The translations under genes and the position numbers were made by a program. DNA of 62,899 bases, counting the filler, from Stramenopiles sp. TOSAG23-6 (Eukaryota): the NCBI GenBank assembly GCA_900128565.1. It is 10 parts of 10 records of this genome, joined end to end, with 100 filler letters (N's around TTAATTAATTAA, not from the genome) between each part and the next. Parts side by side here need not be neighbours in the genome. Positions count along the whole stretch, not along the records: positions 34,005 to 42,379 come from LT636457.1; 9 more parts are not named here. One strand, given 5' to 3'. This document shows, piece after piece, positions 1 through 62,899 of this stretch (positions are counted from its first letter, which is position 1; each line of letters starts with the position of its first letter). The notes beneath the pieces were generated by a model. It saw only the letters and a program-made list of their open reading frames with translations, was not told the DNA's origin and searched no databases.

Positions 1-55
1 CATACGAAATTTCGTACCTAACGATTTTTTTTTGAAATATTTTTTCACAATACTT
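1..55 (+). other. Introner-like intron, 3' part only; inferred end TACTT
   Basis: Core tacgaaatttcgtacctaac plus aaatattttttcacaatac box; donor lies outside the window. Confidence 0.65.
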
Positions 56-1363
56 GGTCACTCGTGATGCAGTGAAGAGAATGCGGCGTGTATATAATCC
101 GAAACGACAGCCATTAAAAAATATAGAACAGTTATTAAATCCTATGGGAATACACGAAGCTGCACAGAAAGGACGTTTAAAGCGTGTACGTTATCATTAT
201 TTTTTTGTCTAATTTTTTTTCGTACGAAATTTTGTACTTAACAAAAAACAAAAAAAATATTTTTTCACAATACGTGTTCAATGGTTATTAGAAGTTGGAG
301 GAATCCATCCAGATGTATGTTTTTTCATCATACATTTCAATTTTGTTTTATACAAATTTCGTACCTAACGGATTTTTTTTCTAAAATTATTTTTCACAGT
401 ACATTCACAAAATAAATATGGAATGACAGCACTTCACTTAGCAGCAGTGAAAAATCATGTAAAAATTTGTCAGTATTTAATTGATAATGGAGCTGATCCA
501 ACAATTGAAAATAATATTAAACAAACTGTATTTGATATGAAGCCTGGTCAAAAATATTTGAATAGTGTCTTAAATTCGAAAATGGATAAAATACGGAGAA
601 AAAAAGAAAGAAGAAAATTAGATGGTGAACAAAGGCTTCGTGATGCAATGTACGTCTTCACCATGAAATTCATTTTTTTTTTTTTTTCATTTTCGTAAAA
701 AAATGAAAAAAAATCTGTACCCTAACAAATTATGTTCTAAAATATTATTCATAATACATGATGCATCAGAAATTTCTTGAGCAGCAAAGGATAATGTACA
801 AAGGAACATCAATTGCAAAAGTTATAGTTAAAAAATTAAAGGAATTGGATCCAAATATTCCAAAATACGCGACATTTTCAGAGCCTCGTGTACGTTTTCA
901 TTCTGAATTTCAAGTTTATTTTTTTTTCGTACGAAATTTTGTACCTAACAAATTTCGAATTTAATTTCTTTTTACAATACATGTACTACCTACATCTGAG
1001 AAAGTTCAACCTATACCAAAAAGATATGATTTATGGGCGATGACAAAAAAACGCAACCTACCCAATTCTAAACTTCGCTCAATTTCAAAATTAAGACATG
1101 CTAGGAAGTTTTGTGGTGTTTTACAGCGAGATAAAAACTTTCATTTAGACACTTGGTGCAAAGAAGATGTATGTTTATTTTTTTCAATTTGGAATTTATT
1201 TTTTTTCATACGAAATTTCGTACCTAACAAAAACAAAAAAAAATATTTTTCCCCAATACATAACGGTCGTTTTGAACATTGGATGAGAGGATCAGGTTAT
1301 GCATCGAGGGCTTCTAAGCGTTCAGTTGAGAATACTGGTAAAACAGAGAGATTTTACTCATAA
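56..1363 (+). CDS. Ankyrin-repeat protein, 5'-partial; exons 56-185, 276-314, 405-649, 760-889, 983-1168, 1262-1363
   Basis: Joined exons read IHEAAQKGRLKR|VQWLLEVGGIHPD|SQNKYGMTALHLAAVKNHVKICQYLIDNGAD, a continuous ankyrin repeat, when the non-AG introns are removed. Confidence 0.85.
186..275 (+). other. Introner-like intron GT..GT (90 nt)
   Basis: cgt|gtacgtt...cacaatacgt|gtt; in-frame stop inside; flanked by CGTGT direct repeat so the boundary can slide. Confidence 0.75.
315..404 (+). other. Introner-like intron GT..AT (90 nt)
   Basis: gat|gtatgt...cacagtacat|tca caa aat; the AG at 398-399 would frameshift. Confidence 0.85.
650..759 (+). other. Introner-like intron GT..AT (110 nt)
   Basis: gca at|gtacgt...ataatacat|g atg cat joins ORF 423 to ORF 758. 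Confidence 0.8.
890..982 (+). other. Introner-like intron GT..AT (93 nt)
   Basis: cgt|gtacgttttc...tacaatacat|gta cta; full core motif; in-frame stop inside. Confidence 0.8.
1169..1261 (+). other. Introner-like intron GT..AT (93 nt, stop-free, 3n)
   Basis: gat|gtatgt...ccaatacat|aac ggt; full core motif. Confidence 0.8.
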
Positions 1364-1636
1364 AAATAAAGTATAAATTGTTTTGAATTTAAATCAAGGT
1401 TTAGTGAGGTACAGTTTTCTTTTTTTAATTTTTTTTCATCAGAATTTATTTTAATTTTTAATAATTTACAAGAAGCAGGTTTGCGCGACAAAAAAGATGC
1501 GCAGTTTTTGGAGCCAGTTCTCTCGATTCATTCGAGACGAGAGACACGCCACGCGTCTTCAAGAAGCTTCTGTCGTAATTCATTGCGCACACGCTATTTG
1601 GATTAGAGGTGAATAAAACTGGATTTGTGTTCAAGA

Positions 1637-2074
1637 ATGTCTGCGATAGAATCTAAAGTGACTGAATCAGTTGTTGAGGTGAAGGCATATCCTGTTGATA
1701 CCGGTGTTACACAAAAGGATAATCCTTTGGTTAAGGAAACAAAAGTTACGAACACAAAAGCAATTTCATGGAAACATCTTTTTCTACTAATCGTTTCCTT
1801 TGTTTCAGGTTGTATCATATCGGGGTCCGCTACTTTTTTCATTATGAACAAGGATTGCAAAATCCGAGTACGCGACATCCAAAAAGAACGTGACGATTGG
1901 ATTGATAAGTACAACAAAAAAGCTCACAATGGTGGTTGTAATCATGGTAATTGTAATCATAATCATGGTCATGGTCATGGTCATGGTGGTCATGGAAAAC
2001 CCCATGGTGGTCATGGAAAACCCCATGGTAGTCATGGAAAACCCCATGGTCATGGTCATGGATGTAAGGGCTGA
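1637..2074 (+). CDS. Single-pass membrane protein with His/Gly-rich tail (tandem family copy 1)
   Basis: SWKHLFLLIVSFVSGCIISGSATFF hydrophobic segment; HGKPHGG repeats. Confidence 0.7.
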   Translation: MSAIESKVTESVVEVKAYPVDTGVTQKDNPLVKETKVTNTKAISWKHLFLLIVSFVSGCIISGSATFFIMNKDCKIRVRDIQKERDDWIDKYNKKAHNGGCNHGNCNHNHGHGHGHGGHGKPHGGHGKPHGSHGKPHGHGHGCKG

Positions 2075-2122
2075 AACAAAAATGGCAGCCAACATAAGTA
2101 AAAAACGGTAAAAAAAGTGTTG

Positions 2123-3804
2123 GAAGAAGAAAATCTGACTTGCTCAAAATAGTTTTTGTTTCATTGACGATAATACCCGAAACCATTTATATGGAAAGGT
2201 ATAATTTTGAGAAATAACAAATTATTATGATGTAAGTCAGGAATATATTACTTTTGATCAGTCCAAAAAGAATGTTTGTGATATCNTGGNAANAANGTTN
2301 GTAATTAATGCTGTACGAATTGGATTTCAAACCATTTTTTACATACTTTAACCATTAGGTACAAAAATTTGGTATGGAATCAACTATTCTAGTATGCATC
2401 TGTGAAATGTGGTGTTTGTGTATTGTGTATAATTATCAGTGAATTTATATGTGATTTAATAAATCTTTTTGAATTTGTACAAATTAGTGCACATTTTTTA
2501 CGAAATAACATAAATTTTTTTGGGATAATAATTTTGGCTGCCGGATGCCACGTGTCAGAATATAAGGTAGCAATATGCAATATGCTACCTATTCAGCGAA
2601 CGGAATTTTTCAATCTCGATTATCTGCATCGAGTACTTGTGAGTCGTCAAGCCAATCAAATACAAAGGTTATTGGAAGTTTTTGTAAGAATATGGACTCC
2701 AATCTCAACGTTGATACTTCACTGCCACAAAAGTCACAGGCTTGTGCTGCAACAGTTATTGGGGTACCTGTTGTAGTTGAAGGGCAAACAAGAAACGTGA
2801 AACCACGATTTTCGTGGAAAGTTATCTTGCTTCTCATCCTTTCGTTTTCGTTAGGTTGTATTTTTTCGGGGGGAGCAACATATTTCATCTTGGATAAAGA
2901 TTATGAAAATAGGATTCAAGATATAAGGAGTGAAAATAATCGTGGTGGAAACAATCCCTCTCCTGGTTACAACGGTCATCGTCACTCTCCTGGTTGCGGC
3001 TGTAATCAAGAACAGGGCTCTTCCGATCCTGAGGAAAATGTTGAAGGCTCTTCCGATCCTGATGAAAATGTTGGAAAAGGTAATGGTCTAAGTGCAAAGG
3101 ATAGTGGAGAAGAGGGATCTTCTAATCCTCTTGGAAATGTTGAAAAAGGTAGTGGTACAAGTATAAAGGATAGTAAAGAACAAGGTTCTTTTAATACTAA
3201 TGGAAGTGTTAAAAAAAAGAGAGGAAATTTCAGAGGAACAAATTTTGGTTTGCGTCAATGGGGGTGTCCTTGTGGAAATCACGGCCAAGGTGATTGCGAT
3301 AATGATAGTTTTTGCATTGAAGTCCCAAAGTAGCCTCCATTACAAACGCTTGGGCCTAAAATTTAGTAATTGTTGTAAGTCTTTGGTTTATTTTTGATGA
3401 GTTGAAGAAGAAAATCTGACTTGCTCAAAATAGTTTTTGTTTCATTGACGATAATACCCGAAACCATTTATATGGAAAGGTATAATTTTGAGAAATAACA
3501 AATTATTATGATGTAAGTCAGGAATATATTACTTTTGATCAGTCCAAAAAGAATGTTTGTGATATCAGTGGAAACAATGTTAGTATTAATGCTGTACGAA
3601 TTGGATTCCAAACCATTTTTTACTTACTTTAACCATTAGGTACAAAAATTTGGTATGGAATCCACTATTCTAGTATGCATCTGTGAAATGTGGTGTTTGT
3701 GTATTGTGTATGATTATGAGTGAATTTATATGTGATTTAATAAATATTGAATATTCAAATCTTTTTGAATTTGTACAAATTAGTGCACATTTTTTACGAA
3801 ATAT
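2123..3804. repeat. Duplicated downstream/intergenic block, ~2123-2507 and ~3404-3804; diverged third copy ~4575-4700
   Basis: Near-identical sequence starting gaagaagaaaatctgacttgctcaaaatagtttttgtttcattgacg. Confidence 0.9.
2692..3333 (+). CDS. Single-pass membrane protein (tandem family copy 2)
   Basis: SWKVILLLILSFSLGCIFSGGATYF..KDYEN shared with copies 1 and 3; start chosen by alignment with copy 3. Confidence 0.7.
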   Translation: MDSNLNVDTSLPQKSQACAATVIGVPVVVEGQTRNVKPRFSWKVILLLILSFSLGCIFSGGATYFILDKDYENRIQDIRSENNRGGNNPSPGYNGHRHSPGCGCNQEQGSSDPEENVEGSSDPDENVGKGNGLSAKDSGEEGSSNPLGNVEKGSGTSIKDSKEQGSFNTNGSVKKKRGNFRGTNFGLRQWGCPCGNHGQGDCDNDSFCIEVPK

Positions 3805-4003
3805 CATTTTTGGGAATTTGTTCCAACTTCCAAGTTCCCAGAATTTTCAAGCAACAGTGGTGCCACGTGTCCGTCGGTGTCACGAATATTACCTCTAAAA
3901 AAAATTATAGATTCAGCATTTTTTTTGTCGTTCGTTGTGGTGCCATAGCTACGTGCACGAGAAGGAGTTAGACCAATCAAATTTAAATTTTTTTTGTAAT
4001 AAT

Positions 4004-4540
4004 ATGGAGACCAATCTCAAAGTTGATACTTTGCTGCCACAGAAGACACAGGCTTCTGTTGCAATAGATACTGCGCCACCTAGAATGACAGAAACAGTAG
4101 TTGTAGGGAAAACAAGAACTCTGGAACCACACCTTTCATGGAAATTTATCTTGCTTCTCATCCTTTCGTTTTCGTTAGGTTGTATTCTTGCCGGGGGAGC
4201 AACATATTTTGTCTTGGATAAAGATTATGAAAACAAACTTTATGAATTGAAGTTAGAGAATGCAATAAATCGCGGTGGCTCTTCAGGTTGTGGCTGTGGC
4301 TCTCCTGACTGCGGGGATAACAACTGCGATGAGGAGGATTCTTCTGGCGTTGGCCCTTCAGGTTGTGACTGTGGCTCTCCTGATTGCGGGAGGGATAAGA
4401 AGGATGAAAGTGTAGCGCCTGATGTAGTGCCTGATGGTAGTAAAAGTGTAGAGCCTGATGGTGGTAAAAGTGTAGCGCCTGATAGTAATAAAAGTGGAGA
4501 GGATGCTGGTAATAAAAGTGTAGCGCCTGGTCGTCCGTGA
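4004..4540 (+). CDS. Single-pass membrane protein (tandem family copy 3)
   Basis: Same TM block; GCxCGSPDCG twice and KSVAPD repeats. Confidence 0.7.
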   Translation: METNLKVDTLLPQKTQASVAIDTAPPRMTETVVVGKTRTLEPHLSWKFILLLILSFSLGCILAGGATYFVLDKDYENKLYELKLENAINRGGSSGCGCGSPDCGDNNCDEEDSSGVGPSGCDCGSPDCGRDKKDESVAPDVVPDGSKSVEPDGGKSVAPDSNKSGEDAGNKSVAPGRP

Positions 4541-5143
4541 TGCGGACACTAAGTCTTTTGCTTATTCTTCGTGAGAAGAATATCTGATTTTTACAAAATA
4601 GTTAGTTTTTGTTTCATTGACGATAATACCCAGTAACCGTTTAATAGGAAGGTATTATCCGAGAAATAATGAATTGTTATGATAAAAGTCATGAATATTT
4701 TTTACATCTGTCCAAAGAAAATTCTAAGTTTCCAAAGAAAATTCGAAATTTCGGTTTTAGTCCGTTCTTGTAATTTCAGGAGAGATGTTGTGAGTAAATG
4801 TGATGTATTAATGTTCGTGTAGGTGTGAATATGGTTATTTTGGTAGTATGTTGTTATAAATATTCATTATCAAATTATATATCTCTTATTCTTTATAGGG
4901 GCCACACCACCGGTAATACATTATACACACAAAATGTCGTACAAAAGCAGGTTTGTGCGACAGGAGTCAGTTTTTCTGTTCAATCAACCTGCAAAGTCCT
5001 GAAGTAGCCCTAGACAACCACTATACTTTCCTTCATAGTAGTAAATTGAGGATACTACTTGTATTTCTTTGTATTACTCGTTAGCTATTCAATACATCGA
5101 GAAACATTGAAGCGAATTTTTATTAGACAATTATAGTTACGAA

Positions 5144-7399
5144 ATGGCTGCTAAGTTATCGTTGTCGTTTGATAGTGATGCTCGTTCTAGAGAACTCATG
5201 TTGGCGTCTCTACCGAAAAGAAATACTTCTTTAAGTAGTTGTGCCACGAACCACTCTGTTCGGCCTCATGAATATAGTGTTGCAGAATTTTATGAAGTTG
5301 AAAAAACAGTACGCACAATTAAAAGTCGTGGATACCGTGTAATTGCCCTTCAGTTCCCAGACGAATTATTACCAGATTCCCCTGCTGTGGTCATGGAAAT
5401 ACAAACTAGAATAAAAATTTCTGGTTATGCAGCGCAAGTGTTCGTACTGGGGGACACGCAATATGGAAGCTGTAGCGTAGATGAAGTATCCGCACAGCAT
5501 CTGTCTGCGGATTTTATTGTCCATTATGGTAATGCATACTTAAATCCTTCTCGAATGATACCAGTTCAGTACATTTTTGGAAAAATGCCGATTAACACCA
5601 AAACGTTTGTCACTCAAATTAAGACTCAATTCCCCTCAAATACAAAAGCAATTATATTTTGTGAAGCACCCTATACTCATATGATTAGAAATGTCAAGAA
5701 TATGTTAATGGAATCGCATCCAAATATTTTATTTTCGTATCCAATCTTGGACGAAAATGGTTTTGTCGTACGACACAAGTCTACTATTGAACATTCTTCT
5801 GTTGAACATTCTTCTATTGAAAAGTCTTCTATTGATTGCTCTTTACCAGTGGACAATTCAACGGAAAAAGAACGAACAAAAGTAGAGGGTAGTACTATCT
5901 TATCAACTTCTACTGATGTTGGATCATCTGATATGAAATATTTCCCGACTAATACTAATAGTAGCTGCTGTAGAGAGCAAAACAAATGTCAATCTACTAC
6001 GCCTTGTTCTAATAATCAAAACAAATGTCAATCTACTACGCCTTGTTCTAATAATCAATCTACTACGCTTTGTTCTAATAATCAATGTGATTTTGTGTAT
6101 GAGAAACCGAACACATTTTTATGTAACCCTCCCGTATTAAAGATATCTAATAGTGATTCTGGACTATTTGATATAATATGTTCTGATTTTAGTGATTCTT
6201 CCGACGAAGAAGGAGAAACTGAAATATCTGCCAGACTGAGTGTACAAAAACTACATGAAATGTCGGATAAAGATACAAAAGATACAAAATATAGAAAAGT
6301 CCCTATACAATCAAAATTATTGGAGGATATTGCAAGAAATAAAATTGAACGTGCAAGTAATCATCAAGAAAATAGTATCCCAGAGGATACACAATTCGTC
6401 TCCAAGCGCAAAATAAATGGAAATTTTTACTTTGGAGGTTTCTCATTTTCTATTCCAGCCATTGAACATGTAGATGATTATAATTGTATTTACGTGGGAC
6501 AACCAGGTGAACAATTATCAAATCTTGTTATTCAGTATAAACATAATCGTTGGTATACATTTAGTATGACATTTGATGATAGTACACGTACGGTTGGTAG
6601 TGAGATGAATACGAAAAAGAATACAGAAAAAAATAATGAAAAATGGAATTTTGCCCCGTATTCGCTTCAAATTGATAAATTTCTCATGCGAAGATATTTT
6701 GTTGTAGAAAAAATTCGAAAGGCAAAAATAATTGGTCTTGTTGCTGGTACTTTGGCTGTTTCTGGATTCAAGGAAGCAATGGACCGTGCCAAATCTCTCA
6801 TCACGAAATCTGGTCGAAAATGTTATAGTTTTGTCGTTGGAAAATTAAATGTTCCTAAATTGGCAAATTATATGGAAATTGACGTTTTTGTTTTAGTTGC
6901 TGCTCCTGAATATTCTTTTCTAGCTGGAGCCGAAAGCAAGGAATTTGTGAAGCCTATTGCTACTCCATATGAATTAGAAGTTGCATTGAATGAAAATACA
7001 AATTGGACTGGTGAATATATTACAGATTTTTATCAATTGTTGCCGAAAAAAGAGAAAGAAATCAAATTGAAAAATGTAGAAAATAGTTCAAAATTAAAAT
7101 TGAAAGATGTACTTTGCAATGTTGATACAAACGTACCTCAAAAACCTCAAAAACCTCAAAAACCTCCAAAACCTCAAAGCAAAATACTATCAGCTAATCA
7201 TACTGTTCAAAGTGAAGCTTTAATAGCTTTTGGTTCGCGTGCTTTAGTTGAGTATAAAAGCCCCGCTGGTGATTTTCTTCAAAAAAGAGAATATACTGGT
7301 CTCGAAACACGAATTGGTGAAACTGAAGTCAATGGTATTATAGATGGACTTGATGGAATTGCATCATGTTTTGAAAGTGAGATGACTCATGAATTGTAA
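5144..7399 (+). CDS. DPH2: Diphthamide biosynthesis protein 2
   Basis: ALQFPDELL, LGDTxYGSCxVDE, GKLNVPKLANYxEIDVFVLVA and C-terminal FLQKREYTGLE...GIA motifs. Confidence 0.9.
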   Translation: MAAKLSLSFDSDARSRELMLASLPKRNTSLSSCATNHSVRPHEYSVAEFYEVEKTVRTIKSRGYRVIALQFPDELLPDSPAVVMEIQTRIKISGYAAQVFVLGDTQYGSCSVDEVSAQHLSADFIVHYGNAYLNPSRMIPVQYIFGKMPINTKTFVTQIKTQFPSNTKAIIFCEAPYTHMIRNVKNMLMESHPNILFSYPILDENGFVVRHKSTIEHSSVEHSSIEKSSIDCSLPVDNSTEKERTKVEGSTILSTSTDVGSSDMKYFPTNTNSSCCREQNKCQSTTPCSNNQNKCQSTTPCSNNQSTTLCSNNQCDFVYEKPNTFLCNPPVLKISNSDSGLFDIICSDFSDSSDEEGETEISARLSVQKLHEMSDKDTKDTKYRKVPIQSKLLEDIARNKIERASNHQENSIPEDTQFVSKRKINGNFYFGGFSFSIPAIEHVDDYNCIYVGQPGEQLSNLVIQYKHNRWYTFSMTFDDSTRTVGSEMNTKKNTEKNNEKWNFAPYSLQIDKFLMRRYFVVEKIRKAKIIGLVAGTLAVSGFKEAMDRAKSLITKSGRKCYSFVVGKLNVPKLANYMEIDVFVLVAAPEYSFLAGAESKEFVKPIATPYELEVALNENTNWTGEYITDFYQLLPKKEKEIKLKNVENSSKLKLKDVLCNVDTNVPQKPQKPQKPPKPQSKILSANHTVQSEALIAFGSRALVEYKSPAGDFLQKREYTGLETRIGETEVNGIIDGLDGIASCFESEMTHEL

Positions 7400-7585
7400 A
7401 AAGTTTTGTTAAAGTAAGAAAAAATGGTACGCAGTGAGATTTGAACTAAGAATATTTCAATAATAATAATAATAATAATAATAGTAGAAAATATTTAAAT
7501 TTGTTGTACGTTGAAAAATGTACTAAATACACCACGTGTTCCAATTAAAAATTTTACAATGAAATGTTTCAATAAAAATTGTAAT

Positions 7586-8420
7586 TTATTTTTTTATTTT
7601 GTTTGGCGTGACAGTATCATTTGGACAAAACCTTTTCTCCACCAATCTATCAATTGCTTTCTTAGTTTCACTTCTCCATTCTCCTCGATATGACTCATTT
7701 TGTAATGATGTCAGACGTTTCACTATATTTTCCAATTCACAAAATTCCTTTGATTGAATATTTATTAAATTCAAAGAATTGGCTTCTACTTGTTTAAAAT
7801 AATATAATGGTGAAGAACTTCTCATCATTTTTGAATCAAGTGTTTTCTTTATTTCGTCATATGAAGCCCATAGAGCTCCACAAGATTCAAAATTTGGAAT
7901 GGATTTTGGTTCTGGATTTGCCTCAATCGGTTCAGCTAATAAAACAACACGTAATGCTGAACGATGTTGGAAAATATCTAAAGCCGCAATTATTTTTACT
8001 GCAATGCCAGCTTCTTCCTCTGTCTCACGAATAGCAGCGTCTACAAACGATTCACCTGCATCTACTCGTCCTCCTGGGAACCAATAAAGAGATTTTCCAC
8101 CAGCACATAGACCAGCTGGTTCATTAACTAAGAGATATTTTCCATCAAGACTTCGGCAAACAACAAGAGAAAATGCTGTGAAACGAGGTCGAATTTCTGG
8201 AACTATTTTACTAAGTGAATGATGTAAGTGATCATACTGAAGATGACATTCCCAATTTGGATGTATATCCTGAAAATTTGTCGGACAAATACAACCAGGA
8301 ATAGGACAGCTTGTAACATATGAATTCCATATTTTAGAAGAAGACATACCCATGCTATGAAATAATGAGTCATGTAAATGTAATCCTTGTTCTGACAAAT
8401 CAGGAAAATTACATTTTGGG
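7586..8420 (-). CDS. Nudix hydrolase, 5'-partial
   Basis: Nudix box GGRVDAGESFVDAAIRETEEEAGI. Confidence 0.85.
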
Positions 8421-8520
8421 NNNNNNNNNNNNNNNNNNNNNNNNNNNNNNNNNNNNNNNNNNNNTTAATTAATTAANNNNNNNNNNNNNNNNNNNNNNNN
8501 NNNNNNNNNNNNNNNNNNNN
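8421..8520. other. Artificial contig linker; also at 16934-17033, 25421-25520, 33905-34004, 42380-42479, 50853-50952, 59320-59419, 60514-60613, 61707-61806
   Basis: Identical 100-nt N-padded TTAATTAATTAA six-frame stop; contig lengths decrease monotonically (>=8420, 8413, 8387, 8384, 8375, 8373, 8367, 1094, 1093, 1093). Confidence 0.97.
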
Positions 8521-11500
8521 GTTGTACATTTCTTGGCAGTTTGGCAATGATCACCTTCATAACCATCATTACATTTACATGTGCACTTATTACCAGTACC
8601 CGAGGGCTCACCTTGACCTTGCTTGCAAGCTAGCTGATTTGGTCCAAGTGTACATGTTTTCTCAGCATTGCAGTTTGTGCCCTCATACCCTGTGTCAGAG
8701 CAATCACATGTACAATTTCCAGTTGTTCCAGTGACAACCCCTTTGTTGGCACATGGCTTTCCACCAGGCCCAGAATTACATTTTAGAGCCGTCTCACAGT
8801 GATCTCCACGGTATCCTGGGAGACATGAACATCTACATATATCACCACTGCCTATAGGACTTCCACCATTTTTACACACTTGTTTGTTTTTGCCAGTTGT
8901 ACATTTTCCTCCAGCATCCACTTCAGATACAGCTGTTGAATTTGTTGAATAAAGTCCTATTGCAATACGTACACCATTGTCACTCTCACAAACATCGCAT
9001 TCGCAATTCACAATTGCATCATCTGAAGAGACTGACATTTTACAAGTGGATGCATTGGGTTCAGTTTGCTGAAATGTCTTTGAGATTATTTTTTGCATAG
9101 GAGTCCACGTTACAGATCCTACCCATTGGCGAGAATTCCATGATCTTTCCGTCCATGTTCTCTGATACCATATTTGGTTTAGTTCAAGACAAGCTTTCGC
9201 ATTCGAAATACCAGCAACATTACAGGTGGATATACATAAGTCTTTACCAACCAAGTCTGTGTTAATAGACTTCATGTATTTTGTCGGATCTGTGACAGAA
9301 CTATCCATTTTAACTTCCATGCACGTAGACAAACAATTATCTTTCGTAGAATTAACATCTTTCCACGTATAATCATCACTGACAGCTTTTACTTTTGAAA
9401 CCAAGGTGGTACTCCCATTATCGGATGATGTACAGTATCCCCCAGTACAATTGTTTGAGTTCTGACATACACTAGAATATCCTGTGACTGTACGACACTC
9501 TGCATTCGTACAATAACCAACAGAAGCCTCACAGAGGTCCTTTGATTTTATAAGTGGGTCTGTACACGTACCCTCAGCAAGAGCTACTCCACGACCAGAA
9601 GTCAACATTGTCCAAGCCTTACATTTCAAATCTGCCTTCAAATGACCTTCGGGCATTGGAAGTGACACAGTTACCCTAGATATACCCCCTCTATAAGTAT
9701 ATTCGTCACGACGAAGTGCACAATGATTTGATTCGAGACAATTGCTAGACGTTGGATTTTTTACTGCTGCGCAATTAGTGCTTTTTCGTTTGCAAACTGT
9801 TTCAAAATTTGAATCTCTTTCTGAGACGCAATGGTTGACTGTGCCGCCAAATGTTGTAGTAGAATCACAAGAGCCTTGTTCGACATCTGCTAGAGCTTTA
9901 CAAACAGTTTCAGGAATAATAGGTTCGCAAACATAATCTGAATAGTTACACTTTGACTCAGCGACAGTTTTCAAATCAGACTTGATTTCACTTCCCATTA
10001 AATCCACTGTTTTAATTGTAATACCTGGCTTCACAATTTGACTTACAAAGACGATAGGCGATGCAATCTTTTCTAAATCTCCTGGCCTAGCTAATGATTT
10101 AGCCAATGCAGTAACGCCTACAGTGTTACACCCAAAGGATGGCACAGAGGATATGGACACATTCATACCTAATACTGAAAAAACACCAGTTGGTGTGGTA
10201 CTTGAAATAGTTTCTGCGAGTATTTTTCCAGATGATGAAAACGTATAAGCTGGCATCTTCTCATTACAGGATAGCTGTGCATCCGTAGCTCGCACTGCAC
10301 CATCAGCCATGTCTATTAAATTTCTGCCGCTTATACTTTCTTTGAATACTGGAAATTTATCATACAATTCTGTCCATAAGAGCACTAATCGAGCAAAAAC
10401 TCCCATTTCATTTAGGACTTCGGGTTTTTTTGAAGGTATTGCTTCATTATAGTTCCTCAAGTCAAGCGACCATGGATTTTCACTTGATTTGCCATTGTCC
10501 GCTTCTTCACTTAAATTACGCATTGCTGTTGAGAGATACTCTGGAAGTGTCTTCAATGACTCAGAAAGTTTTGCCTCCGTAGCACTGGAGATACTTGCAA
10601 CGTCGTAAATATATTGTGAGTGTTGGACAACAGTATTCGCAAAATCAGGATTTTCAGCGTTCGCCATATCAATAACACTAGTGACAATCTTCGAGATATC
10701 TGAAGAAGATTGTCCTGCAGTATTTCCACCAAGTCTTCGATTGCGTGAACGCATTGATGCCTTTTCAGTTGTGCCCAAATGAATTTCAAAATCTCGCAAT
10801 CTTTGTAGTGCNATACCAAAAATTTCGAGATTTCGCTGAGCTTTTGCTCCCTCAAAAACTTTTAATATATTCTGTTTCGATTCCTCTGCAGTGCTAAATG
10901 ATTTCACCTTCACGCTGACTCCAGGATCGGCATTCATTTTCATTGCTCCTGAAGCATTCCAAGCGCGACATTGAATTATGACAGTAGATGAACCAAGAGG
11001 TATTTGTTTGCCTTCTTTATCAACAAACCGACCAAATGGTAGTATTTTGCTGAATATTGGTGAATCAATCTGTCGTTCAGTGAGTTGATGAAATACTTTG
11101 TCTTCACCAGCCCAATACACCTGATATCGACTTGCTTCCGGCCACTGGCCGCAATCAATCTCAAAGAATGTTGAGAATTCCACTCCCTCTTTTGGAGTAA
11201 CGACTGTGCCACCCTTTGGTGGCTTTGGTGGGGTGTTCATTTCAATAATTACAGTACTTGTTGCAGTACTTGCACCACTCACCCTACAATTAGTTATGTC
11301 GAAATATTGCTCACAACCCTGTTTATCTGAATCCCATTGACACTCCCATGCCTGACCACGAAAAGTACTATCTTTACTCGCTTTAAACGTCGTACAACTT
11401 GCTTTCGAATTAAAAGAGAAACATTTAGTTGTACCCGTCGATGAGTGTTTTGTATACACAGCAGTGCATTTATCAATATCACTGCTGCGATGGCTTAAAC

Positions 11501-14500
11501 TTTTTGATTGATCTATGGGCCGCTCGGATGCAGTCAGAGTCAATTTGTATTTTTGACCATGTTGTAATGTCCCTGGAGCTATAGTGAAATATGCCTTGTC
11601 ATTTACAGGTACAGAGTAATACCCAGGTGAAGGAAGAAGAACATCATCTGTGGAATTTTCTACATCATCAACTCGCCATGCAAATGTCATAATGACATCT
11701 GCTTCCATTGACAATGCGCTTCCTCGAATACGAATACTATCGTTTGCATTCAATTTTTTACGTGATGTCAACACTTTTAGTGTAGCAGAAAAGTTTCCCG
11801 AGGAATCATTACTGATAACAGTAACCTTATCTTCATTTTGTCGATCAGGAGCACTAAGCAATGTTAATTTCTTCGTCTTACTAATATAACCAGTGAATAA
11901 ATATGATGAATATGGCGCCAGACGATCATTTCCAATACCATCATTATCTGAATCCAAACGAAGTGACATCTCCCTTGGAAACTTATCACGAAGTCCAACA
12001 TTTTTCTGAATCTTGGCAGAATCACCTGCGGAAGTTGTTGTGTAGCCATTAAGCAGACAATGTGTATCCTGAAGAATATTCTTGCACTTCCAATTGTATA
12101 ACAGTGGCCTTCGATCTGTACGCCAGTCTGGATCTGAACTGCCAGCCATTGAAACGACAGCTGTAGTATCACCTGCAAGAATAGTTGGAGTTCCATGCAT
12201 CACAATGTCAAGTGGTCGGAAGCGAGGTTTGAGCACAACTGAATGCACTTCATTTGCAATCTTACTCAATCCTGTACGCCATATTCGAGCAGTCACTGTG
12301 TATGCTCGACCTGCAAGGAAGAGATCACGCGGGAAAAATATACTTGCCGCTGTAGTTTCCGCTGCGATGCGATGTACTTTTTTATCTGCATTACGAACGT
12401 CGGGATGCAAACCTAATGATTGATCTTCATCGCCAATCCAATCGTGTTTGATTGATACGCTCCAAATCGCCGAGAGATCAAAGAACGTTTTCCCACTGTA
12501 GCAACACGAGTATTCGATTGATGCATAGAATTTTGCAGCATCTCCTGACATAAATTGTCCTTCATCTAATGTTGACTGTAACGAAAAACCATACGAGTCA
12601 TCTGGACGACTCCAATTGAAAGATATAGAAACAGGGCCATGGCTCACAAAATTAGTTGCAGGGTGCCCATTGTGCACATATAATGGATCAGTGGATACAC
12701 TTACAGATACATCATAAGCTAGACCCATAGCAAACTTTTCAGGATGATCATTTCCTCCCAAATCCTCAGCTGTTATTCTATAATAAGAATTTTCTGTCCA
12801 ACCTTCCGCACGAGTTCCAGAAGCATTTATTTTTTTATTCAGTACGTCTAAATATCCCTGTAACTTCTTCGTCTCTTCTGGGGTTCGAGGTTCATATCCA
12901 TTGATTTGACATCCTGAAACCTTCCCACATTTTGATATTGCGTTAACGCCTTGTAATGACGAGTGGGTGCATGGTAATGCACTGCATTTTGTGAAAACAT
13001 CACCTGAAAGTTCGCTTAGACAATCGGGATCGGCTTTGCAATCACTATCTGTATTATGGTACCTACATGTTCCTTGTAAGGAATCGGCTATTGCAGTTGG
13101 TCGAAAACCTTCACACTTCATATCTGATGAAATTGGAGGAGGTGTATTATTTGCAAAAGTGACTAACCATTTATATGATAGCGGACGAATACTTGAACCA
13201 CCAAGCGAAGATGATGCATCGAAACCAATGCCACCCCATGATTCACTCTTTTTTGGACAAGGTTTCAACTTTCCTCTAGCGACAAGTTTTGCCCTTGGAG
13301 CAATATTAACTTTATGACTCGTAAGATTTACAGATGCAGTTGACGACTTTGATTGAAATGTTAAAGGCCACAACCTTCCCTCTCTTATCTTTATTGCAAA
13401 GCCTTCTGAAGCACAAAATTGAGTCTTGCAGATATCACCATACAGAGAGACATAGACTTTTAATCGCGAAGAGCTTATCCATGTGCACTTAGAATCAATT
13501 CCCAAACCATATGAAGTTCTTGAACTAAATAGCTTTGAGCAAAGAAAATTAAATGGAGTAAGGGTTTTATCGTATCCTCTCATTTTATCAGTATCTGTAT
13601 CAAATAATATATCAATGTATGGGCGAGTATTTCCTCGATGCCACTTGGCATACTCCATTTTAGGTGGTGGTGCCGAATGATAATCAAGAGGATTACAGAT
13701 AGTATAATCAGCTGATAGTGGTGGCGTATCAGCCATGAAACCATAAGCGTCATTTTTTGTATTATAGTTTGAATTTAATCCACCTGAAGCCAAAGCTTGA
13801 GATTGATTGCAGGATTGGCCATTTTCATCACACGTCGGACATGTTGCATCAATATTACCATTAGCAGTAGATTCACATCCCATAGATCCGGTCCACAATT
13901 CTCCAGATAATACATTGGCACCTGCAAAGACTATTCTATCATCTTTATCTTTACCAGTTGCTAGCGCGGAAATAGGTCCAGTGCCTAGACTAGATGAAGC
14001 AAATGGTTTAATATCTGTTTGCCTTGGTGAATACCAAGTGAGTCGATCTTTCATATCGGTTGATAATACTGCAATAACTGGATCGCCATCATCACCTTGT
14101 TCGTTACTTCCATTTGCTCTCAAATTCATACTGGCAACACTTGCAGCAGGAAGGCTGTAGAACGCTACACCGCCCACGAATGTTCTACTGTCGTCATCAA
14201 CAGCAAGAGATTGCACCCGAAATGCTTCGTCTTCTCCACTTTCTTGTCTTGGAATCAAAAACTGCGATCTTTTTACCTCTCCGGTCTCTTCGTCAATATG
14301 AGCAACATATCCTTGATATTTACACCAAATATATGCATTACAAGTATGTATGAATCCTTTCCTCGACTTCTTCGTGATAAAAGACATTGGATCAGAAAAT
14401 GAATCCTTCACTAAATAGCGAGTACCGTTAGCTGACAATTCACTTGATTTCATTCCATCAAACCGAAATACGCTCATTGGAGATCCTCGAGTTTCGCCAG

Positions 14501-16933
14501 CTGCAAATAAGAGACCACCTTTCACTTCAATACGTCGAATAAGTGCATCAGCGTAATAATTTGGATAAATATCAAGAGCTGTATAATCCCAGGTATGCCA
14601 TAGCTCGTTTCCAGTAACAACAGAAAATGCTTTAATAAATGGAACCTGCGTAATTCTGCACTTATTGTAGCCTGTTGCTGGATTATGACAACCACTGCGA
14701 TTCATATCTTCTCTTACATAGTTATAACCAGATACATAAAGTTGTCCCCCATTCCGTGGTGATATAGCAACATCTGTCAAATGGTAATTCATCGGCATGC
14801 ATTCCACTTTTGAACAATCGCTTCCTTTTCGCCGTTCATTAAAAATTATCTTCTTATTTTCGTCAATTTTCTGACAGTGACACTCACCAGCATCATTATT
14901 CCATCCCTTGATTTCAAAGAATTTCTTACCACTAGTGAGTGCACTCGAACCGTCTTCAGAATTAAGCAAGTATACTTTATTACCTTTGATGGCAGCTATC
15001 AGAGTATCTGCCGCAGCTACACGACACTCTTTCTGTGAATAATGAGTCAATAACAATGAATCAAGTGGAATAGTTGATTTGCTGGATACAGCATCTTCAC
15101 GTTTCTCGTCAAATACTTCATCTGTAAATATTTGCCCTTTCAGACTTCTATTATCGCTTGAATACGAATCCGAGCATGTATTGGACGTTTTTGGTACACG
15201 AAAGCCTGAAATTCCACCTGGTTCACTTTCCCATCTACAGTTTTGAAGTTCAGTGTCCGCTGGAGTCCATAAAAGAGATAAATCATCTGCGTTAAGCGCC
15301 TGTAGACCATGTTGAATTGACCATATAACAACAATCTCTGCATCAATCTTTCCAGAACCCCCCTTTTGCTTTGCAATGGCAATATCAATAGAAGCATCGT
15401 ATCCACCAGCAGGGATTTTAGCGATATCACCATTATCTAGATTTTTTGAACTAGTTTTAGTATCTTCGCCTTTTCCAAGTATTGCTATGGCTAGGAGATT
15501 CATACCACGATAAACACGTTTATACTTCACGCTTTGTTGTGACACCGAAAACTTCATGATACCAGCACGCGCAGCGTTCCCTTCTTTTGAGTCTGCATTA
15601 TTCAGATACTTTTGATTCATCAACTGATTTACAGATCCAAATCTTCCCGAGACATAAATCATACCACTAGTTGAAACAACGGCACCAGTTGTCAATGTAT
15701 GCTGCTGAGATACATTGGCTAGAAAGCTACCGTATTGAGCAGAAGTGTCTGTAGTCTTGCAGGCTTTGCAATTATCAGCAACTAGTCGATGCATACCCGC
15801 ATATATTGGATAGGTTGGATCACAGTAATCGGTAGCGTACTCATCAGTACGTCCTGTCATCATTACACCGTATATAGTCTCCCCATCAGGTGAAAAGAAA
15901 TCTACAAGTTTACGACACTTATAATCGATATCGCTGCGTGCAAGTTCCATTACTTCAGGCGTAGGAGCACCAATATTTGCACGTTTAGCGAATCCATCTC
16001 TTATACCTTCTTTATCTGTCCACATAGATGATTCTTTTGTTTCATAGTCATTCTTCTTACGACCTGCAAAAAATATTTTATGATTTTTAAAGACAGAAGG
16101 TGTTGATCCAGATAGTTTAGTAGGTAATAATGCCGGACCCCATTTTTGAACACCGTTCTGCCATTTATATGCATTTGCACCGACAAACCAGACTTCATCA
16201 GGATTGTTGCTGCTTCCACTTTGATAAAAAAATCTTCCTTCATGAAATCACAAAGCAAACTATAGCCAGTGCCGCCACAAGTCTTAATATCTTTACCTGT
16301 CACAGTTTTTGGACTGAATGTAAAGTCTTTAGCACCACTCGGTAGCGTAAAAATCATATCTCTACACAAATCATAAGTGCAAGTTCCCACAGTTACAAAA
16401 ACAGTTCCAAATGAGTCAGCCATTACCTGTAAGGCATTATCATTTAATTCCAAAGTACGTTTATAGCCTTGACTACAGTTGTCTGGTTCAGTCCACGATG
16501 TCTTCCAGTAGTATGGGTTTGACCATTTGTTCTCTAATCCGTATTCATTCCAAGAATAACTCTGTGTATACGTGTCTAGCGAAAAACCCCACCCTGAATC
16601 GTTCCAGCCATAGCTAACCTTTACGCCTTTGCGAAGACACGACTCTTCTGTTGCGTGAATATTCCATGTACCACTAGCAGAAGTACACGTCGTCTTTTTA
16701 TGTACTGGTCGACATACATTGGAGTCAAAAGTACAGCCTTTCTCTGATTCACACGCTGTTTTCTGCGCAGCATCATTAAGTGGGATGCCATCAACCGTTT
16801 TAATGTTATCCCAATCCTCCCTTGTCACCCCGTAACAAGACACTGCAAACTTTTCAAACGTATCTTTTCCTGCAACGCCTGGGAAGGTACAAAAACCATT
16901 CTTTTCTGTCTCTCCGGCACATATGCCGCAAGT
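8521..16933 (-). CDS. Giant Cys-rich extracellular protein with REJ/PKD-like region and C-terminal EGF-like repeats; both ends missing; one frameshift near 16245
   Basis: SSDPD...YNWKC and NTPPKPPKGGTVVTPKEG..FSTFFEIDCGQW resemble REJ; CxCxxGYxGxxC EGF repeats; ORFs 16001-16843 and 8469-16025 join by a one-base shift. Confidence 0.75.
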
Positions 16934-17033
16934 NNNNNNNNNNNNNNNNNNNNNNNNNNNNNNNNNNNNNNNNNNNNTTAATTAATTAANNNNNNNNNNN
17001 NNNNNNNNNNNNNNNNNNNNNNNNNNNNNNNNN

Positions 17034-17116
17034 AAAAATCTAAAAAAATTTGTTAGGTACAAAATTTTTTTACCAAAAAAAAAAAAAAATCGAATTTGAA
17101 AAAAAATAAAACATGC
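17034..17116 (-). other. Introner-like intron with GC donor, 3' end lost at contig edge
   Basis: cgt|gcatgttttat...ttttgtacctaac. Confidence 0.7.
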
Positions 17117-17631
17117 ACGTCGAAGCATCGGAAAGAATTTACGTCTATCACTATTTCCAATACGCCTGGCAGGACTAGCATTTTTGAAACTGTCTTGCAT
17201 AGTATTTGTATTATTTTCAGAGATAATACTTAAACGTTTTTGTATACTTTTTGTCGGGGTACTAAATAATTCAGCATCATGTTTGATTTCATTCTGGTTA
17301 TGTTCATCTTGATACAAATCTTCGTCCCAACAACTTCTGCAGCCCCTAGTATTATGGATAATGAAAAAATATTTCAAAAAAAAATCATAAATTTTTGTTA
17401 GGTACAAAATTTCGTATGAAAAAAAAAATAAATTAGAAATTCATATGAAAACGTACACTACATCTACAAATACATTTCTTTAGCTCCTTCATCCAAGAAA
17501 GAGTATTTTCATCTGTGTCTGCGGCAAAGAATAATCCATGTTCGCTATGAGGGATATCCATATAAAAACATTTCGTGCTACGACATAAATTACTATTTAC
17601 TTTACCATTCGTTTCAATATTCTCCAGAGAT
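17117..17631 (-). CDS. PH-domain-like gene fragment; exons 17631-17457 and 17353-17117
   Basis: [33 protein letters not shown] resembles a PH-domain C-terminus. Confidence 0.6.
17354..17456 (-). other. Introner-like intron GT..AT (103 nt)
   Basis: agt|gtacgttttc...ttcattatccat|aat act agg, phase 0. Confidence 0.7.
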
Positions 17632-17741
17632 CTGTATTTTGGAAAAATATTTCAAAAAAAATCTAAAAAAAATTGTTAGGTATAAAATTTCGTACGAAAA
17701 AAAAATCGATTTTTTTGTTAAAAAAAAAAAATAAAACATCC
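17632..17741 (-). other. Introner-like element at a chimeric MUT/PH junction (GG..AG)
   Basis: cca t|ggatgtttt...aaaatacag|; the flanking exons belong to different proteins. Confidence 0.65.
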
Positions 17742-18816
17742 ATGGATCTTGCTCAGTCAAGGAATACCCTGATGTTTGACAATGTGTTCTTAATAGCCAA
17801 CTTTTTTCATTTTTTGCACCAAATCGATCACGTGTTATTTCAGCCCATAATTCTCTAGCAGCACGCATTTTAGCAACTTCCATATAAAAATTCATACCAA
17901 TTCCCCAAAAGAATGAGAGTCTTGGTGCAACGTCATCTACCTGGAGCCCAGCAGCTTCAGCACATTTAAGGTATTCAATTCCATCTGCCAATGTGAATCC
18001 AAGTTCCAATTTATTATCAGCACCTGCTTCTTGCATATGGTAACCGGAAATTGAAATGGAGTTATATTTTGGCATATGTGTTGCTGTATAACCCATTATA
18101 TCCTGAATAATTCGAAGGGAAGGTTTTGGATGATAAATATACGTATTTCGTACCATAAATTCTTTAAGAATATCATTTTGAATTGTACCTGCCAATAAAC
18201 TACGATCAACGCCTTGTTCTTCACCAGCTACTATATACATAGCAAGTACTGGAAGAACCGCACCGTTCATGGTCATAGACACAGACATCTTCTCGAGAGG
18301 AATTCCTTCAAAGAGAATTTTCATATCTTCCACGGTATCAATAGCCACACCTGCCATACCAACATCTCCAACAACGCGCGGGTGGTCACTATCATATCCA
18401 CGATGTGTAGCTAAATCAAATGCTACACTTAGACCCTGCTGTCCGGCTGCTACATTTTTTCTGTAGAAAGCATTAGAAGCTTCTGCAGTAGAAAACCCCG
18501 CATATTGACGAATAGTCCATGGCCGTGCAGTATACATTGTAGCATAAGGACCACGGGTATACGGATAAGAGCCAGGAGGTGCAGGATCTTCTAAATGTTT
18601 AGTATCAGCTGCGGTATATATCGGTTTTATTGTGATATTTTCAGGTGTGGTCCATAAAAGTGATTTTGGATCTTTTCCTCGGAGCTCCTTTTTTGCCTTT
18701 GCTTCCCATTCTTCGGGAAATTTCACAGTAGAGCTACTATGTCTGAGATGCCTAATTGGTGATGTAATGTATCCATGAATGAGTGAAGGCAAATTGCCTC
18801 TTCTGACATTCAACAT
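17742..18816 (-). CDS. MUT: Methylmalonyl-CoA mutase, N-terminal part only
   Basis: [64 protein letters not shown]. Confidence 0.95.
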
Positions 18817-19066
18817 TGTCACCCGTATACAAACAACACAATATCTATCTCTCTCCTCCAGGGGTCAATATTTTTCGGAATTTGTGTTTCGTGGTGGTGT
18901 CATTTTTGTCAAAATGCGCTGCAGTCAAGTCAGTCCGAAACAGATTGATTAGCTTACTACAAGTGCACTCTATCTTCTATTCTAATATAGCTTTTCTGTT
19001 GTAATTGGAGATTGTAGGGTTGTATATAGAACTAATTTCTATGGCTGAATAAATTCATCCTGATAA

Positions 19067-20767
19067 ATGACCCCAAATAGAGTTTCATGTTCTACATCAC
19101 ATTCATGTTTGCTGTGCGAGTTTGTGGCTTCTACGAGTGAGTTATTAAGAGCACATTACGAGAGTAGTAAGCATGGTTCTCTTGTTGCTAAACAGTGCCC
19201 ACACTGCGAGTATTCAAGTAAATTTGCGGGTACTTTACGACGCCATATAAAAAGTGTTCACACCCTAGAAAATCCTTTTAAATGTGAGCATTGTGATTAT
19301 GCAAGTTCACGTATTGGAACACTGCGTATGCATATACGAAAGAAACATCCGTTGTTAGTAAACACTGCTGAAACTGGATTAAAATGTTTACCAGTTTCCT
19401 CTAGAAGTCAAGAAAGCATCACTTTTTCAGCGGATGGTTATACGACTGCTGCTTCTGTATTCAATCAAAATCAACCTATGGATTGCTTAAGTGACGATAC
19501 ATCTTCGAAAAATAGATTCAAAACGAAAATGTTATTTCCTAAAACTCTAATTTTAGGAGAAATGGACTTCAGTTTTTCTCTGTCACTTATGAATAGATAT
19601 TTCAATAATAATAATCCCCTTAGACATGGTGTTTTTGCTACATCATATATTAAAGCAGAAGATTTTGCATATACTCGAATTAAAAAAAAAATCAGGCAAA
19701 ATATTCGCGTATTAAAAAAGCGTGGTGCTTTTGTACAACATGTACGTCTTCACAATATGAACGTATGAATTTTTTTTTCATAGGAAATTTCGTACCTAAC
19801 GATGTTTTCATGATTTCGTGTTTTTTTCACAATACATGGCGTTGATGCAAGAAATATTGCTGGTACATTTCATTGGGAAAATGCGTACAAACATGACGTA
19901 GTTGGCTTTGAAAAATCTGCTGAAAGTAATTTCATTGGTCAATTGAAGGAAAATCCACATAAAAAGAGGAAAATTGAAATTTCTTCGACAGATAAAAAGA
20001 GGAAAATTGAAATTTCTTCGACAGATCAACAAAATGTTGACCAAGGCGACAAACAAAATCAAAGTATACAAAAAATGGTAGGAATAGCAGAAAATATAAC
20101 ATTTGATGGCTGTACTAACCCTACAAATCCTGCAAAGCATATAGAGCATTCTGTACATACCAATGAAAGCAGAATATTTCAGTTTGATTTAGATATTATT
20201 GCATTTTGCTTTCCTAGATTTAGTACTATTACAGGGATTTGTTCAGAAAACTCTGATCTTCTTGGAAAGTTTTTTTCAAGTGCTCTTGATGTATTGTCTC
20301 CTTCCGTATGTTTTTATTATCAATTTCAATTTCAATTTTTTTTTTTTTCCAAAACATTCAAAAATTTCGTGTACCTAACGTTTTTTTNATTCTAAAAATA
20401 TTTTTTCTCAATATATGGGACCATAGCGATTATGTTACATGTTTGTATAATAGATGGTGTTTCTGAAGACCAATATAATGCATGGGGTGTTGACGAGATA
20501 GCTAATAGTGTAGGTTTGAAAAGAGTTGCTGCTCTTGAATGTCGTTTTCGGCACAATACACAAATTCGAAATTCGAAATGTGGTACAAATTTAATTTCAA
20601 ATTTGTCAAATGCCACCCCTCATGGTAAGAAGAATACTTCAACGAAGTCTCATAATGATAAAGTAAAACATGTTGTAGAAGATTTTCCTCAATATCAACC
20701 AAGAGCTCGTGATGGGAGATCCTTTTCCCCTGACAAAGCGATACTTCATGTATTAAAGAGAAAATAA
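19067..20767 (+). CDS. C2H2 zinc-finger protein; exons 19067-19741, 19838-20305, 20417-20767
   Basis: CPHCEY...LRRHIKSVH and CEHCDY...LRMHIRKKH; frames join across two GT..AT introns. Confidence 0.8.
19742..19837 (+). other. Introner-like intron GT..AT (96 nt)
   Basis: cat|gtacgtctt...cacaatacat|ggc gtt; an alternative in-frame donor exists near 19763. Confidence 0.75.
20306..20416 (+). other. Introner-like intron GT..AT (111 nt)
   Basis: tcc|gtatgtttt...ctcaatatat|ggg acc; alternative in-frame donor at 20291. Confidence 0.7.
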
Positions 20768-20904
20768 ACTAAAAAAATGTTACTTTTTGTATTAAAGAGA
20801 AAATAAACCAAAAAAATGTTTTACGTTATTTATTTCAATAAGAATTAGTTGTTGATTTATTTTACTTTATTTATTATTCTGTTGTTTTTTTTACTTTATC
20901 TATT

Positions 20905-22894
20905 TCAATAAGAATTAGTTTGTTCGTTATGTCGCCGGATTTGTTCAGCTTGAAATAGTTCTAATTGTTTAATCACTTCTTTTTGTCGTAATAAAATCGA
21001 TTGCTCCACTGCAGGAGACAACAACTGTTGTTCCCTTTGACGATCTAAAATCGCTTTATGAACTGCAACGAGATCAGCCATCTGCTGAGTATGTTCTTCA
21101 GTCAATGACTTTAATTGATGTTGATTCAAGGCTTCTCTCTCGTCCTTCAGACGTTGTTTCATTTCAGCTCTCTGGGCTTCATACCATGCATGGCTATGGA
21201 AGCTATCTGTGAGTATTTGTTCGTCAAAAGCCTCTGACGTATTAGAAGTATACTGTGATCTATTGGTTTCTTCGTTGGATGTTGGGTAGTTTGACGAAAG
21301 TTCATCCTCTTTATGCAAGGCATGTGGTTCAGATAAACCACCTGCGCGCTGAAAGTTAGAAACCATGTTTGCATTATTTCCATGTACAATGGGGTCTGGA
21401 TGATGAAAGTTCTTTGATGAACTGTTGTAATCAACAGTATTATCTGGTGAATTGGCAGCATTATCATAATGTGTTGTTTCAGTTGCAACTAGAGGAATTC
21501 CTATACGTTTTGCAGTCATACATGGAGGCTCTTCACAACAATACCATCCCATAATATCATGCTTTTCCCAGAATTGCCCAGTGCTGGATGTAAAACCAAT
21601 ATATGCTGCACCTTCAGCCAATGATAAAGCCGTATTTAGATTGAGAGGGATTGCAAAAGATGGTGCACCTTCCATGGAATCAACCCAAACTGCGAGTGTT
21701 CCTAAACGTTTGAGTTCTCCAGCATCTTTAAGAAAAGGCAAAACAGAAGGTGTTGCTGTAAATTTGGATAGCATGTCAGTCTGAATAGTAGGGTAATATC
21801 GGATCCTCGCAATATGTTCTTTACCATCCGCTAAACTATGTTGTTTGTTGGAACCAAGTTGATGTGATGCAGTTGGAAGATCTCCTTGAATTGTATGAAT
21901 TTTGGAAAAATATTTGAAAAAAAATTCGTTAGGTACAAAATTTCGTACGAAAAAAATCGAATTTGAAAAAAAATAAAACATACATCTGGACCAGATAAGT
22001 GAACACTCACATGATCATAAATTAAATCGCCCATTTCAGGATTATACCAAGTATCAAATTCGACAGCAAGGGAATTACGTAAACCTCCATATGTATTGTA
22101 AAAAATATGTTTTTTTTTTTTTTTTTGAAATTTGTTAGGTACAAAATTGGATATAAAAAAAATAAATTTGAAATTCATGATTAAAACAAACATCCCAAAT
22201 ATTTGCCACCTTCACCCAATGCAGCATGTCCGAGTTCGTTTCCATGAATAACGAATGCAAAACCATCACCACCATGAACACGGCAGGACTTGTATTGATT
22301 TATACCAAAGCTTTGGTCTTTTACATAGTTACATTTTCTTGAGTGATCAGTCATTTGAAAACGAAAACCGCATTCAAAACCGGAATAAACTTCTACAGGT
22401 TGACGATACCACATCGAGCCAATCATAAAAGGTTCAGATGGTGTTAATCGGACACGAATATCACACTCTTCAGTTGGCTCACCCACAAATTCATCACGGT
22501 GGCCAAAAACAGCAAAATCAGTTGACTCTTCAGCTTTTGGATTTGTTTTAACCTCCTGTTTTGAAACTAATTGTTCTGAATCTACTCTATATCGAGTATC
22601 AGTATTACCAGCATTTGCAGTTTCCTCCCTATTGGACTCATGTTTATCACCATAATCAAACTTTGACGCGTTAGCGCAAGAAGAAGTAAATGCAGAACCA
22701 TTAAATACCAAACCTGTCGTATCGTGAAAATGTGGGTAAATGAAGTCTGAAGTACTAATGTTGGTGCAAAATGATAGAAAAACAACAGCACTTAGACACT
22801 TTAGCTGAAACATCTGATGTCTCTTGCATCTGGTACATCCGTAACGACGTCGCATCTTTTGAAAGTGGAACATCTGTTTACAAATATCGCTCAT
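20905..22894 (-). CDS. L-type (legume) lectin domain protein; exons 22894-22192, 22090-21984, 21894-20905
   Basis: GGDGFAFVI, LGYGGLRNSLAVEFDTW, AYIGFTSSTG..HDI..W. Confidence 0.85.
21895..21983 (-). other. Introner-like intron GT..AT (89 nt)
   Basis: gat|gtatgt...ccaaaattcat|aca att restores the frame. Confidence 0.85.
22091..22191 (-). other. Introner-like intron GT..AT (101 nt)
   Basis: gga t|gtttgt...tacaatacat|at gga ggt rebuilds LGYGG. Confidence 0.85.
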
Positions 22895-23000
22895 AAAAGA
22901 CAATGATTTGAGATTCTGTCAAATAAAAAACTGTTCCGTTGCGTGTGTTGTTTTCTATACGATTTTTTGTACCTAATGGAAAATGTAACTGTTTTCCAAG

Positions 23001-23009
23001 TACCGGGTA
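23001..23009. promoter_or_regulatory. TACCGGGTA upstream motif; also at 43754, 48516, 51826, 60816
   Basis: Same 9-mer five times, each intergenic and within about 230 nt of a start codon. Confidence 0.6.
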
Positions 23010-23079
23010 CCAAAAATCAGTTAATAATTAATTTATGTCAAAACATTTGTTTGAAATTTATATTTGCTTTTTATAACCA

Positions 23080-24108
23080 TTAATTTATATTAAAAAGATC
23101 CCGAAGCCAATCATTAGCAACAAAAGTGATTGCTGCCGCTGGAGAAGACTTCATTGCATTAATAAAGCATCCAGCATAAAATGGCGCAAGGACTCTACCC
23201 TGCATGTTCCCCTGTTTATACAGTGATCGAAAACAATTTCTAATTTTACCTTTATATTTTCTACTCCAAACAACATTCCCACGACTATTCCCTCCTTCAT
23301 GTCTACCTTCTTTCACCCATGCACCATCTAGCATAAGTTGGCGTTTGATAGTATCCATCGGGTAACATACTAATGACGCACAGAGTCCGGAAAACCAACC
23401 ACAACCTAGAGAAAAGGCTGTTCGTCGGAAAGCTAGATCTTCTGGTTTGGCAAGATCATCGTTTAGAAGCGAAGGTAAAAGCTGGGCTTTCAAAAATTCA
23501 TAACCACCCAATGATATTGCAACATAAGGAGCAATTTCGACGAGTGAAATACAGACACCCTTGTATAGGCCAGTAACGCCTTCAGCGCGTTTGGTCTTCA
23601 AGAGCATACCTACTAAAGTTCTCGTCGCATCTCGACGGCCTAGTTTACTATTTTCTATTTTACTTCTAGATGAACGAACATCAGCAGCAAGTCTAGTTCG
23701 AGCTAGATCAAGTGGATAAGTCGCTAACATTGTCGAGAAACCTGATAAACCACCGGCCATCATTTGCCTAAACAGGGATAAGTCTGCTAAAGAAGAACAA
23801 TCTTTTGGTGTCATAAAATCCCGAAAACGATCAAATAATGTAAATCTCATTGCATATGTCGGCACAATCCTAAGACAATTTGCAAAATTACCTCTCCAGA
23901 GAGCTGCAATTCCCTGATCACTACTAATTCGATGAATACCACTAAATAATCCCTCAAATGGACGATGCCCAAATGACTTATTCAACATGGACTGCGTCTG
24001 TAAAATAATTTTAATGCGCTCAATTGGAGCAAGCACAGTTTTACCAATTGCACTTGCTCCTCCACCACATAGCATTTGTATTCCCACTTCATGAAGTTGA
24101 TCTTTCAT
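23080..24108 (-). CDS. Mitochondrial carrier (SLC25 family)
   Basis: Three signature motifs: PIERIK, PLDLAR, PMDTIK. Confidence 0.9.
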   Translation of the reverse strand: MKDQLHEVGIQMLCGGGASAIGKTVLAPIERIKIILQTQSMLNKSFGHRPFEGLFSGIHRISSDQGIAALWRGNFANCLRIVPTYAMRFTLFDRFRDFMTPKDCSSLADLSLFRQMMAGGLSGFSTMLATYPLDLARTRLAADVRSSRSKIENSKLGRRDATRTLVGMLLKTKRAEGVTGLYKGVCISLVEIAPYVAISLGGYEFLKAQLLPSLLNDDLAKPEDLAFRRTAFSLGCGWFSGLCASLVCYPMDTIKRQLMLDGAWVKEGRHEGGNSRGNVVWSRKYKGKIRNCFRSLYKQGNMQGRVLAPFYAGCFINAMKSSPAAAITFVANDWLRDLFNIN

Positions 24109-24562
24109 TGAATTATGCTAATCAATCTCTACAAAAGTTTCAACTGGTACGTTGTACAGGAAGGACTATAAAATTGCGCCTATACGAACGTTCACGAGAA
24201 CACAATGTTGGAATCCCCAAGTGCTTCCAAGGACAATTTTGTCGGTCAACTCAATTTTGCAAAAATTTGCTATTTATTTCGAAATTTCGATTTTTTAAAT
24301 TTGAAATTTCCTAATTTCGTGTTGTGTCGTTGGGTTCGTTCGGTCCGTTTAATATTGCGTTAATATCTTTGCAAGACTACCTCTACTAAATATTATTTTG
24401 CACTGGGTACCAGAAATATTACTTTCTTTAGTTTTCGCTTTGAACCTTTTTAGTCGTTAGTAATACAAAAGAAGACTCAGTGTTTTTTTTAATGCATTGG
24501 TTAAAATTTTATCTGTAATGAGATTATTGAATATTTTAGTATATCTTGTATAATCTTCAATC

Positions 24563-25339
24563 ATGTTACGGAAAATCCTGAAAAAATGTAAACTAGTACG
24601 CAAAACATCTGCGGAATCAAAGACAAATCCAAAAATAGATACTTCTATACCTCTACCTTCAATAGGTGCTTCCACGGTCACATCGCACCAAAATATGAAT
24701 CAAGGAACACGAAATTCTGAAGCGAATAACGAGGCAATAATGACAACTATGCTCAGCTCTGAAGCGAATAATGAGGCAATAATGCCAACTATGCTCAGCA
24801 TATCTTCTAAAACAACAAAGGAACTTAGAATTGAACTTACTAAACGAGGTCTTTCCAGTACCGGTCGCAAGAATGAACTCCGCCAAAGGTTACTTCATTA
24901 TACGCCGAAAATACAAAGTGAAACTTCCAAAAGTATTTATGCATCGCCATTTATGGAATTTGTTAAACAGTTATCCATCACTGATTTAAGTGAAGAACTG
25001 CTGAAGCGGGGATTAGAAACTAACGGAACATTCAGTGAAAAGCAGTTACGCCTTGCGAATGCAGTTTCAAAACCTCCAGTCCCGCCGTCAGTAAGAAATC
25101 AAAACTATTTGAAACTAAAAGAAGTAGATACTAATTATACGACAACAAGCGGGGTGAATGATACTTGTAGCCGGCGACGGCAGCGAAAAAGTTTAAGACT
25201 TCCAGACAAGGAAATTGATCAAGGATTAGCAACTGTGAGTTTTGAGTTAGATCTGACAATTCGTTCAAATTTCGAGGAGTCTAGAGAATTTACAATATAC
25301 AATGGTAAAAAAGTGACTTCAATTTTAGGGTGGAGAAAA
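24563..25339 (+). CDS. SAP-domain protein, 3'-partial
   Basis: ELRIELTKRGLSSTGRKNELRQRL plus a second SAP-like motif; ends at an intron donor. Confidence 0.75.
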
Positions 25340-25420
25340 GTACGTTTTCATTATGAATTTCAAATAATTTTTTTTTCGTACGAAATTTTGTACCTAACAA
25401 ATTTCGAATTTAATTTTTTT
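25340..25420 (+). other. Introner-like intron, 5' part, cut by contig end
   Basis: aaa|gtacgttttcat...cgtacgaaattttgtacctaac. Confidence 0.8.
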
Positions 25421-25520
25421 NNNNNNNNNNNNNNNNNNNNNNNNNNNNNNNNNNNNNNNNNNNNTTAATTAATTAANNNNNNNNNNNNNNNNNNNNNNNN
25501 NNNNNNNNNNNNNNNNNNNN

Positions 25521-25580
25521 TTTTTCATACGAAATTTTGTACCTAACGAATTTTTTTTGAAATATTTTTCCAAAATACAT
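25521..25580 (+). other. Introner-like intron, 3' part ending TACAT
   Basis: Core motif plus ccaaaatacat|gct agt ata. Confidence 0.75.
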
Positions 25581-25853
25581 GCTAGTATATTAATAACAAA
25601 GACATCTCCATTACCATTATCGATTTCTATCTCCAACGCATTACAAAATAATGCGTGTAAAAACAGTATTTCTGAGGATGAAGTCCTCTGGCATGGAATT
25701 ATTTTCAAAGATTTAGGTAGCACAAATGGTTCTTTTATAGATGGTTCGGATGATGCTATAGAGGAAAATGTACCCAAAGGATTGCACCAAGGCACTCGCA
25801 TACGTCTCGGACAGTCTGTATTTGAAGTTTCTCTGATTTTTGTCGATGTTTAA
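25581..25853 (+). CDS. FHA-domain C-terminal exon, partial
   Basis: FKDLGSTNGSFI...LHQGTRIRLG. Confidence 0.75.
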   Translation, partial: ASILITKTSPLPLSISISNALQNNACKNSISEDEVLWHGIIFKDLGSTNGSFIDGSDDAIEENVPKGLHQGTRIRLGQSVFEVSLIFVDV

Positions 25854-26024
25854 TCAAACATTCAACCTTGAAATAGTTTGTATAGAAAGGAATATAGAAA
25901 ATCTTAATATATATTTGAATTAGGGTTAGGGTTTGTATAGAAAGGAATATAGAAAATCTTAATATACTTGAATTAGATTATCTTTTTAATTGATCATCAA
26001 TAATGTTCAATAACATAGCTATAC

Positions 26025-27362
26025 TCATATACCACCTTCATCATAATAATCATCTTCATCATCATCATCCCAATAGTCTCCCTCTTCCATGTGGCCATCC
26101 ATTTCTGCAAAATCAACCGACCATCGAAGAATTCCGCCGAGTCCGCCAAATCCACGAACAAATTGGGCACCCTCCTGAGATTTGTTTGTAATAAATTCCA
26201 ACGAAGCACCAAACTCTTTGAAATGTTCGGCAAACCATTCAACTAAAACCTCTTTCTTAACAATATCGAAGTCCACGCCACTTTCATTTTGGAAGTGTTT
26301 AGGATCTTTTTGTTCAAGTGGCGTGAGATATTTGACAAATTCTTCCCCAGTTGCAGAGTCCTTCATTTCTATACGATCCATTTCAAGATTTTCATAAACA
26401 ATGAGTTTTTCAATGGCTGACATCTCCAAGGCACGGAGGGTGTCTTTTACGCCAAAACAATACTTACCAGAATCCGTGGCAATTTCATCAAAATATTGAG
26501 TAATTAGTTTTTTCTCATGAACAAATTTAATGTTACCCAAGCATGCCGCAGAAAGCTCAATTGCTTGATTAAAGCCATTCTGGCCACCATAGGAAACATC
26601 TACAGTTTGAATAACTATTTTTCTTAATCGTAGGTCGAAATGTTGTGATTGCTGTAATTCAACTTTAAAGGCTGCAGAACCGGCACAAATGATACCTTTT
26701 ACATTAGCTTTATCATTTTCGATGAATAATTGTGTTGACATTTCAGCGACCTTGCGCACATAGTTTTTACGTTTCTCGAGACGTAAGCGAGCAAAACGTG
26801 CAGCCGACTGACCACCACGACCGTGTTTCTTTGGCAAATCCACGGAAAACTTATGAAGTACCTTGCGTGTGTTTCCGCAAAGCGTACCATATAGACAACC
26901 ATTACCATCCATTACAATAAATCCAAATACATCATCATCTGCCATCAGCTCCCCCAGTGCCTCAGTGTGAAACTTGTTATCACACAGGTAAAGGGAGGTA
27001 TTGATAGCGCGGAAAGGCTCAAAATCGATAGTTACCTTTTTATCTTTACCATCTTCTGTGAGGATTGTACCGCAATACATTACCAAACCATTTGGTGGAA
27101 CCTTGGAGTAAAGTTTAAGTCTTGCCTGAGTCGAAGTAATTGCACCCAATACTGAGAGACGATTGACACGAGACTTAATGTTAGAGGCAGTACCGTACTC
27201 ATCGCCAAGCATTTTGTATACTTTTGAGACTTGGTCACCAGGTGGAATGATAAGAGAAATCATACTGGTTCCGTTACCACGGGCAGCCTGAAGATTTTTC
27301 ACAAGTTGCTTGATCTTCCAGATTGCAATATGTGTATCTTCATCTTCTTTACCGGATGACAT
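26025..27362 (-). CDS. ETF1: Eukaryotic peptide chain release factor 1
   Basis: GTS, TASNIKS, YLCDNKF and GGQ motifs all intact. Confidence 0.97.
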
Positions 27363-27659
27363 TGTGGGTGTAATGAGTGGATGCCACAGAAAGTAGAAGC
27401 AGTAAAGCAACGCACTTGGGGTTAAATGGCCTCGCGAGTCAGCGTGTCTCGAACTTCTTTCATCTTGCTTTTTTCGCGGTATTTCGTGTTCTTCTAGTCA
27501 AAGTCAAATAGACTGTAAGCGCAGGGTATCAAGTAGGACACTCTGGAGTAGTCAATTGTAACTGTGTGTGTGTGTGTTGTTATAATAATTGAAGGACAGA
27601 AGAAGATTTCAAATTCAACTATACGGTACCTGCATCTGGAAGTTGTTTGTCATATCGAA

Positions 27660-29209
27660 ATGGCGGGTAACAATGCGGAGAGAGAAATGCTTGCAAAAGA
27701 AGTTTTAGGTGAAAAGCAAGTCAAGGACTATGGAATTCGACCCGTGCAATGGATACGCGCCAAGGCTGGTGTTTTGAATTGTTTGGTCCAATGGGGAGAC
27801 CACCCTGAGAATAAGAAAATTTTTGTAGAGGGAAATGGAGGTTGGAAGTTTGCTGGATATAAGCTAACCCGACAGCGTTTGGAGAAGAATCGTTGGAGTG
27901 AAAAAGGCGTTATTGAACTAGGGCCAGACAAGAATGAGCATTTAGTTGAGCCACTTACACCAGAGAAGCACTTTCGTTTTCTTGTTACACCGTTTGTAAG
28001 GACCTTTGTTCGGCGAGAAGTCCTTGGTGATTCTATACAATCTAAGAGCATCATAGTAAATAAAAAGTTGCCCGAAGGGTGGGTTACAGTTCGAAGTGGT
28101 AATGGTAGTCGTCATTTTTTAAATACAGTGACAAAAGAACAACAAATAGAAGAACCTGATCCAAGTGATCATTATTTTCTACCCACTGAGATACGTAAAA
28201 ACTTCACCATAGATCAACGAGCTGAAATGCTAGAATATTTCCTAGAATATGATACTGATAGATCAGGATCGCTAAGTTCTGATGAGCTGTGGGAAGTTTT
28301 AGATGATATGGATATAAAGATTCCGGAAAAGAAATTCGAGAAGCTATTTTCTACTCTAGACACTGATAAAAGTGGCGAGCTTGAATATATAAAGTTTGTT
28401 CAACTATATACCATGTGCAGTAAAGGAGCCGAATCAATGGTAAGTAATAATACTTTCTTTTGGTGTTATCTGCAATATTTTATTTTGATGTTCAAACTTT
28501 GTCTCCTTGATTAATTTCATACTCAAAAAAATGATAGCATATATTATATTTTCCCTCACAGCTTGGACCACAATTGCGGAAATTTGGCAAATTAGCAAAA
28601 AAAGGTGCAAGCAACGCAGTATCTAAAGCTGCAACGCGAGTGCAGGAACGTCTTAGTGATGCAATAAACAATGTAGCTGAAGAGGTAGCTAGTATCATCA
28701 AAAAAGTATCGATAGAAGAAAAAATGATGGGTTGGGCTTCTACTATTACTGACGAAGGTATAATGTATTATTATAATGCGGAAACCAGAGAGACTAGTTG
28801 GGAACTTCCAGACCAAGTCCGTTTTTATTGTTCACCTGAATTAAAATTGCGCTTCAAAGAGAATGAATTTCAGGATATCATTGAAGCATTTAAAAAAGCA
28901 GATACTGATGGAAGTGGTGCTCTGGATGAAAGTGAGGTATTAGGTGTTATGAAAGGGTTTGGAGCTAACATGTCAAGAAAACGTTTGAAAGAACTAATCT
29001 GTGTTTTAGATGTAGATGGAAGCGGTGAAATCGAATTTGAAGAGTTTGTTGGTTTGGTCTATGGTGCCCGTAAAGGAAAGGTTGGGGTCGGTAAATTTCT
29101 ATTTGGAATGGCTAAAAACATAGTTAAAAAGAAGAAAAAAGTGAAAGTTGAACCAGAAGAATTATTGAACGAGAATGCCACTAGTACAACAAATCAAGAC
29201 AATAAATAA
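27660..29209 (+). CDS. WW and EF-hand protein; canonical GT-AG intron 28440-28561
   Basis: WW motifs (YYYNAETRETSWELP), EF-hands (DTDGSGALD); atg|gtaagt...tcacag|ctt, phase 0. Confidence 0.85.
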
Positions 29210-29213
29210 TTTA

Positions 29214-30431
29214 TTATTCGTAACTTAATTTTTGTTTTTTTCTAAGAAAGTATCGCTCCCGTGCAGCTGTAATTTCATCATCTGTGGTCTTTCGTATAAA
29301 ATCCATAGAAGCAGGAGGCACAGATGAGTTCATTTTTGCAGCGACACGATCATCTATTGACTTTGGAATATCGCTATTAGTATTATATCTTATATGTTTA
29401 TCATTTTCATTATTACTTGATTCGAAAATACCTTTTTGGCTATTTTCACTCCGACTAGATGAATCATTTTCTTGACTATCCGTACACTTATCAACATTTC
29501 GTTCTTCTTTAGTATTTTTTTTTTCTCTACAGTCATTTTTTTGTGCAGTACTAGTTGAGCGCATTGCTGCCATTACCTTTGCAAAAATCGTGGGAGGATT
29601 GATTCGTTTCTGATTTGTTTTTGTATTGAACCAGTAAAATGTGCCTGGTCTCGTTGTACTTTCGCGTTGCTTCCACACAGCTAGTGCAGCTTTTAGTTCT
29701 TTCTGCTCTGCAATGGACAAACTTGACTTTATAGCAACTTTTTTTTTGTCATCTTCACTTAAATTATGAGAACTATTTTTTTCATCTTTACTATTAGCAT
29801 CTTCTGTTGTTTCATTTAAATGATTGCGGTATAAATCACCTAAATTACCAGTTTTAGACTCACTCAATTTGTCTTTTGCATCTTGCTCAATCTGCCACTT
29901 CTTGTCTGCCTCTAATTTCTTTTTATAACCAGAAGTGACAAATACCTCTGTATCGCCAAATTGCTCCCGCTCTTCCTCTTGTTCTTTTAGAATACGACGC
30001 TCATTGATAATTGCAAGTTCGCGTTTTCTATTATTAGCTTTATCCTTCAATGTACCAATATACTTCGATTTTTGCTGCACTTTTTTCCCTTCAGGGTTGT
30101 AAATGGCACCATATGCCTTTTGACGACCTTTCCCTTTCTTCTTCACTGCATCACACTCGGTAGTTTTCCATGAATCATAATCATAAACAGCATCATCTTT
30201 TTCTAAAACATGTGCATTGGATGCAAGAGCAGAGCGACTAATACGAGCTTGTTCCTTGCGTATTATCGCGTTAGCTCTATTCTTCTTCTGCTGACGAGAA
30301 GTGCCTACATTTTCCTCAATATTTTTCGAGACTGCCCCGAAAATTGAAGGCTGCATAGTAGCAGTTTTTGCCTTCTTGGAACCTTTGTTTCCAAACTTGA
30401 AGCCAGTTGGCTTTCGGTGTGAACTTGACAT
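29214..30431 (-). CDS. NSRP1: NSRP1/CCDC55-like splicing regulator (DUF2040) with a WW-like segment
   Basis: VYDYD, SKYI..L, FGDTEVFVTSGYKKKL, C-terminal AARERYFLRK. Confidence 0.8.
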   Translation of the reverse strand: MSSSHRKPTGFKFGNKGSKKAKTATMQPSIFGAVSKNIEENVGTSRQQKKNRANAIIRKEQARISRSALASNAHVLEKDDAVYDYDSWKTTECDAVKKKGKGRQKAYGAIYNPEGKKVQQKSKYIGTLKDKANNRKRELAIINERRILKEQEEEREQFGDTEVFVTSGYKKKLEADKKWQIEQDAKDKLSESKTGNLGDLYRNHLNETTEDANSKDEKNSSHNLSEDDKKKVAIKSSLSIAEQKELKAALAVWKQRESTTRPGTFYWFNTKTNQKRINPPTIFAKVMAAMRSTSTAQKNDCREKKNTKEERNVDKCTDSQENDSSSRSENSQKGIFESSNNENDKHIRYNTNSDIPKSIDDRVAAKMNSSVPPASMDFIRKTTDDEITAARERYFLRKKQKLSYE

Positions 30432-30716
30432 GGATAATATTCCAGATTTTTGATCACAATGCTACTTCCATATTTTTTCTTGTTTTTTTTTGTTCCTCGC
30501 CCGAGATGAAGGAAAATTGGCATGATCTGATCGCGAAACAAGCCCTAACCCTAACAACGCGACGCCGCCCGACACGAAACCCGAAACCGAAATTCAAATC
30601 AAAATTATTGCGATTTCAGATTATATCTAAATCTTATTTTCTTGAAATCGTCAAAAGTTTTCAATTTAGGATTTGAGATTAGATTGAGATAAACATTTTA
30701 TTCATTCACAAAACTC

Positions 30717-32201
30717 ATGGTTGATTTGTTTCACACGTATGAAGCAGAGAGTACTATGTATGATTCGGCGAGAAATTTTGAACATTTAATGAGGAGTTTT
30801 TCAAGTATAGATACCCATGCTGCATTATTGGAGTGTACACCTTCTCTCATTGAACTTCGAGCCGAACGTCACCAACTAGAGAAAAAGATGGAATTACTCC
30901 AGGCATCAAGCAAAGCTCGTTTTCTACAGGCAAAAGAACTAAGCCATATACATATAAATAGTCTCCGTAGAACGATAGAGTATACAGAAAAGCAAGAAGC
31001 AGCTTCACAAATACGCAATAACGAGTTATTACTTCAAATCGATAGCGTTATTTCAAATATTCATGGTGTTATGAAAAGCAGTGGTAATAAACTATTCTCC
31101 AGTAAAATTGAATTTAAGAAGAATATGGATACTTTATTTCCCAAATTTCTAAAAAAAAATGAAATGTGGAGAGTTGAAGAAGGCAAACGAATAGAGAAAA
31201 GACGAAAAGAAACTGAAAATCGTCGGCGAAAAGCGACCTTACTATTCGAGAAGGAGCAAGTTTCTCTCAAACTTTTGGCACAAAAAAAGCATGAATTGAA
31301 AACTGTGGAAATATTGGAATGTAAGGAAGCAGCTAATAGAGCAACGGTGTTACGCGAGGTGTATAAAGATATAAGAGAAGTTGATGAACTTATGGCTCGT
31401 GCAGCACGGTGTGAAATAAAAAATGATACTGTGAACGTCGACTCTACACCTCAAAATACTCTTTATGACCGTATAATTGGCCAAAGAATGACAGAAGATG
31501 ATGAAAAGTTGATGAGATTAGATACTCAAGAAATCGAGCTTGAACAGCGGGTAAAAAATATTGGAATGAATTTGGAGGAAATTGAAACAAAACCTGAGAA
31601 GGAAGTACAGCGGTCTATTTGTACAACTAATAACCAGACAAATACTCAGACTATAGAATCAAAACAATTATCTCAACCTAGAAAAGTAAAAAATGTAAAA
31701 GGTAATCTTAATCTAGATAACATCAATAATGTAAGTAGTAAGGAATTGAAAAATCAAAAAAAATGTTCAGTAGTAAAGGTCGGGCAATCAGGAAGTTCTA
31801 GTGAACAGAGTATTCTCGGTGGATTAGATTCATCTTTTGATGAATCAGTAGACTCCCCTTTAGTTCGACATAAAATCAAAAATATTGGTTTTAATGTACC
31901 AACGCCAGAGATATCTCTTCGAAAAGGTTTGCAGATTTCTAATAAAATTACTGTATGTACTCCTGTTCGAAAGAAACAGTCTCTAGCTGCAACCCATATT
32001 GGAAGTCGACGATGGAGCCTTTCTGATGAGGATGAGGTATTCATGAATGATGTAAATAGTCACGATGAAAATAAAAATGATAGTAAAATAAAAGATGTAA
32101 AACAAGGTGATGGAACAAATATCGAGAGAAAGAGCGATGACACAGATAGTGAATTTGAATGGAATGCAATGATGAATGACTCAGATGAAGATATCGAATA
32201 A
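30717..32201 (+). CDS. Coiled-coil protein, weakly kizuna-like N-terminus
   Basis: 494-aa ORF; RHQLEKKM...RNNELL; the family assignment is only a recollected resemblance. Confidence 0.6.
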   Translation: MVDLFHTYEAESTMYDSARNFEHLMRSFSSIDTHAALLECTPSLIELRAERHQLEKKMELLQASSKARFLQAKELSHIHINSLRRTIEYTEKQEAASQIRNNELLLQIDSVISNIHGVMKSSGNKLFSSKIEFKKNMDTLFPKFLKKNEMWRVEEGKRIEKRRKETENRRRKATLLFEKEQVSLKLLAQKKHELKTVEILECKEAANRATVLREVYKDIREVDELMARAARCEIKNDTVNVDSTPQNTLYDRIIGQRMTEDDEKLMRLDTQEIELEQRVKNIGMNLEEIETKPEKEVQRSICTTNNQTNTQTIESKQLSQPRKVKNVKGNLNLDNINNVSSKELKNQKKCSVVKVGQSGSSSEQSILGGLDSSFDESVDSPLVRHKIKNIGFNVPTPEISLRKGLQISNKITVCTPVRKKQSLAATHIGSRRWSLSDEDEVFMNDVNSHDENKNDSKIKDVKQGDGTNIERKSDDTDSEFEWNAMMNDSDEDIE

Positions 32202-32248
32202 AAACTATTTATTTATATGTATTCTTGAATTATTTTTGATTAAAACAT

Positions 32249-33904
32249 TTACCATTGTTGTGGCTGATCTACATAGTGATTAGCTTCATTTTCAGCATCC
32301 TGAGCATATCCTTGATTATAGTCGGGGTGATGGGATTGCTGTTGATCATATTCTTCGTTATACTCTTGGTGATGGGATTGCTGTTGATAATACTCTTCAT
32401 TATACTCTTGGTGGTGCGTTTTTTGATGATCATATCCTTCATTGTACTCGTTGTGCTGATCTTGCTGTTGATTATATTCTTTCTTGCTATACTGTCCAGG
32501 ATTTTCCCAGGTCAAATTATCATGTGTAACTTTTTCGGTGTATTGTGCTTCGTCGCGTTGGCGAAGATATTCTGCTTCTACTGCTTCAACATCTTTCCCA
32601 GACTGGCGCAACTCTTCTCGCATTTGCAACATTACTTTCTTTGCATTAACGAAAACTTCTCGAGACAATTTCACGCCCATCCCAAATTCGCGCTCTGCAT
32701 CAAAGAGTAATATACAAAGTGAATAATGATCCCATGCATTCACTGCAGCATTTACATCTGCTTCCAGTCTCGTTTTCTCAACTAAAAGTTTCCCCTGATA
32801 GATTGCTCGTCCTACTGAACCACGATACATTGCTTGTAGTGTAATCACCCCCTGTTTTTTTTTTGTGAACGCCGCTTGACGGCGAAGAGCCTTTAAGCGT
32901 TTCTGTGATCTTCGGCCTCGCGCAATTGCCTGAATTTTTATCGATGCTTCTGCTTCTTGTCTGCTTTTTACTAATTGTTTTTTTCGAAAATCAAGAAATC
33001 TCCTTCGTTCAACATAGTCCTCTTTTTCAACCCGCCTTCTCAGTCGAGGACGAAGTGTATTCGTATCTCCCTTGAATGGCATTCCCCGAGCTCTCAATTC
33101 CTCTTGAAGTTGAACAATAGATAAATGTTCTACGTCTTTAACAGTCAAAGCACTCTTTGGTGGTAACTTTGGTGGAGGGAGTCCCTGCCAAACATTTGAT
33201 AAATATTTGTAATCGTAGTTATTTGGATCCAGCCCGATTGCATTATTCAATGCTGCTAATGCCAATTTTAGAGAACTATTTCGATAAAAGGAAACAGCTA
33301 ATAATTTCCATTCCTGAAAATTGTCAGCATCAATCACAATAGCTGCCATATAATAATCACAAGCAAACAGAAATTCGTCCTGCTTGTCGAATGCAGAAGC
33401 AACTTCTAGCCACGTCTTGGACTTTCCAATCCATTCCGTTGTCACTTTGTTTAATTGCTTAGGAGACATTTGAGATATAGATAACTTTGGAGTCCTTTTT
33501 CGAGGAGCACTTTCGGTTGTTTCCGTTTCTTGGTTCTTTTCATCAATGTCAACATGCTCTTCATTATCAGGATTCCATGGTTCACCAGTACATACTTCTT
33601 CATGTGCGCAACAAGCGTCATAAGAACCTTTAAAGCCACAATCTTTTTCGCATTCATACAATTTTCCAGTACTTTTAAGAGCACTTTGTGCAAGTTGAGT
33701 CTTTAGAGTTTTGGCTTTTTGCTTTGCTTCCTGAACTCTTTTTGTCGCTTTGACTTTAGCCGCTTTTGCTTGCTCTGCAGCAGCCGCTTTAAGTTTCTTT
33801 GCTTTCGCTTTCGCTGCTTGTTTTGCCTTTTCTTTCACTGCCTTGGCTTTTCTTTTTGCTATTTCTTTTTTGCGTTTTACCTCTGCTTTCGCCTCTTTGG
33901 TTTT
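32249..33904 (-). CDS. TPR-like, SAP and IQ-motif protein with Q/E/Y-rich tail, 5'-partial
   Basis: LQEELRARGMPFKG; IQAIARG; LQAMYRG; HHQEYNEEY repeats. Confidence 0.75.
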   Translation of the reverse strand, partial: KTKEAKAEVKRKKEIAKRKAKAVKEKAKQAAKAKAKKLKAAAAEQAKAAKVKATKRVQEAKQKAKTLKTQLAQSALKSTGKLYECEKDCGFKGSYDACCAHEEVCTGEPWNPDNEEHVDIDEKNQETETTESAPRKRTPKLSISQMSPKQLNKVTTEWIGKSKTWLEVASAFDKQDEFLFACDYYMAAIVIDADNFQEWKLLAVSFYRNSSLKLALAALNNAIGLDPNNYDYKYLSNVWQGLPPPKLPPKSALTVKDVEHLSIVQLQEELRARGMPFKGDTNTLRPRLRRRVEKEDYVERRRFLDFRKKQLVKSRQEAEASIKIQAIARGRRSQKRLKALRRQAAFTKKKQGVITLQAMYRGSVGRAIYQGKLLVEKTRLEADVNAAVNAWDHYSLCILLFDAEREFGMGVKLSREVFVNAKKVMLQMREELRQSGKDVEAVEAEYLRQRDEAQYTEKVTHDNLTWENPGQYSKKEYNQQQDQHNEYNEGYDHQKTHHQEYNEEYYQQQSHHQEYNEEYDQQQSHHPDYNQGYAQDAENEANHYVDQPQQW

Positions 33905-34019
33905 NNNNNNNNNNNNNNNNNNNNNNNNNNNNNNNNNNNNNNNNNNNNTTAATTAATTAANNNNNNNNNNNNNNNNNNNNNNNNNNNNNNNNNNNNNNNN
34001 NNNNAAAAAAAAAACATAC

Positions 34020-35773
34020 AAGGCAGTGTCCAGCTGTACATGTACGGCATTTACTGCTGCAGTATAACCATGTAGGTAGCGTCTACCCTTAAAACGGATA
34101 ATATCATTCATATTGGGAAAATATGTCTAAATTGAATTCAGATTAGTAATAAAATTATGTATAAAAAAAAATCCTAATTCAAACTTAGAAACTTACCCCA
34201 TGTTCATTTAAAACGTTCGCCATGTTTGTAAAAACACCAAAGTACTTGAAAAATGACTTTTTCGAAGTACGGTGTTGGAGAGCCTGTCTCTTCACATCCT
34301 TCCGATCATTTTCCAAGGCACGACGAATATCACTATCTGGATTTGATAGTGCTTGTAACGCTATTTTGCTGTTGTTACAAAACGTACTTCTGAAGTCCTC
34401 CAAACTAATGTATTGTGAAAATTAATTAATTAAAAAAACGAAATTTTCGTTAGGTACGAATTTTACTATAAAAAAATTATTAAAAAAAAAACTTGATTTT
34501 TTTTTTAAATTAAAAAAAAAAGTTGAAAAATAAAAAAAAACTTACTGATAAACAAATACGACTTGATCAAAATCTAAGAGTAGGTCACTGCCGTCTGGAG
34601 ATGGTACATAGAGTATGACTCCTTTAGAGCAGTCCATGATATCATCCATGATGTTCGTATCATACACACTGATTACATGTAGCTTTAAAAAATAGAAAAA
34701 AATATAAAAATTAGAATTAGGTATAAAAAATAAAAAAAAAAGTTATTTGAAAGTTGTGATAAAACTTACTTCATTAGGTGTTACACCCGTATCAGCTAGT
34801 ATTCTATCACCAGACAATTCGGGGCAACTACTGAAAGCTATCGTCTTTTTCCCGCGTGACGTTTCCTGGTCTCCGTCCCTCTCCACTAGCACTCTTTTAT
34901 ACTTGGCGCTTTTTATCAAAAAATTTTTTTTTTCCTTGGACATCCTATCGAGATTTTTTTTTTGGTCAAAAGCGGGGAGTTCGTTATACTCTATCGTCTG
35001 TTCAGGTATATTTTTAACCCTAACCCTAACCCTGAAATGTGAGTTTTTTAAAATTATTTCTGTATTTAGTTAGGAAAAGAGTCACTATAACCAAAAGAAA
35101 GAAAAATCAAAAAAAAAATCAAAAAAAAAAAAAAGTTAAACATTTTTTTTTGGTTAGGTACAAATTTTACTATAAAAAAATAAAAAAAAAATGAAACGTA
35201 CTTTTTTTCTAACGTAGTTTTTGCAGTACTATTTTCGAATATAGAGTTGGTGTTGGACACCAATTTCTCTAATTCTACTTTGGATATTTCTCCGTTTAGT
35301 ACTTTTTTGACGTGTTGATCTTCTCCACCTTTTTTGGTTTTTTTGGCGCGAGCCCGTTGTCGCGTTCTTTTTCTGTTTACTTCCTTCCTATTCTCTTTTT
35401 TTTCTTTTTTTCTTTTCCTTTTTCTTTTTCTTTTAATTGGCCACTTTTTTTTTTCAATTGAGCTGCGCCAATTTTCCGCAACCGAGACAGCCTCTGTGGC
35501 TGCTGTTTTGGCTTTTCCTAGAGCTATAGAATAGTCAGGATGACTTGAGTGTAAAGTCGAGCATGTGAGGCACATGCTTGACTCTACCCTCAAGTCATCT
35601 AGACAATCTATTATCCAGGATTCATTTTCGCCCACAGCTTGGACTCTAACCGCGTCGGTTTTTAACACTTTTGTGCAATTCTGCAACTGAAAAAAATCGT
35701 TGCAGAATACACCATATTTTGCGGATCCAGCTGCATTCCAACAGCATGGACATGGAAGCGAGGAGACATTCAT
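34020..35773 (-). CDS. Multi-exon hypothetical protein, 3'-partial; introns about 35201-35032 (AG), 34771-~34680, 34545-34408 (AT), 34196-~34127 (AG)
   Basis: Frames join across AT-rich introns; no recognisable domain. Confidence 0.55.
34408..34545 (-). other. GT..AT intron with GTAAGT donor (138 nt)
   Basis: tat ca|gtaagt...ttcgtacctaac...cacaatacat|t agt ttg, phase 2. Confidence 0.7.
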
Positions 35774-35929
35774 TTTATAATTATTAATAAGTGGTAGAGT
35801 TGTTGGAGAGAGAAAGAGAGAGAGAGAGAGAGGAGCATACCCATCAAACTTCGCGTTTGCCAATTTTGAAATTAACGGTCCAATTTAATNAAATAACTGC
35901 CATCGAATTTATCGAATAATTTTTGTTAG

Positions 35930-36199
35930 AGCTGCTCCTCCTCCTCACAAACAACAAAATCACGCACACACCTAGTCGAGTAATGGACCACCTCGGTGGC
36001 ATTCCATGAGCTCGCCGCAGAATTTCTGTGGGACTCTTCGGAGTCCGTGCTGTGCGTGATTCGCTGTGTGGTCACACACACACCTAGTCGAGTAATGGAC
36101 CACCTCGGTGGCATTCCATGAGCTCGCCACAGAATTTCTGTGGGACTCTTCGGAGTCCGTGCTGTGTGTGACTCACAGTGCGTTTTTTGAGGAGCAGCT
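35930..36199 (+). repeat. Two 112-bp-period structured units (35960-36059, 36072-36171) inside an 11-bp inverted repeat; candidate ncRNA
   Basis: GGACTC-TTCG-GAGTCC hairpin, AATTTCTG, closing stem with a compensatory change; outer AGCTGCTCCTC/GAGGAGCAGCT. Confidence 0.8.
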
Positions 36200-36293
36200 T
36201 CTTCCAAGGGTGCTATTTCCCTAGAACATCGAACGTAAACATGAAAACACAATTGTCAAATGTTCCTATTTTAATTGCACATCCGATAATTTA

Positions 36294-37187
36294 TTGTGTT
36301 TATACAATGTGAAACGAAAACAAGGTGGAAAACATGTAGAGCTTCAAGGACATCGTGCTGGCGTTCGAGCTATTGCTCTTAGTCGAGACAACAGTATGGT
36401 TATGATGCCTTCGAAACAAACGACAAAAATTTGGCGCATTCGCTATGGTGGAACAGGAGAAGACTTGAATCTTCAATGTATTTGTACATTCGATTCAGGT
36501 TATGGCATTTGTCGTTCCTTTGTACAGGGTGATCAACATGCGGTTGTAGGTACAAAGGAGGGAGAATTGAAGTTGTTTTCTTTGGGATCTGGGGACTGTA
36601 TTTTCTCAACTGATGCTCATGAAGGATCAATTTGGTCGTTAGCGATGAGACCTGATAAAACTGGGTTTGCTACTGGAAGTGCTGATAAGACTGTTAAATT
36701 TTGGGAATTTGACGTTGATGATGATGAAAATTTAACAATTGTTCATACTCGAACATTAAAAATGACAGATGAAGTCATGTGCTTAAAATATTCGCATGCA
36801 AAAGAGGCGGAAAAATTATTGATAGCAATTGCTCTTTTAGATTGTACTGTCAAAGTTTTCTATGAAGATACTCTAAAATTCTCTCTTTCTCTGTATGGTC
36901 ATAAACTTCCCGTTATGTCTCTTGATATCTCATCTGATGATACAGTTATCACCACTGCATCTGCAGACAAAAATGTAAACCTTTGGGTAGTAAATTTTGA
37001 TGAAATTACTTCAACAGATGCAAAATGCGTCGGAATTGACAAAGATGAGAAGAAATGGACTACAAACCAAATTTGGACACTTTCTGAATCTTTAATCGAA
37101 TTAATTAATGCCCTATTTGATTTTGATGAAGCTAGTCGTGTTATAAAATTTGTTATTGTCAGTAATAATCGAGTTTCATCTACTTAG
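36294..37187 (+). pseudogene. Internal fragment of UTP12/DIP2/WDR3 WD40 protein
   Basis: LKFSLSLYGHKLPVMSLDISSD...SADKNV matches DIP2; no N-terminal half and similarity ends abruptly. Confidence 0.7.
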
Positions 37188-37606
37188 CTCGTGATTTTAC
37201 TACAGTTCCAGAAGTTATTTTAATTTTAGATGGCATCGCTAAAGTATCCAAACATGCTTTATTAATTGGATAAATTCGACTATTGTCGCGTGATGTTTTG
37301 ATTTTTTTTCTTTTTTTGAGGATTTTATCATAGAGTATTTAATATTGTACTTTTGTATTTATATACCTTGAAATTGTTTTGTATATACTCATTCTTGCAA
37401 CTATTGATTTTATTATTAATAGATTAGTAGTATATTTTGGTAAATAACTTTTTTTCATCATGATTGTATTATATTTCAAAAAATACAAAACACAATAATT
37501 ATACATATATTTAAAAATTATTCAATACAATATAAGTTTATTGTGGGAGGTTGTCCAAAACATCACTCGATAGTAGATGTATAATTTTTCAAATGAAATC
37601 CCAGTA

Positions 37607-39022
37607 TTAATATTGTATCAACTTCCCAACGGGAAACTTCCCAACTTTCCATGTCGAAAAATACATTCCACTAACAAAACCACCACCAAAAGAATGTCCT
37701 CCATAATGATTTCCACCATTAGAATAAACTGCATTAGAACAACTTACAGCATCAAAACTTGAAATATTTGATTTTCCACTGACAAATAATGAATCAACAA
37801 AACGTCGTTTTTTAGCATCAAAACTTGAAATATTTGATTTTCGGCTGACAAATAATGAATCAGCAGGTGTAGTATACTGATGTTTTCGTTTTTTACCACT
37901 TTGTGTTTTCACAGTAGATTTATTTTTTGAATGTATTTTCTGCTTTTTCCACGTCTTTGCAACTTTCTTGTATACCTCTACAACATCTTTGAAATTAAGT
38001 AGTTTTTCTTTAGAGAATTTGTAAAGAGAAGAAATCCTTTTGCACATATTATCTTTATCAAAATCCTCCAAATTGGTATTGTTTGACAAACTCTGACTAC
38101 ACAAATTCACTTTTACATTCACTTTTACAACATCACTGCTGTCGTTCATTGATTTCTTACTGGAGTTGTAACATTCTTCAACATACAATATAAATTCATT
38201 CTCATCAATACCAAGTTTATCCGCACGGCGAAATTGATCTTTAACACGATTACCAATTGAGTTTTGTACTTGGCTAGACTTTCGATAAAATGGTTGCTTT
38301 GCAGCATCATCAAAAACACTTCGAAGTTTCTTCAAAGCAGCACATTGAGACATTTTTTCAACACCGCTGAAATATTTCACACTGTTTAGGTCTGTGAACG
38401 CATCAATAATACTTTTATGTCTTGGTGCATCATATTTCGGATTATTAGAAGGATCGAAAGGCAAACGCGATCTGTCAGATTTCATAAATGTGTCTGTCAG
38501 CTTTGTGTAAGTGAAAGTCTCGTTTAACTCTTTAGAATTGTGTTCGAATTTAGCAACTATCGATAACAAGCCATATCGACGGTACATTGACAGTGTTAAA
38601 CTACGAGGAAAGAATTCGGTTAATTCATCCGGCGTTATCTCATCAGCCATACAAAACGAATCATCTTCTACCGTTCGAAGCCTCTCCAGTGGTGGTAACA
38701 ACTGACGCTCTTGCGAATCCTTGCGCGCATTAGTGAACAAACCAAGTTTACAACTTCTTATAATACGTCCGCGAATGAATAGTTCCTGTTCATCTACATA
38801 GCCTGGAGATCCTCTCGCTATTGAAGGGTCTAATGATAACTGAATGAAATCAGTTTTCCTCACACTTTTCTTCAAGTTAGTCAATAACCATTCTGTTTGA
38901 GCACTTCTTTCTTCCCACATTTTGAACGATGCAAAAAACATGTCTCCACGCTCTGCCGGTGTCGGTTTTCTTTCATATTTACGCTTGAACCATTTGATAC
39001 ACTTATCGTAATGTTTACCCAT
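37607..39022 (-). CDS. Intronless hypothetical protein
   Basis: ~470-aa ORF with duplicated DSLFVSxKSNISSFDA. Confidence 0.6.
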   Translation of the reverse strand: MGKHYDKCIKWFKRKYERKPTPAERGDMFFASFKMWEERSAQTEWLLTNLKKSVRKTDFIQLSLDPSIARGSPGYVDEQELFIRGRIIRSCKLGLFTNARKDSQERQLLPPLERLRTVEDDSFCMADEITPDELTEFFPRSLTLSMYRRYGLLSIVAKFEHNSKELNETFTYTKLTDTFMKSDRSRLPFDPSNNPKYDAPRHKSIIDAFTDLNSVKYFSGVEKMSQCAALKKLRSVFDDAAKQPFYRKSSQVQNSIGNRVKDQFRRADKLGIDENEFILYVEECYNSSKKSMNDSSDVVKVNVKVNLCSQSLSNNTNLEDFDKDNMCKRISSLYKFSKEKLLNFKDVVEVYKKVAKTWKKQKIHSKNKSTVKTQSGKKRKHQYTTPADSLFVSRKSNISSFDAKKRRFVDSLFVSGKSNISSFDAVSCSNAVYSNGGNHYGGHSFGGGFVSGMYFSTWKVGKFPVGKLIQY

Positions 39023-39410
39023 TTTTAAGAAACTAAATTTACAGGGAATCCCCCGTAAATGTTTCCCCTTTTTCTTAATTAATGCGTGTTGTATAGGGAA
39101 TAGGAGACAAGACAAGACAAGACAAGACTAGTATACGATACAGAGAAACTTGAGACACAGTTGAGAAAAAACACGAAATTATTAAATTTAAATTGTATCG
39201 GGCGGTTAATTATTCATTATCATGAAATTAAACGGTCGATTTGAGAACACGAACTCTATGAGTCTACGCTATCAAATCAAATATTGGTTTTTGTCAGGCT
39301 GATTCAGTCATATTATGATTGATTGTTTTGTTTGTTTTGTTTGTTTTCTTAATAAAATACTATTAAAGTAAAAAGTCTTCTATTATATCTTAAATTGTTT
39401 TAAAATTAAA

Positions 39411-42379
39411 ATGCCTTCATTTATTCCAACAACGACGCTACCACCTGTAGAAGGTGAGCAAAAGACGTCGGAAGAATCGTTGTGTATTGCTTCGAGGAAT
39501 GGTCCTGAAGTTGTACAACTTATCGCTGCTGGTGCTGACATCAGCGTGTTCTCAGTGGGAGAAAAAAACGACGCATTACGTATTGCTTCGAGGAATGGTG
39601 ATGTTGAAGTAGTTGAACGACTTATCGTGGCAGGTGCTAACATCAGTGTCTTATCAGATGACGGAAGATACAAAGCATTCTGTATTGCTTTGAGTAAGTG
39701 TCATGTTGAAGTAGTTAAACGACTTCTCGAGGCTGGTGTTGATTTCGATCGGTTTGATGGACTCGGATATACAGCCGGATATACACCATTGTATTTTGCT
39801 TCATTGTATGGTCATGTTGAAGTAGTTGAACGACTTATCGCTGCTGGTGTTGATGTCAATCTGGCTGATACAGCCGGAGATACCCCATTGGTTATTGCTT
39901 TAAGGTATCGTAATGAGAAAGTAGTTCAACTACTTATCGCTGCTGGTGCTGACATCAGCATGTTGTCCACTGATGAAAAAAACGACGCATTCCATTTTGC
40001 TTCGAAGAATGGTCGTGTTGGAGTAGTTGAACGACTTATCGCTGCTGGTGTTGATGTCAATCTGGCTAATAAAGCCGGATATACCCCATTGGTTATTGCT
40101 TTAAGGTATCGTAATGAGAAAGTAGTTCAACTACTTATCGCTGCTGGTGCTGACATCAGCATGTTGNCNACNGANCAAAAAAACGACGCATTCCATTTTG
40201 CTTCGAAGAATGGTCTTGAAGAAGTAGCTCAAAGACTTCTCGATACTTCTCGTCGAGGCACAAAACGACGTGCTTCAGTATCTATCGATGTTGATGTTGA
40301 TGTCGCTTCAGCATCTAACAATGTTGATGTTGATGTAAGTTTCATATGTCAACTTTTTTCAACTTTTTTTCAACTTTTTTTAATAATTTTTTTTCAACTT
40401 TTTTTTCATAATTTTTTTTGTAGTTGATTTTGCACCTGACAAAAAAACATTTTGATATTTTTCACAAAACATAAACGTCAAAAACATACTAGTTCCATGA
40501 CGAAAGATAATCTTGAAGTATGTTTTACTTTTTTTCAAATTCGAATTTTATTTTGTAGAGTATACGTCTTTGTTTTATTCATTTTATTCTCATAAAAATT
40601 AAGTCTTTTTAATTTTTTTTTCATACTTTTTTTTCATACGAAATTTTGTACCTAACCTTAATTTAAAAAAAAAACTAACAAATTTTGAATTTGAAATAAT
40701 GTTTCACAATCAATGATTTAATCAATGATTTGTTTCCAAAGAATGATGTTTCTGATGAACAGCGTACGTTTCTTTTATTTTTTATTCAATTGAAACATCT
40801 AAACTTTGTTTCATTATTTTTACTAATATGTGGAATTTTTAATTTATTTCACAAAAAGTAGGTAAAATCTTTATGGAAGGTCGAAAAAGATTTCATGAAT
40901 TTCTTGGATTGAACAACGATTCTCAATTTTGGCTATTGCATCATATGACTCCATGGAAGAATATGATCAATGCTAACAATGAGCATGGAGTGTATGTTTC
41001 TTTTTTTAACTTTTGTGTCTTGAACTTGATTACTTGTAACTAATTTTTCAAATGTATACTATTTTATCATTTTTGTACAATACAGTAATGGAAATGGAAT
41101 CCTAAATGATCTAATGATATGTATGAGTGATCGCCATGAAAGTGGCACTCTCAAGACATGGGCAGCGCCACTGCACAGTGGGCATCATATCTACAAACAC
41201 ATTCAAAAACACCATAAGCAAAAAATGGTTGATTCGCATGGTTTTGTCGCGATAATACCAATTGCGACTGGTTCTTATGATGGGGCCAGAGCTGTAGTAT
41301 TTAATAATTGGCTCAAAAAGGTACTTTGCTCTATATTTTTATTTTCCCTGTATTTTTTTTATTGCATTGTTTTTGTTTTTGATTTTGTACTTATATTTAC
41401 AATTTGGATATCATTTTAAACAATACAGGTTGGTGCACACCAATTTCGTTATGATTTACGAATTGATGGTAATCGATTCTTCATCGTGCATCAATCTGAA
41501 ATCGAAAAGTAAGTAATCAACAATTTTTCTCTAATTTCTCCAAAAAAAAATTTCGATTTTTTTTCCAATCCTAACCCAAATATTTTTTCTTCTATTAATA
41601 TTATTTATATTTGTAAATGTTTGAAAGTGAATATATTACTTTTTATGGAAATTATTATTTATTCATCACATTATACTAAAATCAATCGATTTTTTTATAA
41701 TTTTCACCACAGATTGAAAGAAAAAGCTGTCCTTCATTTGAAGAAGACTGGTGAATCTAATGATTTCATAAAGCGATATATGAATGAAGATTTTTACACC
41801 CAGTGTAGAATCCAAGGATGTTCAAAACGAAGACGGTATGGTACTGATATTCCACATTGTACGGAACATGGAGGTGGTCGTCGTTGTTTAGAATGTGGCA
41901 AAGCCGCTCAATGGCCCACAGGTACTTTTAATTTTTTTTTTATTTTTTTTCATCATGAATTTAATTCCAAAATGTATTCAACTCAGTAACACAAATATTT
42001 GAAATGTATCACAATTTATAGATTATTGTATTGGATGTGGCGGTGGTCGTCGTTGTAAAACTCCAAACTGTACAAAATCCGCTGTAGGAAGTACAGGTAC
42101 TTTTAATTTTTTTTTTATTTTTTTTCATCATGAATTTAATTCCAAAATGTATTCAACTCAGTAACACAAATATTTGAAATGTATCACAATTTATAGATTA
42201 TTGTATTGGATGTGGCGGTGGTCGTCGTTGTAAAACTCCAAACTGTACAAAATCCGCTGTAGGAAGTACAGGTACTTTTAATTTTTTTTTTATTTTTTTT
42301 CATCATGAATTTAATTCCAAAATGTATTCAACTCAGTAACACAAATATTTGAAATGTATCACAATTTATAGATTATTGT
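39411..42379 (+). CDS. Multi-exon ankyrin-repeat protein with C-terminal WRKY19-like zinc-finger repeats, 3'-partial
   Basis: Ankyrin exon 39411-40334, then small exons (KRQKH..., DLIND..., RKIFME..., VGAHQF...) to CTEHGGGRRC and repeated YCIGCGGGRRCKTPNCTKSA. Confidence 0.7.
40335..40472 (+). other. Degenerate GT..AT intron (138 nt)
   Basis: gat|gtaagt...cacctgac...ttcacaaaacat|aaa cgt caa. Confidence 0.6.
40518..40714 (+). other. Double-length GT..AT intron (197 nt)
   Basis: gaa|gtatgt...core motif...tcacaatcaat|gat tta atc. Confidence 0.55.
41922..42379 (+). repeat. 175-bp tandem unit: 100-nt GT-AG intron plus 75-nt zinc-finger exon
   Basis: Units start at 41922, 42097 and 42272 and look identical; array runs off the contig. 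Confidence 0.9.
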
Positions 42380-42548
42380 NNNNNNNNNNNNNNNNNNNNN
42401 NNNNNNNNNNNNNNNNNNNNNNNTTAATTAATTAANNNNNNNNNNNNNNNNNNNNNNNNNNNNNNNNNNNNNNNNNNNNCATATACAATTGAATACGATT
42501 TATACCTAACAAAAAAAAAAAAATTTAAAATTCATGATGAAACCATAC

Positions 42549-43619
42549 ATGAGAGGGATGCGTGGACGCCCAATCTGGAACACCCTCACCGACAACATTT
42601 CGAAATCGCGACCAAAGCTTATACCCAGCATGTGGATTAAAACATGCAGCAGATGCAAGCATTAACCCAACATAATCAGCTTCTTTCTCTAGCTTCCTAC
42701 TATAGGGAGCTTCTGTTAAAACATTTTCTAGCTGTTTTTCTAATTGGTTAATCACTGATGCAAAATAAAAATCAGGCACAAGCAGCCAAATCGAAGTGAC
42801 TATCACGGCTGTAAAGCAATTAAATACATTCTGCATACTCATCTTTTCTCCAGCATGGCGCATGAGTGCGTGTGAAATTTCATGACCAAGTAAACAAGCT
42901 AGCATTTCGTCAGATTTTCCAACTAAATTCAGCATGTTTTTATGAACAAAAATAGTACCATCTGGTAAAACAAACGCATTCGTATTTCCATCATTTACAA
43001 TGTAACATGACCAATTCATATTGTTTATATTCACTCTTGGATCATCTCCAAACACAGATGATGCTCGACTCAAAAGACGTCTTACTATAGCGACTACTCT
43101 TTGATGCTCTCTGGAGTGATGATGCATTATACTTGCATTTTCATCTTGTTTCACTTGTTCTAAAATGTTTGCGGTGCAAGCACGTGCAAGCTTGTGTTCG
43201 TCAGCTTCACTAGTAACCAGAAAACGATATCTACCTGTCAAGGGCGCGCGTTCTACATGCCAAAGATAGTATATGCAACCAAAACTTATTATTCCGATAC
43301 CAGTGTATGCACCTCTAGTTTTATACACTTTTTGCCGAGACTTTGGGAGCTTAAGAAGTATTTTTCGACCTAGCCTACCTGCTATAAAGGCCCCAGATCG
43401 TACAATAAAAGGATTGAGCTCAGCTTTAGGAGTACACCGAAACGTACGGCGGGAATAAAACTGACCAGCTGAGATGTTCAGTTTCAGCATACTACCACTG
43501 TTGCGTAAATAATTTGGTGCAGATGAGATACACAATCTCAATGTTCTATTGGTGATTGGCCTCATAGTAAAACCTTCTTGTCGTAAATGTAGATTGGAAA
43601 TTTGTATACATCTAAACAT
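42549..43619 (-). CDS. OMA1: OMA1-like M48 metallopeptidase, 3'-partial
   Basis: NAFVLPDG, LGHEISHAL, YSRKLEKEADYVG, STHPSH. Confidence 0.85.
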
Positions 43620-43839
43620 TCCTTCAGTTGAATATATATTCACTGAAAATTTTACTGATTCCGATGTATCTCGACAACTTTTAGTCTTTTACAAAAACAG
43701 TAAATATCATCGCTTGTAGAGTATCGAGAGGATCTTGTCGACTTGACCGGTGTTACCGGGTATCATATTCTGCTATAATTGCCGACTTACCTTTTTTTAT
43801 ACCTTAGTACCTCAATAAGAAGACTGTGTTTCACGCGAA

Positions 43840-46353
43840 ATGCGTGCAATTATTCTCTACATTGTGATTATTCTGACCCTAGTTGATAGTTCACAATGTG
43901 CAAGGACATCTTGCAAAATACGTGCTCTCTCAAATTGGTTCAAGGAGTATCGAACAGAGAGACAAAAAATGAAAAGGTTGAAATTGAAAAAAACAGCGTT
44001 GAAAGATGCAGAGGAAAAAAGTGGACATAATTTTTTCAACGAATGGCCTTCGTTCCAGTATGATAAAGATATTTGCCTAGCTCTTGTGGCTACTGATGGA
44101 ATGTCAATTCAATATATCATGGATTCCCGCTTAAGAAATGACTTTGATGTTGTTTTGACTGCAGTGCATAACAACGGGTATGTTTTGGATTTGCTCGAGT
44201 TTTATTACAAAATGAACAGAACTGTGGTTTCAACTGCGGTTAAACAAAATGGCCGTGCACTTTCTTATGCACATCCCACATTTAAACGTGATAAACGTAT
44301 CGTTCTCTTGGCACTACAATCTGATCCAGTTGCAATCACAGCTGTGAGTCCTAGACTTTTTGCAGACCNTGCACGTTTTATTTTTTTTCAATTTTGAATT
44401 TATTTTTCTTACGAAATTTCGTACCTAACGATTTTTTTTACTAAAAAAATATTTTTCCAAAATACATGAAATCATCATTGCTTTTCTACAATCTGCGAAA
44501 AAAATATTGCCAATCCATCAAATTTCTTTTCTATTAAAGTATCATCTACAATGTTTTGTATCTATCGAATTGAGAAATAATAAAGAATTTGTTTTACAAA
44601 TGGTCACTATACACCCATTTGCAATCCAATTGGCTTCAGAAACATTACAAACAGATTATGAAATTTCTATTTTTTTTTCAATTTTTTTTATTTTTTTTTC
44701 ATAGTAAATTTTGTACCTAACAATTTTTCAAAATTTTTTTTTGAAATATTTTTTCAAAATACATGAAATTTGTTTACTTGCCGTATCAAATGATTTGTAT
44801 CCCGGTAATCCTCGTAGCATAATAAATCAACTTCCTGATGACTTGAAAAATAATAAAAATATTATAATTGCTGCTCTACGTAATGATGGAAATTATATAG
44901 AATTTATAGATAATACATTCAAAAATAATGTAGACATTTTGACTACAGCTGTTCAACAAAATGGATGTAGTATTGAGTATATGTCTGAATATTGGCGAAA
45001 TAATTTACATTTAGGAATTATTGCAGTGAATCAAAGTATGTTTTCAAAACTTTTAAAAAACTTTCAAAAAAAAAAAATTTTAATTTTTTTTCATACGAAA
45101 TTTCGTACCTAACAAAATTTTAAAAAAATATATTTTTTTTCACAATACATATGGAATTGCTTTAGAATTTTTGTCTTTACGATTACGAAAGAATCGAAAT
45201 GTTGTCTTACAAGCATTGAAATCGAATGGTATGGCCATACAATATGCAGATATACAATATAGATATGATGCTAAAATGGTGTTGGAAGCCGTACGATCAA
45301 ATGGTAAGGCAATACAATTTTTATGTGTGAATAATTTTCTAAACCCTAACCCTAACGAAAATTTTGTACCTCGTTTTCTCTATAAGTTAAAAATTGTTGC
45401 TGTTTCCAATGATGCTCAGGCATTTGATTATATTGCATTACACTATAGGCGGAATAAACATTTTGTGTTGACTACTCTTTATAATAATATCAAAGTGTTT
45501 GATTACATTAGTAATGATTGTATGTTAATGATGAAAATGATCAAAAAAACATTTCAAACTTTTTTTTTTTTCAAATTTTTTTTTTTTTTCAAATTTTTTT
45601 TCAAACTTTTTTTTGTTTATTCACTAACAATTTTTTTTTTTTTTTTTTCAAATATTTCTTCACAATACTGTACTCCAAGATATCTCATTTATGAAAAAGG
45701 TCATTCAAATGTATCCACAATTATTAAATAAATGTTCTCCCAATCCATTACAACTACAAAATGGTATTGTATACAAAACATTGAAACTAAATGGTCTAGT
45801 CATGAAATCTCTTGGTCATAAATACAAATATGATAGTATTGCTATAGAAATTGCATTAAAAAATAACGGAAATGCATTACAATTTTTACCCTATGAGTTA
45901 CGAAATTCTCCAAATATTGTCGTTTTAGCTGTTACACAAAATGGATTGGCCTTGAAGTATGGATCATTTGAAGTTAAATCAAATAAGCAAATTTGTTATA
46001 TAGCAACAAAGAATACACCAGATGCTTTTCATCATATTTCTAATACGTTTTAGTTTTTTCAAATTTTTTTTCAAATTTTTTTTTATACGAAATTTCGTAC
46101 CTAACAAACAAAAGTTTAAAAAAAAAAAATATTTGTTCACAATATATTTTTGTATCAAAGACGAATAATAAAAAAATATACTCAATTAAAAAAAAATCAA
46201 CATTTTGCATTATTACAACTGATACAAAAAAAACACTTGAATTATTTAGGTAAAAATATATTTCGATTTAATAATGAAATATATACTAAAAACCCATTTC
46301 GCGATAAAATGCTGAGTGATGAAGCACGGAAATTTATTCTGGGCATAAGTTAG
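43840..46353 (+). CDS. DUF4116-repeat protein with signal-like N-terminus; exons 43840-44370, 44468-44659, 44765-45035, 45151-45519, 45671-46042, 46148-46353
   Basis: Repeated AVxxNGxAL...L+xD; six ORFs join in frame across five non-AG introns. Confidence 0.8.
44371..44467 (+). other. Introner-like intron GC..AT (97 nt)
   Basis: cNt|gcacgtttt...caaaatacat|gaa atc. Confidence 0.75.
44660..44764 (+). other. Introner-like intron GA..AT (105 nt), boundary ambiguous
   Basis: ATGAAATTT direct repeat at both ends; no GT or GC donor. Confidence 0.6.
45036..45150 (+). other. Introner-like intron GT..AT (115 nt)
   Basis: caa a|gtatgt...cacaatacat|at gga rebuilds the repeat-consensus QNG. Confidence 0.9.
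45520..45670 (+). other. Intron GT..TG (151 nt)
   Basis: gat t|gtatgt...cactaac...cacaatactg|ta ctc caa gat. Confidence 0.7.
46043..46147 (+). other. Introner-like intron AT..AT (105 nt)
   Basis: tct a|atacgttt...cacaatatat|tt ttg. Confidence 0.6.
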
Positions 46354-46648
46354 GGTTAGGGGTTGAACAATTTAACATGTATGGTTTCATCATGAATTTT
46401 TAATGAGCAATAAAAAGTTCACTTTTTAATGCAAAAGATCACAAAATAGAAATTAGAATAGAATAAATAAATTAATAAAAAGTTCAGTTTTTAATTCAAA
46501 ATATCACAAAATAGAAATTAGAATAGAAGAAATAAATTATGTAATAGTTTCATACTACATTATTGTACGTATCTTTTTCTCAACTGTTGCACATACATTA
46601 TATTTGATTTTTATTAAATATATATATTCTTTCACATTAATCAAAGTT

Positions 46649-48430
46649 TTATGCTTTTGCTTTTTTACCTTTTCCGCCAGCAGTGTCTTCTTCCTCAGGT
46701 TTTCGTATTCGCAAAGTTGGGACCTCAACACGAGCACAGGCATCATCATCACGAGTAAGTGCTGTATTAAAATATAATAAATCATCTGCACTAATAACCG
46801 CACGAGTAGTCGGTAATGTCAAATTGCCTGTTTGAAACCAAGAGGATAAAGAATTTTCTTGTAATCCCCCTTCATAACAAGTTCCTTTAACACAAAATCC
46901 TTTTGAGATTTGTTCTTGACTAATCGGATCGACAATCTGATTACATGCACTGCATTGGAATATTTTGTCAGAATGCATCACACATGGATTATTCGGTGTA
47001 TCATTGGTTGCATTACTATCCTGAGGTTCAATATATATTACTCTGGGTGTATTGTTCTGATCACGTTTACGTGGAGGTTTTGGAATGTACATACCGGCGG
47101 GTAATGTGGGTGTAACAGCCGATAAAGCTTCAATTATTCTCCAACTACGTGGTTGTATCCAAGCAATATGAAATGGGGTATATCCGTCTGCATCAGCAAG
47201 ATTGACATCAGTACCAGCAGCGACAAGTTTTTCAACTACATGATAATGACCCTCACCTGATGCAGCATGTAATACCGTGTCTCCGTATTTATCAGTATGA
47301 TTGACATCAGCACCAGCAGCNGTAAGTTTTGCAACTACTTCACCATGGCCCTTTGCTGAAGCAATGTACAGTGGGGTAGCACCGTTGTTATCGGCTTCAT
47401 CCACAATAGCACCATTCTCCAGAAGTATTTGAACAACTCCTTCATGACCATTCTGTGAAGCCATAAACAATGGTGTTTGTCCGAAATGATCAGCCTGATT
47501 GACATCAACACCAGCAGCGATAAGTTGTGCAACTACTCTAACATGACCATTNTGTGAAGCAATCCACAATGGGGTTTCTCTATCGTCCGTCTTCGCGTTG
47601 ACATCAGCACCAGCAACAATAAGTTGTGCAGCTACTTTATCATGACCTTTCTGTGAAGCAATGTACAGTGGGGAAATACCGTCTTCATCAGCCTGATTGA
47701 CATCAGCACCACCAGCACCAATGAGTAAACCAAATACTTCTGTATGACCATTTGCTGAAGCTTTATACAATGGGGTATACCCGTCTTCATCAGCCTTATT
47801 GGCATCAGCACCTGCTGTGATAAGTTTTTCTACTACTTTATAATGACCATTTGCTGAAGCATTATACAATGGGGTATACCCGTCTTCATCAGCCTTATTG
47901 ACATCAGCACCAGCAGCGATAAGTTTTTCAACTACTCCAACGTGACCAAACGTTGAAGCAATATACAATGGGGTATCTCCCTCTTCATCCGTCTGAATGG
48001 CATCTGCGCCCTTTTCAAGAAGTAATTCAACTACTTTATCATGACCAAACAGTGAAGCTGTAGACAATGGGGTGGCACCTGCTTTAGTAGCCAGATCAAC
48101 ACCAGCACCAGCCTCGAGAAGTCGTTCAACTACTCCAACATGACCTCTCAGAGAAGAAACATACAATGATGTTTGACCAAGCCTACCACTTGCGTCAACA
48201 TCTGCACCAAGTTCCAACAAAGCGTTCACAGTTGCTGTATTGCCATACGTTGAAGCAACTATCAACGGTGTAAATCCGTCTTGGTTTCTTTGATCAACAT
48301 TGAGCAGTTCACGAACATATTCAGTGTTACCTTGTGTTGCCGCGACCGTCATCATTGGGCTCATCCCAAGAACAAGGTGCTGTTGAAGAAGTCCCATACA
48401 TAAGCATATTGTAAGAATTGTTGTATACAT
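46649..48430 (-). CDS. Ankyrin-repeat protein with hydrophobic N-terminus and U-box/RING-like C-terminus
   Basis: About 12 GxTPLxxAS repeats; DPISQEQI...WFQTGNLTLPTTR. Confidence 0.85.
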   Translation of the reverse strand: MYTTILTICLCMGLLQQHLVLGMSPMMTVAATQGNTEYVRELLNVDQRNQDGFTPLIVASTYGNTATVNALLELGADVDASGRLGQTSLYVSSLRGHVGVVERLLEAGAGVDLATKAGATPLSTASLFGHDKVVELLLEKGADAIQTDEEGDTPLYIASTFGHVGVVEKLIAAGADVNKADEDGYTPLYNASANGHYKVVEKLITAGADANKADEDGYTPLYKASANGHTEVFGLLIGAGGADVNQADEDGISPLYIASQKGHDKVAAQLIVAGADVNAKTDDRETPLWIASXNGHVRVVAQLIAAGVDVNQADHFGQTPLFMASQNGHEGVVQILLENGAIVDEADNNGATPLYIASAKGHGEVVAKLXAAGADVNHTDKYGDTVLHAASGEGHYHVVEKLVAAGTDVNLADADGYTPFHIAWIQPRSWRIIEALSAVTPTLPAGMYIPKPPRKRDQNNTPRVIYIEPQDSNATNDTPNNPCVMHSDKIFQCSACNQIVDPISQEQISKGFCVKGTCYEGGLQENSLSSWFQTGNLTLPTTRAVISADDLLYFNTALTRDDDACARVEVPTLRIRKPEEEDTAGGKGKKAKA

Positions 48431-48748
48431 CTTTTGTTTTTAACGAGAAAACATCAAGGGTAAATATTTTAAAAATTAAAAAATCCCCAACGGTTTGCTG
48501 AATATAAAAAATGGTTACCGGGTAACAAAATTTAAACCAGTACAAAAAAAACTGAGTTCCTTTTGCTATTTTTGGTACGAATTTTCATACTTAAATATCT
48601 GTATCGGCATTCGTGATGTACACCAGTCGTTGTCATGCATTCGGTGTTGTCTGCCGCACCAATACCTGCTACTGTACAAACAGAAAAAATCAAACATATT
48701 GATTACATTAGGTACACTTGTGCTACATTATATTTTTAGTTTTTCACA

Positions 48749-49684
48749 ATGGCTCTATTTGCACCTGACTATTTCCAAGTTAAAGCATCAGGGATCTCAC
48801 CTTTTGAGACAATGACTGCATATTTAGGTGGTTCGGCCTTCCAAACTATCTGTGACAATCCAGTGACCGCGTACCGTCAGTTGGTTCAACAATACGCAAA
48901 GAATGAAAAGGGTATCACCGTCGACCCAAAAATTGCTTCAGCTGAAGCACAAGCTGTCTTCCGCGCTTCACCTATTTCAGCATCTCTTTCTGGTTTAGGA
49001 CCACGTTTAGTAGGTGTCGGATTCAAACGCATTCCCAAGTTCGGCTTTCTTCTTGGAATTGCGTATATTACCGATAGTGAAGGAAACGTTGGAATGCTTG
49101 CCGCCACTGGTGCATCAATTTGTTCCGCCCCATTTATCAATCCTATTCGAATGATCGAAAAACAGCAACGTGCATATTTCAAAACTACTGGTGTGGAAAA
49201 ACCAATTTCTGAAATTCTGAAAGAAAGCGCTGCCAAGAATTTCCGTCCTCTTTTTCGAGGTACCGTTCCACTCATGGGACACTCTCTAGCTAGTGCAACT
49301 CTGGGTTTAGTCGGTCAACCAAAGCTTCAAAAATGGGTGAAAAAAGAAGTAGGTACAAGCACTCAAATTGGAAGCACCGGTGCTGGTTTGATTGCTTCGG
49401 CAGTCGTAAGTCCGATATACGTAGCTGTAACAAATCCTCTTTCTCGACTAGAGGTTATAATGCAAACCACTGCGATTGATGGTAAGAAAATTACTCTTCC
49501 ACAAGCGCTTAAAGAGTTTGCCAATGACAGTAAAAAATTTGGACTCCGAGGATTATTTCGTGGTCAAGGTATTGGTATTGCCAAAGCCATTGTGTCATTG
49601 ACGTTATTCCATGAAGGTCGAATATTTTTGACAGAACATTTTAAAGAGAGAAATTTTAGACTTGGAAATGTTCCTCCGCTATAA
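48749..49684 (+). CDS. Divergent mitochondrial carrier (SLC25-like)
   Basis: Tripartite 311 aa; NPVTAYR, NPIRMIE, NPLSRLE; LFRG loops. Confidence 0.75.
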   Translation: MALFAPDYFQVKASGISPFETMTAYLGGSAFQTICDNPVTAYRQLVQQYAKNEKGITVDPKIASAEAQAVFRASPISASLSGLGPRLVGVGFKRIPKFGFLLGIAYITDSEGNVGMLAATGASICSAPFINPIRMIEKQQRAYFKTTGVEKPISEILKESAAKNFRPLFRGTVPLMGHSLASATLGLVGQPKLQKWVKKEVGTSTQIGSTGAGLIASAVVSPIYVAVTNPLSRLEVIMQTTAIDGKKITLPQALKEFANDSKKFGLRGLFRGQGIGIAKAIVSLTLFHEGRIFLTEHFKERNFRLGNVPPL

Positions 49685-50082
49685 ACTATACGTAGTGCGG
49701 TTGCTGACTATTTAACTGTGTGTGTGTTTTTAAGATTGTTTTTAGGATTGTACAATGTATAAAACTAGAAAACAAATTTAAAATATGTAAATAGTTTTGC
49801 ATCTTATTATTTTGGTGACTAAGTGTTTTGTGTATGGAAATGTCTTACATAAGAAATATTAATTTTTAAGTTGATTTTTATTGCAGATTCGATATATATA
49901 TATGTATGTATATTATATCAAGTGTGTAAATGGTAGAATTATAAAAAAAAATCAAAATTCCTCTTGAATTGACTTTTATATTTTTTAATGCCTTTTTTTT
50001 ATTTTACTTCTCACATAATACATACATATATAATTACTATCAAAAATACCATTCATATATCTACTCAATCATCAAACTCATG

Positions 50083-50758
50083 TTAATTATTCTCTTCCTC
50101 TTCATCAATACCACCAAAATGTGTTTCAATTAATCGAGTCTCATAATCAGGTGAATGTATTTTGGAAACATATTTCAAAAAAAAATTAAAATTTGTTAGG
50201 TACAAAATTTTTTTACCAAAAAAAAAATAAATTAGAAATTGAGAAAAAATTAAAATGTACATGATAATTAACGACTTCTTCTGGAAATACGTTTTTCACC
50301 TGTTCGATAATATCACTTAATTTACCTTCCACCTCTTTGTTAAGGTTTTGAACATGTATTTTGGAAAAATATTTCAAAAAAAAATTTAAAAAATTTGTTA
50401 GGTACAAAATTTCGTACGAAAAAAAATTCGAATTTGAAAAAAAATGAAACATACATAACGTAAAGCTCCACTTTCTATGAAAATTCTCTTTGCTGCTGGA
50501 TCTTTCGGTAACGTATCTGCAAATTGTTTGAGAACATCTACAATTGTAAAAAAATATTTCGAAAATTTAAATTATTTTGTTAGGTACAAAATTATCTACG
50601 ATTTTTTTTTTTTTTTTTTTTTTTTGAAAAACGTACATTTTTGTATTTTTCGTGGGGCATCACCAAGTAATGGTTGTAAAGCTTCTAAATCGGCACATTG
50701 AGCTAAAATAAACTTTAAAGCTTTACGACTTTTCTTCTTCAAGTCATCGCTTGAGTCA
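50083..50758 (-). CDS. SPAG6: SPAG6/PF16-like axonemal armadillo protein, C-terminal exons (~50758-50637, 50537-50455, 50353-50261, 50154-50083)
   Basis: DSSDDLKKKSRKALK..LEALQPLLGDAP..KYVLKQFADTLPKD..SGALRYVQ..FPEEVVNYHSPDY matches the SPAG6 C-terminus. Confidence 0.85.
50155..50260 (-). other. Introner-like intron GT..AT (106 nt)
   Basis: cat|gtacat...caaaatacat|tca cct gat tat. Confidence 0.85.
50354..50454 (-). other. Introner-like intron GT..AT (101 nt)
   Basis: tat|gtatgt...caaaatacat|gtt caa. Confidence 0.85.
50538..50636 (-). other. Family member with canonical GT..AG ends (99 nt)
   Basis: aaa t|gtacgt...gtacctaac...acaattgtag|at gtt gives KYVLKQF. Confidence 0.8.
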
Positions 50759-50961
50759 GTTAATGTGAAACATTATTTTTTTTTATTGGATAATTCATTA
50801 GGTACACATTTTTGTACAAAAAAAAAAAAAAAAAAAAATTTGGGAAAAAAAANNNNNNNNNNNNNNNNNNNNNNNNNNNNNNNNNNNNNNNNNNNNTTAA
50901 TTAATTAANNNNNNNNNNNNNNNNNNNNNNNNNNNNNNNNNNNNNNNNNNNNAAAACATAT

Positions 50962-51636
50962 AGACACTTGCTCCGTTCCATGAGTGATTTGCATTGCTGG
51001 ATGTTTCATCTTTTTCAGAGGTACCAAGGAATTATACTCCGGCCATTCCCGACGTAAAAATTGTGTAAAGGAAAAATGACTTGTTTTATCGTAATATTGT
51101 TTTGTATTTGTTGCATTTACGCTGTTTACAGAATGTACAGAATCAGAATCAAAGTGTCCAGAGTTTCCAATGGTTATTTCTTTCACATAATTTTGAATAT
51201 CTCCTGAACGACGCTCATATACGCCACCATTATTTGAAATCACATTACTTTTACCAACAATTAATGGTGTTTCACCAATAGAACGGAGAAAAGACGTTTT
51301 ATCTTTCCAAGCTTCAAACACAGGCCATGTAAGTACACTCTGACTAGCTTTGAGTATCACAGGAAGTTTTTTATAGTACTTTTTCATAAACAACTTTCTT
51401 CCTTTTTTGTTTGATGAAATTTTAGGTATATTACATGTTTTAAGATCATAATCATCGATTAACTTATCCATCTCACGACTGGGTAAATGCCACTCTGTCG
51501 ATCGACAAAGAAGAGGGTTCGTTGAAACCGTTAGTTCTCCTCTTTTACACTCATCCAAAGCAATTGAAAAATGTATAATCAGTAAACATAGTGTGTGTAA
51601 TAGACGATTGGTTGAATTTTGTATTTTAAAATGCAT
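50962..51636 (-). CDS. Possible JmjC/cupin-like (JMJD8-type) protein with signal-like N-terminus, 3'-partial
   Basis: CNIPKI...FMKKY..KLPVIL...W.KTSFL. Confidence 0.5.
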
Positions 51637-52044
51637 GGTGAACGCAAAGAGATGTTATTCAGTAAACAATGATACGACTAGTATTACTATATGTATACTT
51701 GCCAACTGTTATACTACTAGTACGTACTAGTATAGTACGAGTCGATCCAGTTACAAGTTACTGACTGATTTCTTTTTTTTCTTTTTGCAATTCAATTGCA
51801 AAAACCTCCAAAAGTGCCGGCTTGGTACCGGGTATCATTAATTGAGAAATTTGCGCGAGTCAGCACGGAATAAGGGTATGTCCTTTGGCCTTTTGTCGTC
51901 TTTTGTGGCTTATATTGCAAGGTAATCTTATTCTAAGGAGGCCACACTTAGCACTGCGTAATACTACAGGTACAGTTCACTTTGATTGCTGTGTGCTCTT
52001 CCTTGGATTTATTTACTAATTATCGTTACAATTACACATTGATT

Positions 52045-52995
52045 ATGCGAGTTCTTTTATTTTTTGTAGTGGTCGCAACCACATATGGAAAGGTTCATGC
52101 CATGTTCCGTGCAATATCATCTCTGAGAAGGATAAAAACCCCAATAATCCAAGCTCGTACACTTGCCAACAGTGCTCATGACCTTTGGTGGGGACCAACT
52201 GAAAATAAGTCACCAACGGAAGAAGAAGTGACAAGTAAGCGTGAACTGGATTCAGTGCAGAAAGAGGAGTCTGATGTTTACATCGCCTTACCTGGTATAA
52301 AAAAAGAACAGTTTGTTCATTATAAGATTAAAATGAAAGGAATTGTATCATCAGAGTCGCCAAAGGTAGCTGATGCTAAAGTGATGCTGCTCAGGGAAGG
52401 CAAGCTATTCATTTCTCATTCGGGTAAAATGGTGGCTGAACCAACTGTTCCTCAAGGTGTTACTTTGGCTCCAGAGATATCTGATGTTGGAGAAGAACAA
52501 AAACACAGTGGGGACCTTTGGTGGGGACCTGTAGCTGAAGTTCGGACACAAAAGTCGCCACCTGAAATAGAAGAAGTGATACGTAATAGTATATATGCAC
52601 TGGATTCAGTGTCTGATGTATACATCGCCATGCCTGACACAAAAAAAAAACAGTTTGCTCGTTATAAGGTTGAAAGGAAAGGCATTGTGGCTTCAGACAC
52701 GCCAAAGGTAGCTGATGCTACAGTGGTGTTTCTCAGAGATCTCAGTGATAGCAAGTCATTCAATTCTTATTTAGCTGAAATGATGCAACCAACTGTTCCT
52801 CGAGGTGTTACATTGGCTCCAGAGATATCTGATGCTGGAATAGAACAAAACGCTTCAGCTACTGCGAGAAAAATCTCGATAGAGCAAGAAGAACGAGCTT
52901 CAGCTGCTGACAGAAGAAGAGAAGAAACTCTTAAAGAATTAGCTGCCACTGAAATTAGAGTAAAACGTCTAGAAGAGTGGAGAAAAAATGAGTAA
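52045..52995 (+). CDS. Hypothetical protein with two ~110-aa internal repeats
   Basis: DLWWGP...SDVYIA.P..KK.QF..YK...KGIV...PKVADA...PTVP.GVTLAPEISD twice. Confidence 0.7.
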   Translation: MRVLLFFVVVATTYGKVHAMFRAISSLRRIKTPIIQARTLANSAHDLWWGPTENKSPTEEEVTSKRELDSVQKEESDVYIALPGIKKEQFVHYKIKMKGIVSSESPKVADAKVMLLREGKLFISHSGKMVAEPTVPQGVTLAPEISDVGEEQKHSGDLWWGPVAEVRTQKSPPEIEEVIRNSIYALDSVSDVYIAMPDTKKKQFARYKVERKGIVASDTPKVADATVVFLRDLSDSKSFNSYLAEMMQPTVPRGVTLAPEISDAGIEQNASATARKISIEQEERASAADRRREETLKELAATEIRVKRLEEWRKNE

Positions 52996-53169
52996 GAATG
53001 AGATTTTGATAATTGAAGTAATCATTGTGTTAATTGTTAATATATTCTACTAAGTTGTACATATGACACACCAAACGTTGAGATTCATGTATTCGAAAAT
53101 AAAATCAAATTTGATATTGACAATAATAGGAATGCGAGTAAAATCGTAGGGTTAATTTCTTTATTTAAA

Positions 53170-55130
53170 TTATTTCGAATTTTTATTACCACTGAGCATA
53201 TCATACACGACTACTTTCATTTGCTTTTTCTTTGGAAAAACTTTTGTTTTCACTTTTTTTCTAACTTTATTCCAATGTAAATTGTTTTTGCCAGGTTTTG
53301 TTTTCAATTTTATTTTTTGAGGATTGGCGTTTTGTCTAAGTAGTAATTTTTCCCTCGTTACCTTTTTCTTCATTTGTTTGGAATTCAATTTTAGTTTTTG
53401 ATCATTGGCGTTGTGTTTCAGTTGTATTGTTTTTCTTTTTACCTTTTGCTTCAAATTTTGGATATTATTTTGTTTTTTTGATTTAACTTTTCTTTTACTT
53501 TTTGCTTTCCGTTTAGTATCATGTTGGACATCATTATTTTCTAGAGGGGTTGGACCAGGTAAATCCAAAATAGTTTTTTTCTTTTTTGTGCTAAATTTCC
53601 GAGAATGACTGATATATGGCGTCTTCATATCGAACGTTGAATGTTCATCGCTCGTAGTATGGTTAAGTAATCTTCGATGTTTCTCCTCATTCTTTCTCCA
53701 ATAGGTTGCCCAAACTCCATCCACAGGAGCTTCCTCCTTGATGGATAAATTGTGAAAAATATTTTTTTTTAGTAAAAAAAAATCGTTAGGTACAAAACTT
53801 TCATAGTAACAAACAAAAATGAGATTAATGATGAAAACGTACTTGGATGTCGTATTGAATTTGTCTGTGTCAAAAAAAAACTTTTACCATCATTCTCTTC
53901 AGCATCATATTGATTGTTTTTTATAGCTATGCCATCACTTATATTCCATTTTCTTTCACAATCTTTTTCTATTTCTGAGAGTAAATTTTCAATATCCAAA
54001 TCTAATGCCTCCTTTACCAAGTTTTGATCCACTTTATCATTAAGAAAATTTTCTTCACAATTCAGATTTAAACCCCTATTCGCAAATAATGAACACATTG
54101 TATCTCGAGCAGATTTTAACATTTGCTCTTGCTTTAAACGTCTATGATGATGAATCAATCTCTTTGATCGCAGTCTATTTGGAGAAGACGTAAAATGATG
54201 TAATCTATTTCGAGAAGATTTAGGAGAAGAAGACACAATGAAACGCCCAGATGATTTGTTGGAATACGCCGAATATGCTGATAGTGCTTTACTACCTCTA
54301 TGGCGCCTATTAATACGTTTAGTATTTAGTGGTGTAGTATTATCATCAATCCAAGATGGATGGAGCAACTCTGCGTGACTAGACCCTCGACTTGAAGAAT
54401 TATTCACAACTAAATGTATCTCTCTTTTTTCTGCATCAGATGCGATTGTCTTCAACATTTGTTTACGTTGTTTCGCTGTCAACCTGAGATGTCTTGTACA
54501 AAAACCTCGCCACATTTTCTGCATTTTGGTTGCCGCTACATTTCTCTTTTTCATTAGTTTTCTTCTTTTTCTACGAGATGTCTTTTTGCGAACAAATTTT
54601 GACGCATTCCTTGTGAGAACTTTAGATGCAGCTTCATACAATCGCTTCTGTGCTTGCGCGCGAGTCCAACGTTGAATTATTTTTACAGTATCACTATAGA
54701 CTTCCCGACACTGTTTTTCATATTCGGTTCGTATTTGGTGCATAAGCCACGCCCGTTGAATTGCTCTTGCAGCAGATGTTTGACGTCGATGTTCAAGAAT
54801 TAGTCGTCTAGAATCAATCGCGTCTAGAAAACGTCTTGCTTCACTCTGAATAGTTCGTGCAGCATGATTAAGCACGAACTCAGCCTGTTTTCGACGGTCG
54901 TATCGTACCATATTACGCTGAACTCTAAGTGATAATACGCGTTCTGCTTCTTCCAATTTATCGAGTTCGCGCTGAGCAGCTTGCATGGACTCAATTGCTT
55001 TTTGTCGCAACTTCTCTGTGCGTCGCCGCTTTCTCTCTAATAATCTCTGCACAGCTTCCTCTGAGGAGTCGTCGTAGTATTTGCCTACATTAGAACCTCT
55101 CATTTGACGAAGAGATCGAAGATGAGACAT
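53170..55130 (-). CDS. IQ-motif, Lys/Arg-rich protein; exons 55130-53843 and 53744-53170
   Basis: AARTIQSEAR, AARAIQRAW, ATKMQKMWRG. Confidence 0.75.
53745..53842 (-). other. Introner-like intron GT..AT (98 nt)
   Basis: cca a|gtacgttttc...cacaatttat|cc atc aag, phase 1. Confidence 0.75.
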
Positions 55131-55419
55131 CACCCCTAATAGAACGTCTGAAAAAAAAAACAACTACAGTAATAAAGCATCGAAAGACATGACGATCGAT
55201 GCAAAATATTATATAAACTATTGAAAAATTTCCGTTTTTATATACATTTATCAAACTTCGACGATTGCGTCTAACGACTGAAAATAAAAACAAAAATATA
55301 GCAACAGTTACGGTTTTAGACGTTTCGGAATATTTTTACATCAGTCAAAAACGAAATTACACAAGTATACTTTGCCTCTATTAAAATAACAAAGTAAACT
55401 TCTGAAACTATTTGTTGGA

Positions 55420-55974
55420 ATGGGTAAAAAGAAAAAGGGAGGGAAGAAAAAGGGAGGGAAAAAGAAAGGAGGGAAAAAAAAGAAAGGAGGAGGATCTGGT
55501 TCGAAACATGTAAATATCGGACGGCCGCCTATGAAAGCAGAACCAGATGACTATGTTAAAATTCTAGTTAAATTGTGTCACTGGAACTTTATGGATTTTG
55601 AAATGGTTTTACCCACACATACAAAGCTTTTTATCATTAAACGAAAGCTTATTGAAAAATTTGGGAAAATGGATAACTTTAAAATGTATCGAAGTGATAA
55701 AAGTATGTCAATGTTAGAAAAAAATCTTCTTGTTGATGAATTGTCGACATTAGCTGAAAACGACTTTAAGGGTAAACCTTTCGACCCTACAAAGACGACG
55801 TCGGAAGAAGTTGAAAATAAAGTAGATGATGTTCCAGAGGAGAATAATGAAGATGACGCAAACGTAGAAGAAATAAATGAAGGTGACGTAGATCTTCCGG
55901 AGTATGTAATAATGTTTGACTACACTCCAAACTCAAATGACGCTCCCCTCCTTCTAGCTGAGACTATATTATAA
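55420..55974 (+). CDS. Hypothetical protein with GKKKKGG N-terminus and possible ubiquitin-like fold
   Basis: 184-aa ORF with clear start and stop. Confidence 0.65.
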   Translation: MGKKKKGGKKKGGKKKGGKKKKGGGSGSKHVNIGRPPMKAEPDDYVKILVKLCHWNFMDFEMVLPTHTKLFIIKRKLIEKFGKMDNFKMYRSDKSMSMLEKNLLVDELSTLAENDFKGKPFDPTKTTSEEVENKVDDVPEENNEDDANVEEINEGDVDLPEYVIMFDYTPNSNDAPLLLAETIL

Positions 55975-56467
55975 TTTTTTGTCTACACTCCAAATTCTTC
56001 TTTTAGCTGAGACTATATTATAATTTTTTGCCTACACTCCAAATTCCAACAATGCTCCACTTCCTCTTGCTTGCTGAGACTGGTACATATTAATTTAAAC
56101 TGGTGTAATAAATAATCATCAAATATATTTGACTTTGACACTCCTGTCATGATAAATTTCAAATTGACTTTTTTGTACTAAAATTCGTATCAAACGAATT
56201 TGTTTCTGTGACAAGAACATGAAATTCATTATATACCTAATGAACTATATTGAGTTAGAGAAAACATTTTGTTTTGAATGTAAGACAAGAGCAACAATAA
56301 TTTCAAGTAATTAGTGTTTTATATACAAATGGAAAGTACCACAATTAACACCAGTATACTTAAATATATACAATACAAATACAAGTAACATATAAAGTCA
56401 CATATTATTGTCATACTCGTGAGATACAGGTTAGTCGTACTAACCCGTAAATTCATAAATTAAATGT

Positions 56468-59319
56468 TCATATAAGAACATCAGATCCTGAGCTACCACT
56501 CATCCACTCCATGGACTCATCTTCATCCCAAGACGATTCTTCTGACAAATCTACCACAGCCTCTTTCTTAGGATGATATTTGTCACCACCTGACATACCC
56601 TGTGCATCATCATTGGTGTGTACCTTGGCCATCGGAACTGCATCGGCAACAGGATACCTGTCATCATAATTATTGGTGTTACTGTTGTGGCGTTGTGGTT
56701 TTCCAGCTCCTTGACCTTTATTATAAGGATTTCGATCTCTTCCTCTTGAATCTTCCTCTTCCCGTACTTTATCATAAGGATTTCGATCTCTTCTTCTTGA
56801 ATCATATTCATCATCATCTCGGCCTTTATTATAAGGATTTCGATCTCTTCTTCTTGAATCATATTCATCATCATCTTGACCTTTATTATAAGGATTTCGA
56901 TCCCTTCTTCTTGAATCCTCCTCTTCCCGTACTTTATCATAAGGATTTCGATCTCTTCCTCTTGAATCATAATCATCATCATCTCGACCTTTATTATAAG
57001 GATTTCGATCCCTTCTCCTTGAATCTTCCTCTTCCCGAACTTTATCNTAAGGATTTCGATCTCTTCCTCTTGAATCATCTTTCCCCGATCCCCAACGAGA
57101 TTTCTTCTTTGCATTAGGAGTTCGCTGATCATTAGAGTGAGTAGTACTCGAAGCAACTTCCATGGCCGAAATAGGAGCAGGATATACTTTAGTACTCTTC
57201 AATTTTTCGTCAGATAATGATCCTTTATTTTGGGCCCTGATAGATTTAGCATAGTCCTTGACTTCATTCAATTCTTTTTTTCTTTTGCGTCTTACGTAAT
57301 AATCTTCCAAATAACATCGTATAGGATGATACATACATATCAACAATATTCCACTGAGGACTAATATAATAATATTTGAACAAAGAAGAAATTGCCCTAA
57401 TTTATCATCGCTACTACTTAAAGCTTTTCCAGATAGAAGCAAGTTGGTATAGTATGTTAAAAAGAGCATAATTTCCAATATTAGCTGTAAAACATTATCT
57501 ACAGTCCGTTTAAATGGCTTTAAGCCAGTGAATAATGTCAAGAACATAGTAGAGACAAACACGGCAACACCATCACGTAACACTCCCTTCTGATATGCAG
57601 CCAGCATACCTGTCATCATTACCTTACGCACCATTTCTACACATTCATACCACCATAACTGCTGTCGATAACCCAAAAATAATATTCCATAGGCTAAAGT
57701 AACTTTTTGATGAGTGTTTCGCATTTCTTTATTTTCTGAAATAGCGTCGTACATTTCTTTTGACATTTCATCCTCCGCGATAAGCCAGTTTCTGTTTTTA
57801 TATAAAGTATAGAAACAGAATAAAGGAATTCCTATGATATACAAAACTGTAAAAATAGTGGCGGACACCATCAATGTCCGGTATCTATCCCCATCACATT
57901 CTATACTAATATCAGCGCGAAGATACTCCTTATCATTTAGTGTAAAGCAGTTAAAAGTACGGAAACATCTCACTGATAAGCCAGGGTAGAGAAAGAAAAC
58001 GATACCCCACATTATACGTGTCACAGTCATTCTAGCACTAAGTAAAGTAAATCGCTGTTTACCAAAATGCCTTATAATCATATATGCTGTAAAGTAAGCT
58101 AAAAAGCACATACTAACCAAAGCTGGTAACAATGACATATGCGCATAAAATGCCTCCGCAAAGTCTGCAGAAAAGTTGCAAGGGTAACACCATGCAGCAA
58201 TCCTTAGTATGTCGCAGTCAAAGAAAAAGAATGAAGAATACAGTCTTTCAAATTCATGGGGGTATGCCCCCGCAGCACCAGTAGCTCCTAATTGACATAT
58301 TATTTGAATATAAGACACAACAATTCTAAAGGTTCCGAAAAGTTCTTCATTGTGTTTTTGTCTGCAAGATTCCGCATGAGTTTGTGTACCTCTCGCTGAT
58401 GTTGCCTCCAGGCGCTTTCGATGTTTTCGTAATTTACGATCTAAAAGTGATTCGGGATTCTGCAGTGCTTTTTGTCGTAATTTTCTCATTGTAGCTAGTT
58501 GACCTGAACTTGTGTAATTTTGTTTTTGCTCCTTTGTTGATATGGCATAATCAAACATAAAATTTTGTTCACGTTGCTTTAGCTTTGATACTTTTGCAAT
58601 TTTATTCCTTAGCTTTCGTCTCCTTTTTTCAACCATATCGCTAAACACCTTGTGGTCTGTTCTCAGTGTCATAAACATGAGAAAAACTACATATGCAATT
58701 AGACAAGTAACTCCCGCAAGTTCTAGCACACTCGAACTTTTTAAACGTTCCTTCTCCGAACAATTTGCACACTCCACATTTGAGACTGGAATGATAAATG
58801 AACGCGAACCAATTTCCCAATTGCTACCTTCTTCGCAACCAAAATTCCACTTTTCAAAACACTGAGATTCACATTCTGCATTAGTGATATCTTTGTTTCC
58901 AGCACAAGAAGCAACACACTTGTCGTATTTCTTTTGTGAACAACATGTTCCGCACAATGGACCTGTATGTCCTTCAGCACAATTTTGCCAAATACTTCCA
59001 CCCTGACAAATAGCTTTTGATCTTGAAGCAGGGACTATGTACTCTGTACAGGCAATTGGACCATCTGTTGAAAACTTATCTGGTGTTGAATAAACGTGAC
59101 TCGGTACTTGCCAATACCCTGGTGCAAGGGCCATCTTTCTCTCTTCGTGCTCGGTTACGAGTGCAATACCTTTTTTACAATGTTCAGGATCTTCTGAATT
59201 TGATGTAGCAGTTGGGTCAGTTGGGTCAATTGTAGTACATAATCCACACATTGTGCCAATTGGACAGAGAGAGCATTGAGTTTGAAGAGTGTCTCTCCCA
59301 CTAAGCTTTTCAAGTGGAA
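56468..59319 (-). CDS. Cys-rich ectodomain, multi-TM membrane protein (GCC2/GCC3-associated type), 5'-partial, with tandem-repeat tail
   Basis: PGYW, CAEGHTGPLCGTC, YLRADISIEC, YGILFLGY..WWYECVEMVRK; DSRRRDRNPY repeats at ~56710-57090. Confidence 0.8.
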
Positions 59320-59419
59320 NNNNNNNNNNNNNNNNNNNNNNNNNNNNNNNNNNNNNNNNNNNNTTAATTAATTAANNNNNNNNNNNNNNNNNNNNNNNNN
59401 NNNNNNNNNNNNNNNNNNN

Positions 59420-59483
59420 TTGTTAGGTACAAAATTTCGTACGAAAAATAAATAAATTCGAAATTGAAAAAAAAATAACATAC
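59420..59483 (-). other. Introner-like intron, 5' part
   Basis: cat|gtatgt...cgtacgaaattttgtacctaac at contig end. Confidence 0.8.
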
Positions 59484-60224
59484 ATGCAACATTTTTCGTT
59501 TTTCTGTTGTGTCGATTTCATGAAGAGGTAAAGTCAATATTGATTTCAAACCAGTCAACTTTGAAGGAAAATGAAAGATATTCCATGGTATATCATTATT
59601 ATTATTACTACTATACTCATACAGCTGATTTGCAAGATTCGTTGATATTTTATTCAAAGTTGCATTTAAATTATCTGCAAAAAAGGCTTCGACAATGACG
59701 TCTAATTTTGCACTTTTAGAAGAAACGTTGCACTTTGCACCATCTAAACAAATTCCACTAGTAGATGCGTGAATGTCTGTGGAATCTAATGAGGGTAAAG
59801 TGTCTGAGATTGATGAAAGTAAATCAATTTCTAGAAGACGAGATAAACCTTCGAACTTTGTAGTGAACCAGTCTTCTGCTTTTTTAGTTCTTTTAATACG
59901 GTTTGAGTAGCCTTTTTTTTTGCGTTTACTATTGATCTTCTTTGTGTTATTGCGACATTTGCTCATATTACCACATTCTTCCTTTTCTGTAGTACAAGAA
60001 CTTTCAAGTGCTGAACGAATACTTACTGAAGTTGTGTCCCTTGAGGTGTGTATTGTACCATTTGGTAACAAAAAGTGTGTAGTTGGTGAACGTAACCGTT
60101 CAATACAGCGCAAAACTTCAAAATGTAACATGCTATTGTATCCCATTTTTGCGTTACAACTAGACCATACAATCTGGATATTCAGAGGCACGCGGCAACG
60201 TATAAAGAAACTATTTTCACTCAT
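59484..60224 (-). CDS. Hypothetical protein, first exon
   Basis: Long ORF ending at a family donor. Confidence 0.55.
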
Positions 60225-60975
60225 TCTTGTATATTTAACAGGTTGTTTGTTTTGTGCAAAGTGGGTGGTGAGTTTGGACTGACTGATGTCAAAAAACGAA
60301 AAAACACGAAATTTGCTATCGAGAGCCAGCGCGGCCAAACAACTTTAAAACTTAGTAAGGTTCAAGGATTTTATACTCAACCTCCGACTTGTCCGCTATC
60401 TTTTATTCAAAAGTTTAAAAGATTCAAGGATTTTACTTAGAATTTAGTGGCTCGACTTCGACTTGTCCACTATCTTTTGAACAAAAAGGCATAAAGATTT
60501 ACAATTTCCTAACNNNNNNNNNNNNNNNNNNNNNNNNNNNNNNNNNNNNNNNNNNNNTTAATTAATTAANNNNNNNNNNNNNNNNNNNNNNNNNNNNNNN
60601 NNNNNNNNNNNNNTTATTGAATAAAATACAAATTCAATGTATTTTTTTGGTAGTTTTTTTGTGCTTAATTTATGTAATTACCTGATTACCTGCAATAGTA
60701 CACATTTGTAGTTTTTTTCAATCCATGATATGATTATGATGTATAAATTACCAATTTGGGGTAATGCTACAGTCTTTGGCCAAAATAGGAATATATTCCC
60801 CTTGATCGATTTATTTACCGGGTAACACATTTTTTTGACTCGATTCGATTTAACTACAATTGAAATGATTGAAATTGCGATGGTCAAAGTCGCGAAAAAA
60901 ATACATTAAATATTAAAAAGGTACACTCCACCTTGGGGGGGCATCTCAATAGATTTCTTGGTATTACACTTACTC

Positions 60976-61706
60976 ATGAAGAGTAGTCAAACATATGGTT
61001 CTGTATATGATGACCAGCGCCGCCAAGGGCGAGATTACACGCGGTTAGCTTTCACGGTAACATCTACGACGTTGATAGGACAGCAAGTGTTTATACTAGG
61101 TGACGCTCATGCGCTAGGCTCTTTTTCATTACAGGATGCTGTACCTCTTGAGACTTCACCTTCTGAATACCCTTTATGGAGAACTTCCCACGACATTTTA
61201 GTACCAAAGGATGTTCCTTTAGTTTTTAAGTGCGCCTTGTATTCTGGTGGAGAGTTTCAAGAATGGGAGTCAATTGATGGGCAACGTGTGATAACCCCTC
61301 GAGGACGTCGACAACACGTGGAAGTTATCTTTGGCCAAGCTGGAGGTGTTGCTGCCGAAAGTGACGATGAGACTACACCTAAACCTGATATAGATGATGG
61401 TGATATTTCTACCATAGATAAAACTTTGATGAGCAGCTCGCCGTTGAATAATGTCGAGCAAACTGAACGTGGCATGTCAAGTAGTCAAACTCCAACTAGC
61501 GCCACAGAAACCAACTCTACTACCTTAGAATCCCAAAAAAAAAGACGGGGAAGTTCACGCAAACGACCCAATAGTAATAAATCGGGGCATCAACAAATTC
61601 AAGTGCAGCAGACAACTTTATTTGGGGGAGATCATAGTGTACAGAAATTGATTGATGCGACAACACTTTTAGAGGATGAACAAAGAGATGTCGAAAATGT
61701 TGGCCA
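60976..61706 (+). CDS. CBM20 starch-binding domain protein, 3'-partial
   Basis: TLIGQQVFILGDAHALGSF...AVPL...YPLW...FK...WES...R. Confidence 0.8.
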
Positions 61707-61806
61707 NNNNNNNNNNNNNNNNNNNNNNNNNNNNNNNNNNNNNNNNNNNNTTAATTAATTAANNNNNNNNNNNNNNNNNNNNNNNNNNNNNNNNNNNNNN
61801 NNNNNN

Positions 61807-62144
61807 CAAAGGTTTGACTTTTGGCTATTACAGTACACACAATCGCGACACTCCGGAATGTATAATGGAATTACATGGTCACCAACAGCAACATTAGTAA
61901 CACCTTCGCCAATAGATTCAACAATACCACCGCCTTCATGGCCTAGCAAAACAGGAAAGCCGGAGGGGTAATTACGGGGTTCAGACCAATCTGTATGACA
62001 GACTCCACTAGCCAAAATTTTGACACGAACTTCACCAGCGCGTGGGGGTTCTACTTGGATATCATTAACCACAAGATCAGCTCCGTTCTCCCACATAAGA
62101 AGAGCTTTGCACGTTATAGTTTCTGCTGACGTTTCTGCTTTCAT
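61807..62144 (-). CDS. Zinc alcohol dehydrogenase, class III-like, N-terminal part
   Basis: GVCHTD, LGHEGGGIVESIGEGVT, IPLYIPECRDC. Confidence 0.9.
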
Positions 62145-62413
62145 TTTCGAATATTAGAAAATAGTTTTATTTATTGTGACGACGATATGTGCATAAATGC
62201 ATGTGACTGACTTCGTAGTATGTCACGTGAGAATGATGTGATGCATTTTCACTTAAGGATTTCGTGTGCTTTTAACAGTTACACCACAGACTGCGCAGAA
62301 ATTTCTGTGGAAAAAATTCGATCTGGGCATCAAAAACTATACGCCGTACGTATCATGGGAAGTTTATGTTGTTTATGTTGCTGAATTAGTTAATTGAATT
62401 TGCATCCGAGACG

Positions 62414-62899
62414 ATGTCTCTGTATAAAGGTGGCTTCAAGCGCACACCTCTCAAAATGACAGGTGCAATTGTATATAGTTTACTTGACTTCTATTTATTG
62501 CTTCAGTTTTGGCTACACTGTCGTAGTCAACATAACAAGCTCTCGTTCAAGATGGGTTTTATAATTCTTTGCTTACTTTGGGTGACTACTCGCGCTCTCT
62601 TTTGGATTGAAATGATGACTCTTCGTGCTGATAATAGTGATAATCAGAACGATGGAGAAATTGTAGTTTTTATGCTCTCACCAACTATTCAATTCGCGAC
62701 GTTTGCTTATTTGTGTCTCTTTTACCAGAAGATTCTGACGGACATACATAATCTAACAAATGGTCTTCGACTATGGGCTAAATACCGCCGCTCCGCATAT
62801 TGTATATATACTGTTATGGTAATGACATTTGGACTACTTTCTGGGTTGCTAATAATAACTCCACATAGTGATGATGAAGGAAGGAACAGGTTTCATCAG
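62414..62899 (+). CDS. GPR137/TM7SF1-like multi-pass membrane protein, 3'-partial (absent from the ORF track)
   Basis: Hand translation: LLQFWLHCRSQHNKLSFKMGFIILCLLWVTTRALFW. Confidence 0.65.
   Translation, partial: MSLYKGGFKRTPLKMTGAIVYSLLDFYLLLQFWLHCRSQHNKLSFKMGFIILCLLWVTTRALFWIEMMTLRADNSDNQNDGEIVVFMLSPTIQFATFAYLCLFYQKILTDIHNLTNGLRLWAKYRRSAYCIYTVMVMTFGLLSGLLIITPHSDDEGRNRFHQ

What the first reader, a model, noticed from the sequence alone, without database searches (positions are those of the whole stretch)
920..960. Conserved palindromic core fused to the branch-point motif
Seen: TTTCGTACGAAA and GTACGAAATTTCGTAC are overlapping palindromes immediately 5' of CTAAC. Copies alternate TTTCGTAC and TTTTGTAC, which keeps pairing as G-C or G-U on the sense strand. 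CGTAC is also complementary to the donor GTACG. The core is better conserved than the surrounding homopolymer tracts. Inference: an RNA hairpin presenting the branch A, an extended pairing site for a variant U2, or a transposase-binding site.
Basis: partly seen in the sequence, partly recalled or inferred. Interest (0 to 1): 0.7.

Follow-up and report, generated by a model that had tools for sequence, protein, structure and literature searches.

The report
Branch-site core of a repeated intron
The palindromic stretch is the conserved middle of a short intron copied many times through the genes of a marine protist; its right half is the branch site, nothing shows that the palindrome is kept as an RNA hairpin, and most copies oddly end in AT instead of AG.

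Summary
Window 920-960 lies inside intron 890-982 (+), one of 29 nhmmer-detected copies of a 90-115 nt intron family that interrupts ORFs in the sense direction. The 12-nt palindrome is real (925-936; 7 exact copies). The invariant part is the right arm plus branch motif, TTTYGTACCTAAC (0.96-1.00 identity). The left arm varies at its CpG columns (0.52-0.67). Four candidate helices show no covariation beyond shuffles, and folds are weak (-3.3 to -4.4 kcal/mol, z above -2). The C/T alternation is a CpG transition linked to other unpaired positions, not wobble-preserving covariation. My reading is that this is the branch-site module of an introner-like mobile intron, with the palindrome inherited from the founder copy. 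The unexpected feature is the 3' end. Removing GT...AT keeps the frame in 9 of 9 testable copies and gives a gapless 119-residue match to a continuous homologue. No RNA junction evidence was obtained.

The parts
890..982 (+). The intron copy that holds the finding (93 nt, GTACGT...ACAAUACAT)
   Evidence: nhmmer model positions 1-98, E = 8.8e-18. Removing it joins a 45-codon and a 126-codon open frame in phase 0.
890..898 (+). 5' splice-site module GTACGTTTT (family consensus GTAYGTTTT)
   Evidence: Columns 1-9 are 0.82-1.00 identical, except column 4, which is C in 8 and T in 8 copies.
920..927 (+). U-run upstream of the core
   Evidence: Model columns 32-39 are 0.95-1.00 identical.
925..936 (+). 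Perfect 12-nt palindrome TTTCGTACGAAA (left arm of the core)
   Evidence: 7 exact copies in the window against 0.01 expected. Its CpG columns 40, 41, 44 and 45 are only 0.52-0.67 identical.
929..944 (+). Imperfect 16-nt palindrome GTACGAAATTTTGTAC
   Evidence: the perfect version has 0 exact matches and 11 with one mismatch. The helix has 70.8% paired cells against 69.1% in shuffles.
937..949 (+). Extended branch-site module TTTTGTACCTAAC, with the presumed branch A at 948
   Evidence: Columns 49-61 are 0.89-1.00 identical except Y at column 52 (T 18, C 9). That A948 is the branch point is inferred from the yeast-type consensus (recalled), not shown.
932..957 (+). Copy-specific inverted repeat CGAAATTT / AAATTTCG that encloses TGTACCTAAC as a 10-nt loop
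   Evidence: 8 nt, 100% complementary. It is the minimum-energy fold of 920-960 (-5.9 kcal/mol, z = -1.81). Across 27 copies it has 67.8% paired cells against 67.1% in shuffles.
962..982 (+). 3' module ending ...ACAATACAT, with terminal AT rather than AG
   Evidence: Model columns 78-98 average about 0.89 identity (hand mean). The frame is kept only if the intron ends here; the nearest in-frame AG lies 18 nt into the exon.
186..275 (+). Family copy ending ACGT, followed by a 13-codon exon (276-314)
   Evidence: exon read.
315..404 (+). Family copy (GTATGT...CAGTACAT)
650..759 (+). Diverged family copy (GTACGT...GTACCCTAAC...ATAATACAT)
   Evidence: The phase-2 frames are open on both sides.
1169..1261 (+). 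Family copy with the core variant CATACGAAATTTCGTAC
   Evidence: in frame.
17354..17456 (-). Family copy ending TCCAT
   Evidence: in frame; 65 and 106 open codons.
19742..19837 (+). Family copy
   Evidence: in frame; 225 and 183 open codons.
21895..21983 (-). Family copy in a lectin-like gene
   Evidence: in frame.
22091..22191 (-). Family copy in the same gene
   Evidence: in frame.
45036..45150 (+). Family copy in a DUF4116-repeat gene, with AA before the donor
   Evidence: Only GT...AT removal gives the repeat's N-G motif at the junction.
50354..50454 (-). Family copy in a SPAG6/PF16-like gene, GT...AT
   Evidence: the spliced product is colinear with P0121.
50155..50260 (-). Family copy in the same gene, GT...AT
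50538..50636 (-). Family copy in the same gene with a canonical TAG end
53745..53842 (-). Family copy (GTACGT...CAATTTAT)
   Evidence: in frame; 440 and 190 open codons.

Best explanation
The 41 bases are the middle of one copy of an introner-like intron family. The family consists of short (about 90-115 nt), U-rich, near-identical introns that have multiplied through the protein-coding genes of an AT-rich marine protist.

Each copy carries its own yeast-like 5' splice site (GTAYGT), a U-run, the core, and a conserved 3' module. Within the core, the part that is kept is the right arm fused to the branch motif, UUUYGUACCUAAC. I read this as an extended branch-site module recognised by the branch-site machinery (inferred).

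The left arm (CGUACGAAA) mirrors the right arm and so creates the palindromes. In resident copies it drifts, mainly at its CpGs, without compensation. The palindrome is therefore sequence inherited from the founder element, not an RNA helix maintained by selection. The TTTC/TTTT alternation is a CpG transition that tracks with other unpaired positions (sub-lineages of the family).

Shown here: the repetition, the position inside ORFs, the column conservation, the lack of covariation, and the reading-frame and homologue evidence for the intron limits. Inferred: spliceosomal removal, use of A948 as branch point, and mobility.
For: Repetition. There are 29 nhmmer hits at E <= 1e-3 in 62.9 kb. In a DNA metagenome run, word depth over bins holding a copy is 838-21,674 (11,583-21,674 for four of the six), against mostly 1-9 (at most 46.5) over the other covered bins (summed over contigs and possibly over organisms).

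Intron nature. Of 13 complete copies, 9 have clear frames on both sides, and in 9 of 9 removal of GT...model column 98 keeps the frame. Joining four SPAG6-like exons by coordinates gives a gapless 119-residue alignment to the continuous 176-aa protein P0121 across three family introns. The PDB SPAG6 chain 9ijj_AA is colinear across the first of them.

Asymmetric conservation. GTACCTAAC is 0.96-1.00 identical and AAATTT 0.89-1.00. G41 is 11 of 27, and C44 and G45 are 0.63 and 0.65.

No covariation. Helix b has 70.8% paired cells against 69.1% in shuffles (59 of 500 shuffles as high), and its closing G-C is present in only 9 of 28 copies. Helix a has 80.7% against 77.6% (41 of 500; covariation 0.097 against 0.095). 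The loop-presenting helix has 67.8% against 67.1% (182 of 500). The donor-core helix has 78.7% against 78.2% (235 of 500).

CpG pattern. 8 of 10 CpG columns are polymorphic against 8 of 72 other well-aligned columns, Fisher p = 1.3e-5. The donor shows the same C/T split (8 and 8) with G fixed.

Linkage. G41 occurs only with T52 (11 to 0, against 6 to 8 for A41; p = 0.003). Positions that cannot pair are linked as strongly, for example columns 11 and 88 (9/0/0/4, p = 0.0014).

Folds. The local hairpin is -3.3 to -4.4 kcal/mol. Whole-intron z-scores run from -0.16 to -1.78.
Against: The non-CpG columns of the left arm (T42, A43, A46-48) are as invariant as the branch motif (0.93-1.00). They are shared by copies whose 5' internal regions differ strongly. 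This hints at constraint on more than the branch motif itself.

The complete absence of copies with both CpGs intact (0 of 27) and the G41/T52 association could reflect an energetic trade-off in a helix rather than lineage structure.

With only 27-28 young copies, and arms that rarely vary outside CpGs, the covariation tests have little power. 'No covariation' is absence of support, not disproof.

The window's overall CpG observed/expected ratio is 0.89, so strong genome-wide CpG decay is not evident.

No exon-exon junction was seen in RNA contigs, so splicing itself, and the exact limits, rest on frames and homology.

The assembly breaks and may be chimeric at these repeats (see Noticed in passing), so some 5' and 3' halves may not belong together.
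Confidence: 0.6

Rival explanations
1. This is a functional weak RNA hairpin. One of the alternative helices would be used during splicing to expose or to mask the branch site, or to bring the donor near it. The candidates are GUACGA/UYGUAC next to the branch motif, AAAUUU/AAAUUU with the branch motif in a 10-nt loop, and donor GUAYG with core CRUAC.
For: Helix b is the local fold in 5 of 6 whole introns folded and in 2 of the 3 core windows. In the finding's own copy an 8-bp perfect stem encloses UGUACCUAAC as its loop. AAATTT on both sides of the branch module is frequent. G41 and C52 are never both intact and both are lost in only a minority of copies, which could be read as tuning of helix strength.
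Against: None of the four helices beats column shuffles in paired cells or covariation. About 20-30% of cells are unpaired and are not compensated. The fold energies are small and the z-scores are above -2. The strongest possible helix (both CpGs intact) is absent, the opposite of what selection for pairing predicts. Helix b would sequester the GUAC that directly abuts CUAAC.
Confidence: 0.12
2. This is a DNA-level recognition site. The inferred founder core (both CpGs intact) would be a perfect inverted repeat of two GTACGAAA half-sites, bound by a dimeric protein (transposase or other) that mobilises master copies. Resident copies would then be free to decay.
For: Palindromic half-sites share GTACG with the element's 5' end. 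The ends themselves form a short inverted repeat, ATGTAT...ATACAT (9 nt, 89% complementary in copy 50454-50354). Decay limited to one arm in resident copies fits a signal needed only in source copies. Many introner families are non-autonomous DNA transposons (passages of PMC9860276).
Against: No transposase gene, no clear target-site duplication and only a 4-6 bp terminal inverted repeat were found. The flank dinucleotide equals the terminal dinucleotide in 9 of 18 copies against about 7 expected by random pairing (my count). No copy antisense to an ORF was seen among those whose flanks could be phased, which is unlike unselected DNA insertion. An internal rather than terminal binding site is unusual. 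The right arm's invariance is explained more simply by the branch site.
Confidence: 0.15
3. This is extended base-pairing to a variant U2 snRNA. The organism's U2 would carry a longer or altered branch-binding stretch that pairs with UUUYGUACCUAAC or further into the core.
For: A 13-nt near-invariant stretch ends in the branch motif. The motif has an extra C relative to the yeast-type consensus (recalled). Several introns that fit the family poorly also have ACCTAA-type motifs (34769, 41509).
Against: This was not testable. No snRNA was found in the window and no genome is held. Clearly non-family or diverged introns use ACTAAT-type motifs without the upstream TTTYGT context (28440, 34196, 40992).
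Confidence: 0.1
4. These are not spliceosomal introns at all. They would be elements removed at the DNA level (as ciliate eliminated sequences are), removed by another RNA pathway, or artefacts of a single-cell assembly.
For: Most copies lack a 3' AG. One copy (44688-44764) lacks the GT donor and is bounded by a 9-nt direct repeat. Assembly gaps abut several copies.
Against: Strongly conserved GTAYGT and CTAAC motifs are the hallmarks of spliceosomal recognition. Environmental DNA contigs at single-copy depth run from exon into the intron (X3 records 1, 5 and 8), so the elements are present in bulk DNA of natural populations. The copies seen are in the sense orientation.
Confidence: 0.04

Closest known systems
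Introners / introner-like elements (Micromonas, Aureococcus, fungi, many marine protists; PMC9860276, passages read)
   Same: Many near-identical short introns at unrelated sites in different genes. They are spliced out so that the ORF is restored. They carry their own splice signals. They are typical of aquatic protists.
   Different: In the passages I read, the described families use GY-AG limits and are often defined by target-site duplications or terminal inverted repeats. Here most copies end in AT, the duplication test is inconclusive, and the inverted repeat is only 4-6 bp. An internal palindrome fused to the branch site is not mentioned in the passages I read, and the terms 'palindrom', 'hairpin' and 'branch point' gave 0 hits in PMC12130899. 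The supplementary tables of these papers were not examined and might list this or a related family.
Introner elements with direct and inverted repeats and non-canonical ends in Amoebophrya (PMC7789003, passages read)
   Same: Repeated introns in a marine protist with non-GT/AG ends. Short direct repeats overlap the exon-intron limits (here AT|GT...AC AT| in 9 of 18 copies), and the ends are complementary.
   Different: The Amoebophrya elements have 8-20 nt inverted repeats and highly variable splice motifs. Here the donor and branch motifs are strict and yeast-like, and only the 3' dinucleotide departs from the rule.
Non-canonical introns of Fritillaria borealis, including introns ending 3'AC or 3'AU and handled by diverged U2AF paralogues (PMC13326754, passages read)
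   Same: A precedent for a major-type spliceosome removing many introns whose 3' end is not AG, including AU.
   Different: That organism is an animal, its 5' ends are also non-GT, and the introns are not one repeated family with a fixed branch module.
Yeast-type introns with rigid GTATGT donor and TACTAAC branch site (recalled, not from a call)
   Same: A near-invariant donor hexamer and a CTAAC branch motif.
   Different: The motif has an extra C (TACCTAAC), a conserved 12-nt extension upstream, a branch-to-3' end distance of 33-43 nt, and an AT end.
U12-type (minor) introns (features recalled)
   Same: Tolerance of non-AG 3' ends and a long conserved branch motif.
   Different: The donor is GTAYGT rather than the RTATCCTT type. 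The branch motif differs. The branch-to-3' distance is 33-43 nt rather than roughly 10-26 nt.

Membership tests
Introner / introner-like element | Many near-identical copies at unrelated sites in different genes | tested here: met
   There are 29 nhmmer hits at E <= 1e-3 in 62.9 kb. Two of them (56147, 40405) are doubtful. The hits lie in ankyrin, DUF4116, SPAG6-like, lectin-like and other ORFs.
Introner / introner-like element | Each copy behaves as an intron: its removal restores the reading frame or the protein | tested here: met
   9 of 9 copies with clear frames, out of 13 complete copies, stay in frame. The spliced product aligns without gaps over 119 residues to P0121 across three copies. 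Junction reads in RNA were not obtained.
Introner / introner-like element | Evidence of recent gain (presence/absence between relatives) | tested here: inconclusive
   P0121 is continuous where this genome has three introns. Whether P0121 comes from DNA or from a transcript is unknown.
Introner / introner-like element | Target-site duplication and/or terminal inverted repeats (for DNA-transposon introners) | tested here: inconclusive
   The flank dinucleotide equals the terminal dinucleotide in 9 of 18 copies against about 7 expected. The only locus-specific case is GT/GT at 186-275. The terminal inverted repeat ATGTAT/ATACAT is 4-6 bp, reaching 9 nt at 89% in one copy.
U2-type spliceosomal intron | GT (or GC) at the 5' end with a U1/U6-type hexamer | tested here: met
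   Column 1 is G in 12 of 12 copies, column 2 is T in 13 of 14, and column 5 is G in 16 of 16. Two copies have GC donors, one has ATACGT, and one has no donor.
U2-type spliceosomal intron | A branch motif of the YTRAY type upstream of the 3' end | tested here: met
   CTAAC columns 57-61 are 0.96-1.00 identical in 27 copies. The motif lies 33-43 nt from the 3' end (coordinates). Use of this A as branch point was not tested.
U2-type spliceosomal intron | AG at the 3' end | tested here: not met
   By my reading, about 20 of 25 readable 3' ends are AT, 3 are AG, 1 is GT and 1 is unclear. An AT end is required by the frame or by homology in 12 copies (9, 2, 1).
U12-type intron | RTATCCTT-type donor and a TCCTTRAY branch motif close to the 3' end (features recalled) | tested here: not met
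   The donor consensus is GTAYGTTTT and the branch motif is GTACCTAAC, 33-43 nt from the end.
Conserved structured RNA element (hairpin) | Compensatory changes that keep the pairs | tested here: not met
   The covariation scores are 0.105, 0.097, 0.166 and 0.146, against shuffle means of 0.082, 0.095, 0.164 and 0.138 (77, 216, 227 and 175 of 500 shuffles as high).
Conserved structured RNA element (hairpin) | Folding energy clearly below that of shuffled sequence | tested here: not met
   The z-scores run from -0.16 to -1.81 for 9 folds.
Conserved structured RNA element (hairpin) | Match to a curated RNA family | tested here: not met
   Rfam gave 0 hits at gathering score over the whole window. 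Over 150-1300 it gave only two sub-threshold miRNA-model hits, at 605-717 and outside the core.
MITE-type DNA transposon | Insertion in both orientations and outside genes | tested here: not met
   Opposite-strand nhmmer hits are only echoes of the palindrome, with E from 0.04 to 8. Every copy whose flanks could be phased is sense to its ORF. Partial copies beside gaps were not phased.

The most novel reading that the evidence does not exclude
This protist removes thousands of mobile GU...AU introns, so its splicing machinery does not need a 3' AG. The near-invariant 20-nt core would be a perfect palindrome in the inferred founder copy. It would be the family-specific signal that either lets the 3' end be chosen without AG or is recognised by whatever mobilises the element.
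Probability: 0.15. Interest if true: 0.8.

Novelty: new variant of a known kind. Interest (0 to 1): 0.45.

Why it matters
Taken alone, the palindromic core is an ordinary consequence of a repeated intron carrying a fixed branch-site module, and there is no sign of a new RNA structure.

The family around it is of more interest for two reasons:
- It appears to be a very high-copy mobile intron in an uncultured marine protist.
- Most copies have a canonical donor and branch site but end in AT.

If RNA data confirm GU...AU removal on this scale, the organism would be a natural system for asking how the second step of splicing picks a 3' site without AG. It would also show how a mobile intron can spread while carrying a 'wrong' acceptor. 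Pipelines that look for introners among annotated GY-AG introns would miss such a family.

Tried and rejected
1. Whole genome. None is held for this window.

2. More copies from public metagenomes. I scanned with a 3'-module pattern chosen to be independent of the core.

3. RNA evidence. Four runs were laid on 17034-25420: three metatranscriptome contig sets and one DNA set. Among the 15 joints shown, of 194, none is a clean exon-exon joint over a family intron. The RNA contigs are short and stop at the repeats, so this says nothing either way about splicing.

4. Taxonomy from eRF1. The nearest named proteins are stramenopile and animal, at 65-72% identity. One unnamed metagenome protein is 82% identical. 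The lineage is not resolved.

5. Literature. No paper in the library holds the branch-module string in an intron context; the hits are primers. I found no description of a GT-AT intron family in a protist.

6. AT-AC reading of the limits. It gives the same mRNA where the exon ends in AT, but it needs AA, CC, GT or CA as the 5' dinucleotide in 7 other copies. It also turns the conserved N-G of a DUF4116 repeat into Y-G at 45036. I rejected it in favour of GT...AT.

7. A downstream in-frame AG as the true acceptor. One exists for 6 of the 13 complete copies, 6 to 57 nt downstream. It would delete conserved residues in the DUF4116 and SPAG6-like proteins. I rejected it for those.

8. Short SPAG6-like exons against the PDB. 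The 31-aa exon gave only chance hits.
Full report
WHAT IS AT THE COORDINATES

Window 920-960 reads UUUUUUUU-CGUACGAAAUUUUGUAC-CUAAC-AAAUUUCGAAU. It lies inside a 93-nt segment, 890-982, that starts GTACGT and ends ACAATACAT.

This segment separates two open reading frames that join in phase 0 when it is removed (45 and 126 open codons).

The 12-nt palindrome TTTCGTACGAAA is at 925-936. It occurs exactly 7 times in the window against 0.01 expected.

The 16-mer at 929-944 is GTACGAAATTTTGTAC, with one G/T position.

THE FAMILY

TTYGTACCTAAC with at most 1 mismatch occurs 29 times against 0.52 expected. A profile built from ten clear copies finds 29 hits at E <= 1e-3. I set two of them aside as doubtful (56147, 40405).

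The consensus, from 5' to 3', is:
- GTAYGTTTT;
- a variable A/T-rich part in at least two forms;
- a U-run;
- C(G/A)TACGAAATTT(T/C)GTACCTAAC;
- a variable A/T stretch;
- ATATTTTTYCAMAATACAT.

The host is an AT-rich (about 35% GC) marine eukaryote. Its sequence is held by seawater metagenomes and metatranscriptomes.

The assembly consists of contigs joined by N-linkers, and several linkers abut copies of this intron. In a DNA metagenome run, summed word depth over bins that hold a copy is 838-21,674, and 11,583-21,674 for four of the six. The other covered bins mostly show 1-9, at most 46.5. Those figures sum contigs, possibly of several organisms, so I take them only as a sign of very high copy number.

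No whole genome was available. A metagenome scan for further copies found none: 0 of 119 loci matched the model. Everything below therefore rests on 27-29 copies.

CONSERVATION (27 copies; region means are my own hand averages of that table)

| Region | Identity |
|---|---|
| GTACCTAAC | 0.96-1.00 |
| AAATTT before it | 0.89-1.00 |
| TA of the left GTAC | 1.00 and 0.96 |
| U-run | 0.95-1.00 |
| Donor, except column 4 | 0.82-1.00 |
| 3' module | about 0.89 on average |
| 5' internal part | about 0.75 |
| Stretch after the branch motif | about 0.62 |

The last two values are partly due to length changes in homopolymers.

The variable core positions are columns 40, 41, 44, 45 and 52 (0.52-0.67). 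These are the three CpGs of the inferred CGTACGAAATTTCGTAC.

The two arms are not equivalent. G53 of the right GTAC is kept in 26 of 27 copies, whereas G41 of the left GTAC is kept in 11 of 27. The donor CpG behaves like the right arm: C or T in 8 and 8 copies, G in 16 of 16.

Overall, 8 of 10 CpG columns are polymorphic against 8 of 72 other well-aligned columns (p = 1.3e-5). So the TTTC/TTTT alternation is one case of a general CpG-transition pattern. The window's overall CpG observed/expected ratio is 0.89, which means I cannot say that CpG decay is strong genome-wide.

PAIRING TESTS

I tested four helices on gapless or anchored alignments (A1, A2, A3).

| Helix | Cells paired | Shuffle mean (shuffles as high) | Covariation (shuffle mean) |
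|---|---|---|---|
| (b) GUACGA/UYGUAC | 70.8% | 69.1% (59 of 500) | 0.105 (0.082) |
| (a) UUUC/GAAA | 80.7% | 77.6% (41 of 500) | 0.097 (0.095) |
| (c) CGAAAUUU/AAAUUUCG, branch module as loop | 67.8% | 67.1% (182 of 500) | 0.146 (0.138) |
| (d) donor GUAYG with core CRUAC | 78.7% | 78.2% (235 of 500) | 0.166 (0.164) |

Further details:
- In helix (b) the closing G-C is present in only 9 of 28 copies.
- Helix (c) is perfect in the finding's own copy.
- In helix (d) the C/U-G/A pair is split CG 5, UA 5, UG 4 and other 8.

The local hairpin is worth -3.3 to -4.4 kcal/mol. The z-scores of nine folds lie between -0.16 and -1.81.

G41 is found only with T52: 11 to 0, against 6 to 8 for A41 (p = 0.003). 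But positions that cannot pair are linked as strongly, for example column 11 with column 88 (9/0/0/4, p = 0.0014). This points to sub-lineages of the family. None of the 342 pairs tested would survive correction for multiple testing.

The tests have little power with so few young copies. They give no support for a helix but do not disprove one.

WHAT THE CORE MOST LIKELY IS

The part that is kept is the right arm fused to CUAAC, that is, an extended branch-site module. The left arm mirrors it and drifts. I therefore read the palindrome as inherited founder sequence.

The invariance of T42, A43 and A46-48 across copies with different 5' internal parts leaves room for a further role, in RNA or in DNA. 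I could not tell which.

The variant-U2 idea could not be tested. Rfam finds no snRNA in the window and nothing relevant over the introns at 150-1300.

Introns that fit the family poorly or not at all use ACTAAT- or CCTAA-type motifs without the TTTYGT context. One clearly unrelated intron (28440-28561, GTAAGT...CACAG) is fully canonical.

THE 3' END

This is the unexpected part. By my reading, about 20 of 25 readable 3' ends are AT. Three are AG, one is GT and one is unclear.

Frames. Of 13 complete copies, 9 have clear frames on both sides, and removal from GT to the AT (model column 98) keeps the frame in 9 of 9. Chance would be one in three each. The copy at 650-759 does the same.

SPAG6-like gene. 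In this gene (50083-50763, minus strand), exon translations match PDB SPAG6 chain 9ijj_AA at residues 391-429 and 433-457. That is exactly colinear across the AG-ending copy 50636-50538. A 176-aa continuous protein from a public collection (P0121, 92% identical over one exon) aligns without gaps over 119 residues to the in-silico joined exons. The alignment crosses that copy and two AT-ending copies, 50454-50354 and 50260-50155.

Alternative limits. Where the upstream exon ends in AT (10 of 22 copies by my count), GT...AT, TG...CA and AT...AC removal give the same mRNA. Where it does not (7 copies), the AT-AC reading would need AA, CC, GT or CA as the first dinucleotide. At 45036 only GT...AT gives the N-G that five of seven other DUF4116 repeats of the same protein show at that place (the other two have D). 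I therefore favour GT...AT.

Limits of the evidence. RNA contigs laid on 17034-25420 did not bridge any family intron among the rows shown. Splicing itself is therefore inferred, not seen.

COMPARISON WITH WHAT IS KNOWN

The family works like introners: repeated, self-contained introns spreading through genes of aquatic protists (PMC9860276, passages). It meets the copy-number and ORF-restoring criteria.

The target-site-duplication and terminal-inverted-repeat criteria are inconclusive. The flank matches the terminal dinucleotide in 9 of 18 copies against about 7 expected, and the inverted repeat is 4-6 bp.

It fails the AG criterion of ordinary U2-type introns, and it fails the donor and branch criteria of U12-type introns (features recalled).

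The precedents for non-AG ends are:
- Amoebophrya introner elements with direct and inverted repeats (PMC7789003, passages);
- Fritillaria introns ending AC or AU, handled by diverged U2AF (PMC13326754, passages).

Both differ in that their 5' ends are also irregular.

I found no description of this motif or of a GT-AT family in five literature searches. The supplementary tables of the introner surveys were not examined and could list a related family.

VERDICT

The hairpin and covariation reading is not supported. The core is best seen as the branch-site module of a new introner-like family whose unusual feature is its AT 3' end.

Noticed in passing
window 890-982, 1169-1261, 19742-19837, 45036-45150, 50354-50454, 50155-50260 and others: Most copies of the intron family end in AT rather than AG. 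This is required by the reading frame in 9 of 9 testable copies and by a gapless match to a continuous homologue for two copies. The exon before the donor ends in AT in 10 of 22 copies, so the limits are often ambiguous (GT-AT or AT-AC).
   Followed up: yes
window 44688-44764 (+): This copy lacks the GTAYGT donor. It is bounded by a 9-nt direct repeat, ATGAAATTT, at both junctions. Removing the element plus one repeat gives a good DUF4116 repeat. It could be a deletion, a single-cell amplification or assembly artefact, or a hint of another removal route.
   Followed up: partly
window 17614-18864 (-) and 17623-17711 (-): A methylmalonyl-CoA-mutase-like ORF stops at a family intron, and the exon after it is unrelated to that ORF. 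Several N-linkers (16934-17033, 25421-25520, 50853-50952, 59320-59419) abut intron copies. The assembly probably breaks, and may join wrongly, at these repeats.
   Followed up: partly
P0121 (protein), compared with window 50083-50763 (-): A 176-aa continuous protein is 92% identical over one exon. It spans three positions where this genome has family introns. It is either a transcript or an intron-less gene of a close relative.
   Followed up: partly
window 17314-17873, 21794-22073, 25154-25420 (table 2): Intron copies carry word depths in the thousands in three metatranscriptome contig sets as well as in DNA. Flanking exons carry depths of 0-6. Intron sequence is therefore abundant in RNA libraries, as unspliced RNA, excised introns or DNA carry-over.
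   Followed up: no
window 276-314 (+): A 13-codon exon of an ankyrin-repeat gene lies between two family introns (186-275 and 315-404).
   Followed up: no
window 40992-41090 (+), 34769 (-), 41509 (+), 34196 (-): These introns fit the family only loosely. They have canonical AG ends or ACTAAT / CCTAA branch motifs. For example, 40992 ends CAATACAG, one base away from the family's CAATACAT. They may be old, diverged members.
   Followed up: partly
window 28440-28561 (+): An unrelated, fully canonical intron (GTAAGT...CACAG, phase 0) in an EF-hand/WW gene. The organism therefore also has ordinary GT-AG introns.
   Followed up: yes
window about 2175-2365 and 3455-3646 (- strand): Two near-identical stretches of about 190 nt lie in front of two paralogous ORFs (2566-3333 and 3911-4540). 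This is a local tandem duplication unrelated to the intron family. It matched the branch-motif pattern only by a TTTGTACCTAAT string.
   Followed up: no

Follow-up and report, generated by a model that had tools for sequence, protein, structure and literature searches.

Introner-like introns probably removed as GT...AT in Stramenopiles sp. TOSAG23-6

GT...AG is the near-universal intron boundary pair, and introners are the best current explanation of bursts of intron gain; introner elements have reportedly been described in Micromonas and Aureococcus. An ankyrin-repeat gene of Stramenopiles sp. TOSAG23-6, an uncultured marine protist, carries several similar introns that seem to end in AT, which raises the questions of where these introns are cut and how they arose. 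Both were addressed in the window, meaning the whole analysed stretch of 62,899 nt, with host genes named through Pfam and PDB searches. A sequence-only reading had noted that related copies crowd this one gene. We confirmed that positions 1-1363 hold five complete copies, plus a sixth that the window start truncates to its 3' part. Bodies begin GTAYG and finish ATAC, and the two bases that follow are given below after a plus sign.

54-1363, plus strand: host gene for an ankyrin-repeat protein (834-nt ORF after splicing); database matches to ankyrin repeats only
54/56-185, 276-314, 405-649, 760-889, 983-1168 and 1262-1363 (stop), plus strand: exons of the host gene
1-55 (body to 53), plus strand: truncated copy, 3' part, ending ...CACAATAC+TT; profile positions 38-90, E=3e-11; acceptor placement ambiguous
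186-275, plus strand: family intron GTACG...CAATAC+GT, the sole GT-ending copy; upstream exon ends GT
315-404, plus strand: family intron GTATG...CAGTAC+AT; upstream exon ends AT; profile match
650-759, plus strand: family intron GTACG...TAATAC+AT with a divergent middle; upstream exon ends AT; weak profile match (E=0.22)
890-982, plus strand: family intron GTACG...CAATAC+AT; upstream exon ends GT (mismatch)
1169-1261, plus strand: family intron GTATG...CAATAC+AT; upstream exon ends AT

Excision of the five complete copies as body plus 2 nt yields a single stop-free ORF of 277 codons ending at 1363, compared with 15-21 stops for body-only, +1 or +3 excision. For the copy at 186-275, the spacing of the ankyrin repeats (read by eye) is compatible only with body plus 2 nt. 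Searches for orthologues of the host gene returned only ankyrin-repeat matches, at 40-53% identity.

The proposed family profile and copy count were carried through. A profile built from 8 copies gave 27 matches at E<0.01 in the window, and about 28 copies lie there in all, each on the sense strand of a gene. The core GTACCTAAC, allowing at most 1 mismatch, was counted 33 times where 7.2 were expected (maximum 13 in 100 shuffles). Copies are 90-115 nt long, and nearest-neighbour identity ranges from 0.67 to 0.96, the upper value being reached between a SPAG6 copy (50454) and a copy in a lectin-like gene (21983). The family accounts for most introns in this 63-kb sample. Its members outside the ankyrin-repeat gene are as follows.

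17354-17456, minus strand: family intron GTACG...TTATCC+AT; upstream exon ends GT; the exonic match of an RNA contig runs to exactly 17457
17632-17741, minus strand: family copy GGATG...AAATAC+AG; profile match
19742-19837, plus strand: family intron in a BMT5-like methyltransferase gene; AT upstream; ends AT
20306-20416, plus strand: family intron GTATG...CAATAT+AT; upstream exon ends CC
21895-21983, minus strand: family intron in the lectin-like gene; AT upstream; ends ...AATTC+AT; 96% identical to the copy at 50454
22091-22191, minus strand: family intron GTTTG...CAATAC+AT; AT upstream
25340-25420, plus strand: copy truncated by a contig end to its 5' part; upstream exon ends AA
34408-34545, minus strand: long divergent copy GTAAG...CAATAC+AT; upstream exon ends CA
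40992-41085, plus strand: decayed relative ending ...TACAATACAG; canonical AG at the family's AT position
41322-41429, plus strand: decayed relative ending ...AACAATACAG; upstream exon ends AG
44371-44467, plus strand: family intron GCACG...AAATAC+AT in a DUF4116 gene; upstream flank NT
44657-44764, plus strand: copy lacking the GTAYG start; 9-nt repeat ATGAAATTT on either side, making the cut ambiguous; no GT available
45036-45150, plus strand: family intron GTATG...CAATAC+AT; upstream exon ends AA; decides the register
46043-46147, plus strand: copy with ATACG at its 5' end, near the end of its gene; possibly no longer spliced
50155-50260, minus strand: family intron GTACA...AAATAC+AT in the SPAG6 gene; junction confirmed at residue level
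50354-50454, minus strand: family intron GTATG...AAATAC+AT in the SPAG6 gene; junction confirmed at residue level
50538-50636, minus strand: divergent family copy in the SPAG6 gene with GT...AG splicing (...TTGTAG); the AT after AG remains exonic, within a Tyr codon
53745-53842, minus strand: family intron GTACG...CAATTT+AT; upstream exon ends AA

The copies are related introns at non-homologous sites in unrelated genes, and their likeness spans the whole length, the spacers TTCAAATTCGAATTT and TTTGAAATATTTTT included, which is the pattern that marks introners. Introns that never moved might also look alike if the organism simply needed long, strict splicing signals. Conservation is indeed strongest in the donor, the branch-like motif and the 3' motif, and GTA.GT and TAC.TAA-like motifs are shared with the non-family introns of the window. 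That reading is already disfavoured and highly improbable, given the similarity across the spacers, the 91-96% identity of copy pairs from unrelated genes, the presence in the same window of ordinary GTAAGT...YAG introns devoid of family blocks, and contigs that end within copies as happens at high-copy repeats. The window is AT-rich, with many in-frame AT and AG sites, and a catalogue of introns drawn from ORF continuity was too noisy and was dropped.

A same-strand open frame of 102-1320 nt precedes each of the 24 copies with a readable 5' end, and all 24 lie in sense orientation. The profile search of the window found no clear intergenic or antisense copy, with weak matches at 22948 and 56169. 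Copies are clustered in some genes (6 where 0.5 was expected, P=1.4e-5), and a 7.8-kb ORF contains none (P=0.009). No copies were found in viral contigs. Metagenome contigs matched at four loci, with a genuine copy only in L003 and the 19-nt core alone in the other three. Removal from DNA rather than RNA, as for ciliate internal eliminated sequences whose 2-nt direct repeat leaves one copy behind, would suit such short, AT-rich elements and the 2-nt repeat found at about half of them. DNA excision is independent of orientation, whereas the copies are uniformly sense and conserve a spliceosomal donor and branch-like motif. Half of them also lack the 2-nt repeat, and the elements are abundant in RNA libraries, possibly through DNA carry-over. 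We regard DNA removal as the least credible reading of all.

The copies are instead spliced out, as judged by homology at three SPAG6 junctions and by the stop-free ankyrin-gene ORF. Excision probably runs from the G of GTAYG to the T of the final AT, giving GT...AT rather than AT...AC introns; this placement follows from the agreement of the SPAG6 alignment, the DUF4116 motif register and one RNA contig end. Spliced as body plus 2 nt, the SPAG6 C-terminus aligns gaplessly with a related SPAG6 protein (P0121) over 119 residues with a score of 475, compared to 183, 301 and 440 for alternative splicings. P0121, which may be of transcript or genomic origin, is ungapped across the three family junctions; it is uninterrupted at three SPAG6 intron sites and spans the region of the fourth. 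A PDB search with SPAG6 exons C and D was negative. A hidden downstream AG acceptor was considered and rejected, as the next AG keeps the frame in only 7 of 19 copies (chance level) and scored 440 in SPAG6 against 475. In the L003 copy, excising body plus 2 nt leaves an ORF of 225 aa over the junction, longer than the 191-212 aa otherwise obtained, a weak indication.

Cutting 2 nt further left (ATGTAYG...ATAC) would leave the downstream AT exonic and produce AT...AC introns, a terminal pair known to be spliceable. Where AT stands on both flanks, GT...AT and AT...AC yield identical mRNA, so that about half of the copies fit either model, and in the ankyrin gene as a whole the choice of model changes a single residue. 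Register evidence for GT...AT consists of one repeat-motif argument and one contig end. At copy 45036, within a DUF4116 repeat, the GT...AT register restores QNG, whereas AT...AC would read QYG; ten other repeats have N (8) or D (2) at this position. The match of RNA contig X3 record 17 to the exon reaches 17457, immediately before GTACG, rather than 17459, and the contig's next 30 nt are not on the intron. Under GT...AT the 5' dinucleotide is GT in 19 of 24 copies, while AT...AC would leave it variable (AT, GT, AA, CC, CA or TA). The AT...AC donor would also be unlike RTATCCTT of U12-type introns. Copy 44657, with no GT, counts against the GT...AT explanation and fits AT...AC as one possible register. 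AT...AC introns seem improbable, and we conclude that this is probably an introner-like mobile intron family removed as GT...AT, with AT in the place of AG.

The 3' ends depart from the canonical AG of U2-type introns, with AT as the last two bases of 18 copies out of 21, AG of two and GT of one. In the 7 copies with a mutated ATAC, the terminal AT is intact in 6 and replaced by AG in the seventh. Decayed relatives end ...CAATACAG, with AG exactly at the family's AT position, which argues that AT acts like an ordinary acceptor position. The donor consensus is GTAYGTTTT, with C (12/24) or T (10/24) at position +4, and the copies contain T-runs. A central near-palindrome, CGTACGAAATTTYGTAC, overlaps the branch-like TACCTAAC, whose branch A lies 34-44 nt from the 3' end; the tail is AG-free and closes with ...CA(C/A)AATAC-AT. 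The window's GTAAGT...YAG introns have a similar donor and branch-like motif, and we infer that the U2-type spliceosome performs the splicing.

U12-type introns have the donor consensus RTATCCTT and a TCCTTAAC-like branch motif ~10-20 nt from the 3' end. Removal by the minor spliceosome was rejected on the family's donor (GTAYGTTTT) and branch A position. [quoted passage not shown] An Rfam scan of the window, minor-spliceosome RNA genes included, gave 0 matches. Joining of the ends by an RNA hairpin was likewise discarded: z-scores ranged from -2.1 to +1.0 in 10 folded copies, with the ends paired in only one.

Four seawater metatranscriptome runs were aligned to window positions 17034-25420, and three of them gave >1200 contigs each at at least 90% identity. 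Depth peaked at ~2000-7000 over element copies, compared with 0-9 in most exon-only bins; exon contigs were exact matches at low depth. The 15 joints listed of the 49 in this region were repeat-to-repeat joins, none of them skipping an intron. An exhaustive search with the exon preceding the copy at 17456 gave 2 matches, both to low-complexity repeats. Some element-flank pairings may be assembly chimeras. The two flanks of the copy at 17632-17741 probably come from different loci, because the mutase domain there breaks off at profile position 306 of 512.

How the AT arose was examined on the exon side. About half of the upstream exons had been said to end in AT, and this held for 3 of the 5 complete copies in the ankyrin gene and for 12 of 23 readable copies across the window, where the phase-weighted background for coding sequence is 0.11 (binomial p=1.3e-6). 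In a control set of eight AG-ending non-family introns, selected by eye, one did so (Fisher one-sided P=0.058). The report that the GT-ending intron follows a GT-ending exon was borne out at 186-275. On such grounds the sequence-only reading had proposed that an AT-duplicating element made the introns. The introner-like family and the enrichment of AT upstream survive from that proposal, but exon and intron ends showed no excess of matching within loci (11/20 versus 10.35 for shuffled pairs, P=0.40). Among 10 loci with a non-AT side, the ends match only at 186-275. According to the method text of PMC9860276, a match across all introns pooled cannot tell duplication from target preference.

The trend predicted for younger copies was not significant (Mann-Whitney P=0.15), and a young pair, 890 and 25340 (~94% alike by hand count over ~81 nt), has GT and AA upstream rather than AT. 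Exonic AT was supposed to have drifted while intronic AT was kept; at copy 45036 the conserved QNG indicates that the exon-end AA is original, and the intron's AT is therefore no copy of it. The near-inverted ends noted earlier (GTAY...ATAC) do form ATGTAY...ATACAT with AT flanks, but only GTA/TAC (3 nt) is truly inverted, extending to 4 nt in the 10 of 24 copies that have T for Y. This match falls short of the at least 6 nt from which surveys count terminal inverted repeats, and it overlaps the donor signal; no covariation was seen between the inverted ends. The suggested search for a transposase element found no transposase family among the window's 42 ORFs, nor an ISL2EU-type transposase (DDE with THAP) or a YqaJ exonuclease ORF.

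Origin by a 2-bp AT target duplication nevertheless stays the leading, unproven idea. Copies would be gained through insertion immediately after an exonic AT, each bringing its own donor, branch-like motif and 3' end; the right-hand copy of the duplicated AT would become the acceptor, and a few old copies might later switch from AT to AG. A non-autonomous DNA element mobilized by a transposase that duplicates a 2-bp AT target, as ISL2EU does, is the single most likely source, held tentatively. It draws on the GT/GT locus at 186-275, the 2-bp AT duplications of ISL2EU and the documented co-option of acceptors by introners; the short inverted ends, the missing hairpin, the lack in the window of a transposase and of a convincing intergenic or antisense copy speak against it. 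More speculative still is the broader proposal that the ordinary spliceosome routinely accepts AT because an ISL2EU-like, AT-duplicating transposon seeded most introns of the genome, with slow conversion of AT to AG.

Nearly as likely, and little less probable than an AT-duplicating element, is one that itself ends in AT (its acceptor derived from ...CAATACAG) and lands after an exonic AT with no duplication, a possible but in itself doubtful origin. Such an element may spread via RNA (reverse splicing, then reverse transcription and recombination), a route that has been suggested for fungal introner-like elements. It fits the absence of a locus-specific match, explains copy 45036 with no extra mutation, and agrees with the non-AT flanks of the young pair and with AG at the same position in decayed relatives. 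Copies being sense-only, gene-only and clustered in genes already containing introns, and lacking both usable terminal inverted repeats and a hairpin, point the same way. The preference for landing after AT and the GT/GT locus are left unexplained; we know of no mechanism that lets reverse splicing choose an exonic AT. Fungal introner-like elements, as passages of PMC9860276 describe them, are gene-confined and sense-only, have no target duplications or inverted repeats, and are attributed to reverse splicing. Unlike the family, they have canonical boundaries and, in those passages, no reported exonic-dinucleotide preference.

The family resembles the introners of marine algae and protists, which in the portions of PMC9860276 and PMC12130899 considered here are short, high-copy introns at unrelated sites in unrelated genes, enriched in genes and carrying one or both splice sites. 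That known DNA-transposon introners take their acceptor from a target duplication, as the sequence-only reading stated, is documented in passages of PMC9860276, where Chrysochromulina introners co-opt it in this way. In the same portions, surveyed introners pair GT, GC or GA donors with AG acceptors, their target duplications span 3-9 bp and their inverted repeats are scored at 6 nt or longer; the family differs in its AT acceptor (18/21), candidate 2-bp duplication and inverted ends of 3-4 nt. The non-canonical introners of Amoebophrya (PMC7789003, in part) are likewise repeated, with no GT-AG boundaries, direct repeats overlapping the borders and no internal transposase. They have hairpin-forming inverted repeats of 8-20 nt, direct repeats of 3-5 nt and no fixed terminal dinucleotides, in contrast to the fixed GT...AT, normal-looking donor, branch-like motif and hairpin-free ends of the family. 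ISL2EU DNA transposons favour AT-rich targets and duplicate 2 bp of them, typically AT (PMC4122938, in part); the family's candidate AT duplication would be of this kind. Literature searches, PMC9903769 included, found no earlier description of the family, although the surveys' supplementary tables might list the organism.

Standard gene finders would miss such introns, leaving most multi-exon genes in the window broken, and non-canonical families would be under-represented in the catalogue of intron-generating elements. A mobile element, rather than the spliceosome, could dictate the acceptor dinucleotide. If the AT-duplicating transposon proved true, its target preference would have forced a new class of splice site on the whole genome. 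The family offers a natural test case for the origin of new introns and new splice signals, and a concrete system for weighing transposon-based against RNA-based intron gain. AT, GT and AG at one aligned position provide a natural series on 3' splice-site choice.

The bases around the insertion sites showed two further biases, position -3 being C in 10 of 24 copies (p=0.005) and position +1 being G in 10 of 21 (p=0.027), both p values being uncorrected for 16 positions. An extended palindromic target, CAT^G, is suggestive only; the full motif is present in 1 of 20 loci.

Six related introns sit in one gene, as the sequence-only reading had stated. The gene opens the window, encodes an ankyrin-repeat protein and contains five complete copies and part of a sixth.

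1-1363, +, ankyrin-repeat gene
1-53/55, +, sixth copy, 3' part only, cut by the window start
186-275, +, complete copy
315-404, +, complete copy
650-759, +, complete copy
890-982, +, complete copy
1169-1261, +, complete copy

The element ends described in that reading were recovered, with GTAYG at the start and ATAC at the end of each body (GTAYG...ATAC). Excision of the body plus the next two nucleotides gave one stop-free 834-nt ORF terminating at the stop at 1363; removal of the body alone, or with one or three further nucleotides, left 15-21 stops. Upstream of these five copies the exon ends in AT three times and in GT twice and, as noted earlier, intron 186-275, the only one forced to end in GT, follows a GT-ending exon. 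No orthologue of this gene was found in the sequence collections searched.

A profile built from eight copies gave 27 matches in the window at E<0.01. Copies 650 and 20306 (copies are named by one end coordinate) are weaker but obvious, and the total is about 28 in 63 kb. The core GTACCTAAC occurs 33 times with at most one mismatch, against 7.2 expected. Delimited copies comprised 20 complete, four with the 5' end only and two with the 3' end only, the six partial copies being cut by contig ends or the window start. Elements begin GTAYGTTTT, followed by T-runs with TTCAAATTCGAATTT-like blocks; mid-element, CGTACGAAATTTYGTAC overlaps TACCTAAC and leads into an A/T tail, AG-free in 16 of 19 copies, which sets the branch A of a branch-like motif 34-44 nt from the 3' end. 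They finish with T(T/C)CA(C/A)AATAC plus two nucleotides. Mean pairwise identity is 0.60-0.74; nearest-neighbour identity reaches 0.96 (SPAG6 copy 50454 and copy 21983 of a lectin-like gene) and 0.91.

A same-strand open frame (102-1320 nt) precedes every one of the 24 copies whose 5' end is readable. Hosts are unrelated: ankyrin, DUF4116, SPAG6, BMT5-like methyltransferase, lectin-like, SAP-domain, IQ-motif and M48 peptidase genes. Copies are strongly clustered: the ankyrin-repeat gene has six (0.5 expected, P=1.4e-5) and SPAG6 four within 0.37 kb, whereas a 7.8-kb ORF has none (P=0.009). This ORF (8469-16247, -) encodes an intronless, Cys-rich protein of 2592 aa with an EGF-like C-terminus and no Pfam match at E<=0.001; small neighbouring genes have four to six family introns. 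Three tandem paralogous genes at 1613-4540 (+), encoding small single-pass membrane proteins with His/Gly- or Cys/Gly-rich tails, also lack family introns, and two of them have near-identical downstream non-coding segments (2230-2480 and 3510-3760).

One independent copy was found on a metagenome contig. Four seawater metatranscriptome runs were compared with positions 17034-25420. Exon contigs, at low depth, were identical or almost identical to the window, and element copies reached a depth of about 2000-7000 in three of the four runs, from over 1200 contigs at >=90% identity. Very many family copies are therefore present in the sampled communities; the libraries may include carried-over DNA.

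Reading frames demand the body-plus-two excision; at the short exon 276-314, and at 44371 where the flank contains N, this was worked out by hand. SPAG6, the best-conserved host gene, proves the cut at the level of single residues. Its C-terminal exons A and B correspond to residues 391-430 and 432-457 of solved SPAG6 (9ijj), and the SPAG6 C-terminus of a related organism (P0121; 176 aa, from a contig of 1108 nt), which shows 92% identity across exon A, is continuous across three family-intron junctions and spans the region of a fourth site. SPAG6 spliced by the family rule aligned to P0121 without gaps over 119 residues, scoring 475, against 301 with the two nucleotides retained, 440 with a cut at the next in-frame AG and 183 with the AT after copy 50636 also removed. 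These scores show that copies 50454 (50354-50454) and 50260 are removed as body plus AT, and that copy 50636, a divergent one, is cut as GT...AG, the AT after it belonging to a Tyr codon. Homologues extend beyond the predicted start methionine of P0121, as would be expected of a genomic contig with an upstream intron; if it is genomic, family introns are missing from a close relative.

With AT on both flanks, GT...AT and AT...AC cuts yield identical mRNA. Four lines favor the GT...AT register. Firstly, copy 45036, in a DUF4116 (Pfam) protein, is flanked by AA and AT; GT...AT gives AVNQNGIALEF and AT...AC gives QYG, the deciding position being N in eight and D in two of ten other repeats. Secondly, a 174-nt metatranscriptome RNA contig (X3 record 17) matches the exon as far as 17457, immediately ahead of GTACG, and then runs 30 nt off the intron; AT...AC would predict a match ending at 17459. 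Thirdly, termini under GT...AT are regular (5' GT in 19 of 24 copies, with two GC, one GG and two damaged; 3' AT in 18 of 21, with two AG and one GT), whereas the 5' dinucleotide under AT...AC would vary between AT, GT, AA, CC, CA and TA. Finally, the last AT is intact in six of seven copies with a mutated ATAC. No read spanning a family-intron junction was seen among the joints listed for the four runs. Copy 44657 (44657-44764, +) has neither a GTAYG start nor any GT, and a 9-nt ATGAAATTT on both sides gives nine cut registers with the same mRNA, AT...AC included.

The family's AT stands in the usual place of AG. Most copies have T as the aligned last base; a small number, largely divergent, have G, as seen in copy 17741 (17632-17741, ending ...AAATACAG) and two decayed relatives.

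40992-41085, decayed family relative, ending ...TACAATACAG
41322-41429, decayed family relative, ending ...AACAATACAG

Ordinary GTAAGT...YAG introns also occur in the window (e.g. 28440-28561), and the family donor and branch-like motif resemble those of AG-ending introns. U12-type signals are absent, the donor not being RTATCCTT and the branch A lying 34-44 nt from the 3' end. Minor spliceosomes are described as tolerating a GT-AT boundary in a Physarum study (bioRxiv 10.1101/2020.10.12.336362).

The family is introner-like, a known kind. MITE-derived non-canonical introns have also been reported from the tunicate Fritillaria. Amoebophrya likewise has non-canonical repeated introns with boundary direct repeats, described, unlike the present family, as carrying long inverted repeats and hairpins and as lacking fixed termini (PMC7789003). 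In the main texts searched we found no published family with the combination seen here: GT...AT boundaries throughout, a donor and a branch-like motif of normal type, and an AT aligned with the AG of decayed relatives.

The window is eukaryotic DNA of about 35% G+C with long exons, and seawater metatranscriptomes contain parts of it. Its eRF1 matches marine sequences best (82% identity) and, among named organisms, stramenopiles (65-72%; Mucochytrium, Bacillariaceae, Ectocarpus, Aureoumbra). Separate contigs are chained by N44-TTAATTAATTAA-N44 linkers.

8421-8520, linker
16934-17033, linker
25421-25520, linker
33905-34004, linker
42380-42479, linker
50853-50952, linker
59320-59419, linker
60514-60613, linker
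61707-61806, linker

Seven contigs of falling size come first (8420, 8413, 8387, 8384, 8375, 8373 and 8367 nt) and three of ~1093 nt follow, so adjacent pieces are not necessarily genomic neighbours. A family copy adjoins five of nine linkers and the window itself starts inside one, as a high-copy repeat breaks short-read assembly. Some copies probably also join flanks of different loci: a methylmalonyl-CoA mutase ORF (17617-18864, -) breaks off precisely at copy 17741, where it has reached position 306 of the 512 in the Pfam profile, and the exon beyond encodes an unrelated PH-domain-like, Cys-rich protein. Here the repeat has probably given rise to an assembly chimera. Single flank-element junctions are real even in chimeras; the pairing of left and right flanks may be false.

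The sequence-only reading proposed that a non-autonomous element duplicated a 2-bp AT target, the duplication becoming the acceptor. Introners drawing an acceptor from a target duplication are documented (PMC9860276), and ISL2EU transposons are described as making 2-bp duplications, typically AT (PMC4122938). The AT excess stood: the exon upstream ends in AT at 12 of 23 copies, the phase-weighted background being 0.11 (p=1.3e-6), and at one of eight non-family introns that end in AG (P=0.058). Insertion without duplication, possibly RNA-mediated, would leave as coincidence that an AT-ending element prefers to land after AT, and the GT/GT locus at 186-275 likewise counts toward duplication. However, a test in the style of the introner survey did not bring out the proposed match of exon end and intron end within loci (11 of 20, 10.35 under shuffled pairing, P=0.40), and only one of ten loci with a non-AT side has matching dinucleotides. 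AT flanks all four youngest complete copies, but nearest-neighbour identity is not significantly higher in AT-flanked copies (P=0.15). Duplication is also opposed by the AA before copy 45036, original given the conserved QNG, by the upstream GT and AA of the pair 890/25340 (~94% alike by hand count over ~81 nt), by the strong clustering and by the lack of a clear intergenic or antisense copy in the window. The terminal inverted repeats were only partly borne out: the ends are inverted, but over just 3-4 nt that coincide with the donor and show no covariation, and no hairpin was found. Nor was a transposase partner present among the window's 42 ORFs. With about 20 copies, too few to discriminate, we regard duplication by a DNA transposon as a tentative choice, somewhat short of an even chance, and insertion without duplication as not much less likely. 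Insertion sites show a slight C(-3)...G(+1) symmetry (CAT^G), which is suggestive only.

A few loci depart from the family pattern. The 5' end of copy 46043 reads ATACG, and this copy may no longer be spliced. In the copy at 42480-42551 (-), within the M48 peptidase gene, the 5' part is normal (AT|GTATGGTTTCATCATGAATTT...) and the family core after it is reverse-complemented, beside the contig end; this may be a fold-back chimera or a genuine rearranged copy. A composite intron of ~200 nt at 40517-40715 (+) joins a family 5' half to a second donor-like start (GTATACGTC...), a full core and the end ...CACAATCAAT, and may represent two copies, tandem or nested. Just downstream of copy 35201, at 35016-35033 (-), the interior of a contig carries three telomere-like units (GGGTTA GGGTTA GGGTTA).

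Follow-up and report, generated by a model that had tools for sequence, protein, structure and literature searches.

Background

That introns of the U2 type end in AG is an almost universal rule, and the way in which the second catalytic step of splicing locates the 3' splice site remains a matter of argument, based on a small number of model organisms. Yeast normally takes the first suitable YAG past the branch point. Introns of the U12 type are known to have non-AG ends and to be insensitive to AG. Introners, for their part, are transposon-derived intron families known from Micromonas, Aureococcus, dinoflagellates and many marine protists.

Several departures from the AG rule have been described. 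Human U2 introns can use TG as an alternative 3' splice site, rarely, in 36 genes and beside a normal AG (PMC2374985). The U2-type spliceosome of the tunicate Fritillaria borealis processes non-AG introns, reportedly aided by extra, divergent U2AF paralogs (PMC13326754). Non-AG ends also occur in the nonconventional introns of euglenids and diplonemids, whose two ends are complementary and may in this way draw the borders to each other (PMC12621601). For introners, the accepted 3' ends listed are AG and AC only (PMC12130899). These statements, like the comparisons drawn from the same sources below, hold for the accessible portions of each source. In the literature that we searched, we found neither a GT-AT intron family nor the branch box GTACCTAAC described.

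Here we analyse a stretch of 62.9 kb of DNA from Stramenopiles sp. TOSAG23-6 (the window) around one intron of an ankyrin gene, at 315-404 (intron B). An initial annotation, made from the sequence, had proposed that a textbook CAG acceptor is ignored in this intron, five bases upstream of an AT site. Intron B offers a CAG and a CAT of the type found in its relatives 5 nt apart. With its 5' and branch signals of textbook form, it lends itself directly to testing the last base against the box that surrounds it.

Results

The window and the site

The window has about 35% G+C and consists of seven pieces of ~8.4 kb and three of ~1.1 kb. Spacers (44 N, TTAATTAATTAA, 44 N) stand at 8421-8520 and at nine further places, and adjoining pieces are not necessarily neighbours in the genome. 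Single N are also scattered through the window, so base calling is imperfect. Neither snRNA nor tRNA genes were found within it. The ankyrin gene is laid out in Table 1. In the stretch 2300-4540, two paralogous genes lie in tandem (ORFs 2566-3333 and 3911-4540); their upstream stretches, around 2362 and 3643, are near-identical.

Table 1. Features of the ankyrin gene and of its introns B and D (positions along the window)
Feature	Coordinates	Strand	Remarks
Ankyrin gene exons	54-185, 276-314, 405-649, 760-889, 983-1168, 1262 onward	+	joined, one open frame with its stop near 1360
Exon 2	276-314	+	13 codons, ends with the complete codon GAT; joins exon 1 (54-185) to exon 3; part of the first ankyrin repeat in ungapped alignments
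Intron B	315-404	+	90 nt; family copy with GTATGT start and ...CACAGTACAT end; focus of the analysis
5' splice site GTATGT of intron B	315-320	+	family consensus GTAYGT
Central palindrome of the family, degenerate copy in intron B	350-364	+	CGTACGAAATTTYGTAC in other copies
Branch-site box GTACCTAAC of intron B	361-369	+	
Cryptic CAG	397-399	+	within the conserved AATAC box, G399 is a change private to intron B
Terminal AT of intron B	403-404	+	frame-preserving 3' end
Exon 3	405-649	+	a full ankyrin repeat spans residues 5-37 (PF00023 positions 1-33 of 33, E 7e-10)
Next CAG downstream of intron B	427-429	+	out of frame, offset +25, 3 open codons
Sister intron D, same gene	890-982	+	GTACGT...ACAATACAT; the one copy with RNA-library evidence for an AT end

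Read directly, positions 391-407 are ttttcacagtacat|tca, in exact agreement with the ttttcacAGtacAT|tca quoted in the initial annotation. Base by base these are t391-t394, c395, a396, C397 A398 G399, t400 a401 c402, A403 T404 and, after the boundary, tca at 405-407. If the branch nucleotide within GTACCTAAC follows the yeast-type UACUAAC rule, as we assume, the branch A of intron B is presumably 368, upstream of G399 by 31 nt and of T404 by 36 nt.

Reading frame and homology at the competing acceptors

Upstream of intron B the frame is open over 34 codons and reaches the donor in phase 0. When acceptors are compared by coordinates, a cut after T404 is followed by 97 open codons, against 8 for G399, which lengthens the exon by 5 nt, and 3 for G429. 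In conceptual splicing the 404 model stays open to the stop codon of the gene, and the 399, 429 and unspliced models all run into stops. It had been claimed that the CAG at 397-399 adds 5 nt and breaks the frame, and that the next AG (428-429) is out of frame as well; both statements are borne out, and the sole frame-preserving 3' boundary indeed lies after T404, at the AT.

Homology covers the same boundary. The 404 product aligns with stored ankyrin proteins from residue ~32-36 to residue 87-98, over the junctions 44|45 and 57|58, and with one of them (P0005) as 63 residues on 63 without a gap, whereas the 399 model retains only a 29-residue match that stops at the junction. No transcript-derived product of this gene was found: exon 3 gave 7 generic ankyrin matches among longer proteins, the best with 53% identity, and zero matches among proteins of near length, and no correct product of the gene was found in the protein collection searched. 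From frame and homology, the productive acceptor of intron B is almost surely 404. Since the AT at 313-314 repeats the AT at 403-404, cuts placed 1 or 2 nt further left would give an identical mRNA.

The frame would also be kept by an AT..AG intron running from 313 to 399. Such a compensating donor, 2 nt to the left, together with an acceptor 5 nt to the left, adds 3 nt to the sum of the exons, and the product, one residue longer, meets no stop on direct reading. We consider this reading very improbable. It ignores the GTATGT at 315, the donor common to all copies of the intron family described below, no other copy of which has an AG at this place; the 404 model already fits the ankyrin spacing without gaps; and an RNA-derived contig puts the cut of the sister intron D at GT.

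An intron family with AT ends

Intron B is one of 19 complete copies of an introner-like family within the window, several others being cut by the spacers. The copies occur as introns of unrelated genes, encoding ankyrin, zinc-finger/BMT5-like, lectin-like, IQ-motif and other proteins, and each of the six introns in the ankyrin gene is a member. The family consensus begins with GTAYGT and a T-rich stretch (5' consensus GTACGTTT); the palindrome CGTACGAAATTTYGTAC then runs into the box GTACCTAAC, and an A/T-rich spacer of 34-44 nt leads to a terminal box, YMMAATAC plus two bases. At the donor, position 1 is G in 18 of the 19 copies, position 3 is A in all 19 and position 5 is G in 18. The branch box, near-invariant in the 19-copy alignment, occurs 33 times in the window where 7.2 occurrences are expected, and its distance to the 3' end varies between copies (34-44 nt). 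All these statistics describe the 62.9 kb window.

Of the 19 copies, 16 have AT as their last two bases; one (186-275) has GT, and two (17741-17632 and 50636-50538) have AG. The AT end noticed in intron B is the rule of the family and not a one-off. A frame test by coordinates on 20 rows, which fixes intron length modulo 3 and not the exact cut, places the longest downstream frame at the family 3' end in 15 of the 17 rows that end in AT or GT (rows B to P), and in 10 of these 15 passing copies (B, C, E, F, G, I, J, K, O and P) the first downstream AG is out of frame. Five of the 20 rows fail: the 13-codon exon of A does not discriminate; in V, an N stands three bases ahead of the donor; U is doubtful as a family copy; Q does not keep the frame; and R was entered one base off, a TAG one base upstream being the end that fits. 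Row R is the first of three successive family introns in a single gene (50636-50155, minus strand); it ends in TAG, the next two (K and L) end in CAT, and all three fit the frame. From these mixed ends in one gene, with fitting exon lengths, the same machinery seems to accept both AG and AT ends of the family. Two family members work with an AG end, so the CAG at 399 should be usable in principle.

Homology to known proteins fixed no junction to the base in the mutase, lectin and BMT5-like genes. The middle exon of the lectin gene matches legume lectins in the predicted frame, with no match in the flanking exons, and the BMT5-like domain is insufficiently contiguous over the intron at 19742-19837. 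The mutase ORF (17632-18864, minus strand) corresponds to residues 30-354 of human methylmalonyl-CoA mutase (MUT; E 3e-159). It runs up to a family copy that starts with GGATGT and finishes with CAG, after which the next exon is out of frame and not mutase-like; the C-terminal half of the mutase is absent from its piece of the window.

Other variants of the family signals were also seen. Donors at 46043, 40562, 44371, 17116, 17741 and 50260 read ATACGT, GCACGT, GCATGT, GGATGT or GTACAT, intron bases 1-2 changing while AYGT is kept. The terminal box is substituted in other copies to ATAT, TTAT, TCAT or CCAT. Copy P (17456-17354, minus strand) ends in ...TTATCCAT, and the AATAC box of the family is shifted to a place just past this end. 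The CCAT end alone agrees with the frame on either side; the CAT that lies 7 nt upstream and the TAG that lies 8 nt downstream are both out of frame. At 1-55, a copy truncated by the start of the window, with its upstream exon beyond the window, ends in ...CACAATAC plus TT; under the family register, TT would be its 3' end.

As for the kind of element involved, exon bases -2/-1 equal the last two intron bases in 9 of the 19 copies, and exon base -1 is T in 14. The ends of the family, complementary over ~4-6 nt, look like the short inverted repeat and two-base target duplication of a small DNA element, at a length too short to prove a mechanism. No autonomous element, no clear inverted repeat longer than ~4-6 nt and no presence/absence polymorphism was seen in the window, and a core 20-mer of the family gave 0 matches in metagenome_contigs.

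The family carries a GT with the U1/U6-complementary extension GTAYGT that marks a U2-type 5' splice site (GTATGT in intron B) and a branch box of the yUnAy, or UACUAAC-like, type. In place of the terminal AG stands AT, at 403-404 in intron B, in 16 of 19 copies overall, and at the end that the contig gives for intron D. We think, on these sequence signals, that the copies look like U2-type introns with a non-AG 3' end. If they were instead removed by the minor spliceosome, as U12-type introns, which tolerate varied 3' dinucleotides, the distance to the branch box would fix the site and an AG upstream of it would not matter; their 5' end is GTAYGTTTT, however, and not RTATCCTT, and the branch box stands at a variable 34-44 nt from the end and not at about 10-15 nt. 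We rejected the U12-type assignment on these two counts, the 5' box and the branch distance, and regard it as disfavoured to the point of being hardly credible.

RNA evidence

Exons 4-5 of the ankyrin gene are present in a polyA RNA library. A contig from a polyA seawater metatranscriptome (X4, record 21; 197 nt, 0 mismatches, 0 gaps; depth 2.9, one run) covers 810-888 and 982-1099, and intron D is absent from it. Its junction, 888|982, is equivalent to 889|983 because of one ambiguous T, and gives an intron GT...AT or, one base to the left, TG...CA; a cut after AATAC is ruled out by this contig. The contig could equally derive from an allele without the insertion, and the register of the family, that is, its exact 3' cut, is taken from this one copy and this one contig.

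For intron B itself, contigs from the seawater RNA runs X1, X2, X4 and X5 on positions 1-2285 include none that crosses 314|405 or is informative for base 399; in X2, the depth is 2.7 in the bin 309-385 and 1.0 in the bin 386-462, two bins for which no contig is listed. More generally, parts of the window were found only in seawater metatranscriptomes, in small shares, and near-identical contigs occur there.

A separate observation concerns the cores of the family introns (1-53, 894-955 and 1178-1233), for which summed word depths reach thousands in four seawater RNA libraries, with a maximum of ~26,000 in X1, against a depth of ~3 for exons of the same ankyrin gene. The cores are matched by hundreds of contigs with differing flanks. 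Possible causes are intron retention, stable excised introns, carry-over of DNA and a very high number of copies.

What may set the 3' cut

In the alignment of the 19 copies, intron B alone has G at the column of base 399, the other 18 having A (17) or T (1). It is also the sole row of 20 in which an AG lies more than 13 nt past the branch box and yet before the family 3' end, copies I and Q having an AG 10 and 13 nt after the box, respectively. The other copies lack an AG in the relevant zone, so intron B is the only natural test of AG scanning in the window.

It could be argued that this G is not real, but a base-call or assembly error, or else a rare allele, the true base being the A of the family, with no CAG at all. 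In favour of this, 17 of the 18 other copies have A, and the scattered single N, with a cluster at 2286-2300, point to a consensus of modest quality; base 399 itself, however, carries no mark of doubt, and the same box shows many real substitutions elsewhere, namely the four listed above. We consider an erroneous or rare G rather improbable.

Three candidates for what might hide or exclude the CAG, or guide the cut, were followed. The first was a structure covering 397-399. Folds of six copies gave no common structure, no helix over 397-399 and unpaired termini, with z-scores from -0.4 to -2.8, and the central palindrome of intron B forms no strong hairpin in its predicted fold; this candidate was dropped for want of a consistent structure. 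The second was a zone downstream of the branch box from which AG is excluded. Over the 19 copies, 3 AG are seen after the branch box where 8.9 are expected, and 7 in the 5' zone where 18.5 are expected. AG being equally scarce upstream, the zone was dropped as evidence; the depletion in the 3' part is no stronger than in the 5' part and gives no sign of selection against such AGs. Simple scanning for AT does not describe the cut either: between the branch box and the used site, the 19 copies contain 87 AT and 27 YAT, and the used AT is not the first. Nor is the cut accounted for by the spacing from the branch box, which ranges from 34 to 44 nt.

The third candidate was complementarity between the intron ends. 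The last six intron bases are complementary to the stretch from exon -2 to intron +4 at a mean of 4.53 of 6 positions, the best value among 25 offsets, and it falls at the used site. In intron B the value is 6 of 6 for an end at 404 and 3 of 6 for an end at 399, G399 standing opposite U318 as a U-G wobble in the end pairing. As all copies descend from one consensus, this complementarity is not independent evidence, and a role in splicing and a relic of the element would leave the same pattern.

Discussion

The explanation that we prefer brings these observations together as follows. Intron 315-404 belongs to a multi-copy, transposon-like ("introner"-type) family of short introns whose signals are a yeast-style 5' splice site GTAYGT, the branch box GTACCTAAC, and a conserved AATAC box with two further bases, mostly AT, behind it. 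A cut after T404, presumably by the spliceosome, would yield the productive ankyrin mRNA, and 404 would be the main site of intron B. The CAG at 397-399 is a copy-specific change of A to G inside the AATAC box. The 3' cut would then be placed by the position of the terminal box and not by the first AG past the branch point, the CAG being bypassed in the productive mRNA. The box may cooperate with the 5' end, exon -2 to intron +4 pairing with the last six intron bases, a pairing that G399 would keep by wobble. Taken as a whole (an introner-type family, a cut after T404 set by the terminal box, and a CAG at 399 that is largely bypassed), we give this explanation about an even chance of being correct in all its parts.

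The competitor that we take most seriously has the two sites used side by side. A substantial fraction of transcripts would be cut at the CAG (with 5 nt more of exon and a stop after 8 codons) and degraded, and the fraction cut at T404 would make the protein; the G would then be a mildly harmful or neutral recent mutation and would not speak for a special rule of site selection. In copies Q and R, AG does function as the family end, the CAG is preceded by a T run and stands 31 nt from the presumed branch A, a distance counted here as inside the used-site range of 34-44 nt, and a G unique among 19 copies is what a young change would look like. The gene is otherwise intact, on the other hand, with its exons 4-5 in a polyA RNA library, and the depletion of AG past the branch box is no greater than before it. 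We think that use of both sites is unlikely, if by no means negligible.

This bears on the conclusion of the initial annotation that the acceptor is not chosen by scanning for the first AG from the branch point. Its factual part, on frame and boundary, stands, and the conclusion fits the frame, the homology and the AT-ended contig of intron D. The bypass of the CAG is nevertheless something that we infer from frame and homology, since partial use of 399 followed by removal of the mRNA with its premature stop, or a miscalled A at 399, would leave the same picture in the DNA.

A bolder proposal can be made more tentatively. The major spliceosome of this marine eukaryote might routinely accept a YAU 3' splice site when a transposon-borne terminal box presents it. 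The box, or its pairing with the 5' end, would set the cut strictly enough for a well-placed CAG to be bypassed 5 nt upstream, in which case the family would carry its own 3' splice-site code. We hold this to be possible, with the chances against it. A practical consequence of AT-ended introns is that gene finders restricted to AG would break every gene that carries introns of this family.

How does the family compare with the systems described so far? Like introners (PMC12130899, 10.1101/2020.10.14.339549, PMC9860276), it consists of many near-identical short introns, without exception in sense orientation, in unrelated genes of an otherwise intron-poor, gene-dense genome, and it shares with them, as far as the accessible portions of these sources go, short complementary termini and a dinucleotide repeated at both borders. 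It is unlike them in its 3' end, AT in 16 of the 19 copies against the AG or AC given for introners in the available part of PMC12130899.

With the yeast-type U2 introns (GTATGT ... TACTAAC ... YAG), the family has near-identical 5' and branch signals in common; its 3' site lies 34-44 nt past the branch box and retains the pyrimidine, YAT replacing YAG. It is unlike them in intron B, where the productive cut falls at a YAT and a CAG precedes this site by 5 nt.

The human TG sites also show a non-AG dinucleotide as the 3' end of U2-dependent introns, but are described as rare alternatives in the portion of the source at hand, whereas here the non-AG end is a family-wide rule (PMC2374985). The nonconventional introns of euglenids and diplonemids, as presented in the accessible part of PMC12621601, have no conserved GT or branch signals and depend on extensive base pairing. 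We rejected membership in that class, as GTAYGT and the branch box are conserved here and the folds of six copies leave the ends unpaired.

Fritillaria borealis offers a precedent, on the scale of a whole genome, for a major spliceosome dealing with non-AG 3' ends, but its 5' ends are non-canonical too, GT/AG introns making up <10%, according to the available text of PMC13326754. In contrast, the family described here, in a compact and gene-dense genome, combines a textbook 5' site with a textbook branch box, and the last base alone departs, T standing for G.

Follow-up and report, generated by a model that had tools for sequence, protein, structure and literature searches.

The locus considered here, at positions 35930-36199 of a stretch of genomic DNA from Stramenopiles sp. 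TOSAG23-6 (assembly GCA_900128565.1), consists of two near-identical and strongly self-complementary units in tandem, and the question it raises is whether these encode a small structured RNA or are a palindromic DNA repeat with no function at the RNA level. To our knowledge, almost no small structured RNAs have been described from uncultured marine protists. If this one is real, it would represent an orphan family, unusually rigid in architecture and almost fully base-paired; if the locus is a foldback repeat, it would mark a rearrangement-prone spot in an already chimeric assembly. Under neither reading does the element explain the odd introns of this genome.

The window, by which we mean the whole 62,899-nt stretch that was analysed, is a chain of contigs joined by linkers of the form N44-TTAATTAATTAA-N44, and the element's own contig occupies positions 34005-42379. 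The reading that we prefer, with a probability of about 0.4, is that the element is a tandem-duplicated gene, read from the + strand and possibly transcribed by RNA polymerase III, whose product is a small structured RNA outside all described families.

Organisation of the element

An initial sequence-only reading of this locus listed a set of features, all of which are present at the positions it gave (Table 1). Tandem Repeats Finder reports a repeat at 35960-36171 with a period of 112, 1.9 copies, 97% matches and a score of 403, and a second repeat search returned two 109-nt copies that are 94% alike and lie 112 apart. The units are thus 100 nt long, as first described, but they recur with a period of 112 and not of about 100. 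The element contains three inverted repeats (11, 11 and 10 nt), each 100% complementary: the closing arms of unit 1 (AATCACGCACA/TGTGCGTGATT), those of unit 2 (GTCACACACA/TGTGTGTGAC) and an outer pair of 11 nt, AGCTGCTCCTC and GAGGAGCAGCT, also recognised from the outset, whose arms are 248 nt apart and wrap both units, T6 run included. A transcript that stopped at T6 would lack the right arm of the outer repeat, which comes after the run, and could not form the outer helix.

Table 1. Parts of the tandem element, with coordinates along the window
Feature	Position	Strand	Basis or remark
Outer inverted repeat, left arm (AGCTGCTCCTC)	35930..35940	+	Outermost helix of the 291-nt fold
Linker, pyrimidine/A-rich, unpaired, from outer helix to unit 1	35941..35959	+	291-nt fold
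Unit 1, four-way junction	35960..36059	+	Fold -51.2 kcal/mol; covariance model 123.5 bits (- strand 13.7)
Unit 1 closing helix: 9 bp, bulged C at 36050, 3 bp	35960-35971/36047-36059	+	Predicted fold
Unit 1 arm 1: 5+5+4 bp, A/GA internal loop (1x2), CAU bulge, CUCG loop	35977-36014	+	
Unit 1 arm 2: 6 bp, AUU loop, contains Sm-like AAUUUCUG	36016-36030	+	
Unit 1 arm 3: 6 bp, C(UUCG)G	36031-36046	+	
Spacer, 12 nt; 36062-36071 is the 5' strand of the extra helix around unit 2	36060..36071	+	
Unit 2, same four-way junction as unit 1	36072..36171	+	Fold -50.0; covariance model 123.1 bits
Extra helix around unit 2, 3' strand (CTCACAGTG, then CG)	36172..36182	+	Fold
Terminator-like hairpin, sharing the 3' strand of the extra helix	36158-36182	+	Terminator scan
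T6 run directly 3' of the helix; possible RNA polymerase III stop and oligo-U tail	36183..36188	+	
Outer inverted repeat, right arm (GAGGAGCAGCT)	36189..36199	+	Beyond the T6 run

Each unit is predicted to form a four-way junction in which a 12-bp terminal helix bears three hairpins, two of them with YNMG tetraloops. No linker would separate arm 3 from the 3' strand of the terminal helix, and end-to-end stacking of the two, like that of the acceptor and T arms of tRNA, would be possible. Within each unit 76 of the 100 bases are paired, the free bases being about five at the junction and those of the three small loops. Around unit 2, the spacer and the 9 nt that follow the unit on its 3' side form an extra helix with two G.U pairs on the + strand, extending the closing helix of this unit to about 21 bp.

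Fold stability and base composition

The structure of the element is beyond chance. The + strand RNA fold of unit 1 has a z-score of -6.09, with none of 200 shuffled sequences equally stable, and the whole 291-nt element folds to -142.1 kcal/mol (z -9.93). A GC-corrected structure scan with a 110-nt sliding frame (2996 windows) gave four of the ten highest + strand ranks to the element, which is outranked there only by one exon window and by a long hairpin at 35501-35650; on the - strand it does not figure in the top 15. The 16-nt UUCG hairpin GGACTCTTCGGAGTCC occurs twice where 0.01 occurrences are expected. The units are also rich in GC (0.54-0.58, against a mean of 0.359 for the stretch, sd 0.075): the GC content of unit 1, 0.57, is reached in just 8 of 6010 100-nt windows, and these belong either to the element itself or to a coding stretch near 4271-4291.

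Strand asymmetry

With RNA parameters the + strand is the more stable throughout. Unit 1 folds to -51.2 kcal/mol on the + strand and to -43.1 on the - strand (z -3.66), a gap of 8.1 kcal/mol; the gap is 4.6 kcal/mol for unit 2 (-50.0 against -45.4) and 6.0 kcal/mol for unit 2 together with its extra helix (36061-36187, hereafter extended unit 2; -64.9 against -58.9). With DNA parameters, by contrast, the strands tie (-25.9 and -25.4; z -4.69 and -4.16). Standard pairs number 38 of 38 in both units when the + strand is read but 36 and 37 of 38 on the - strand, and every G.U pair falls on the + strand. Read from the + strand, the two tetraloops with their closing pairs are C(CUCG)G and C(UUCG)G, both of the extra-stable YNMG class; from the - strand the loops are CGAG and CGAA. 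A covariance model built from both units, R1, scores about 123 bits on the + strand and about 14-16 bits on the other. These strand features suggest selection on a + strand RNA: they are what such selection would leave, and a DNA palindrome would not produce them.

That last point bears on the strongest competitor of the RNA gene, a DNA-level foldback or palindromic repeat, either MITE-like or a recombination-prone nested palindrome, which would have no RNA function and whose stems would owe their likeness to gene conversion or to repair templated by the hairpin. We regard this reading as doubtful, but it deserves to be taken seriously. It accounts for inverted repeats nested at three levels and for folds that, under DNA parameters, are equal on the two strands and significant on both; it leaves unexplained why G.T pairs and the two YNMG loops occur on one strand only, and on the same one, and why the GC content is 56% in a genome of 36% GC.

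Differences between the two units

A compensatory change between the copies had been put forward from the outset as a mark of a structured RNA. The units differ at exactly three of their 100 nt, namely unit positions 5 (G/A), 58 (G/A) and 96 (C/T), with unit 2 carrying A at 36076, A at 36129 and T at 36167. Positions 5 and 96 are partners and go from G-C to A-U, whilst the change at position 58 turns G.U into A-U, and pairing on the + strand is indeed preserved in each case. The compensatory change is nevertheless weaker evidence than it appears, since all three differences are transitions from CpG to CpA or TpG, at three of the eight CpGs of the unit (the stretch as a whole is mildly depleted in CpG, with an observed/expected ratio of 0.89).

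We enumerated all 560 possible trios of CpG decays under a model in which only such decay takes place. Every pair is kept in 205 of them (37%), and 40 (7%) include a two-sided pair; under a random substitution model the corresponding values are 13% and 0.6%. The two-sided change at positions 5 and 96 is also expected if the element is a foldback repeat, since gene conversion between the arms of a palindromic DNA would bring it about as well. The closing helices are CA/TG-microsatellite-like and could have had a selection-free origin. Known copies number three in all, two of them 97% alike, too few for a proper covariation test. The pairing-preserving differences between the units are therefore suggestive of RNA selection but not proof of it.

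Copies and relatives elsewhere

A sequencing-run index assigned a share of 0.78 of the stretch to one run, X1, probably its source, and small parts of it to 11 marine runs, two of which are recorded as RNA; the shares of X4-X7, X9, X10 and X12 amount to 0.05-0.15. We compared the contigs of four runs with the stretch: X2 and X3 (both DNA) and X8 and X11 (both RNA). A 151-nt contig from X8, a marine metatranscriptome, matches 35969-36050 with eight other letters and one gap (about 89% alike). The match spans the three-hairpin core together with the inner 3 bp of the closing helix, and on both sides of it the sequences are unlike. Two of the eight substitutions are placed, the other six being without positions, and the pairing count covers these two only: 36018 C>T and 36019 A>G leave the + strand with U.G and G.U in place of C-G and A-U, whereas the - strand would have A.C and C.A. 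The one-base deletion, at 35992, falls within the CUCG loop. A search for further copies, proposed in the sequence-only reading, has thus brought to light one diverged copy of the core, and its two placed substitutions keep pairing on the + strand.

Judged by hand from the unaligned ends of the contig, the flanks of the X8 copy can still pair at five of the first six positions despite their different sequence. With a chance of about 3-10%, depending on the number of registers allowed, this hints weakly at covariation in the terminal helix. Because DNA may be present in RNA libraries, the origin of this contig does not prove transcription. Neither X8 nor X11 contigs cover 35892-35968 or 36051-36246, which, as these are contigs, is not evidence of silence. 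A contig from X3, a marine metagenome from another study, reproduces 36105-36256 with two other letters, showing that unit 2 and its 3' flank are not an artefact of the present assembly.

The wider searches added no relatives. With filters off, R1 found only the two units in the 62.9 kb. Seven k-mers from the element were used in pattern scans, four over viral contigs, four over prokaryote genomes and one over JGI metagenomes, and R1 rejects all 24 loci returned. Of these, 23 came from a conserved 19-mer (7 in prokaryote genomes, 16 in metagenomes and none in viral contigs) and are chance matches in GC-rich bacterial DNA, the best of which, a bare hairpin, scores 16.1 bits; five further k-mers gave 0 loci each and a sixth gave a single Nocardioides locus (at most 10.8 bits). 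A search with the - strand open frame at 35929-36255, treated as a pseudo-protein, yielded no candidate in either of the two length classes covered ('shorter' and 'near') of a collection of 5.8 billion predicted proteins. In the literature we found no published account of the UUCG hairpin word or of a protist four-way-junction noncoding RNA of this kind.

These comparisons cut both ways for the foldback repeat. At least one other copy, that in X8, stands in a different context; the element is apparently absent at this place from a 96%-alike relative represented in X2, a presence/absence difference; the genome has another abundant short element with inverted termini, inside its introns; and a second large hairpin lies 350 nt upstream. 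With foldback and MITE elements the locus shares terminal and nested inverted repeats, small size, a lack of coding capacity and occurrence at more than one locus. Against this, what the X8 copy retains is the core without the terminal inverted repeat, the reverse of what is expected of a transposon whose ends serve as transposase sites, and the 62.9 kb hold no further copy. No direct repeat that could be a target-site duplication surrounds 35930/36199, 35960/36059 or 36072/36171, where the flanks read ..GTTAG/TCTTC.. (outer), ..AAAA/TTCG.. (unit 1) and ..GTGG/CTCA.. (unit 2). Together with termini that are not conserved at the second locus, the high GC content, the strand-specific G.U pairs and the YNMG loops, this sets the locus apart from such elements. 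Of the foldback mini-element that had been suggested from the sequence, then, the inverted repeats stand, whilst target-site duplications are missing and the ends differ in X8.

Genomic context

To the left of the element lies an intron-containing gene on the - strand that belongs to no Pfam family. To the right, a + strand frame aligns to human WDR3 at residues 409-624 only, that is, to the middle of WDR3/UTP12 (Pfam WDR3 second propeller, 4.2e-72); neither the N-terminal half of this gene upstream nor its C-terminal part downstream was found. Contigs of the 96%-alike relative in X2 (DNA) and X8 (RNA) follow the stretch from 36247 rightwards and have different sequence leftwards, the 623 nt of the X2 contig upstream of 36247 showing no match to 35892-36246. 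The X3 contig crosses 36247 by 10 nt only, too short to settle the break, and a self-BLAST of 35400-37700 against the stretch revealed no repeat, besides the two units, that accounts for it. The break is one of three things: a lineage-specific insertion or rearrangement, a displaced WDR3 fragment or a chimeric assembly. Chimerism is seen elsewhere in the stretch, where a methylmalonyl-CoA-mutase exon is followed by a repeated intron and then by an unrelated exon, and several contigs end within repeated introns. An ORF at 37610-39022 (-), considered as a transposase, was rejected on finding no Pfam family and no homologue.

This neighbourhood raises the alternative that the element is a structured module in a longer polymerase II transcript, located in an intron or UTR of the WDR3/UTP12-like gene and perhaps released as an intron-derived stable RNA or acting in cis on splicing or translation. 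The WDR3-like frame is on the same strand and begins about 100 nt downstream of the element, and a frame that starts in the middle of the gene needs something spliced to it. Moreover, the T6 run lies inside the outer helix (35930/36199), a position that fits a precursor that polymerase III did not make. We nevertheless think this alternative unlikely: what lies in the 2 kb to the left is a gene on the other strand and not the N-terminal half of WDR3, the contig of the relative parts from the stretch at 36247, and in an assembly that joins unrelated exons the adjacency itself is uncertain.

Comparison with known RNAs

U1, U4, U11, spliced-leader (SL) RNA and the ribozymes had been named in the sequence-only reading as the families to look for with Infernal and Rfam, and none of them was matched, even at E<=10. 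At gathering thresholds the whole 62.9-kb stretch returned 0 Rfam matches. At E<=10 the region 35850-36260 (411 nt) returned two matches, both below threshold and neither to an snRNA: TLS-PK3 (13.6 bits, against a threshold of 80) and sR2 (11.2 against 42), the latter outside the units. Rejected by the lack of an Rfam match are thus recognisable U1, U2, U4, U5, U6, U11, U12, U4atac, SL RNA, Y, vault, 5S and SRP RNAs.

A variant Sm-class RNA, either a U1-like snRNA or an SL RNA serving the odd introns of this genome, was nonetheless one of the options raised from the sequence, where GCAGAAUUUCUGUGG followed by a UUCG-capped hairpin resembles the Sm site and stem-loop 4 of U1. The likeness to the 3' part of U1 consists of an AAUUU.UGUGG-like run, a C(UUCG)G hairpin after it and a junction of four helices, but it extends to about a dozen letters and the topology differs. 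The Sm site of U1 is single-stranded and lies, with the UUCG hairpin, outside the junction; here both are inside it and the run is predicted to be base-paired. A C interrupts the U run of AAUUUCUG (the Sm consensus is RAU3-6GR), and the probability of being unpaired is 0.00 for five of the eight bases, leaving the AUU loop as the only open part. All three known substitutions in the hairpin that contains it (36129 in unit 2, and 36018 and 36019 in the X8 copy) keep pairing. The UUCG-capped hairpin, GGACUC-UUCG-GAGUCC in both units, is enclosed by the closing helix and not terminal.

Nor do the units have a single-stranded end complementary to a 5' splice site. The motif ACUUACCU is absent, confirming the missing U1 5' end already remarked on from the sequence, and the nearest run, ACACACCU, lies within the closing helix; loops of the U1-70K or U1A type are likewise lacking. 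Spliced-leader and snRNA genes often occur in tandem, as these units do, and GUAAUG at unit positions 21-26, 20 nt into the unit, is a potential splice donor. It falls inside arm 1, however, and the first 9 nt of the unit, the would-be leader exon, are not common to the X8 copy, so that an SL RNA was rejected along with the snRNAs. The spacer of 11-12 nt, finally, leaves no space for an snRNA promoter upstream of unit 2. With its Sm-like run paired, no free 5' end and no snRNA or SL model at E<=10, the Sm-class reading has become very improbable.

Short tandem self-complementary units are typical of satellite and retrozyme ribozymes, and the natural hairpin ribozyme is a four-way junction. The element resembles satellite and retrozyme ribozymes in its short, strongly self-complementary tandem units, and the hairpin ribozyme of plant virus satellites in the compactness of its four-way junction and in having two neighbouring arms that carry internal loops. 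It is nonetheless just as improbable that it is a tandem self-cleaving ribozyme or retrozyme-like repeat with units cut from a multimeric transcript. None of the hammerhead, hairpin, twister, twister-sister, pistol, hatchet and HDV-like models was matched at E<=10, and neither a CUGANGA nor a GAAA core occurs on the + strand. The junction is almost without unpaired conserved bases and the units number only two. The loops (one of 1x2 and bulges of 3 nt and 1 nt) fall short of those of the hairpin ribozyme in size and are without its conserved loop A and loop B bases. The remaining probability falls to an artefact or some other explanation.

Two further classes were rejected. With no linker between arm 3 and the terminal helix on its 3' side, and with the possibility that the two stack, the four-way junction resembles tRNA and tRNA-like (mascRNA-type) structures. 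Its dimensions are not those of a tRNA, however: the 'acceptor' has 12 bp, the first arm 14 bp and the middle loop 3 nt. T-loop and anticodon loop are lacking, and ARAGORN found 0 tRNA or tmRNA genes in the stretch. Box C/D and H/ACA snoRNAs have no model at threshold here, and the units show neither an RUGAUGA/CUGA pair nor a large internal loop.

A candidate polymerase III transcript

The RNA gene that we prefer corresponds to another of the options first raised from the sequence, a novel four-way-junction RNA. Its fold, its strand-specific RNA features and the copy of its core in X8 are as that option would have them. These and the GC excess are observed, whereas transcription, the polymerase, the ends and the function of the RNA are inferred. 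The mature product would most likely be extended unit 2, some 127 nt in length (36061-36187) with its short oligo-U tail, or alternatively a two-unit precursor with the same T6 end.

Y and vault RNAs, which are made by polymerase III, have paired ends followed directly by a T run, and their genes often lie in small tandem clusters. Extended unit 2 with the T6 run at 36183-36188 has this arrangement of terminal helix and T-run terminator, and the resemblance extends to a length of about 100-130 nt and a long terminal helix with a bulged C. It differs from these RNAs in that three perfect hairpins take the place of the large loop in the interior, the 3' strand carries the bulged C and there is no Rfam match. 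Runs of T6 or longer occur at 2.5-4.9 per kb (2.5 on the + strand; 41 in the 8.4-kb contig), giving a chance of about 3-6% that one lies within a dozen bases of a given point.

When the sequence was read by eye for promoter elements of polymerase III, TAGTCGAGTAATGG was seen to bear a loose likeness to the A box of tRNA genes, and no B box was found; the AT-rich runs upstream of the units are uninformative in a genome of 36% GC. A scan for bacterial-type promoters and terminators came out near the expectation from shuffled sequence, with two terminator-like sites against 1.0. The outer inverted repeat is left unexplained by a polymerase III gene and is a better fit to a polymerase II precursor.

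As so few bases are unpaired (about five at the junction and three small loops), a role as a protein-binding scaffold or processing substrate appears more probable for such an RNA than one as an antisense guide, and the shape recognised may be that of the terminal helix stacked on the UUCG arm. More tentatively than the gene itself, we suggest that the units could be founding members of a new family of small RNAs, transcribed from the + strand as compact four-way junctions with a covarying terminal helix and a conserved core, that uncultured marine protists would assemble into a stable ribonucleoprotein. Should the RNA be real, R1 is ready for mining protist genomes and metatranscriptomes.

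Repeated introns

The introns of the window have one repeated sequence in common, some 130-150 nt long, that begins GTAYGTTTT and runs through TACGAAATTTYGTACCTAAC and an A/T-rich stretch to a 3' end in CACAATACAT. Its GTACCTAAC motif is found 24 times in the window, split 13 to 11 between the + and - strands (examples in the table), and the ends of the repeat form a short inverted repeat (ATGTAY...ATACAT). Most copies finish in ACAT rather than AG, and thus the 3' splice site of these introns can be placed only approximately. They look like transposon-derived introns of the 'introner' type. For the tandem pair of 100-nt four-way-junction units, the sequence-only reading had offered, as one of three possibilities, a variant Sm-class RNA relevant to unusual splicing; what it had in view was probably these repeated introns, and no sequence link between them and the four-way-junction element was found.

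Repeats, linkers and hairpins located by position
Feature	Position	Strand
Intron repeat copies (examples among 24 places)	361, 941, 1220, 19792, 44421, 45105	
Intron repeat copies (examples among 24 places)	17405, 34457, 35161, 50405	-
Artificial linkers 1-5	8421-8520, 16934-17033, 25421-25520, 33905-34004, 42380-42479	
Artificial linkers 6-9	50853-50952, 59320-59419, 60514-60613, 61707-61806	
Second hairpin, 10-bp	35678-35709	

Contig joins

The window is interrupted by nine artificial linkers, each reading N44-TTAATTAATTAA-N44, and so consists of separate contigs strung together instead of one continuous piece of DNA. Several contigs end within the repeated intron sequence. A methylmalonyl-CoA-mutase reading frame (17614-18864, - strand) breaks off at ...LTEQDP and, beyond one repeated intron (region 17440-17700, - strand), is followed by an unrelated exon instead of the remainder of the enzyme; this break is likely to be an assembly jump through the intron repeat.

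Surroundings of the four-way-junction element

Across the whole window (1-62899), 62.9 kb of gene-dense sequence, neither an Rfam match nor a tRNA gene was found. To the right of the element, the WDR3/UTP12-like frame (36247-37000 region) spans only the middle of the protein, corresponding to human residues 409-624. A 96%-alike relative, seen in a marine DNA sequencing run (X2) and an RNA library run (X8), carries different sequence to the left of 36247, and at 36331-36337 it has 38 letters against 5 in the window, an in-frame difference of 33 nt. Further along, a 471-aa reading frame (37610-39022, - strand) belongs to no Pfam family, and a search of 5.8 billion proteins (sizes 259-825 residues) gave no homologue; it is an orphan gene.

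An imperfect long hairpin (35501-35650; ~95 nt, ~35 bp) lies 350 nt upstream of the element and ranks first by structure among 110-nt places on both strands of the window, with folding values of -53.7 on the + strand and -49.1 on the - strand (residual z -6.9 and -6.0, respectively). Both this and the second hairpin overlap a doubtful reading frame on the - strand. Three telomere-type TAACCC repeats are internal to the same contig (35015-35033), in the - strand gene region, and a perfect 175-nt tandem repeat (41918-42379; 2.6 copies, 100% matches) reaches the contig end and shows weak similarity (69%) to 37449-37544.
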